From Octopus sinensis (taxonomy: Eukaryota): a DNA stretch of 43,866 bases. The notes beneath the pieces were generated by a model. The model ran no database searches and had not been told where the DNA came from. It was given only the letters and a program-made list of their open reading frames with translations. The stretch is from NCBI RefSeq assembly GCF_006345805.1, contig NW_021834933.1, positions 1 to 43,866 of the forward strand, in the 5' to 3' direction. Both the position numbers and the translations under genes were made by a program. Shown in pieces: positions 1 through 43,866 of this stretch (position 1 is its first letter; each line of letters starts with the position of its first letter).

Positions 1-334
1 CAACTGGAATAGATAAATTATAATTACTAATATGTTCCTATTGGGAAATTGTGATTTTAAGGAGGTCGAACTCAGGCAGCTTTATCTACAAGATTCTACT
101 GTCCTCAGTCTCAAGTTTCATGGATTTCGAAGATTAATGAAGAAATTATGTTATTGGCTGAATTTAATTGCTGAGTTACAATAGACAAATGTTATGAAAT
201 TAATCGATGTTTACTGTACATTTTAGAAATAGCTTTTGCAAGATATGAATTTTTTTGCATGCACAAGAGAAGTAAAGTTGATCAAACTTTATTTGTGCCA
301 AATATATGGAATCAAAGAAGCATGAAATTGAAAG

Positions 335-600
335 GAAATTCGGTTTTGTCAAAAATGTCGACTTGAAATGTCGAAATTAGAGTTGACACGTCAATTGTGA
401 CTGAAATGAAAGTCCAATTCAGTAAACCTGCCATTTTTGTGCATGACAAAAAAAAATAAATTTAATCGAAGTGGCCATTACCTCACAAGATGGTTTAAAG
501 CAAGTTGAAGTGGAGAAATTTTACAAATACGGCTTTTTATAAAATAAAAGTAATATTATTCCAATTGTCTTGACATAAGATGGGGTTGTCTCAACGTTAT
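335..600 (+). mobile_element. Degenerate restriction-like endonuclease (RLE) C-terminus of an R2/R4/NeSL-type non-LTR retrotransposon
   Basis: Hand translation gives EIRVDTSIVTEMKVQFSKPAIFVHDKKK..IEVAITSQDGLKQVEVEKFYKY..IIPIVLT*DGVVS, matching the PD..IEV..EK..KY..IIP.V.TWDG RLE pattern; stops and a frameshift are present. Confidence 0.75.
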
Positions 601-839
601 TTTGTTCGATAACTTTTTTATTGTCTTTAGAACTTGTGCAACTCAAAATTTGATTCAATTCGCAGATGTCAGTATTGGGAATTGCGATATCTTTATTCCA
701 CTACAAACTTTGTGAGTATAATTTTTGTGGGGATTAGAACGAATGCATTAATCTCGTCTACATTTATTTGGACACTCTGATGAATCTTGCATCGTTATAA
801 AGCGTCTATAATGTTGAATTAATCACTAATAATACTATG

Positions 840-1576
840 CCAAAGGACAAATACTTCAGTCCATTCACATACAATTGTTTTGTTATTATCTAAAAAAAAT
901 ATTGGTGATTTAATTAATCAATTTGAAGCACGTTTTGGGGTACATTTATATAAATTTAATTTTTAGAATTTTAAAGAATTCCTTCCTTTAATGAAAATAT
1001 TTGCAACTCCATTCAGCGTGGAAATTAAGGATGCGTCTGCAAAATTCAACTATAACTCATTAATTTACAACATGATATAGAACTGGCGGCATTGTTCAAA
1101 AATGCGTCCATTATTAATTTTTACAAATTAATTCCTCAAGACAAATTCAAAAATATAACACACAATGCATATATGAATCTACATATTTATGCGAATCAAT
1201 ATTTAGTAAAATGATTCGAATAAAAAATAAATATCGTAACAAGCTCACGGATAATCACTTGAGTCAGCTTTTACGAACTTCTTCGACTTTACTTATTCCG
1301 ATTTCAAAAACTAAATAAACAAATAATACTTTCTTTTTAGTTACAACGCCTTTTGTAGATTTTTTAGCTTTTATTTCTTTATAAAGGAAATGAAAATTAA
1401 AAAAGAAACAAAAAGAGTAAAAAAACTCATTACGCATCAGCAGTGGCTGCACTTCGGATTGCAAGCGAGTTACTGGCTTGGAAAATATAAAAATATATAA
1501 AATATTTTTTTGCGGCCCGTGAAGCTAATCTTAATTATCGATTTGGCCCTTGAGCTAAAAAGGTTGAGAACCCCTG
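840..1576 (+). mobile_element. 3' part of a Buster/SPIN-type hAT transposon (dimerisation-domain remnant plus right terminus)
   Basis: Translation fragments STYLCESIFSKMIRIKNKYRNKLTDNHL and QFEARF; the element ends in aaaaaggttgagaacccctg (hAT-type terminus) at 1576; no left terminus found. Confidence 0.75.
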
Positions 1577-3106
1577 GTTTAAATGAAAGCTGCCGTCAAT
1601 ATTGATGTTCTATGCAAGAAATAATAACTAATGAATTACTATTTGGATTTATATTTCTGGTTAAATAATCATTTTTTGTTAAATTTTCATTAATGGTTCG
1701 AGTCGGGAAAACATTGACAAGTGATTGGACAAATATTCCAACCTATTTGAGTTATCAATGCATTATTAGAAAACTCCAGCGAATAGAAACACCATATTTT
1801 AATACAAATACAAAATTAATCGAATAGATATTTCAATGAAACAGTTAAAATATTACTATCACAACAATCCATGCAAAACTTGAATACGACTTTCTCCCTC
1901 AACAAGTGTGGACTCATTTTTTAGAAGTTCTAGAAGTGGCTTCAATGTCTATCCAAAGGCCAAGTATTCAAAACTTGATTGATCAACAAAATCTTTCATC
2001 AACAAAATTTGACCCTGCGACAACTGTTGGGCTGATATAATTCAAAAAATGCAATATTTTGTGCATCTTCAATTAATAATCTTCGTATTTTATATACCTC
2101 TATTTTTCGTCATTTCTTGGAGGGTGGGCGCTTAATTTGTAAATAACTCTTTTTGTTGAGATTTATTTCACGTCCAATTTTCTAAAATGAATCTTAGAAG
2201 ATCAATTGAGAGGACGTGAATGAACTTGGCATATCTTTGACCAATGAAAACTCCGTTTACACTAGAATTACGAATTAATACTTGAATTATAAAGAATTCT
2301 ACAGTTCTTTATGTACAGGGAATTGAACTAAATTAAACTGTAAAGTTCAAATCGAATAAAATCTGACATCTTTCTATTATGACATAAATTCAATTAATCG
2401 GATTAGTCTTAACGAGCATACTGCTGAACCTGCAGTAGTCAGAACTGCATGACTTAACTTAAAAAACATCCCTTTCAGGGTGTAAGGCGCCGACCTTAGA
2501 TATCATCTCTATCAGCAAAATTCAAACTAAAACATTTTGTAAAGAAAGACAGGAAGATGGCTATAGTAAAACATCAAGACTTTATTCAACTTTCAATTAT
2601 TTGTGAAATTCAATTTTCTTAGTAATATTTGTATAACATTTTTATATATGATTGATTTCTGATTAATGATTCAAATGTGGGCAGTTAACTAATAAATCAC
2701 GCCAGATGATATTGCAGTAGATAGGGAGCTCAGTAATAATACCAAACTGTTTTAGACTGCTTAAAATAACATATAAGAGCAAAAACATGCAATACATAAC
2801 AACATAAATTATAGAACCATGTGTCGCTTGTATTTTATATTAATAAAGTCAAAAATATTAAAATAAAAAAACATATAATTAAGATATATTTTTAAAACTG
2901 TTCTTGAAACACCTATTTTCATAATATTTCAATGATATGTAGAGCTTGCTTAAAATATTTAAAACGTGTTTTGAATTATCAATTAATGAACTAAGAATTT
3001 TTGAGAAACCATTTCTAAATAGTATTTCTATAAAAAATATAATTTATAAATTTGTTATTAATAAATATTTATTTTTAAATATTTTAAATATCTGTTTTGG
3101 TGTAAA

Positions 3107-3505
3107 ATGTCAGCTACTTTAGAAAGAATAAAAATGATTGATTCAATAGAAAAAAATTTAGTAGAGTCTTTAAAATGTGCCGGTAAATTTTTTATTTAAA
3201 TTAAAGCAAAGCTAATAAATGAAATGTCAAATGAACATGTTAATTATAATTCTTGTGAACAGTACAGCATGGACTTTTATAATCTCATTAATCATATTCA
3301 AGTTACTCTTAAAGAACAAATTGACTACATCAGTCAATTTTGTACAGGTTTTGTTTAGTTATCTATTTATTATATAGAAAGCGGATTTACATCTAATTTA
3401 AATGAATATGACATTAAACGACGAATTAGAATTTCCTGGATCAAAAAATTGGATCAAAGATTTGAAGATATTAATAAAAATATCATAAATTATATGGAAT
3501 CTTAA
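3107..3505 (+). CDS. MED11: Mediator subunit 11; 3 exons (3107-3182, 3207-3347, 3378-3505), 114 aa
   Basis: GT-AG introns of 24 and 30 nt give an open frame: MSATLERIKMIDSIEKNLVESLKCAAKLINEMSNE...QVTLKEQIDYISQFCTESGF...MES*. Length and the ERL..L..IE / L..QI.Y..Q..T pattern fit MED11 from memory. Confidence 0.8.
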
Positions 3506-3519
3506 TTTAATAATTTTAC

Positions 3520-4358
3520 TTGAGTTTATTTGTTTTTATGGCTGACTTATTGCATGGAAGAGTGGTGGATAACCGTTATGTAGGGACTAAGGGTTCATAT
3601 ATCTCAAAATCGATAGTTAGGAACCTACAGGTCGCAATATTGCTTTTAATAATAATAAATTTAATTTAAAGTCAAATCAAATGGGTGTCTTATATCTGTT
3701 TCATATTTAGGAATATATGGAGTAAACTGTCCATAGAAAGACAGCGAATTGTGTATAATTTGATACTCATATTATCGATATTCTATACGTCCAAAATAAC
3801 TATTATATGCTGAATTTACAACAAATGAACAATGTTTGAGATCCAATTCATTTTAACAAAATTAATGTTTTATCTTGTCAACTTATTTTACAATAAGTAG
3901 TTTTTGAATTCATTAGATTGGTGAATAAGTTCTTTTTGTTTTTTTTTAAATAAGGAGAACTTTGAATGCTTTAGATTCATCAAATATGTCACGAGCCCAG
4001 TACGTTACCGAGCCAAAGTGGTTTGAAAAAAATTCAAAAAAATATTCGAATTTTATTTTAAAATCGATTTTGTCAAAATATAAATATTATAAAATGCCAA
4101 ATATCTCAGCAGGGAATTTGATGTTAATATATTCGATGATAAAATTAATAGCAACTAGACTGCATTAAAAACGACTATACTTAACTAAAAATAATTTTAT
4201 AAAAGACAGGTAGGATTTTTGTATTTTTGTTATCGTTAGTCAAATCTAAATTGTTAACAAATGGCATTCAAATTAATATTCCACAAGTAATTGACATTTC
4301 TTTAACTATAAGCAAAATGATTATTAAAGAAAGTGTGTATTTTCTACATAAAAAACAT
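3520..4358 (-). pseudogene. Possible decayed intron-containing gene for an unknown secreted or membrane protein
   Basis: Hydrophobic leader (KYTLSLIIILLIVKEMSITCG) with the ATG one base out of frame at a T run; protein-like blocks (NHFGSVTYWARDIFDESKAFK; SLSFYGQFTPYIPKYETDIRHPF) separated by short GT..AG segments; several stops. Confidence 0.3.
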
Positions 4359-4599
4359 TTTTATATGTTGAAAAGATATCAAAATTGTAAAACAGATTTT
4401 ACAGTTTTCTGCTTTTGTAATTTTATGTTAAATCGTCTGATAACAATTTTTAAAAAATTAAATTCTATTTGACTTTAATTAATAATTGCGGTCAAAATAT
4501 TAACTCCGTTAAAATAATAGAACTGTATGTTGCAACTATAGATTCAGTTTAAATTTATATATTTTTAATCAATTATTGTTATAAAATTAAATTTTAATT

Positions 4600-4745
4600 C
4601 ATCCACTTTAATTCTTTGGTTGAGAGGACGAGCGTATAGACAGGCAGTTTCCGCGCAATATCGCGGGCGAAATGCGCTGAAAAAGCCAGCTAGATTCACG
4701 TCTCTTGTGACTCTTCTTCGAGATCATCAAACCGATCTCCGAAAT
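4600..4745 (-). mobile_element. CRE-clade non-LTR retrotransposon 3' end
   Basis: The reverse strand reads EIGLMISKKSHKRRESSWLFQRISPAILRGNCLSIRSS, the conserved L.QR.S.AI.RGN C-terminus of CRE RLE proteins. Confidence 0.8.
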
Positions 4746-6719
4746 TTATATTCTGTTCAAACTTCCAATTTTTATCATAAAAATAAGTATTAATTTAAAT
4801 AATAAAAATAAATATTTAATGTGCTTCTTGATACTGGTTTTTTCAATTTTCCAATTACTAATTCTTACTTCTTTGGTTTCTTTTTATTTGGACTTTTATT
4901 AATATTATTTTATGAATTGATGATTTAATATATTTTTATTTTTAAACAAGTTTTTTTATTTTAATAGAAATTTTTATTTTTAAACAAGTTTTTTTATTTT
5001 AACAGAAATTTTTCCTTTGAAGTAAATTCAAGATATTTTTCCAAATTTTATTAGTTTAAGATTCATAAAATCATAGGGGTGGACAATAAGCTATTAATCC
5101 ATAATGTATTTATTCATCAAATCAGAGAGTAAACTAACCCATTTATTATTTATTCTGACTTTATTAATAAGCCTGATATCAAGAAACAAACCGGCATTTT
5201 AGACGACTCCTAGAGATCTATAAAAAACGCTAATTAAAAAAATTCACAAATCAACTATTTTATTTGCTTATTATGTACTAAAAATTCCAAATAACCTAAC
5301 AATTATACGTCTTTAAAAATTTTTATTGATGGAAATCTAAAAATTATGTTTTATTAATTTATGATTTAAAACTTTTTGCTGTGGAGTAGGAAACGTGAAA
5401 AATGTAGAATGTGAATATTTACTTTAGACTAGCTGGATTAGAGAATCATTTTGAGATATCAGAAAAAAACTTTTATTTATTAAGGTATAGTGCTCCATTA
5501 GAGGATGAACTAAATAGCCATCGTTATTTGGAAGTTTTAGAAGGCGGATGCAGTAAAGAATTTAAATTGGATTTATTTCAATATAATCTACTAATTTAAG
5601 TTTTTTTTAGCTTGCCATCGACTTATCATTATATAAGTTCACAAATTTTCTTATTTGCGATATCTTATAAATAGTATTAAGTTAGCCAATTTTTGTTTAA
5701 TTTATAAATAATTGTGATTTATTTACGGACTTGATATTAGTGTCCAGTGACTGGTCCAAAATGCTCGAGAGGTCAAATATTTGTACATCCAGGATTAAAA
5801 AATATTGTTTTCATTACGCCTCGAAATATACGTGCAAAGTAATATATATTAACAAAAAACAGTTTAATAAATATATCAATTTAATGTCTAACCAATGAGT
5901 TATTCACAATAAGAGAAATGTTACATTTCCTAATGGAGAAATATTCTCCCATCTAGAAAATTTGAAAAACTTGTAATCAATATTTTATTAATACTAGTAA
6001 GTGTGTTGGAGACTCGCTAAAGAAAATACTAAACAACTCATTTGATAGGTTGGATAAATTATACTATATGTATATTTAAATATTTCGAATTATTAGAAAT
6101 CCGTATTACTGTGATAATCTTCGTTACGTGAATGTAGATAGTTTTGCACGTCTATCCGCATTATCACAACTGTACAAATCTTATTCTAACATTAAAGTCA
6201 CATGCCATCAAAAACCATCTTTCAGTCGCCAAAAATCAGTCGTCCTGTCAGGCTTTAGTATTTTAAATTACTGACTGTGTAGTTTTTATAAAGACCAGAA
6301 AATGTGCATGTTCACAAACGGGTCCCAACCCACACTGTATACTTTGTTATTTTCATATAAGAATTACGACAGTGATTAATGTAACAAAAATCTTATTAGC
6401 CGACAACAGTGTGGAAATAAAATTAGATCAAAATCAAAAGACAACACTAACTATGAAAGAAGAATTTGGTGTGTTTTTATACTCACATTAGATTGCAACT
6501 TCTATGACCACCCGATCACAAATAATATGATCTGCACAAGTGAATTTAACAGAAAAATATTCTAACGGTATTCATTAACTAACCTAATTATTTATTCTGA
6601 TATTTCTTGTTTCCACTTTTCTTTATTGTTACATGCACTAGTCAGAATTAAAGGCAAACTTGCACAAGTGATGCAATTGCTATTAACTTCATTTAAGTAG
6701 TATTGTTTAAACACATTTT

Positions 6720-6840
6720 TGGAAAGGGTCACCGGCGACCATCCGAGTACCGGTATCCTGCCAAAAGACTACGGCCGCGAGGAGGATGATGAGTGTTGCC
6801 GTTGACCTGACCATTAGCCTTTTGACTACTTTCCTGGCAA
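6720..6840 (+). mobile_element. GC-rich island, possibly a very degenerate CRE 3' end
   Basis: ERVTGDHPSTGIL resembles the TGDPR.T..L motif, but the downstream QR..AI.RGN motif is barely recognisable. Confidence 0.3.
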
Positions 6841-7544
6841 TCATCTAATTTTGTTTTTGTCTTTCACTCAAATTTGAATATCACTTATTAACTAACCTAA
6901 TTATTTATTTTAATATTGTCAAAGATTCATGATCTCTAAATGATGTTGGTTTTTGTGGTTAGACGGCAATGACTGTGATTCTACTTAGCACTTTGGTATT
7001 CCCGATTGTTTTCCATTTGAAAACTGACACAATTGATATTTTTAATTATGACGGACTTTCCTGTGGCAGTCTATGCTGTCCAATTTAATTGTCACCGACT
7101 TATTTAAAAATATATAATCCAATAAATAGAAATTAATTCAATTTGAAATACGTCTAATGTAGTCTTGCACAGCATTAATTGCAAATTTTCTTATATTACG
7201 GCAAATCTTTGACTTACAAACTAAACATCTATGAGACCCATTAAATGTGCAATATTGCATTGGAACCCGATTTTCTTCTTTTTTGCAGCTTCCTTTTCGG
7301 CTATTCTTTGCCTTTCCATTTGGAGTATTTTTTCTTCTTCGTTGATTATGTAATTGAGGGGGTTTTTTGGTGGTATATTTGGTCTCTCTGTTGCTTCGAT
7401 TTATTAATTTATTTATATATTTAATTTTAAATAAAATTTTAATTCATATTTAATTAAAATAAATTAATTATTCTAAAAAAAGTTTATTCAATTTTCATTA
7501 CTTGAAATTTTTTTATTATACAATTATTATTTAAATATTAGTTA

Positions 7545-7950
7545 AATTAAATTGTTATTAGAACTAATTCCACAACAGTCGAGACACACATCTGCCATAT
7601 CCCCCAATTCATTAATAATATTGTCCGAGATCACCCCAGGACTGTCACCCTCCCCAACTAGTACCCCACAATCTGCCCCATTTTTGAGAGAAAAATCAAT
7701 CCTTTCTTGGAGAATGTCTGTAGGCTTGTTACTGAAAGTACCCTACCTGTCACACAAATTCTCAAGACTCCACTAGCCTTAAGAACCATCAAACACAAGC
7801 TTCCAACCGCCCCTGGATGTGTTGTTATAATATTAAGAAACCTGTTCCGTCAATTACTACTTTTTTTCCTAATAAATTTCCTGCTCTTTTGCATATTCCT
7901 ACTGCGACGGAAAGAGGTTGGACCATTGCTGCTTCATCGAAAGACATAGA
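7545..7950 (+). mobile_element. Degenerate LINE (Jockey/I-like) fragment at the start of the RT domain
   Basis: IKHKLPTAPG..IILRNL..LINFLLFCIF resembles the K.APG.D.I...LK.L...L.N.....P..WK region; GC-richer than its flanks. Confidence 0.5.
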
Positions 7951-8451
7951 GTCAGGAATTCTTGTTTTTTGAGTTATTTTTTGATGTACTTATAACAGGA
8001 GGTCGCCTGCTGTATGTGAAACTCGGTTATGGCTCCGTGAGTGTCGTGTGCACTCAAATATGCAAAATTAGAACACATATTTCCCTTTCCTTGTTTACAA
8101 AATTGACATTTTTTGCACGTTTCTAATGGCTCGATAGAAACTCGGTCACCAAAAAATCTATTGTCACAACCGCGGTTAAAACCGAATTAATTAATCCGTG
8201 ATTTCGATGCACTTCGCGAGCGACCTCATCCTTGTTCAGTAATCTTCATATGAAGCAAAACAAGACCGCAGCGGACGACTAGTCGGTTTGCAGCACTTCT
8301 ATAGGCTGGTGAATTTCGTCCGGAAAAATTTGTTTCCACGGTAAGTGCATCGTGCTGCGGCGAAGATGTCCCAGGGGTAAAAGTTCTAATGGTCTTTTAA
8401 AGTTTTTTTCATAAATGATGCATTTTAAACAAAATAAGCACCAATAGAAAG

Positions 8452-8585
8452 TTATGTGCCAGCTGCAAGGACGCAGTACGCGTTGCAACGAACGATGGCC
8501 AGACCGATGCCAGAGGCCCTCTCTCGGATCCTTAAGCCTCCTCCCGATGGACTGCCCGTTGAGGAATGAGTCATAAAGTATTTCT
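8452..8585 (-). mobile_element. CRE-clade 3' end fragment
   Basis: The reverse strand reads IGRRLKDPREGLW, then after a frameshift IGLAIVRCNAYCVLAAGT*. Confidence 0.7.
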
Positions 8586-8706
8586 TAATTTTAGAAACGT
8601 ATCATCGTTTTTTAATATTATTTTTATAGATTTTTAATAAAATTATAAAAATTATTTGAAATGAAGAAGCCGAATGGTTAGTGGATTAACGAATCGAAAG
8701 ATCAAT

Positions 8707-9537
8707 TTAAAGCAAGTTATTATCGCAATCAATGAGCAAGCACAGGTCTTCCCCATTTTGTAGTTTATTTCGAGAAAAAGTAGGAAAATAATCATGTGTT
8801 TCAAAATTAGCTAAATCGTACTAGCGATATTTTTAAAAATAAATTTACTTTATAATTTTTAAGTTTCAATATTGCATTCGGATCGGTATTTTTAAGCATA
8901 TATATCGCAATAATGTGAGAAGTCGGTTGTAAACACTAATTTATAACAACTAGTCGGGATCCAGACATTAGAATTAATTTTCTAAAATATGATTAAATAA
9001 TATTAAATTACCAGTATTGGATTTTGTAGATCGAAATATGAACCAGTAATCACATACAGTTCTTTATTATTGCTAGTACATGATCCCTAATAATTTTTTT
9101 CTAATGTTTTCCATTGTTTCCTATTAAATCTTGGCACCTGGGACATCATATTTGAATAATAGAAGGTATCACACATTGCTTCTAATCAAAAATCAGACAT
9201 TTTAATTAACTTAATAAATTTAAAATCAGCAGCAGAGGCTGCATGTCCTCTGTCATATCCTGAATGATCATAATCTACATTTTTTGATTGAAACTGAGGT
9301 GGAACGTTTTCATCCACTTTAAAATTGCATTTTAATCATTTAGCAGGACCTCAAAATGATTTAATTATATTAATCCAGTAGCATGTTGTGGTTTTAATTT
9401 ATAAACCGTCCAAATTCGCACTTTTGCAACATGGCTGTACCCTATTTAAAAAAATCCTTACCTAATCTCTGAATTTGATAGTCAAAATTTTGTGAAGAAA
9501 AGAGACACAGGTATTTTGCAAAAAGAATAAGAATCAT
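8707..9537 (-). pseudogene. DNA/RNA non-specific endonuclease (EndoG/Nuc1/NucA family) with a signal-peptide-like N-terminus; 5 micro-introns; disrupted
   Basis: Spliced translation contains DYDHSGYDRGHAASAADF (catalytic DRGH), TFYYSNMMSQVPRFNRKQWKTLE, LYVITGSYF, VWIPTSCYK and a C-terminal DLC..IDC. Introns are 20, 26, 29, 30 and 28 nt. Lesions: one GA donor, an in-frame TGA, an in-frame TAG and two frameshifts. Confidence 0.85.
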
Positions 9538-9749
9538 TTTGATCTAAATAACTGTAATTTTATTTGATTTAAATTAAATATGGTTATCCAATTCAAAATA
9601 AGTACAAATTAGAAATAAAACTAAATTATACATTTCTTTATCAATATCGACGAATTAGTAAATTTAAATAATTAAAAAATACAAAAAATATATAAAAGTG
9701 CAAAAATAAATAAATACATTTAAAATTTAACGAATAGACGAATAGACGT

Positions 9750-11575
9750 TCATCTACCCAGAAAAAAATCAAAATGTTGAACAAGACAAACTTCACTAAC
9801 AAACTCGACTTAATAGCTGCAGGAATTGAACAGCTAAAGGACTCTTCAAAATGTTTACGGCAATCCGCCTACTCAACAGGAAAAAACAAAACTAACAAAC
9901 TCAAAATCCATGACAGCAATGGAAGATTCATCACAAATCCCAAAGAGCAGGCTGAATATATAGCCTCGTATTTCGAGAGTATATTAACCGCTCACGGAGA
10001 AATATCCGATTACACCAGCGGAACACCACTCATCTCAGCCTACCTATCACCACCGGTGTGAAGTATCAACTGCAATAGCCAAACTTAAAAATGGCCGCTC
10101 CTCTGGACCGGATGGAATAAATTCAGAACTGTTTAAATACGGACCGCCTGCACTAACAGACAAACTGGCGGAGCTACTCAATGGTATGTTTATGAAAAAG
10201 GAATTCCTCGGTCTTGATTCCGGATTATTAATACCGATCCAAAAGCCTAACAAGCAGGCTGGGCCTGTCGAAAATCTACGCCCTATAATCTTGCTAAACA
10301 CCTTACGGAAACTTTTGGGATTAGTTACACTGAACCGAATAAGAGAACAAGTGGACAACTATCTATCCCGAGTCATAGTGGATTTAGGACAGGAAGATCC
10401 ACCGCCGATGCTGTCTGGGCCACAAGTGGTACTGCGATCACCCAGAGATACAAAAGTGCAACAACAGTCCTGGGAATAGACCTGTCTAGGGCCTTTGACA
10501 CGGTACGCCGTGGTCTACTCCTCAAAATACTGGAACAATTCCTGGACCCTGACTCTGTCAATATGATAAGAGTACTATATCGAACACAAAGCTCAAGGTG
10601 CGGGTCGGCACGGCGTTTTCCGTGAATTCACGTGCAACGTCGGTACCCCTCAGGGAGACGCCCTCTCGCCGTTGCTATTCGTGATCTATCTGGAGACGGC
10701 ACTACGAGACCTTCGAAAATTCTATGCTGGCAATATCGTCGAAATTGTATGCAGATGACGTCGACTTCGTGTCAGACGACAAATCGGCCTTACTTCGACT
10801 CCTTGAAGTGGCACCTGCTGAGCTGAACAGATGGTTCCTTAAAATGAACGTTGGAAAAAACGACATCGTTGAAATCATGAGGATGGAGAGCAGCTCAAGT
10901 GAAGCCTGGCGCAAAACGAACAAACTCGGTTCTCTACTTGGGGACGGCCATGATATTGTCAGAAGAAAGGCTCTCGCTTGGGGGCCACGATGAACAAGAT
11001 AAAGAAAGAGTGGATCGGCAAACGACGACTCTGTACGTCACTTCGTCTGAGGATGTATGAAGCCTTTGTCAAACCAATCCTGACATATAATTCGGCGACC
11101 TGGGAATGTCTAGTACTGAACAACGTGGACTCGATTCTTTTCACCGCAGGCAACTTAGATCCCTACTGGGATTGAACTGGCCTATAAGAATCAACCAGGA
11201 ATCGCTATACAATAGATGCAGAACTGGCCCTCTGAGTGTGGAAATCGTCAATATGCGGTGGAGGCTATTTGGCCATATTCTACGAATGGACATGCTTGCC
11301 CCAGCTAACATAGCAATGGAGGGCTACTTCCTGAAAGAGGGATCGAGCTTCCGTGGACGTCCACGTGTTACGCTGCCGGAAACACTTGACGGAGACCTGA
11401 AATGTGTGTGAAGAAAAGGCTAAGGAGTGGTGAGGATCTGGACGAGCTGAGGAAACTCGCTCACGACAGAGGAGGTTGGAGGAGGCTGGTTCAAAGGATT
11501 GTTTTTAATGCTGCACGAGTAAAATTATAACTAATATGATTCTACGTATGTTGCAAATAATAATAATAATAATTT
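9750..11575 (+). mobile_element. 5'-truncated RTE-clade non-LTR retrotransposon (RT domain and C-terminus)
   Basis: Motifs SGPDGINSELFK, NLRPIILLN, GIDLSRAFDTV, PQGDALSPLLF, YADD and WRLFGHILRM..RGRPR lie across frameshifts; (TAA)n 3' tail; tttaaaatttaa and aatagacg occur on both flanks (imperfect TSD). Confidence 0.9.
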
Positions 11576-11582
11576 AAAATTT

Positions 11583-11625
11583 AAATAGACGCCCCACTGC
11601 GTATTGAATGGCAGTTTCCGCACAT
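11583..11625 (-). mobile_element. Extreme 3' tip of a CRE ORF
   Basis: The reverse strand reads GNCHSIRSGASI*, matching the RGNC.SI end of the other CRE tails. Confidence 0.5.
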
Positions 11626-11829
11626 TTAAATAATTCATTTTCATAACAAAAAAGTGAATTTTTAATTAATTTCTGAAATTTACCATAAAAGATAATTCTC
11701 ATGCTGTAGCTATTATTGACGTTCTAACAAATTTCATGAGGTGATGACAAGGAGGAGGAATGGTGTATATCGTATTTAGAAAGTTTGCGCAGTTTTAGGA
11801 ATCATTTTGTTCAGACACATAATAACATA

Positions 11830-12093
11830 ATATTGAGACTAGCTTAACTAATTTCTAAGAAGAAACATTCAAATGGCATATATTTAGAGGGTAGCAATCA
11901 ACCGTGGATGATCTTTATCTTGTTCTCATAATTTCGAATAAGATTCTTACTTGGCTGGGAAGAGGATTTTATTTATAATTGGGAAACTGATAGGAAAGAA
12001 CCGGGAACCAGCTGGCCGTACCAGAGAATATTTATAGCAATCTTGCGAGGTAACTCGTTTGCTATTCGCGGTGCAGTCACTGGGGAATCCTGA
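11830..12093 (+). mobile_element. CRE-clade 3' end fragment
   Basis: Reads DRKEPGTSWPYQRIFIAILRGNSFAIRGAVTGES*. Confidence 0.75.
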
Positions 12094-12299
12094 TTGTTTT
12101 CCCTTCTTATTATGATAAAGTGTTTGTTAACAAGATTAAAGCTTTCATTTGTCTGACTTTATGCGTCGACAGAGTCGGCGCGTGTTCATTTTAGTGAAGA
12201 GTTTTTCTATGCTGGGTAGAAAGATAGGCACGGGTGAAATTTGATATAATTTCAGGGCTAAATAGAATTGTCGGACAAATCAAATTAATAATCCAAATT

Positions 12300-13080
12300 T
12301 CTTCTCTTTTTGGGCAAACAAAATGCTGACCTATCATGCTAGAAATTTTGCTTTATCGCATTGCAGTAAGAATGCTGACTCTTTTAACATTAAATCTTTA
12401 TGGTTACAGGACGCTGGGGAACAAGCTGGAAAGACAAAGAAATATCTAATCTTTGATTTTATAGACGTCTTGATACTTTCAGTACGAAATCTGCTTATAC
12501 AGCTTTGGTATCAAATGCGGTAAATCACCAAGACCAGTTGGGACGTCTCATTGATCGTATGACCTTCTATCGACTATTCATTAGAAAAAGTTGGATATTA
12601 TCTTGTGACATATCTAATTATGTGCCTAAAGCAAGACCCGTTTTTTAGAGGTCCAAATGTTTAAATTGCCACAAAAAAGTTTTTGGGCTATTAGTTTTGC
12701 CATTGGAAATTACTCATTTTAAAAATTGGCTAAAAATGCGAGGCTCAGGTCTATTCAAATAATGATAAAATATTATTCAATCCGGTGCGAGTTTTATATT
12801 GAGATTGGGATCACCTCCTAAAAAACCTAAAGCAAGTTGAGGTGGAAAAAGCTCTAAAAGTACGATTTGCTTGCCACTGAGCTGGAAGTAATCGACAACG
12901 GAAAGGTAACTATAGTACCACTTGTACTAAAATGAACTGTGCTGTGAGTAATTTCTATAAACATCACTGCAACTCAATTGGTCTCGAAAAACCCATACAA
13001 GCTTCCATCCAGTCTGTGGTCATCGGAAAAACATTGGAAAGCATGCTACAGAATTTAAATTGGTCCCGAGCTTGTAGAGG
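12300..13080 (+). mobile_element. Degenerate RLE-type (R2/R4/NeSL-like) retrotransposon C-terminus
   Basis: Across frameshifts: IEIGITS..NLKQVEVEK..KYDLLATELEVI..KVTIVPLVL..FYKHHCNSIGLEKPIQASIQSVVIGKTLESM. Confidence 0.75.
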
Positions 13081-13329
13081 AAGTTTTTCGTCATTAGACC
13101 AAAAGCACCCGACGTCTCCACCGCCTTCGGCATCACGAAAAACTCATCCAAAATTGCGGAATATTTTTTAAGCTTTAATAAATAAATTAATTATTATTCA
13201 AAACTGTTAACTAAAAGTTACCAAAATATGGATTATTCTTAAATTAGCATTTATAAGAGCATCAAGGAAGGAAAACGTTATTAAAATCTATAAATAATAA
13301 TAAAATGTAGCTATCGTGAACGCTTTGAA

Positions 13330-14423
13330 ATGTTTGCATTACTATTATTGTTTGCAACTGTAATACGCTTAAACGATAAGGTGCTAGAATTAATGTTTTT
13401 GTCAAACGGAACACTTATTGATGCTCCAGAATTTTTTGAATTATGGGGCAAGGATTTTAAAAAAGTTTATTTTTAGATGTAAACATGGCATATAACACAA
13501 AAGATGTGATGGTATTGGATTGTGGATGAAACATAGAAAATTTCACGTTTGGTTTTATGGTTTAAGATTTTAATAATCTAATATAGAATTGCCAAAGGCT
13601 GAATTTAGAAAACCAATTAATAAATCGGATTCTGTTATTTTTTAAGACAAACATCTGCATTACAAACAAGAGAAAGTATAGAAATAGTTAATTTTTTGAT
13701 CCATAATTAATAGCTGAGAAATCGTAGTAATCATGGAGATTAAAGCCAAACATTGAATACAATCTAAACCATGTTGATTATTCATTTAGATATTGGCTAG
13801 AAACACACATAAAAACAATATTTTTTGGTATATAATGCGATATTGAAAATAGATTTTGATCACGTTTTATCAGAAGTCCAAACCACTTATTATCACAGAT
13901 ATTTTTAAAATTCAATTTAATAACAAAAACAAATAATTTTAGATCCGCCACTGTGTGTGTCGACGAATACAATCTATGTGGACACACCGAAAAAAGTGGA
14001 TGTTTTTTTATTTTTAGATTATGTAACTATCGAGTTAGAGAATTTAAAATCGAAAATTATATCATTAACTGTTTTATTGAGCTACCATATAAACATCAAG
14101 AAATATATTATATAAATAGTTATGTGGAGGAGTCAAACGAAGTGCTTAATGAGACTGATTTTATAAAAATAACATGGTTAAAACCAAAAGAAATTAATAA
14201 AGTTAAAATTGAATTTAATATGAACAAAAAAATGTTGAGTTAATTTAATGAAATTTTAGTTTTGTACATGTATGTGGGATTAATCATATTGTTAGTGATT
14301 TTCTTCTGCATCTTCGTAGAATGTAATCAAATATATCTTAATATATTAGGTTGTTTGAGATCAAAAAGATCCGTTGGTTTTCCTAAAACAGTTGATCGGA
14401 ATAATGTTCAGGAATTGATTTAG
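13330..14423 (+). pseudogene. Decayed paralog of the type-I membrane glycoprotein gene at 22175-23209
   Basis: Shares the motifs ELMFLSNGT, ELPKA, SFRYW...IFFDF.HVL.EV, TKTNNF.SA..C...Y.LC and LPY.H.E....SYVE, a C-terminal TM segment and the micro-intron positions; contains in-frame stops and frameshifts. Confidence 0.8.
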
Positions 14424-14745
14424 TTATTAACATTCTTTATTAAATACATATCATACAACTCCTTTCCCTCTTCTTCCTCTTCTCTGACTCGATAGATTTT
14501 TGAGAGTAAGCAGTCGAGCATCGCTAGCTGACTAAATCGCAACAGAGGACTAAATGTAAATCTTACCTTTATGCATATTAACTAATATAAAAAACTTAAA
14601 GATAATGTTTATGCATTCTTTTAGTTCAAATGTCCTTGAAAACTTAGGACTATTATCATTTTTTAACTTGTTGGTGGTAAAATTTTAAATTAACAAAAAG
14701 CACATTCATTTTCCTAATTAAACACCTAAATGAATTTTATAAAAC

Positions 14746-15495
14746 ATAATTAGTCTACACTAAGTAATTTTGTTTAAAAAACAAAAATTACGACGCAGAT
14801 TGAGTAATCATCCCCGAAACAAAAGTGTCCGCACAGGTTACATCCCATACGAAACACTTGCCCTCGCTGTATGGGAAGAACGTTATTCCGTTCGATCGCT
14901 TGCCGTCTCCGCGATCAAGACCAGTGGGCTCCAGAACCGAAGGAAAGCCTGCAGCAGCAAGGCTCAGTTTGACGACGTTGTTCAAACTGGAGTGTCTCGG
15001 TATACCTTTAGCACTTAACCTGCAGGAAAGAGGGTGGAGGCCATCAGAGTCTATCAACTGCCCACACTTGCATGGATGGGGATGGCAAAGAGGAATTCCG
15101 AGTCGAACTGACTCATCATTCAAGAGTGAACCGGCTGAAGATAGTGGGACGGCATTTAACCAGTCCCCGATGTGGTTACGCGGCTGCGTTCATTGAACCG
15201 AGTTCAATTTTATTGGCGCTTGTTTTCAGGCATTTCACGATTTCTTTACACCGGCTGGAATCCCAACTTTTTTGAGAATGATTCAGCTCGGCAATGGCAA
15301 GACCAGATGCAGTCCAAACTTTGAGGACAGAAGAAAATTCAGTCAATTCGAATTGTCCAGGAGAGAAAAAAAGAACAGATAAAAACTATTTCATGAGATG
15401 GAAATCATAATATTCCGTAAGCGCTGATAGTGATCGAGCGCTGCGAGCGATCCATCAATGTTAATGATTGTTAAAAATAAAAATAGTTTACTCAA
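14746..15495 (-). mobile_element. Internal CRE-clade fragment (zinc knuckle plus RLE N-terminal half), copy 1 of a local duplication
   Basis: The ORF reads LGIPLCHPHPCKCG...HPLSC...RHSSLN...EPTGLDRGDGKR...WDVTCADT; AT-rich flanks are shared with 15811-16577. Confidence 0.9.
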
Positions 15496-15810
15496 AATTT
15501 TTTAATTTTTTGGGGGGGAAGGTTTTAAGACTTCATCATGTAAGTCGAGGACATGTAGTTGTTCATTTTAACCAAAATGCAGAAAATTTTTTTTAATTTG
15601 TTTGGGGGGGAAGGTTTTAAGGACTTCATCATGTAAGTCGAGGACATTGTAGTTGTTCATTTTAACCAAAATGCAGAAAATTTTTTTTAATTTTTTGGGG
15701 GGGAAGGTTTTAAGGACCTCATCATGTAAGTCGAGGACATCGTATTGCCAATTTGAAGTTGGTGTGCACACACAGACAGACAGACACACACCATACCATT
15801 TTATTATTAG
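15496..15810. repeat. Three-copy ~78-bp G-tract minisatellite followed by an (ACAG)n/AC microsatellite tail
   Basis: The unit tttttgggggggaaggttttaaggacttcatcatgtaagtcgaggac...aaccaaaatgcagaaaattttttttaa occurs three times, followed by cacacacagacagacagacacacaccataccattttattattag. Confidence 0.85.
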
Positions 15811-16577
15811 ATAATTAGTCTACACTAAGTAATTTTATTTAAAAAACAAAAATTACGACGCAGACTGAGTAACCATCTCCGGACCAAAAGTGTCCGCACA
15901 GGTTACATCCCATACGAAACACTTGCCCTCGCTGTATAGGAAAAACGTAATTCCGTTCGAACGCTTACCGTCTTCGCGATCAAGACCAGTGGGCTCCAGA
16001 ACCAAAGGGAAGCCTGCGGCAGCAAGGCCTAGTTTGACGACGTTGTTCAAACTGGAGTGTCTCGGAGTACCTTTAGGACTTAACCGGCAGGAAAGAAGGT
16101 GGAGGCCATCAGAGTCTATCAACTGCCCACACATGCATGGATAGGGATGGCAAAGAGGAATTCCGAGTCAAAGACAGGTACCGAATCGAGCTGACTCATA
16201 ATCCAAGAATAAACCGGCTAAGGATAGTGGGACGGCATTTAACAAGTCCCCGATGTAATTGCGCGGGTGCGTTCATTGAAACGATTTCAATTTGATCGGC
16301 GCTTGTTTTCAGGCATTTCACGATTTCTTTACACCGGATGGAATCCCAACTTTTTTGAGAATGATCCAGCTCAGGGATGGCAAAACCAGATGCTGTCCAA
16401 ACTTCAATGACAGAAAAAAATTCAGTCAATTCGAAATGTTCAGGAGAGAGAAAAAGAACAGATAAAAACTATTTCATAAGATGAAAATCATAATATTTCG
16501 CAAGCGCTGATCGTGATCGAGCGCTGCGAGCGATCCATCAATGTTTATGAGTGTCAAAAATAAAAATAGTTTACTTA
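15811..16577 (-). mobile_element. Internal CRE-clade fragment, copy 2 of the local duplication
   Basis: Co-linear with 14746-15495 with the same breakpoints; retains a short segment (RFGTCL*LG) that copy 1 has deleted. Confidence 0.9.
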
Positions 16578-16779
16578 AAATAAAAATATTCATTCGTTAT
16601 TCATTCTTCTATAATATAGAGACTGCAATTTTAACATTTAGTAATTACATGAGTACTCATCATATTTACTAATAAATTTCAATAAAAAACATTTATTATG
16701 AATGTCGGAATTTTCTACAGCTTCTAATTCCTCCATATCAGAACTTTTTAAATTTTTTGAAATATTTAATTAAACAACA

Positions 16780-17420
16780 ATGTTGAATCCAGGAATACCA
16801 CGATATTTTTGAAATGAACTAAAGCTTAGGAAATTAAAAAATGCAATTTATTTGTGAATGAATGAGCTCTGACTGTAGAAAATACAGCCTTTCGAATATG
16901 TTTATCCACTCTTTTTCATCATCCAAAGCCATAAATTTGGATAAACTCATTGTGATTGTCTGATTAAATCGTTCAGCTATTCCTTGATTCTAAGCCCTTC
17001 CATGAATTCGAGTAATTTTGAATTTTTCACATAAATTAGAAATTCGAATATTTTAGAATTCTGCCCTGTCATCAAAATATTGGCAAAGGCAATTATTCAC
17101 GAGGATGTCGTTAATTTTTTCAGCAACATTAATAGAATTTTTAGTTCTAAGATTCCTTTATGACACTATATCACGAATAGACGTCAATAACAGTTAATAG
17201 TCAATAAAATTTATCATTGTCATTTACAAACCTTGAAAATAACACAATTTTATACCTTTTTATGTGAATCATATCAATCTGAAATCTCTCATTCGATTAA
17301 AACGTAAAAATATAACTTATGTCGTAATATTGTTTCATTAGAACTGCAGACTGGCATATATCACAGTCTTTTACCACCTTTTAATAAAATCATTTTCCAC
17401 AAAATTCTTCTAATGCATTG
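16780..17420 (-). mobile_element. Degenerate Ginger/KRBA2-like DDE integrase
   Basis: The reverse strand reads VKDCDICQ..ERFQIDM..LLTVIDVYS..NLRTKNSINVAE..LCEKFKITRIHGR..QGIAERFNQTI..EWI, with stops. Confidence 0.75.
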
Positions 17421-17829
17421 TGTTCACAATAATTAGCGTCGTGGATCTATTCTGCAAATGTCCGCATATTCGGTGAGTTGAACAAGCGTGTGATTAGATA
17501 AAGAATCTTGAAGATATAGCTACGAAAGAACCTTCTTTTATAGTTGATACTTCCGAGAAGCTAATATATTCAGTTCTTGTCGAGCGAGGATGAATTTTAA
17601 TATGTTTTACTCTTCATTATTTTTTATGATAACTTTGTTAGGCATCAGAAGAACGTGATTATTTAAATAGTTTATTGTTTCTATTTCAAATAATTTTTAT
17701 TAGTAAAAATCAATGATATTATATAAAAATTCACAAATTATTCCAAAACTTACGTATTGATTAATTTACCATTTATCATTAAAGTTTTTGGCACCTGTCA
17801 TTGCCCCCCCCCTTACTAGAATTTTTTAA

Positions 17830-19280
17830 AGAAAAGTTCTGAAAATAAAAACAAGCTCGATTTGCGTGCATTGCCAGAGATCGGTTAGATCCTGACCAAG
17901 TCGATAGCTCGCGAATTTTCTGTCGCAGTCAAGAAGATTAGCATGCATCGATTTTTCTCTGATCAATAATAGAGAGCGACGTCCTTCAAAAATTTTGATG
18001 TTTGGAGACCGAAGGCTCAAGAGGTCTCGAATGCGGGTGGAAAAAGGAATATTGGTCGGCAAATTGCTTATACTTTATGGTTTTGTGGGCTTTCGCGAGA
18101 AGATGCAGCTTTTTACACTATTTGAATGGTTAATTTGCTATAAGTCTATTTGTAATTTGTATTATTCCGCGGACGGTGACATTTTATTTCTATTTTGATA
18201 AGTACTTATTAAATTTTTTTTGGAAACCTCAAGAAAAAAGTCCATGTTCGGGATTTTCGACCTCTTAGACCAGGGGTGTCAAACATGCGGCCCGCGGGCC
18301 GCATGTGGCCCTCGAAAGACATAGGTGCGGCCCTCAGCGTACTTTGCCAAACATAAGTGTGGTCTGATTTAATGGCTATAAAATGCAAAAAATTATTTTT
18401 TATTTTTTTACATTTAATTAAAATTTTTAATTGTATTTTTAAATCGTGTTTGTTAATGTCACGTGCTTCTTCTTGAATAAAAAGAAACGCTTCTTGAAAG
18501 ATGAACGGAGAGTGTTTCAAGATAAATGGGAACTTCTCTATTTTTGCACAATGGTTGATGGAAAAATACATTGTTTGATATGTAACAAGTTTATCGCTAT
18601 ACAGAAAGAACACAACCTAAAGAGGCATTATCAATCTAATCATCTATCATACAATTATTTCGAAGGTATTAAGTTGCTTATTAACCAAGAAGGTCCAATG
18701 TGTGTTTCAAAGCTAAATGGATTGCGAAAAAATTTATCTGCGTTACAAACTCATTTCACAAAAATCATTATCGAAGTACTGCATTAGTCACTGCAAGCTA
18801 TGAAATCAGTAGAATGCTTGCAGTAAATGGAAAATCATATTGTGATGGTGATTTCATTAACCAATGCCGTGTAAAAACAGCGAATATTATTTGTCCAGAC
18901 GACGTCCACTTGTTTAAAGATGAAAATGACAAAAACTGCTCAAAGAACAAGACTAACTGATGAACATTTATTCTTTTTAATAAAAGTCGGAACTACACGA
19001 ATAGCTCAGCCTGACATATCAAAAATTGTATCTAAAAAAGATGTCAATCCTCTGGAAGCAGCTCTCACCAAAATTGAAGGGCGATAATTCAATAATTTAG
19101 TTTCTCTTAATAATAATATCAGAACTAATCTTCCCTTAATGAGAAATTATTATAAATGCGGCCCTCGAAGCAAAATTGTTACAAAATGCGGCCCTCAAAG
19201 CGAAATGAGTTTGACACCCCTGTCTTAGACAATGCGCTTTAGAACACAGAAAAAATATGCGAAGGTTTCTAAAAGAGGCT
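17830..19280 (+). mobile_element. 3' end of a LINE (family ending EAGIT*), split by the hAT insertion at 18271-19222
   Basis: Joining the two flanks gives ...DFRPLRQCALEHRKNMRRFLKEAGIT*; the end gggatcacctga..tagttt matches the LINE end at about 30510. Confidence 0.6.
18271..19222 (+). mobile_element. Internally deleted Buster/SPIN hAT element (952 bp) with perfect ends
   Basis: 14-bp TIR caggggtgtcaaac at both ends; identical 8-bp TSD tcttagac (18263-18270 and 19223-19230, nnnTAnnn type). The interior encodes a SPIN-like N-terminus (FQDKW..CLIC..KEHNLKRHY; ASYEISRMLA..K.YCDGDFI). Confidence 0.95.
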
Positions 19281-19619
19281 GGGATCACCTGAAATAGTTT
19301 ATTTTGATTATGACAATGTTTTTGGTCTTAAATAAATAAATTAATTAAATTTTTTTAATGAAAATTTTTTACTACTTTGATATTAACCAAAACAGTAATA
19401 AATCTGTATATTTTTTGGCAGTATTTATTCTGTTCCTGATGAAACAGAATTAAGATTTTTGATGTAATAAAACAAGCTTTAGAAAAGGTCTCAGTCAAAT
19501 GCATTTTTATAAAAAATCTAAATCATTAAGAAAAAACAATAAATTTTTTAGTTACGAATTCTTTTCCAAACATATAAATAAGATAAAATATATGAAATAC
19601 ATTGCATTTAAAAAATAAT

Positions 19620-20160
19620 TAATTAATATAGAATGGAATCTTTAAGGGTCGGAGTAGCAATCATATCGGACTAAATTAACAGATTTTTCAAAAAAACGTT
19701 TTTGGAATGGAACGGACTATTCCCCCAATATCTTCAATGAAATCACCTTTGGCATTCTCTACAACATCTAACCCAAAACATAATGATACCTAGCACTTAA
19801 TCCTTATTTAATTTTGCAGATAGAACTGTCCTTAATTTGAGTAAAACGGTTCAAAAATCCTAACATAGTTTAATTGTTTGTTTTCTAATCTTTTTTGTTT
19901 AACTATATGATATTGTTTTTTAAATTGACTAGTCTTTCGCTTAAAAAACGTAAGTCGTTTACTGCTTGAATATTTGAAAAATTTTTGATTATGGTTACTC
20001 CTTTTTCCTTATTACAAATTCATATTTTAGTCTTTTTTAAGCAGTCAAAAAGGATTTTCGATAAAAGGCTGCAAGTAGAGTTAGAATCTTTATAAGTCTT
20101 TTTTCTTTGACAATTGAAGTCAAAGATGGAGTTCAAGATAGCTCTGTTCAGTAAAAATGA
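19620..20160 (-). pseudogene. Possible decayed intron-containing gene of unknown product
   Basis: Two short GT..AG segments flank VVENAKGDFIEDIGGIVRSIP; the upstream frame has scattered stops. Confidence 0.2.
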
Positions 20161-20429
20161 TTACGAAAATATTAAATAAAATTTACGTAATTTTATTACA
20201 AAATATTTTATATAAAAACTCGAATAATTAATTGATAATTATATGTATTAAAATGTTGACGATTTAAAATTGATAATTCTAAAACATTATAACTGTCCAG
20301 ATTAAAAAAAGAGAACTCAAGGAACATAGTAAATTATAAAACATTATTAAAACTTACTTTTCATACAAAATTTATCACGTTACATTTTCATACAGATTTA
20401 TCATGTTACATTAGAAAATCATTCAAAAA

Positions 20430-20640
20430 CAAATGTAAAAAATGTCATAAACCAATTCTTTTACTTTTTTGCTGTAGTGACTGGTATATATAAATACCAG
20501 TTCCTTTGATAAAACAGTCCTTGGATGAATCATTCCAATCCAAATGAATCAAAATCTTCCTTGTCAAAGCCTTGAAATTGTTCGGTACCTACTTCTTGCG
20601 ATTCTTCGACCAAATGTTGAATTTGTGCATTTTCCGTCAT
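20430..20640 (-). pseudogene. CNOT2: Diverged partial copy of CNOT2 internal exons
   Basis: LVEESQEVGTEQFQGFDKEDFDS and DWNDSSKDCFIKGT align to the intact gene's LVEESQEAGTEQFQGFEKDDFDS and DWNDSSRDCFVEGT; two internal deletions. Confidence 0.85.
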
Positions 20641-21199
20641 TTTTATTATATAATAAGGGATCCCACCTGAAAACTAAATTCAGAATTTCATGAAATTGTT
20701 AAAACAAATTTCTAAAAAAATTAAAATAATCAAATTAAACAATAATTTTTTAAATTCAAAATTAATCATTCAACAATTCTTCCTGAAAACTAAACTCAAT
20801 ATTTTATGAATTTATTATTAAATTTTCTAACATAAATCAAAATTTTTAAATAAACAATGATTTTGAGGTTTCTTTGGATCAAGAATGTTGATTTTGCATC
20901 CAAAAAGATTATAACTCAAAATAAAGTGAGAAAACAAAACTCCTAAACTATTCTTGTTCACTTATTTCTGTGATATTAAAACACACACAACTATCCTGTC
21001 ATATCTATAACTGCGAAGGGAAATCACTTCATCCATATCTATAACTGCGAAGGGAAGTACAAGACTGTTTGGGGGATGACTTAGTTACGGAGACTAAGGC
21101 AGATCTCAATGGTGTCATCCACGTCCATCTCGAACATCCTTTCTTACCACTCATCACACACACTTACCTCCAGTTTCACACTTGACTTGTCACCTACCA

Positions 21200-21560
21200 C
21201 ATCACGACCCACTCATACTCAATGATTCGGAAAATATGCTAAAAAACGAATTTACGGGCTTGACTTTCATCGTGGTAATTGGGGACTTGTTCTTCCGCTT
21301 TTTCACCACCTTAACTCTCTTTCCGTAAGACACATGCCGAGCTTCCAGTCGACGGACTCTTTGTTGGTCGGCTCGTAGGTCCCCGACATTATTTTACTTT
21401 CTTTTGTGTTTACTATAGAGTTCAGTTTTTTGGACTCTTCGTGGTATTTTTGCGGATTTCGAATATGTGCGACCATCACGTCTACTGAATAGTTCAGCTG
21501 TCTTTTTAGTTTGTCGAGACGACGCCGAACGCTCTTTGTCTAGCTTTGAATTGTTATCAT
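21200..21560 (-). mobile_element. Degenerate RTE-like RT fragment
   Basis: LNYSVDVMVA..YHEESKKLNSIVNTKESKIM resembles the YADD...EES.K.GL.IN..KTK.M region. Confidence 0.5.
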
Positions 21561-22174
21561 ATGTTTATAGTCCCCGAAAATTACAAAATGACTATATTTG
21601 TTCTCAGCTGATACCAAAAACATTTAAATGTCTAGCTTTTAGGGTTATATTTATATTTTCTATCATTTTTGTTAATCTAATAAAGAAATTCTTACATTTT
21701 TGGATTTTTATTTACCTTTGCCAAATTTATATCTTTAGTGAAAAAGGGCTAGTTAATTTGCTTACTAGGAAAAACTAAATATGAATTTTGAATCATTTTT
21801 TTTGTCGAGGAGTGTATATGCAGACTTCAATGCTATCGATAAATGTTTCCTTATTTTTTGTATTTGAATGAATTTCTAAAAAGGCTGTATAACCAAACAC
21901 AAAATCTGGGATTTAACCAGCAACGTGAACTGATGATAGAAAAAGTTCTTTAGTTTTTATTTTTCCAAAAAACTAGCGGTCTCTGAAGTGAGCCACAGAA
22001 AATAAAATAAATTTTTTGGATTTTGAAAACGGGACGGTTAGTTTAGATTTAAAAATTATTAACCAACCAGTAAATTTAATAATATCCAAATTTGACGTTC
22101 TTGAAAACTTAAAGGAAGGAAAGTGTTATTTATATAGATACTTATAAGGCATTTTCTATCTAGAAAGTTTAGGA

Positions 22175-23209
22175 ATGTTCGTTTCACTGTTATTAATTTT
22201 AACTGTTGTAATAAGCAAAGGTGGTAGAGTTGAGGTTATCTTATTTTTAGAATTAATATTTCTGTCAAATGGAACGCTTCTCAATGAACCAAATTGCTTG
22301 AATATAACTGGCAAGCATTTCTAATTATTTTGTAGAAATTAACGATGAATTTAAAGCTAATCGTTCGAAAACTTTGAAAATGTTTTGTGAAAAAACAAAA
22401 TATGAAATTTTGTATGAAGGTTCAAAATTTTTGGACTATTTTAAATATTAGAACTGCCAAAGGCTAAATATATAAAACTATTTAAAGAATCGGATTCGGT
22501 TTCTTTTCATCGCCAACAATATGTACAATCTTCAAAAGATATAATTAATGCTTTTGAAAATAAGAATATGAATAATTCTACAAACCTTGCCAAAGGAGAA
22601 AAATTCCTTTTAAAGCACGATAATTTTTCGTTCAGATATTGGATAAAAACAAATGAAAATAATATATTTTTTGGTATTTTAAACAAAATTTAAAATAGAT
22701 TTTGCTCATGTTTTAACGGAAGTAAAAACTTTCTACTATCATAATTATTTTTTCCATTTTTTATTAAAAACTAAAACAAATAATTTTACATCCGCCGTTC
22801 TCTGTATTATAAATTACGGACTTTGTGAGACAGTCGAAAACAGTTTTACAGATTTTAATTAATTTTTAGATTCAGTTTCAATGCAATTAAAAAATTCAAA
22901 ATTAAAAATATTATTATTAAACGTTATTTTTGTGTTACCATATGGACATCTTGAAGAATACTCTACTGTTAGTTATGTCGAGAGAAAACCTGATAATCTT
23001 ACGAACGAAAAGACAATAGAATTAAAATGTTAGTTTAATAAAGTGAATTTGTAGATTTGTATATATACGTGACATTGGCAGTTATTGTTGTGATATTTAT
23101 CGGAAATTTTAGAAAAAGTAATCGGTTATATTTTAATTTATTAGTTTATGTGAATTGGATAAAGCCGCAAAAATCAGTAGACTTGTACAAAACAATGAAC
23201 CTTAAATAG
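22175..23209 (+). CDS. Unidentified type-I membrane glycoprotein, 280 aa, 7 micro-introns (one GC-AG)
   Basis: Removing introns of 30, 25 (GC donor), 32, 25, 27, 26 and 27 nt gives an uninterrupted 843-nt frame. It encodes an N-terminal hydrophobic leader MFVSLLLILTVVIS, at least 8 N-X-S/T sequons, a TM segment YLYIYVTLAVIVVIFIGNF, then RK and a short tail ending LYKTMNLK*. Confidence 0.8.
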
Positions 23210-23904
23210 AAGACTTCTATGGATTCTTAATTAGTTATAACTGATCTAAATAAAATTCAATTTATTAATTCTGCTTTACAGTTAAGAGTTTATATTTTAA
23301 GTTTTCTTGTTTAATCTATTTTGTAAGAAGTATATTTTTTTCAAAAATCTTTAATGAAAGATAGATTTTTGAAAACGGAGATATTGAAAATCAAAAAAAT
23401 TTGAGAATTTGATAACCCTAATATAATAACAAAGATAGTACATACATAGGGATGACTTTGTCAAACTCAGGACGATTCTAAAAAATAAGCATCAAATAAA
23501 TCGGGTGAAAATATTAGAAACAGTTGCATAGTTTTAGAATTAATTTTCAGATACTGTTTTGTGGAATCGTGAAATTTAAATTTGAACAAATTATCAGTAA
23601 CTTTGGAATTCAAACTACTATACGACTACATTCATCTAAAGAACTCTATAATGTAAATACATTAATCTAAAGAACTGGAAACTATCTTCCCGAAATCAAA
23701 AATAATGAAAAACTTGAAAGCAAAAATCACAAAATCGAGTCAGGTAGAATTAAATGTAACAAAACGCTAGTTCACCAGATAAACTGAACAAAATTGAATG
23801 GAAGTTCCAAGAACCAATTTTTTACAATCGATTTAGTCTAATACTTAATAACTTAATAAAGAACAAAATAAAAAAGAGGCAAAGTACTTTTTAATTTAAA
23901 CAGT

Positions 23905-24084
23905 AAAGCAGGAAATGCTAAAAAAATGGATAAAGCGACTGCCGAGTTCTTGCGCGAACTCGGAAGAATGCTCGCCACAAAGAAGAATGATCCTCGTGAA
24001 GGAGTATGGCTAAGACAAAGGATCGGAATAGCCATACTCCGAGGGAACTCGCTTTCCATACAGGCAGAGGGCTTCCTCAATTGA
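23905..24084 (+). mobile_element. CRE-clade 3' end, well preserved
   Basis: Reads AEFLRELGRMLATKKNDPREGVWLRQRIGIAILRGNSLSIQAEGFLN*, followed by an A-rich tract. Confidence 0.85.
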
Positions 24085-24238
24085 TTTCTCAAATCAATCT
24101 CTTCTCTTTCGATATAATAACTTTCAAAACTTTAACTAAAAAATTATTATTACAGTTACTTAACATTACTATAAAAAATGAACAAAAACAAAATTAATCT
24201 ATAGCCAAAAAATAAAAAACCCAAAACTAAAAAATTAA

Positions 24239-25240
24239 TTATTTTTTTAAAAATTGTTTAAATGCGGCTGAAGCTGCCTCATGAACATCACTTGGTCCCT
24301 TATCTTTCAACAAATCCGAATAGTTTATATACTCCAAAGTCTCCGAATTAATAAAAAATTCCTTTTTATACTAAACAATTTATCACTAAAATATACTTTT
24401 TTCATTTCACTAGGATTTATATAAGTAAATGTTTCTGTAAAAGACTCTGTCGGTTTATTAGCGATCAATTCCTGGGTCTTTGTGGTTGTCCCGGTTATCC
24501 AAACTTGCTGGGTTTTGTGGTATCGCCAATTCCTACGAAATCTAAACAACTTTGACAGCTCTAAACTACAATTCAATGCTTGTATTCACATGGAGTTCAT
24601 TTTGAGTGTTCAAATAAAACATAAGTGCCAAAGTTGTGTCACTGTGTCTTCCCAACTTCAACGGCGGGACCTATTTTTAACAAAAAATGTCAAAATACCA
24701 TTTCTTTAATTTTTTTGCTGTAGTAACATGGTTGGAGAATCATTTCTAACATACAAATATATAAATACCAGTTCCCTCGACAAAACAGTCCCTGGATGAA
24801 TCATTCCAATCCAAATTACTTAAATAATTAATTTTAAATACTTGTAGGGGATTGAATCGAAATCATCTTTTTCAAACCCTTGAAATTGTTCAGTTCCTGC
24901 TTCTTGAGATTCTTCGACTAATTTTTTTAAATTTGCAAATTTTTCGAATGTATTTTGACTGATCGATGGCTTATTTGGGTTAGAGCTTTTCATTTTTTCG
25001 GGCTTTGGTGTATTGGTCGTGAAAATTGGAGCTGTTGGTCATGAAATAAATAGTTTTTTACTTGTAGGAGTTCTTTCTAGTTCGTCTCGTAATTCATGGA
25101 ACCATCGGCTATTATTAGTTAATGTTTATAGTACCTTTGGTATTTTTTTCCCTTTACATTCTTGCTTTTTTGATCAGTATTCTCACTGTTCGTAGAAGGC
25201 TATTATTTTAGGCTATATAATGACCTACATGATTTGACAT
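24239..25240 (-). CDS. CNOT2: CCR4-NOT subunit NOT2/CNOT2, 262 aa, 8 micro-introns
   Basis: GT-AG introns of 29, 26, 30, 23, 23, 28, 28 and 26 nt give an open 789-nt frame. The NOT-box reads LKLGRHSDTTLALMFYLN..SIELFRRNWRYHKTQQVWIT..KKEFFINSETLE, matching CNOT2 KLGRY..L.EL..RDWRYHKEERVWIT..KEF. Confidence 0.9.
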
Positions 25241-25522
25241 CAGATAAAATATATGTTAATTAATTTTTATTTAAATTAATTTGTTAATAAATTTTTTATT
25301 TGCTTAATAATTTTCTGAATTAATTCTATTTTTCTGAAAATTTAAAAATTTCTTTTTTAATATTTTTTTATATTTGACGGATTGGGATTAGCATATAATT
25401 CTGATACTTACACGATCAGAGAAAGTTGAACAAATTTTTTACCTCATTAATTTATTTTATGTAAATATTGACGTTTTAAACTTTGATAACTTCAATTATT
25501 ATTAATAACGTGAGAATATATA
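25241..25522. promoter_or_regulatory. Bidirectional promoter copy A, CNOT2-proximal half (continues at 28100-28239)
   Basis: Lies between the CNOT2 ATG and a stub of IGHMBP2; co-linear with 31592-32288. Promoter function is inferred from position. Confidence 0.65.
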
Positions 25523-28099
25523 ATCGTGTAAATGCAATAAAAATGTCTGGCATGAAGGACCCTTGGTCGAAGAAGTTACTTGATCCGGAATCGATAAAGA
25601 AGAAACTGGAAATGACTCACACTAAGGAAAATCGTGTAAATGAAGGACAAATGTCTGGCATGAAGGCCCCTTGGTCGGGGAAGTTACTTGATCCAGAATC
25701 TGTTACGCATGCTGCTATTAGCACACAGAAGAGAACTCATCTAATTGACCACATATCCCCAAAGAAATACGATATTAGTGTTCAAACTGACGACATTGTC
25801 AGAAACGGATCGAATCCGGAACTCAGACCTGCTTCATTAACACGGGAATTTAAACGGACCCATGCCCAGAAACAAAACCCGCCGCCTCGAAGACGAGAGC
25901 AGTGAAGAAAACTGCGGTAGCAAATTCTGGAGTTCAGCTGCCAAGTCCCGAAGCCCGGCTGGAGGACGATGGGACGCCTCTAGAGCCGGCTGAAATGGGT
26001 AGCAAACGGAAAGCAGGCAGACCCCCTTTACCGAAAAAGATGGCGCTCCCACGGGAGGTCAGCCACCCATGTCGGAAGAATGCCTCGTTATGACAATTCT
26101 AAATGCCCGCTCACTCACGAGACGGGTAACGGAGCTGAGGTTTCTGCTAGCCTCAGCGAAAACGGACGTACTGATTGTCAACGAGACAAAGCTGAAGGGA
26201 CCAAATAAAATTGAATTTGAAGGCTAAAAATCCCTTAATATCCCATGGAAAACTGACGCAGTAGCAGGAACCTCTGTCTTCTATAATGAAAGTATGAGAG
26301 TCAAAAACCGGTGACCTGAACGCAAAGAATGTTGTCTATAGGTGTGAAGCAACCAATACGGACGGAGAGGTACTTGAGAGTTTGTCTCAAAATCTCGGTT
26401 TTTCGATATGGACGTCCGAAGAGCTAAACCACTATCCGGATAGAGGCAGACCGGATCGCCTTGGAATTTTTCTCTCCTCGGCGTCTATTACTCCACTCTG
26501 TGATCGTCCGACAATCGAGGTAAATGTAGGAAGTGATCACATCCCGCAATCATTGAGACTAAGGACGAAAATAAATCTGACAGAAGACGTGTTTATTGGA
26601 TATAATCTGTCAATGTGGGCATCTATTTAAGTACTCTATGCGCTTGGCACTTAATACTACCGTGCTCCGTCCTCTTCGGACCATGGAGGATATCGACGAC
26701 CTATCTGAGGTCATCAATTGTCGAATTTTTGGAAAAATTTACGGAAGAGAGATTATTGAGAGCATCGGGCACTTGTTTCCGCCAAACAAACAAAAAACTG
26801 TCGATGCTTATAACGAAGAAAGGCACCCTTCAGAATCGCACGAGGAGGTGTTCCAACATGGGAGTCAGAAATCAGTTAAAAGTTTAAATCGACCACCTCA
26901 AGACGATGATACTTAAAATTGGGAAAAAGAAAATAGAAAAATCATGGAGGAAGGAATGCTGAATGCAGGATAAGAGAAATCCAAAGTTTTGGAAGGCGTA
27001 TCAGCGCCTGAACAACGCGGAAGGGAAAGGCGACAACATTGTGTTAAAGGGGCAAGATGGAAAGTATATCCCTTCCGATTTTGTCCCGGATGAACTAAGA
27101 AGGCAGCTGGGTAGAACCCAAGAAGTCGAACCTGAATCAATTATTCCACAAAAGACCTTTGAGAAAGTCACTTCAAGGCTAGAATCTCTAAATCTTGTGA
27201 GTGGACCTCTATGCAAGACTATTACCGAAAAAAAGACACAAGAAGTGATAGCAGGGCTGAAAAACAAGGCCCTTGGATTCGACTACATACCTGTGTTACT
27301 TCTTAAGAAGGCTCCGAGGATCCTCCTACGGGCTCTAACTATGCTTTTCGACGCTAGTTTTATCCTTGGTTATCTTCCGCCCACCTGGAAGTGCACAGTC
27401 GTTCGTATGATCCCGAAACCTGGGAAAACAAGTCTCCTAGCAGAAAACTACAGCCCTATAAGCCTGATCTGCGCTTTTTCGAAAATTATGGAGAAAATAA
27501 TTTTGAAGACTCTCATTACATGTTGAAAAGAATAATCTGGTTTCCGTTGTACAATGGGGTTTTCGTCCTGGGAAATCCACGGGAAACTGCTTGAAGGTTC
27601 TAGAAAGGGGACTTTCTTGGGCAATACGTAATAAATCTTGCACGACTGCTGTGTGCTTGGATTTGTCGAAGGCTTTTGACTGCGTCTGGCACCTGTGCAG
27701 GCTGTCGAAGCGGAGGAGCGAAAATGCTCGTGTCTTTGGAGTTGGGGACTTGAAACTTTCGCAGAACCTCCAATACCTTGGGGTTACAATAGATGCCAGA
27801 GGATCCTATGGAAATCATATCGATACCCAAAGGAAGAGAGCCGTTAAAATCCTACGAAGCCTGACCAGATTTCATCTCAAAGAAAAATTGGATAACTCAT
27901 ATGAATCCTGCGTCCATAAAATACAGTCCGTCCTGGAGAAGGCGCGGTTGCTTTTTTAGTGGACATCAGATATCAGGGAAATATGCTGCTAAGTAGAGAC
28001 ACTCCGGTGCCTCATTCTTTTTTAAAATTTCCCGTCGTCGATAATGGCTAGTTTTTTCCTGTCTTCCTAACTAGTAAAATAAATAAATTGTATTGTACT
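25523..28099 (+). mobile_element. Decayed Jockey-like LINE (ORF1 end, APE endonuclease, RT) inserted in promoter copy A
   Basis: APE motifs TILNARSL..VNETKL and GSDHIP; RT motifs WKCTVVRMIPKPGK..YSPISL and CLDLSKAFDCVWH; LQYLGVTID; A-rich 3' end. gaatatata on both sides (25514-25522, 28100-28108) is a candidate TSD. Confidence 0.88.
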
Positions 28100-28239
28100 G
28101 AATATATACGTAAGAGTATGTTTGTTGCTTTTTAAACGTATATCTCTTTTAAAATTAAATTAATTTGTGATTAGTATTTTTATATTTTCTAGTATATTAA
28201 TATTTAATTTCTTAGAAGTAATTATTTTAGATTAAATTA

Positions 28240-28299
28240 ATGGAGGAAATTACAATTGAAAAGTTTGTCGAGACACAAATAAAACTTGTACAGTTCGAG
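28240..28299 (+). pseudogene. IGHMBP2: 20-codon 5' stub of IGHMBP2
   Basis: MEEITIEKFVETQIKLVQFE is identical in protein to 32289-32348; the similarity then stops abruptly. Confidence 0.9.
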
Positions 28300-28337
28300 G
28301 AATTGATAAAAATACTTCTCTAGATGCTAATGATTAA

Positions 28338-28470
28338 CCAGTCTCCTGAGTGTGGTTGCTTGGTTGTGTTCATTGAGACGAATTCAATTTAATCGGTGCT
28401 TGTTTTCAGGGATTTCACGATTTCTTTACACAGAATAGAATCAAAATATTTTTAAAATGATCCAGCTAGG
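28338..28470 (-). mobile_element. Internal CRE fragment related to about 15160-15290
   Basis: Direct nucleotide similarity (gcttgttttcagg.atttcacgatttctttacac); truncated by the hAT end at 28472. Confidence 0.75.
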
Positions 28471-28471
28471 G

Positions 28472-28950
28472 CAGGGGTCGGCAAATAATTTTGGAGAAAA
28501 GCCAAAAGAACATTTGGAGAAGAACATTTTTGGAAATTTCAAAAAATTGAAGAGCCACCTTTAACCACTTGTCAAAAATTTAAATTCATAAAATTAAATA
28601 GACATTAATTTAAAAATAATTAAGAATTCATTTAAAAAAATTAATTAATTAGACACATTAATGAGAAATGTGATTCTTTATTTCTTTGGAGAGTTGGTTA
28701 ATGTCTGGGTCGTAAGTCGTTAATTTTAATCTGAGGTTAGATTTCAAATTCGAATCTGTAATTTTGTTCCTTAATTTTGATTTTATATAATTCATATGAG
28801 AAAAACTTTGTTCACAAATATAAGTAAACCTGAATATTGTCAAAATTCCGTATGCAATTTTTTTAATTCATAATAAGAATCTGAAAGAGAATTCCAAGTT
28901 ACGAAAATCACATCTTTTCGAATCATATAATAATTTTTCGTTTAATTGTA
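28472..28950 (-). mobile_element. 3' end of a Buster/SPIN hAT element
   Basis: Terminus caggggtcggcaaa at 28472; the ORF reads TYICEQSFSHMNYIKSKLRNKITDSNLKSNLRL..ISH* (hAT dimerisation domain). Confidence 0.85.
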
Positions 28951-28959
28951 GTAAATTAT

Positions 28960-29290
28960 CGTTATTCTTGAATCACTTCAGAATTTGAGCATCTATTCAA
29001 ATACGTTTCATTCTTGGCTTTACCACGGACTACCAAGTTTTTCCATACTGAAAAAAAATTTTCAATAGGATTTTAAAATGAACAGTATGGTGGCAAAAAT
29101 TTCCTGATTATAGTTGATACTTCAGTATCATTTTCCAGTTAACGGTAGTGATGAATCCTCGCATTATCCATAATAAAAATAGGATTAGTAATATCTTTCG
29201 ATAAACATAATGCTTTTATTTTTAGTAAAACGGTTTTGAAATCTTCTCCGTTAACTGCCTTATCATGAATTTTATGGAATAACATCTCAT
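28960..29290 (-). mobile_element. Tc1/IS630-like DDE transposase remnant
   Basis: Reads IFIMDNARIHH..FLPPYCSF*NPIENFFSVWKN. Confidence 0.85.
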
Positions 29291-29304
29291 ATTTATTCCA
29301 AATT

Positions 29305-29372
29305 TAAAAATTATTATATTGATTCGACAAATTATTATATTGGTTCGAAAAATTATTATATTGATCCGAAAA
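29305..29372. repeat. Three-copy ~22-bp tandem repeat
   Basis: aaattattatattg(a/g)t(t/c)cga occurs three times. Confidence 0.8.
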
Positions 29373-30499
29373 CCCTATAAAATCCATGTCAGACAACAGG
29401 TTGGGTTCCCGGAAACAGGACACGAAAATTGGTACAATCTTGGAAATTTTTTTATTGTTGAAACTATAAAAATATCTAGTTCATATTAATTCTATAATAA
29501 AGACGCCGGCAAAAGAATTGACTTATAATTTCTTCAAAAAATCGTTTCCTGATTCTGTCTCTTTTTGGTCACCTCAATGCTTGTTCTTTTCTTATTTTTT
29601 AAAAATATTTTTTAAAAACGGATTGTTCATTTTTATGAGATGAAAATTGTTCTTTCAAATGAGGGTTCGAGACTTTTACAAATTTCCCAAACTTGTTATT
29701 TATATATTTGATTATTTTTTTATAAATAACTTTGATTATATTATAATAAAATATCTGGTAAACCTAATGTAATTAGATAACCACGTTGCAACTTACAATG
29801 CTTTTGTTGTGGATTCAACAAATTTTGTTCTATTTGTTTGTTGTTGTGCTTTATCACTTTTATTTATCACTTTTTATTCTTGTATATTAATGGTTAATAT
29901 ATGTATTAAAATCGATTAAATATATTGTTGACTTACAGAATTTCTTATAGTATTCGATATTCTGTAATATAATTGGTTTCATTTTGACAATAATTTAATC
30001 TTTTTTATCTTTGCCATTCAATACTTTCTGGATTTTTTTCCAAAACCATAATTTTTTTCTTATTTTCATGTTTATTAAGATTTTAATTGGTAGTTGGTCT
30101 TTTCGTAAATTCATTTTAATCATTTTGAACGTACAATAACTCAACTAGTAATAATAATTTTCAAAAATCTCAATTATTTATTCCCATTTTGTTGTATTTT
30201 TGGGAAAAAATCTGGAATCTTTCATTTGGACTTGTTGCCGTTACATAGTAATTTAATCAGATCAATAAATTTTTCAATTGATAGTTTTTGGCAATATTTC
30301 GGGTAGAGTTTTTTTAAAGCAGCACTTTTTATTTCAATAATGAGTCCTTTTCTGACCTCCATTGAACAATTATGTAAAATATTGGCAACGCAATTGACAT
30401 GGAAAAGATTAGGATATAGATTTTTAAAACTTTCCGAAAGTACAAAACACAGCTTTTCGAATGTGTTATATTATTATTAGAACCAAGATCACCGTCCAA

Positions 30500-31190
30500 A
30501 ACATAAAACTAATTAATCAGGTGATCCCGGCTTCTCTGAGGAGGGTCCTCAACTTTGCCCGTTGCTCCTCCCTTGTCCCGGCACAATTTCTGTGAGGACG
30601 CGGTGGTGTTTTAGGCCCTGTAGCCCCGAGGTTTCTTCCCAAGATTTCATTAAATGGGGCGATGAGTAGATGTAGTGCTTTTCGGAAGCGTTCTTGAGTT
30701 TTCTCGATTTTAACGCGGTTCGTTCCACTGATAAACCCTCCCCACGCCTCACAAGCACAACTAAGGGAGGGTTCGATGAATTGCCGGTATATTGATTGGC
30801 GTGCGGGGAAGCTGATCCATTGTTTGTGTTTTCGGAGAAACACTTTCAAGATGTTCAGTTTCTTCATGCAGCTGGTAGTAATATTATCAACTTGTTGAGA
30901 GAAACACATATGACTATCGTAAGTCACGCCGAGGATTTTCTGGGATTTTTAAACGGGATTTCCATGTTATTGAGATACAGGTTCACCACCATTTTCCCAA
31001 GCTTCCTTGCTGGAGTCATAAGCGTGGTGACCGATTTTTCAGGACTCGTTGATAGTCGATTTAACGAGAGCCAACTTTCGAGATTGTTATCATCCGAATG
31101 TGTTATATCGACTTTTTTTATCATCCGAAGGCATCAATTTGGATAAACTTTTTGTGATTGTCTAATTAAATCTTTCAACTATGCCCTGAC
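30500..31190 (-). mobile_element. 3' portion of a LINE (Jockey/I-like; ends EAGIT*)
   Basis: Reads SPEKSVT..LGMTYDSHMCF..KKLNILK..IYRQFIEPSLSCACEAWG..LREAGIT*. Confidence 0.8.
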
Positions 31191-31369
31191 TCTGGGGATT
31201 GTTGGGTCGTCCATGAATTTGAACAATTTTGTACTTTTGACAGAGTTTTCTTATATAGTCATTCTTAATTAGACATCAAAGTATTAATAAAAGTTATTTT
31301 AAGTTTCGTTGGAAAATGTGTTCATAATCACGTTAGCGAACAAAGGTTATATTATTTTTGTGCAACTAA

Positions 31370-31500
31370 TTATCGGCAGAGGACAAGATGGAATGGCAAT
31401 TCCACGCAAGATGGCTATTGATATGCGTTGGAAAAGCCATGTCCGTTCTCGATGATCGTTTTTCCTTCTGCTTGCCAGATTCCCCAATTAATCTCATTCT
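31370..31500 (-). mobile_element. CRE-clade 3' end fragment
   Basis: The reverse strand reads LGNLASRRKNDHRERTWLFQRISIAILRG. Confidence 0.75.
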
Positions 31501-31559
31501 TCAATCTGTAATAGATAAAGATATCTGGCTTATTGAACTGAACTTGCGTATGTAGAATT

Positions 31560-32288
31560 ATGGCTAATAAATGACTCACAAGATTAGACATCAAATAAAA
31601 TATATGTTAATTAATTTTTTTGTCTTTTTTTGTTAATTAATTGTTTTTTTTTTTAATTAATTATTATTTAAAATAATTTGTTAATAAATTTTTTATTTGT
31701 TTAATAATTTTCTGAATTAATTCTATTTTTCTGAAAATTTAAAAATTCCCTTTTTAATATTTTTTATTTTTTTATTTGAAAAAATTTGTTTAAGATAACA
31801 AGTAAAATAGAGAAGTTAACTAATTTAGATGAGTCGCCGAGCGGATGGACAGGCAATTTCCACGTAATATCGCGAACGATATCCGCTGAAAAAGCCAGCT
31901 CGTTTCACGACTGTCGTGACTCCTCCTCGAGATGATTAAACCGATCTCTGAGAGAAAAAAAATATTTTTTATATTTGGCGTATTGGTATTAGCATATAAT
32001 TCTGATATTTACACGATCAGAGAAAGTTGAATAAATTTTTGACCTCGTTAATTTATTTTATGTAAATATTGACGTTTTAAACTTTGATAATTTTCATTAT
32101 TGTTAATAACGTGAAATATTCACATATATAGAAGCATTTTATGTATAATGAATTTATACGTAAGAGTATGTTTGTTGCTTTTTAAACGTTTATCTCTCTT
32201 AAAATTAAATTAATTTTTGCTTAGTTTTTTATATTTTCTAGTATATTAATATTTAATTTCTTAGAAGTAATTATTTTAGATAAAATTA
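31560..32288. promoter_or_regulatory. Bidirectional promoter copy B, with a CNOT2 5' stub (ATG at 31591, minus strand)
   Basis: Co-linear with about 25210-25522 plus 28100-28239; retains the CNOT2 ATG, exon 1 and first intron donor; lies directly upstream of full-length IGHMBP2. Confidence 0.7.
31768..31960 (-). mobile_element. 193-bp CRE 3'-end insertion with a 12-bp TSD
   Basis: Encodes EIGLIISRRSHDSRETSWLFQRISFAILRGNCLSIRSAT; aatattttttat at 31756-31767 and 31961-31972; the paralogous site at about 25359-25371 has a single motif and no insert. Confidence 0.9.
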
Positions 32289-34795
32289 ATGGAGGAGATT
32301 ACAATTGAAAAGTTTGTCGAGACACAAATAAAACTTGTACAGTTCGAGAAAATAGCAGCATTAAAGTTGAAAAGCAAAAATAAGACTAACATTTAGACGG
32401 GATAACATTTCTAATGTCAAAGAACAGTGCATTGAGAATGTGTACTTCTTAAACAAAACTAGAGCTATTACCGATCGAATAATACTTCAATTTTCGACAA
32501 AAAAGTCTTACCGAAAATTTGTGATATTAATTTAAAAAAGGGTTGATTTTGACAATTAAAACAGGCGATATATTTCATGTATTTTTATCAACTGAGGCCA
32601 AAAATGTTAAAATTGCAGAAACAGTATTTTGGGGTATTGGAAAATCTAATTCATTTTTTTGGGCCTATTGGATCTATTTTTGCATGAAAAAATCTGCGTC
32701 AAAACAACCATATAAACTAATCAGAATTCCAAATATAAAGTTTATGAGCTAATGGAAAAGTTTCACATTAAAGTAATAAATTAGCGCTTTGAAAGAATTA
32801 CTTGAATCATCTTGTATATTCGCAAAAATGTTTTTTCCAACTCCAAAGGAAGAAACACAAATAAACCCAAAATCCACGATTAATTCAAAACTTCATTTTT
32901 TAATAAAAATTTAAATATTGGTCAAAAAGAGGCTGTGGACTGTGTGATCTCTCAGTCCAATCTTAATATAATCCAAGGCCCACCGGGGACCGGAAAGTCA
33001 AGTGTAATACTTGAAATAATTCAACAATCACTAAAAGACAAAAATAGCCGAGTTTTTTTAGTTTTTGATTATATTTTAGATTCTCGTAACTGCACCTTCT
33101 AATATTGCTGTAGACAATCTAGTTGGGGGCTTCAGTGCCCTTAAAATGCCCGAAAGATCATTTGTTAGGATTGGAAATGAAGCAAAAATGTTGAAAGTCG
33201 GACTTATAAATTCTGATGCTTCCCGACTAAAAGAAAGTGACTGTTATCCTGAATTAAAAAAAATTGAAACTTTATTGAATAAACCTCAAGTTCTCTTATA
33301 TTAAAAAATATAGCAGATCATCAAAGATCAGAAAAGGACTGATCAATTACTAAAAAACTACATGGAAATCAAAAATAGAGAAATTACAAAAATTGTCCTT
33401 TCTTCTCATGTAGTCTTTACTACATTGGCAGGAGTGGGAAGGTTAAAAAAGATTATTTTCAGAAAAAACGAAAAGCCTACATATAAATTTGATTTGTTCA
33501 TAATCGACGAGTGCAGCCAAGTTGTTTTATTTCAAACAAGTAGGCATTGGAAGCAATATGTTGGTTGGGACTTCCTTTGACAAACAAATGTGTAATGGCT
33601 GGAGATTGTAATCAATTGCCGCCAACAGTGCTTTCCCTAGAGTAATAATAAATATATTTTTGTAGAGCAGAAATGGAGGGTTTTGGAGTTTCCATAATGG
33701 AAAGAGTGGCTAAACTATATCCCGAGTGTGTAAAGATGTTGACTATTCAGTACAGAATGCATTTAAAAATAATGTCATTTCCTTCTACCGAATTCTACGA
33801 CGATAAACTAATTCCAGACATATCTGTTAAATCTCATCTTCTTACGTATAAAAAGACATTTTTTGAGTTTTCAGTGACCTTAAAAAGGTCCAACGTACTC
33901 TGCTCACCTCAGCTGCCCTCGTTGTGATTGACACTGCCGATTTTTCATTTTATGAGGAAAAAATAAATCGTGCATCAAAATTTAATCCTGGTTTTTATTT
34001 TTAAAATATTTTTACAGGCGAGGTTGATATTGTGGTAGAATCTGTTCACAGACTGCTCAAAGCAGGGGTTAAACAGAAAGATATAGGGGTTATCTCTTTC
34101 TACTCTGGACAAGTTGGAGAAATTGTCAAAAATTTGTCAAAATTCAAAAAACTCGAAGTAAACAGCGTCGATTCCTTCCAAGGACGGGAAAAGGAAGCCA
34201 TAATTCTTTCATTTGTCAGGTCCAATACTCGTGGTTATATATATAATATATTTTCTAGATTTAGTTGGTTTTTTGTCAGATTTTAGAAGAATTAATGTGG
34301 CACTAACCAGAGCACGACGACTTTTGATTCTTGTTATAGACACCAATACATTTTCCCGCCAACATTGTTACAAAATGGTTATACCAAAATTTGCTGACGT
34401 TCGACTAAGTCCATTAGATTTTTTTGAAATGGGTTATTTTGTAATATTTATAAAAAGAATTCGATCCTTGTTCACCTTGGTCAGTCTATTCAACACTCCA
34501 CGAAGAAATTCGTTTGTTGGCCATCTCTGTGGCCTGTAAAAGAGGAGAATACATATTTGATGTATATCCGTCCAGACATGACAGATTAGTAATCTCCAAT
34601 GTTTCAAATTATGTTAAATTCCAATAGATTGTTAAAGAGTTTGGATATCTTACACTTATAGATGAAACTATTGGGTTTGATAAACCTACGCTCAAAATAA
34701 TTACAAAGTCAGAATTTAAAATTACAAATAATGATTCAAAACATGACGAAAATTGCGAGGAACTTGGCCAAAGCTTATTAACATTAAGTTTTTGA
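32289..34795 (+). CDS. IGHMBP2: IGHMBP2/SMUBP-2 (Hcs1-like) SF1 helicase with a degenerate R3H-like domain; about 12 micro-introns; three 1-nt frameshifts in the N-terminal third
   Basis: N-terminus IEKFVETQIKLVQFE; helicase motifs IIQGPPGTGKS, APSNIAVDNL, IIDECSQ, AGDCNQLPPTV, LTIQYRMH, VDSFQGREKE and RRINVALTRARR; tail RHDRLVISNIVKEFG. Introns are 20-31 nt; about 733 aa if three bases are restored. Confidence 0.9.
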
Positions 34796-36519
34796 TTTGA
34801 AATAATCTTTTTTTGGTTTTTTAAAGTCACTTGAATTTTTTAAAAAAAATTGCTATGATCGGTTAGTGTGCATGTATCAGTTCCTAATGAAGGAAGATGA
34901 CGAAGTGAGTTTATTTTTGTGACTTCAAGAGGGCTCTTGACATACTGACACTTTCCTCCTTGTCATTAGTCTTCTCATTTGATGTGCAAATAGAGGTGCA
35001 GTGTTGGTTGATTGCAAGGATTTTTGGTTATGTTTTTCCTCACAGATTAGCTTTTTTGTTCGGATCAGGACCCCTGAATTAAACGAGCAAAAATGCAATA
35101 ATTGAAATGAGCTTATTTAAGTACAGGAGTGAATATTAGTAGTAAAAAAAAATTTATATTTGTTTCATTTTTTGCTATCTCAGCACATCACGTCGTCCAT
35201 ATCATTTTGAGAGACATCGTTGCATGCTTAAATAAATAATATTCATGCTTGTTGCTCCCACAGTGGACACCGTGATTGTTACGGAAAACATTTGTCACTC
35301 ATAATTAATACTAGGCTATGAAATAGATATGGATATACTCTAGTATTAGCCAAGTATTTTTGCCTCCAAGTGTTCTAAGCAATACATCGACATGAATACG
35401 ACAGGATTCACCAATTCGAGAGCACATTATAAACCTTGCAATTTAAATTTTGTATGTAATGTTTATAAAAGGACGGTATGTATTGTATCTCGGCAAAATA
35501 CTAAAATTTTGTTATACTGAAAAATACAGATATAACAAACACGAACACGTCGAGAACACTTGAAACTCGAACACTCAAAATAGGGGTTTTAAAAAACAGA
35601 GATTTTTAAATATTTAGAAAATAATTATTTTATCCCCAGTTTTCCTTATACTTCGTACTTTTTTATAAAATAAAGTTAAAAATCGTAAAATTCTTTTAGC
35701 AGTTTAAAATATTAAGTTATAATTTTTTAGAGGAGAAAGTCGATTTATTGCAAATCAAAATTTTGTTTTCGGGCAATGTATTTCAAAATATGATCATTTC
35801 TTGCAATAGAGCATAAGATTTTAATCCGTGTTTACATTTCCTTGCTCAAAAAAGATCAAAATTGTTTTTTACTCGCGAAATCATACCTTTAATGATATTG
35901 TATTTTTTTAATTATTGGTATTTGAGATAATTTGTTTCTTTTATCAATTTGACAATTATTAATTTTGTTTCGTAATTGATAACCATCACAAAAAAGTTTA
36001 AATAAATTCTATAATTATTGTCGACAAACAAAACAACTCTGAAGTGATTGTCCATAGGTTAAAAATTGTTCGAAATATATTACTTTGCGCTCAAAAATCT
36101 CTCAATTTGGATCTCCAAACCTAAAAAAAACAATTAATATTAATTTTTTCTAATTAAGATTTTAATGGATTTTTAAAATTTCCATAAAAAAGTTTGTGTG
36201 TCCCCAAAAACTTGAAGATGTCCTAAATAGGAGGTCGGACTATCCCAGGATTAAATAATCTTAAAAAATTATCAAAGAAAATACACCTTTATATAACCTG
36301 CACGTAATATTACAAATTTTCATTAAGAAAGTTCAGATAAAATTAGACGAATTTTTTACGGTCGATTTTTTGCTCATTTCAAAATTTAGTGCCAAACGGT
36401 ACTTGGACCGTTCAAAAACACAGAAAATATTTGCTTGGTCGAAAGCGATCCTGAATTATAATTTTTTAATTAGTAAAATCTGTTATAACTTATAGAATAA
36501 TTATTTATTGTTGAGTTGA

Positions 36520-37343
36520 CTTTATTGACTTTTGGTTGCCCTAGTTATAAGACGTACTCCTTCATTTCCCGAAAAACTTGGCTTTTCTGAGAATACAACA
36601 ATAATCTAAAAATACATGTCAATCACTAAAGATACACTGTTTTCTGTAAAATGACCTTCTTCATTTAAAATTCCGAATTGGCGTCCTGATCCTGCAGTAG
36701 GTTGCTTTTTGACTGGATGGTGTTTTAATTGTGATTTCTCACAGTCCTGTTATGTATAAATTTTTTAATATCCCCTCCATTAACATTAATATGATTGATA
36801 AATTTCCAAAAATTAATTTCTAGCAAAATCACTTACAAGTTGTATTTCTGTCGCATTTCTCGATTTTGGTGAAAATTCTCATTTTGAAATACGTTGATTT
36901 AGTTGTAATTATATGTGCTATTACTTTAAAATGTATTTTAATAGTATTGTTGTGGATTACGAGTAATGGTGACCACATATATACTTCAAAGTATCACTTT
37001 ATCAGCTCAATGGTTAAAAATATTTGTTCTGACCCCAAATATCGTTGTATTGTCTTATTTTTGTTAGTAAATCTGTCTTCTACTGTAGTTGATTTGGCAT
37101 ATGGAACGTGGAATGACTTCTTGTCTTTGTATCCGACTGATTTCACATTCTCACTATAGTAAGTTTCAAGACTTATGAATAACATATTTCTTGATCTGAT
37201 ATCAATTTGTATTATGTTTGAAGCAGTTGAGAGAGCACTTTACCCAGAAATGATTAAAATTGAAGGGCTTTTGGTATTTTGTAAATTGGGTGATTTGGGT
37301 AGTCTCGGATGAGGTTAAACGATAGCCGATCCAAATTTATTCA
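36520..37343 (-). pseudogene. Possible disrupted gene divergent from the TFIIIA-like gene; product unknown
   Basis: Protein-like blocks (KSFHVPYAKSTTVEDRF; KQPTAGSGRQFGILNEEGHFTENSVSLVID), some bounded by short GT..AG segments; no continuous frame could be built. Confidence 0.25.
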
Positions 37344-37435
37344 TTTATAATATACTTTTTCAATATTATAGGTAATACAAACAAATTATTTATTAAATTA
37401 AAAATATTAATAATTTTAAAAAAAACAATAATAAA

Positions 37436-38299
37436 ATGCATCCTTGCACGTTTAAATCATGTGACAAGTCATTTACTCGTCCATACAAATTAGAAGCACA
37501 CATTCGAACACATTTAGACGAAGTAATCACTAATTATAACAAATATTAATAGAGACCATATATCTGCAACATTGACTGGTGTAACAAAGCATATACACGC
37601 AACAAATTTATTAAGACATCAATCCATCAGTCATCCCACCAAACCACAAGAAACAACAAAATTAAAGTTTATTAGCATTTTTAAAATTTAAAGTTGTCCA
37701 TTCGAGGATTGTAATGCCACTTTTGTGTCTAAACAAACCTTATCTCGACACAAAAATAGATTTCATTCAAATTTGAGCTTGAAATGTAATTTTAATCAAT
37801 GTGATGCCACATTTTCAAATAAAAGACAACTTTTTTGTCACACCAGGAAACATGTGAGGGATAATATTTATCAGAAACAATTTTGTGTCCACAAACGTCA
37901 ACATAAACAGAATGGTATATTTAAATACTATTTGCATTTTAAATTTCAAATTTAATTTTAATATATTAAATTAATAATATTTTTAACAGAATTTATTTGT
38001 GGTCATTGTGGTACGTCTTTTCCATCAAAACGATCATTACACTCACACAATCAAAATATGTCTTTATTGTGCAATACGAATAAAAAACTAAACGTTTTTA
38101 CTTGCGAATTTCCCCTCTGCTTAAAAAAATACACAACAAAGTCCAATCTTCAAAGCCATATAAATAGAGTACATAAAGGGGTCACTTTTCCTTGTAAATT
38201 TGGAGATGGGTGCTCTTTGACTTTTTCTTCTAAAGTAGAATTCATTCTACTAATTGATAGCAAAAAATGAATGAACATTATAAAAATGTACATAAATAA
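37436..38299 (+). CDS. GTF3A: TFIIIA-like multi-C2H2 zinc-finger protein; 4 introns (30, 27, 75, 26 nt); one frameshift
   Basis: Finger 1 CTFKSCDKSFTRPYKLEAHIRTH, linker ERPYIC, and a late finger CLKKYTTKSNLQSHINRVH resembling TFIIIA YTT..NLQSH; about 8 fingers. The frame breaks in finger 2 near 37601-37607. Orthology is from memory only. Confidence 0.65.
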
Positions 38300-38929
38300 T
38301 ATTATTTTTTTACTAAAATGTTTGATATTTTAAATGTTTCTTGTTGGATATTTGTTGATATTTTTTCTTACGTAAAAAACTGAATTATGTTTTTTGAGTT
38401 TAAAATATTCAGTTAGTTTGTTAATTTATTCTTCTACGTAAATACTGTCCTGGGAATTTGGTCGGTCGGTTTACATCACTGTGCTGAGACCGAATTTCAC
38501 CAAATTAAAAATTCGTCAAGTGGTTCGGTCGGTTTCTTTTCCCCAAATTAAAATTATTATTGATTAATTTATCCTTTAAATATATTTTGACTTGATTTTA
38601 ATAAACTAAACCTTTATTAAGTTCAATTTGTTCAGCAAAGACATATATAGGATGTACATTCTCTTATCATATGCACTTAAACTAAAACTGTAGATATAAA
38701 AGTGCCAACACTTTTTGACCCTTCAATAACGCTAAAAATTAAAAAAAGTTGCTTTTTTCTTTGTCAAATATCAATATTTTAAGGATTTAAAATTATTTTC
38801 TAAATCAGAATCTTTTTAATTTTCAAAAAAATAATTAAAAGTCAAAATACTTCATATTTTATGGGGAAAAAGGTAAAATACTAAAATTTATTAAGTGATG
38901 CCATGACTTTTTGGGCCCACTGTCCCTCG

Positions 38930-39390
38930 ACATGCATCTGTAAATATAGTTCCACATAAAAAAATGGATTTGTACTGTTTATATAGGATTAGATTCATCA
39001 CCATGTTCCTGAAGGAATAGTATTGAAGGTAACCTATGCTATTTAGGTGACGGAGTAATTAGAGAAAGCTTTGAAACTATTTTGAGAACACTTGAATTAG
39101 TTGTGTTGAACTTTGACAGTAAAACTTGGAATACTTCCCGATTAATGAAATTCGATGTCTCAAACATACCATACAGCACGGAAGTGTAGCACAATATTGA
39201 ATTAATAAATTTGAACAGATGGATTCCTGATGAATTTTGGAACGATGTGCATAAAATATGTCAATTACAAAGTGTCAACACCCTAAACATTGCTAACGTT
39301 CGTAAAGCTGCTAAAATCTCTGGAATGTTGGAGGAATACGAGAGAGGTCTCAATTTAAAAACTGTGTGCAGTCTATATATGTTGATGAAG
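38930..39390 (+). pseudogene. Possible decayed intron-containing gene truncated by a LINE
   Basis: Blocks GDGVIRESFETILRTL.. and WIPDEFWNDVHKICQ..LEEYERGL with short GT..AG segments; stops are present and the product is not recognised. Confidence 0.25.
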
Positions 39391-39394
39391 CATT

Positions 39395-39780
39395 GTGCGT
39401 AGGCAATTGATGGTTCGAAGTATTGGCGGTAAATATTCGTCAGTACCGGGTGTGACCCGTTTTTTATAAGGCCGAATAAAGTTCTGAGGATTTTAAATTT
39501 TTTCTTATTTCCGAAGGAGGTTTGTCTGCGTGCGAGAGAAGCAGAAATGCATGTCGAGGGTTATCTCTAGGACCGTCTGACACCTATAGAAGGGTACGGA
39601 CACGTTGTTCAGCTTAAAGTCGACTGAAGTCCTTCCCAATCTATGACGGAAGTAAAAAGTGACGTAGCGGATTTCGCCGGGTTACCACGAGTCTGTTGTC
39701 CGTCAGCCATAGGTTTAGCCGATCCAAGTTAGCTTGGAGCCTTCAGAGGCCCTCTAGATGTCCCGTGTCAAAAAGGAAAT
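39395..39780 (-). mobile_element. LINE fragment, same family as 30500-31190
   Basis: Reads LQANLDRLNLWLTDNRL..PAKSATSLF..ITLDMHFCF..IYRQYFEPSIAYA. Confidence 0.75.
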
Positions 39781-40929
39781 TGAGTTCTTAAACCAAAATA
39801 ATTTATTCCAAACGTATTAATCTGCTAGTTATTGGGAGAAAATTAGTCTTCTTTAAGAGGAAGAAATAAACAAAACTAATACTTTATTTTCAGTCAGTTA
39901 CGATTTTTTTCTCACTTTCCATGTTGTCTTCATACAAATGATTTGCGTCAATTATGAAACTTTCGGCTGGTTTATCTCTTTTTCAGGGATTTTGATTATA
40001 TTCTTGGTTCAACCATCATACTCTCCAGTGTTTTCGTCAAGACTGTATTTAGATCCAAGTTCTTACTTAAATAGACAACTTTTCAATGTAGAGGTCAAAT
40101 CTCTATTGCTCTCCACCTTTTTTCAAAAAATTAAAAATTTCTAAAAAAACCTCCATTGCTTGCCAAATTCTAAATCTCACCGCTATTTTCCAATGTTAAA
40201 AATTTTTTAGTTAAAGTATCTTTTAATATGAAATAATCTTGACGGCGCTTTATTTAACATGCGAAAGTGTATCAGACTGACGTATAATGATAAAAGACAC
40301 ATAATAGCCTACATTGATGATAACATACATATAACAATAGAACATATAGCCTCTGTTTTTTCTTCAATTTTAAGAAAAAAATTTAACAAAGATCAGTCAA
40401 TGATCTCAGGATTGAGAAAAAATACTTGATAGTGATTCTTTTTTCTCAAGCAAAAAACTCCCATTCATTTTAACATATTCAACCATTAATACAGAAGTTA
40501 TGACATTGATGGAACAGATCAAACTTTGTGGCTGATTCATTGACGACAATTCTATTTTTTTGAAAGCGAAAAAAATTGCCGATCCACACGGATTCATTGA
40601 TTTTAAGGGTTAGCAAGGGGTGGCTTTATAAATCCAAGAAACGGAGCAATATAAAGTTAAGAACTTTTCACGGATAGTCTTATATGACTGACGTAAACCT
40701 TGAAGATGAAATCAATTGTTTTATTTAGTGATTTGCACAAAATTGGAAAAATATGAACCTGAAGATATTTATAATGACAACAAAATAGGAATATTCTGCA
40801 AAAACATACGTTTAAAAAGTTTTTTTCAAAAATTCGCCCAGGCTGAAGAACCGGCTTATTTTATTTCTTAAATTTTGAATGTTCAGTCCAATCTGTTACC
40901 ACCAATGAATTTGTATAAATTCGAATCGA

Positions 40930-41340
40930 TAAAAACCTACCGACTGATAATTCTAACCAGAATAACAAGCCAGACATATTTTTTCATGACAAATCGAGCA
41001 ACACAATTACTCTTATTGAAGTTGAGACTACCTCAAAAATTTGTCTTGAGCAGGTCGAAGTGGGAGTACGATTTGGTGGCGAACGGACTGGGAGCGATCC
41101 ACCGGACGAAAGTAAAGATCCTTCCTGTCGTCATGACCTGAGACGGAATAATGTCAGAATTCTTCAAAAATCATCTGGCGGTGCTTGGCATGGAGGACAG
41201 GGTGAAGGCATACATCCAGACACTGGTGTTGCGGAAGACCTTAGAAAGCATGCAAGCCGAGACAAGGCACAGGTTATCGATGCCTATTCAAGAGATAGCC
41301 CCTGAATCTAGACAGCGCGTTGACATGAATCTGCCCATCA
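40930..41340 (+). mobile_element. Degenerate RLE-type (R2/R4/NeSL-like) retrotransposon C-terminus
   Basis: Reads NNKPDIFFHDK..ITLIEV..YDLVANGLGAIHRTKVKILPVVMT*DGIMSEFFKNHL..YIQTLVLRKTLESM. Confidence 0.85.
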
Positions 41341-41639
41341 GTGGGCCCTAAGAGGGTGAGGTTGATGTAAAAAAATACTAAAAATTACGAAAACGGAAAT
41401 TGAATAACTAATAATCACGCGTTCTTTTCAGAGTTTAACTTTATTGCTAATATATGTTACTTTGCACTTATTTTCCGAGGCGTGGTGACAACAATATTTT
41501 TTTTAGATTAAATGATATAAATATTCAACTTTTTAAGCATAAAACCATAAATCGCTCCAACCAAATTCGAAATAGCAATGAAGATTGAAATCACTTGCAC
41601 CGCAAAAAACAAAATAACTGCTAATTCGGTAGTTATGTC

Positions 41640-41810
41640 ACCAGGGAGGATTGATATACAAAAAATAAATTGGCGATGTCGGACTCGCAACCGTTGGCGA
41701 TCCCCACCCCGAGTTGGTAAAGAGCAAATTCTGAGCTGAGGCGGAGGCATACACTCTTCGCTGCCAATTTAGCAGTCAAGTGGCGGAAGTAGCTTCCAAT
41801 TGCTATAGCC
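41640..41810 (-). mobile_element. CRE-clade RT fragment
   Basis: LAIAIGSYFRHLTAKLA..LYQLGVGIANGCES matches the CRE RPIA.G...RRL.AK..QLGVG..GCE motif. Confidence 0.75.
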
Positions 41811-42107
41811 AAGATTAATTGATTTTAAATAAGCCTTTTTCAATAATCTCTGAAAAGTGAAAATTACTGACATTCAAAACTGTTTTGTAATAAAAATAAA
41901 TTTTTTTCATTAATTATTATTAATTATCTTAATTTTAAAATGGTAAACCTAAAACCTAATAAATTAAGCCTCTTGTGAGCACGCTGTTGATTTACTTTGT
42001 GGTGCTCTCTTAATTTTTTGCTACACTTTATTTTTTTATCTTAATTGGATTCAGAAGGAATAATTCAAGATGTATTTTCTTTTAATGATTTAATTATCTG
42101 AAAGTTC

Positions 42108-43230
42108 ATCATTTTTGTGATATTTTTCGATTTATTTCTTTAATCTCCTTTTTTTTCTGCTTATTTATACTTTTTGTGATATTTTTCGAGTGTTGTGCCT
42201 TTAATATCCTTTTTTCTTATTTCTATTTATTTTTTGTGATATTTTTCGATTTTATTCCTTTAATCTCTTTTTTTACTTATTTATACTTTTTGTGATATTT
42301 TTTGAGTTTGTTCCTTTAATCTCTTTTTTTACTTTTCTATTTATATTTTTTGTGATATTTTTCGATTTTATTCCTTTAATCTCCTTTTTTTACTTATTTA
42401 TACTTTTTGTGATATTTTTTGAGTTTGTTCCTTTAATCTCCTGGAATGGAATGGAAATGGAATGGAAGTTTTATTGTAAGCAAATCAGAGACTTAGTGAA
42501 AAGGTTGGACGAGGTTAAACGAGACGACTGCAAGGACAGTCGAGCTCTACCGAGATTCGTCCTAAGAGAGTATACGAGCCGGCCTTTGATTAGAGTCACT
42601 CTCTGATTGAGTTTCGGACCACGATCCACAAAAAAGATCGGACACCTGAGACCTCCGACGAAAGATTCGGATGGAATCGAGGATGACATTCTTGATTAGT
42701 GGAAATTTCCCCTCTGCCCAGCTGGGTAGGCGGCGCGCGTAGATCCAATCTGTACGCTAGCTTTAACGCATAGCGTCGGATCTTCTCATACTTTTTTAAA
42801 ATTTTTTCGAATTGGTTTGAATAGTGCCACGCCTCCATCCCATACAGAGACTTGGGAGAATCGTCGCGCGAAGACAAACAGAAAAGTGTCAGGGGCCAAA
42901 TGCATACCCCTCAGGAAGCGAAGGGCCGCAACGGCCTTTTTCCTTTTCTGAGTGACGTGCAGTAAGTACTCCGAGTTAGCGTCTACCGTCAAGCTCCTTT
43001 TTTACTTTTTTCTATTTATATTTTTTGTGATATTTTTCGATTTTATTCCTTTAATCTCTTTTTTTACTATTTATACTTTTTGTGATATTTTTTGAGTTTG
43101 TTCCTTATTCTCCTTTTTTACTTTTTTCACAAAAAGTCCTTTTTTTACTTATTTATACTTTTTGTGATATTTTTCGATTTATTTCTTTTAATCTCCTTTT
43201 TTACTTATTTATACTTTTGTGATATTTGAA
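42108..43230. repeat. AT-rich ~58-62-bp minisatellite with two mostly alternating variants, interrupted by a LINE fragment
   Basis: Units tttttgtgatatttttcgattttattcctttaatctc..tacttatttatac and tttttgtgatattttttgagtttgttcctttaatctc..tacttttctatttata occur on both sides of 42443-42993. Confidence 0.9.
42443..42993 (-). mobile_element. 5'-truncated LINE 3' end with a (TTCCA)n tail
   Basis: Reads LLHVTQKRKKAVAALRFL and YGMEAWHYS..KIRRYALKLAYRL; the tail reads tggaatggaatggaaatggaatggaa on the plus strand; ctcct on both sides is a candidate 5-bp TSD. Confidence 0.8.
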
Positions 43231-43866
43231 TCTTATATGTCACGGTCGGCTCGTGATTTGAAAAACTTTAGGAACGTTATCAATGAATTGCACATGATTT
43301 CTAAATGGTACAGTTATCCGAGAATCTCCACTTAAGATCACACCTCCAATATATCTTATAGCAAGGATTGTATAGCAAGAATCTCCTTTTTTACTTATTT
43401 ATACTTTTGTAATATTTGAATCTTATATTATATGTCGCCAAATCAGCGATGTATCTGTCACGAGGTCTCTTAGCGATTATAGGAATTATTTAAGGCTTTG
43501 TCGCCATCAATTTCTTTGACTGACAAATATAGATCAAAAAAAAATACCTGACAAAATGAACATTTTGACACAATCTGAGCAACTTCGGATCGGGTAACAT
43601 CGTAATAACGATTACGAAGTTTGTCGAATAGACGATTTCGTCCAAAGTGATTTATATTATGTTCTTTTCTTAGTCTGTATCTTTTTTTCTTGTCGACATC
43701 TTTAAAAGATGTTGGATCGCGATCAGAATTAATATAAACTTCAATTTGTTCTATTTCTTGCAAAAAAAGCTTCACTAAAACCATGCGGCAATTTGAAATA
43801 ATTCAAATCTTTATAATTTGAATGAAACTGTTATTTACACTACAAGTTAACAAAGCCATCTATTCG
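43230..43866 (-). mobile_element. Ginger/KRBA2-like integrase remnant with a 28-nt intron; runs off the window end
   Basis: H2C2 zinc-binding domain HNINHFGRNRLFDKL..YDVTRSEVAQIVSKCSFCQ, a GT-AG intron, then SKKLMATKP*IIPIIAKRPRDRYIADL. Confidence 0.75.

Follow-up and report, generated by a model that had tools for sequence, protein, structure and literature searches.

A probable small tandem duplication of the intergenic block between head-to-head CNOT2-like and IGHMBP2-like genes, followed by mobile-element filling

In the duplication-degeneration-complementation (DDC) model, which was reportedly put forward by Force et al. in 1999, whole genes are duplicated and their subfunctions are lost by later complementary mutations. 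The locus in our study is similar to this model, as a putative regulatory region was duplicated and each copy is now tied to one of two ancestral outputs. However, the putative promoter was duplicated between two different genes here, and the partition was instant, being made by the breakpoints. The locus may also be likened to partial or tandem gene duplications leaving truncated 5′ stubs. Divergent gene pairs with a bidirectional promoter of less than 1 kb have been surveyed, for example in PMC2670823 and PMC3403606. Like these pairs, the reconstructed ancestor of the locus was made up of unrelated genes that lay on opposite strands and had their ATGs about 450–490 bp apart, whereas the present pair is 7 kb apart through duplication of the intergenic block itself. 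In addition, linked gene pairs which were separated by rearrangements in yeast, with their regulation persisting, have been analyzed via expression data (PMC3156566). As in those pairs, once-adjacent genes were separated here and each retained its proximal upstream DNA; unlike the yeast pairs, they were separated by local duplication and mobile-element filling. The literature search returned no report of a gene pair that was split when its bidirectional promoter was duplicated.

Ultra-short introns in animals were described in myxobolid myxozoans and Dicyema japonicum, and Henneguya salminicola possesses a GC content of 29.1% and a median intron of 27 bp (PMC13644364). The window (the whole stretch of 43,866 nucleotides that was analyzed) resembled myxobolid myxozoans and D. 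japonicum, with introns of 19–30 nt, only GTa...AG signals and about 30% GC. Exact look-ups of window ORFs in sequence collections gave no record, a metagenome scan returned 0 matches to a 44-mer taken from the block, and the database search with the CNOT2-like protein gave no match. Concatenated unspliced ORFs, one of which spanned the junction of the spacer and copy B, gave only one weak match. The protein search with the helicase core gave no match above 48% identity, and its two best "close" matches came from a gene in a bacterial MAG and from an isolated Logan contig of 2 kb.

The window was compared with itself, and a block of about 0.5 kb was present twice in direct orientation with 6% mismatches. 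The original prediction that one ancestral intergenic block was duplicated and occurs twice in the window was borne out almost to the base by the self-comparison and the alignments, and the 5′ ends of the two genes are arranged alike in each copy. The genes, the two copies and their parts are as follows.

24239–25240, minus strand: CNOT2-like gene, 9 exons, 262 aa, 8 introns of 23–30 nt (GTA...AG); ATG at 25240, exon 1 at 25229–25240, intron 1 at 25200–25228
25211–25519 and 28082–28302: copy A, adjoining the intact CNOT2-like gene, interrupted at 25520–28081
25211–25519: CNOT2-proximal part of copy A, starting in CNOT2 intron 1, with exon 1 and 279 bp upstream of the CNOT2 ATG
28082–28302: IGHMBP2-proximal part of copy A, with 169 bp upstream and the first 20 IGHMBP2 codons
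28251–28334, plus strand: IGHMBP2 exon-1 stub ORF of copy A, MEEITIEKFVETQIKLVQFE, followed by 7 unrelated codons before the stop
31562–31767 and 31961–32351: copy B, adjoining the IGHMBP2-like gene, interrupted at 31768–31960
31562–31767: CNOT2-facing part of copy B, with the CNOT2 exon-1 stub, its donor and a 46-bp AT-rich expansion
31580–31591, minus strand: CNOT2 exon-1 stub of copy B, ATG TCT AAT CTT, with the donor GTGAGT at 31574–31579
31961–32351: IGHMBP2-proximal part of copy B, with the first 20 codons and, before the ATG, 328 bp of upstream sequence
32289–34795, plus strand: IGHMBP2 (SMUBP-2)-like SF1 helicase gene, ATG at 32289, stop at 34793–34795

The block consisted of four collinear direct matches between copy A and copy B, and no further occurrence of these matches was found in the rest of the window.

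25211–25268 and 31562–31619: match 1, 86%
25256–25368 and 31653–31765: match 2, 95.6%
25359–25519 and 31961–32119: match 3, 91.9%
28087–28302 and 32136–32351: match 4, 94%, E=1.5e-89

The base-level alignment of copy A with copy B gave 31 mismatches in 510 aligned bases (6.1%), and the expansion, at about 31619–31664, was extra in copy B relative to copy A. The divergence was uneven along the block, with 14% at its CNOT2 end compared with 2.3% at its IGHMBP2 end, and gene conversion is one possible source of this. The homology stopped abruptly at 25211/31562. Within the block, no inverted-repeat symmetry was found beyond low-complexity AT-rich matches. A mobile element as the identity of the block itself was ruled out because it contains the first exons of two genes and occurs only twice.

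In both copies, the initial 12 coding bases and the splice donor of the minus-strand CNOT2-like gene were present, together with the first 20 codons of the plus-strand IGHMBP2-like helicase. This shared arrangement of the two 5′ gene ends can have come only from a single-copy head-to-head ancestor. The reconstructed gap from ATG to ATG was 448 bp (plus 16 bp lost) for copy A without its LINE and 492 bp for copy B without its retroposon. The reconstructed ancestor was a divergent pair, with the genes on opposite strands and their starts less than 1 kb apart, and the present distance between CNOT2 and IGHMBP2 is 7,049 bp from ATG to ATG.

The CNOT2-like protein matched Pfam NOT2_3_5_C with E=6e-12 and 46.2 bits (cut-off 27) over profile positions 19–125 of 126, and this C-terminal NOT box was the sole Pfam domain found. 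Against the PDB, the E values for human CNOT2 and yeast Not2 were 1.6e-11 and 9.4e-8, respectively, and no CNOT3/Not5 chain was found at E≤1. The NOT box was of the CNOT2 type rather than the CNOT3/Not5 type, and the Not3 N-terminal domain was absent. The 5′ extension to the ATG at 25240, obtained as a chain from ATG through the exons, was non-random, being equalled by 0 of 300 shuffles. The gene is intact, with 8 canonical short introns. The real exon 1 and donor read ATG TCA AAT CAT and GTAGGT (25240–25223, minus strand), and the stub at which copy B was expected to begin aligned with them over the 12 coding bases and the donor. Similarly, the gene model and the alignment agreed that copy A adjoins intact CNOT2 and carries a 20-codon IGHMBP2 stub, as had been proposed; the stub (ATG 28251) had 20 codons in common with the real exon 1 (ATG 32289) and then diverged.

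The IGHMBP2-like protein matched Pfam AAA_11 (E=2.7e-45) and AAA_12 (E=2.2e-56), and the helicase motifs GPPGTGKS, DECSQ, QGREKE and TRAR were visible in the gene model. Against the PDB, SMUBP-2 (4b3g/4b3f) matched over the whole query with E=1e-44, while the other families (UPF1, SEN1/SETX, DNA2 and AQR) had E values of 3.7e-27 or worse, and the top-scoring database proteins carried the names IGHMBP2/HCS1. An R3H-like segment was seen by eye at the C-terminus (YPSRHDRLVISNIVKEFGYL) and had no Pfam match at E≤0.1. The tblastn exon map and the gene model gave an intact core from 32884 to about 34400 with all helicase motifs and introns of 19–29 nt. The claim that copy B adjoins full-length IGHMBP2 was correct for the adjacency but not for "full-length", as the assembled gene had no uninterrupted frame from ATG to stop and one 1-bp break was unavoidable.

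32881–32913, plus strand: IGHMBP2 frame break, where the frame linked to the ATG overlaps the frame of the helicase core and no GT/GC-AG intron joins them

One extra base anywhere in these 33 nt, which hold A4, T6 and A5 runs, would restore ...SKLHFFNKNLNIGQKEAV..., and FFNKNLNIGQKEAV in this region was matched by the homologue profile. The break may be either a homopolymer error or a recent lesion. Furthermore, a second junction (32521–32596) could be bridged only by an intron of 76 nt, which is unusually long, or by deleting 1 bp. No clean 5′ model was obtained by dynamic-programming splicing, which found paths only by removing conserved residues, and the profile of the homologues' N-termini was too weak to discriminate the 5′ variants.

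Each copy is interrupted by a different mobile element.

25520–28081, plus strand: degenerate non-LTR retrotransposon (LINE-like), 2.56 kb, splitting copy A, with remnants of endonuclease and reverse transcriptase (RT)
31768–31960, plus strand: 193-bp non-coding retroposon (SINE-like or a truncated LINE tail) with a 3′ A-run

The LINE of copy A had a GC content of 0.44, compared with about 0.30 in its flanks, and its many frameshifts and internally truncated RT indicated a dead element. Single ORF fragments gave no Pfam match, and the domains were seen only after stitching across the frameshifts. The stitched translation matched RVT_1 with E=1.2e-10 and 41.9 bits (cut-off 29.6), over profile positions 1–88 of 205 only, and Exo_endo_phos_2 with E=1.6e-5 and 25.2 bits, just below the cut-off of 27.4. 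In the junction alignments, no target-site duplication (TSD) was found at its flanks. About 16 bp of its target were missing from copy A and were present in copy B at 32120–32135, and the unoccupied site was intact in copy B at about 32119–32136. The distance of the element from the CNOT2 ATG is 279 bp, and the ATG of the IGHMBP2 stub is 169 bp away. The origin of the duplication by 3′-transduction of the LINE was ruled out, as copy B holds both halves without the LINE.

The 193-bp element, which was named "CRE" in the original prediction, had no coding capacity. It was flanked by a perfect 12-bp TSD (AATATTTTTTAT) at 31756–31767 and 31961–31972, and copy A keeps the uninterrupted site at about 25358–25370. 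With related copies at 4553–4742 and 31387–31469 (partial), the family had three copies in the window. No Pol III-type head (tRNA-, 5S- or 7SL-derived) was found for it, as there was no tRNA and no Rfam family anywhere in the window. The distance of this element from the IGHMBP2 ATG is 328 bp, and the ATG of the CNOT2 stub is 176 bp away. The placement of a LINE of about 2.6 kb in the IGHMBP2-facing part of copy A agreed with its length, its RVT_1 match and its greater closeness to the stub ATG; that of a 193-bp insert on the CNOT2-facing side of copy B agreed with the exact length, the TSD and the position nearer the CNOT2-stub ATG. Each copy holds the empty site of the other, so both pre-insertion sites were retained in the window, as had been stated. 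Each element is absent from the other copy, so both insertions were later than the duplication. Like non-LTR and SINE-type insertions dated by empty sites, the 193-bp element possessed a perfect 12-bp TSD and an A-tail, with the paralogous copy as the empty site. Compared with such insertions, the LINE was a degenerate endonuclease and RT element with a target-site microdeletion and without a TSD.

The two copies are separated by a spacer of mobile-element fragments.

28303–31561: spacer, 3.26 kb of nested mobile-element debris
28334–28470: repeat, also at 15156–15291 and 16239–16376
28661–28867, minus strand: hAT-like C-terminus, weak profile match
28965–29303, minus strand: Tc1/mariner-like DDE_3 fragment, Pfam DDE_3 E=5.9e-6
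30225–30470 and 31165–31275, minus strand: integrase-like fragment, weak rve match, split by a 5′-truncated LINE
30472–31094, minus strand: this 5′-truncated LINE, with the 14-bp TSD CGAATGTGTTATAT at 30458–30471 and 31095–31108
31387–31469: partial copy of the 193-bp element family

The locus probably represents a genuine small tandem duplication of a head-to-head intergenic block that was then filled by mobile elements. In this proposal, the CNOT2-like gene (minus strand) and the IGHMBP2-like gene (plus strand) would have stood head-to-head at the start, with about 450–490 bp between the ATGs. A single event would have copied the whole intergenic block, breaking within intron 1 of CNOT2 and at codon 21 of IGHMBP2, and would have given the order CNOT2 ← copy A ... 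copy B → IGHMBP2. Each copy has a live gene on the outside, whereas on the inside it ends in a dead stub, which is 4 codons long for CNOT2 and 20 codons long for IGHMBP2. The junction between the copies, with no function to lose, would have gathered the 3.26 kb of nested mobile-element fragments, and afterwards the LINE would have inserted in copy A and the 193-bp retroposon in copy B. Each gene now has a private copy of the once-shared upstream DNA; the uninterrupted upstream sequence is at least 279 bp for CNOT2 and at least 328 bp for IGHMBP2. The duplication and its limits, the stubs, the succession of the events and the nature of the elements are shown by the sequence. Judging from its position, the block is presumably a promoter. 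The inner halves of the copies may be free of constraint, and the duplication was probably near neutral and did not divide regulation in an adaptive way.

Regulatory subfunctionalisation, in which the two directions of a shared promoter were split by complementary loss and the retroelements marked or caused the loss of the unused direction, was doubtful. Both insertions were later than the duplication, and both elements were closer to the stub than to the live gene (169 versus 279 bp, and 176 versus 328 bp), and the part of the original prediction that placed them toward the stub side stood. However, there are two insertions only, which would both land on the stub side by chance with a probability of about 0.25, and the claim based on their placement was not supported as stated. 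Likewise, CNOT2 lies beside copy A and IGHMBP2 beside copy B, but each gene kept one copy because the breakpoints lie in CNOT2 intron 1 and IGHMBP2 codon 21, and not through complementary decay: one gene was truncated per copy, the partition was already complete at duplication, and no degenerative step was required. Moreover, the mismatch density gave no faster decay of the unused halves, in one pairwise comparison which has no outgroup and is not assignable to lineage; the unused IGHMBP2-proximal end of copy A was the best-conserved part in a post-hoc comparison (2.3% versus 6.1% overall). Subfunctionalisation was thus unsupported as stated, given the imposed partition, the two insertions and the lack of asymmetric decay. 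It is also possible, but unlikely, that a bidirectional promoter was dissected naturally at this locus, with about 280–330 bp of private upstream DNA for each gene and the inner halves as disposable landing pads for retroelements. If this were true, the two promoter directions would be modules that can be separated from each other, in an animal lineage whose introns are close to the minimum.

The original duplication could have been larger, covering for example the whole CNOT2 gene and the block, with the extra gene lost by deletion and mobile-element replacement and only its first exon left. An older partial CNOT2-like relic 3.6 kb away (20450–20673, minus strand, aa 74–138, 60–75% identity) shows earlier duplication and decay of the gene here, and the spacer, being entirely mobile-element debris, could have overwritten a gene copy. 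However, tblastn with the CNOT2-like protein found nothing in 28303–31561 even at E<1, and the homology ends sharply at 25211/31562, which makes a larger event improbable; it would change the size of the event, while the outcome would be the same. It is quite improbable that IGHMBP2 was recently disabled, in which case copy B would serve a decaying gene and the uncoupling would not have left two working genes. This would explain why an added base is needed to connect the frame of the ATG with that of the helicase core and why the junction at 32521–32596 is irregular, but the 1.5-kb core and C-terminus kept every helicase motif with clean short introns and no stops or frameshifts, and the A4/T6/A5 homopolymers around the break are a typical site of long-read consensus errors. 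If the break is real, the rearrangement may have harmed IGHMBP2. The same 1-bp break hints at residual consensus errors, and the intron lengths and GC content are like those of genomes assembled from noisy long reads (PMC13644364), as would suit a false duplication from two haplotypes or mis-joined reads. Such an assembly artefact is very improbable, since the 6.1% divergence, the private mobile element of each copy and the window without Ns argue against a collapsed repeat or a scaffolding error. In addition, the junctions of the spacer with the two copies are unique, which is impossible from two allelic haplotypes of a single-copy locus, and the entire 7-kb structure is short enough for single long reads.

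Compared with these alternatives, the tandem duplication followed by mobile-element filling remained the preferred explanation, and the locus is a real, neat and ordinary tandem micro-duplication, that is, a structural rearrangement. It opens no new mechanism, and its worth for promoter biology hinges wholly on transcript data. Provided that the structure is real and that both genes are expressed, the locus would be a compact, teaching-grade example in which the genes of a divergent pair are physically uncoupled by a small tandem duplication and the paralogous copies serve as mutual empty-site controls for dating insertions. Under the same condition, non-functional junction DNA would act as a mobile-element sink in an otherwise compact gene landscape.

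Comparison of the window with itself found the predicted intergenic block twice, at 25.2-28.3 kb (copy A, adjoining the CNOT2-like gene) and 31.6-32.4 kb (copy B, adjoining the IGHMBP2-like gene), as four collinear direct matches. Together with base-level alignments, the result was in agreement with the originally predicted coordinates to within a few bases. No further copy of the block was detected elsewhere in the 43.9-kb window, which contained 0 Ns.

Matches between copy A and copy B in the self-comparison
25211-25268 / 31562-31619, direct, match 1, 86% identity
25256-25368 / 31653-31765, direct, match 2, 95.6% identity
25359-25519 / 31961-32119, direct, match 3, 91.9% identity
28087-28302 / 32136-32351, direct, match 4, 94% identity, E=1.5e-89

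The copies differed by 31 mismatches over 510 aligned positions (6.1%), and a 46-bp AT-rich expansion was private to copy B. The divergence was uneven, with 14.3% at the CNOT2 end (25211-25266) against 2.3% in the IGHMBP2-proximal 131 bp (28171-28302), a stretch comprising the 80 bp directly before the IGHMBP2 ATG and the 20-codon stub, the truncated gene start. The best-conserved part of the block was the IGHMBP2-proximal end of copy A, the unused one. The overall test of heterogeneity along the block gave p=0.087, and the end-to-end contrasts were post hoc. Gene conversion between the copies might account for the low values at the IGHMBP2 end and the high values at the CNOT2 end, and chance is another possibility.

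Genes, stubs and relic around the block
24239-25240, minus strand, CNOT2-like gene, 262 aa, 9 exons
25229-25240, minus strand, exon 1 of the CNOT2-like gene, ATGTCAAATCAT
20450-20673, minus strand, older, partial CNOT2-like relic, matches the live gene over aa 74-138 (60-75% aa identity)
ATG 28251 to stop 28334, plus strand, IGHMBP2 stub in copy A, 20 common codons, then LIKILL-stop
31591-31574, minus strand, CNOT2 stub in copy B, ATG TCT AAT CTT, then donor GTGAGT
32289-34795, plus strand, IGHMBP2-like SF1 helicase gene

The CNOT2-like protein possessed a NOT2_3_5_C domain (Pfam E=6e-12), and its only matches among solved structures were CNOT2/Not2 chains, with none to CNOT3/Not5. All eight introns of the gene model were 23-30 nt long and of the GTA...AG type. 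Exon 1 was credible because the chain of three short introns from ATG 25240 to exon 4 was equalled in 0 of 300 shuffles. The relic, about 66% identical in nucleotides to 24682-24946, had neither the NOT box nor the upstream block, and points to an earlier CNOT2-like gene duplication whose product decayed.

The helicase core matched human SMUBP-2/IGHMBP2 with E=1e-44, whereas UPF1, SEN1 and DNA2 were far weaker (E of at least 3.7e-27). In addition, AAA_11 and AAA_12 domains were present, and the database matches of the protein carried the names IGHMBP2/HCS1. The gene had been predicted to be full-length; from 32884 to about 34400, over core and C-terminus, it was indeed intact, with introns of 19-29 nt, but the ATG-linked frame could not be joined to the core frame. 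An ATG-linked exon chain was possible in the 5' 600 bp with introns of 31, 76 and 45 nt, and no GT/GC-AG intron could connect it to the frame of FFNKNLNIGQKEAV...GPPGTGKS. One base added anywhere in 32881-32913 (A4, T6 and A5 runs) gave a reading that fits the family profile. The break must reflect a consensus error in a homopolymer or else a lesion of very recent date, and the error is favoured because the other ~1.9 kb of coding sequence is in perfect state.

The left boundary of the block (25211/31562) lay inside CNOT2 intron 1 and the right boundary (28302/32351) directly after IGHMBP2 codon 20. Copy A therefore held the real CNOT2 exon 1 with the IGHMBP2 stub at its opposite end, and copy B the real IGHMBP2 exon 1 opposite the CNOT2 stub. 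Both 5' ends are present in both copies in the same arrangement, so before the duplication the locus must have had the two genes head to head, about 450-490 bp from ATG to ATG; the predicted ancestry could thus be addressed from the window alone. The present distance is 7,049 bp.

Inserts in the two copies
25520-28081, LINE (non-LTR retrotransposon) in copy A, GC-richer than its surroundings
31768-31960, element of exactly 193 bp in copy B, with a 3' A-run

The frameshift-stitched translation of the LINE matched RVT_1 (E=1.2e-10, covering only the first 88 of 205 profile positions) and a LINE-type endonuclease family (E=1.6e-5, a score just under the cut-off). The element had many frame changes and internal deletions, no target-site duplication was found at its junctions, and it replaced about 16 bp kept in copy B. 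In its 5' part, a 71-nt segment was doubled (25522-25592 / 25630-25700, 108 bp apart, 89%), repeating the peptide MSGMK.PWS.KLLDPES inside the first ORF. The insertion site lay between the arms of a weak inverted repeat (34 nt, 71%) with AAACGTTT/ACGTTTTAAA in each arm. This repeat was whole in copy B (32048-32081 / 32180-32213), and in copy A the LINE separated its arms (25447-25480 / 28131-28164); its significance within AT-rich DNA is doubtful.

Perfect 12-bp copies of AATATTTTTTAT flanked the 193-bp element, whose empty site was present in copy A. The element showed no coding capacity and no tRNA or Rfam match, and relatives occurred at 4553-4742 and 31387-31469; it is a short retroposon, a putative CRE in the original prediction. 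Both inserts are younger than the duplication because each is absent from the other copy. The LINE was 169 bp from the stub ATG and 279 bp from that of the live gene, and the 193-bp element 176 bp and 328 bp, respectively. The structural part of the original prediction was borne out, namely a duplicated shared block, one copy per gene, and preserved pre-insertion sites.

Spacer between the copies
28303-31561, spacer, 3.26 kb of nested mobile-element debris
28334-28470, repeat with two more copies at 15-16 kb
within the spacer, hAT-like C-terminus
within the spacer, Tc1/mariner-like DDE fragment, DDE_3 E=5.9e-6
30225-30470 and 31165-31275, integrase-like fragment, interrupted by a 5'-truncated LINE
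30472-31094, minus strand, this 5'-truncated LINE, perfect 14-bp TSD CGAATGTGTTATAT (within 30458-31108)

The most likely history is a single ~0.5-kb duplication that broke within CNOT2 intron 1 and at IGHMBP2 codon 21; it would have produced the order CNOT2 <- A / B -> IGHMBP2. Mobile elements would then have collected at the functionless A/B junction, with the LINE and the 193-bp element arriving at a later stage. The original duplication may also have been larger, with the extra gene copy lost later; the older relic at 20450-20673 provides a nearby precedent for such decay, and no CNOT2 or IGHMBP2 homology was found in the spacer (28303-31561). An assembly artefact is an unlikely source of the duplication, given the 6% divergence between the copies, the insertion private to each, and the unique junctions of the spacer with both A and B.

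The window was about 30% GC and rich in mobile elements, and its confidently placed introns (24239-25240, 32884-34600) were all 19-30 nt with minimal GTa...AG signals only. Among animals, this combination is on record only from myxobolid myxozoans and Dicyema japonicum (PMC13644364). Henneguya salminicola, for instance, is reported to have 29.1% GC and a median intron of 27 bp, in a PacBio assembly with Racon polishing (PMC13644364). Neither the window's own ORFs and proteins nor any close relative turned up in the sequence collections searched.

Coding remnants elsewhere in the window
7977-8186, minus strand, alcohol-dehydrogenase N-terminal domain exon, ADH_N E=5.8e-7
18443-18784, plus strand, BED-type zinc finger, E=2.6e-4
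37692-38267, plus strand, multi-C2H2 zinc-finger gene, E=2.2e-9
43473-43802, minus strand, integrase H2C2 zinc-binding domain, E=3.9e-6

At 9738-11408 (plus strand), where the window reaches its highest GC content (0.48), lay a second, better preserved RT-bearing element, of which a stitched piece matched RVT_1 (E=1.6e-6); it had no nucleotide similarity to the copy-A LINE. Two segments of about 780 bp (14734-15498 / 15798-16581), in direct orientation and 89% identical, were accompanied by smaller tandem units at 15498-15744 and included the repeat found in the spacer at 28334-28470. Furthermore, 13385-14129 and 22248-22982 (about 750 bp each, direct) were 66.6% identical (E=9e-42). The tandem-repeat block at 42112-43428 (repeat units roughly 55-120 bp long and 80-98% identical) read as a long Phe/Leu/Ile-rich plus-strand ORF and is probably a minisatellite, not a gene.

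In the duplication-degeneration-complementation model, partition comes from complementary degenerative mutations following duplication. At this locus, by contrast, it was immediate, set by breakpoints leaving a mere stub on each inner side. The original prediction was right that the block was duplicated with one copy per gene, but its regulatory subfunctionalisation goes beyond the evidence, because the breakpoints themselves impose the partition at once, there are only two insertions, whose placement has a probability of about 0.25 by chance, and the 31 substitutions, without an outgroup, are not attributable to used versus unused halves. The stub-side placement of both elements fits relaxed constraint on the inner halves (n=2, chance about 0.25). 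The locus adds a further case of processes already known and does not represent a novel type of system; it is a real and unusually legible case in which a small tandem duplication splits a divergent gene pair and mobile elements then pile up.
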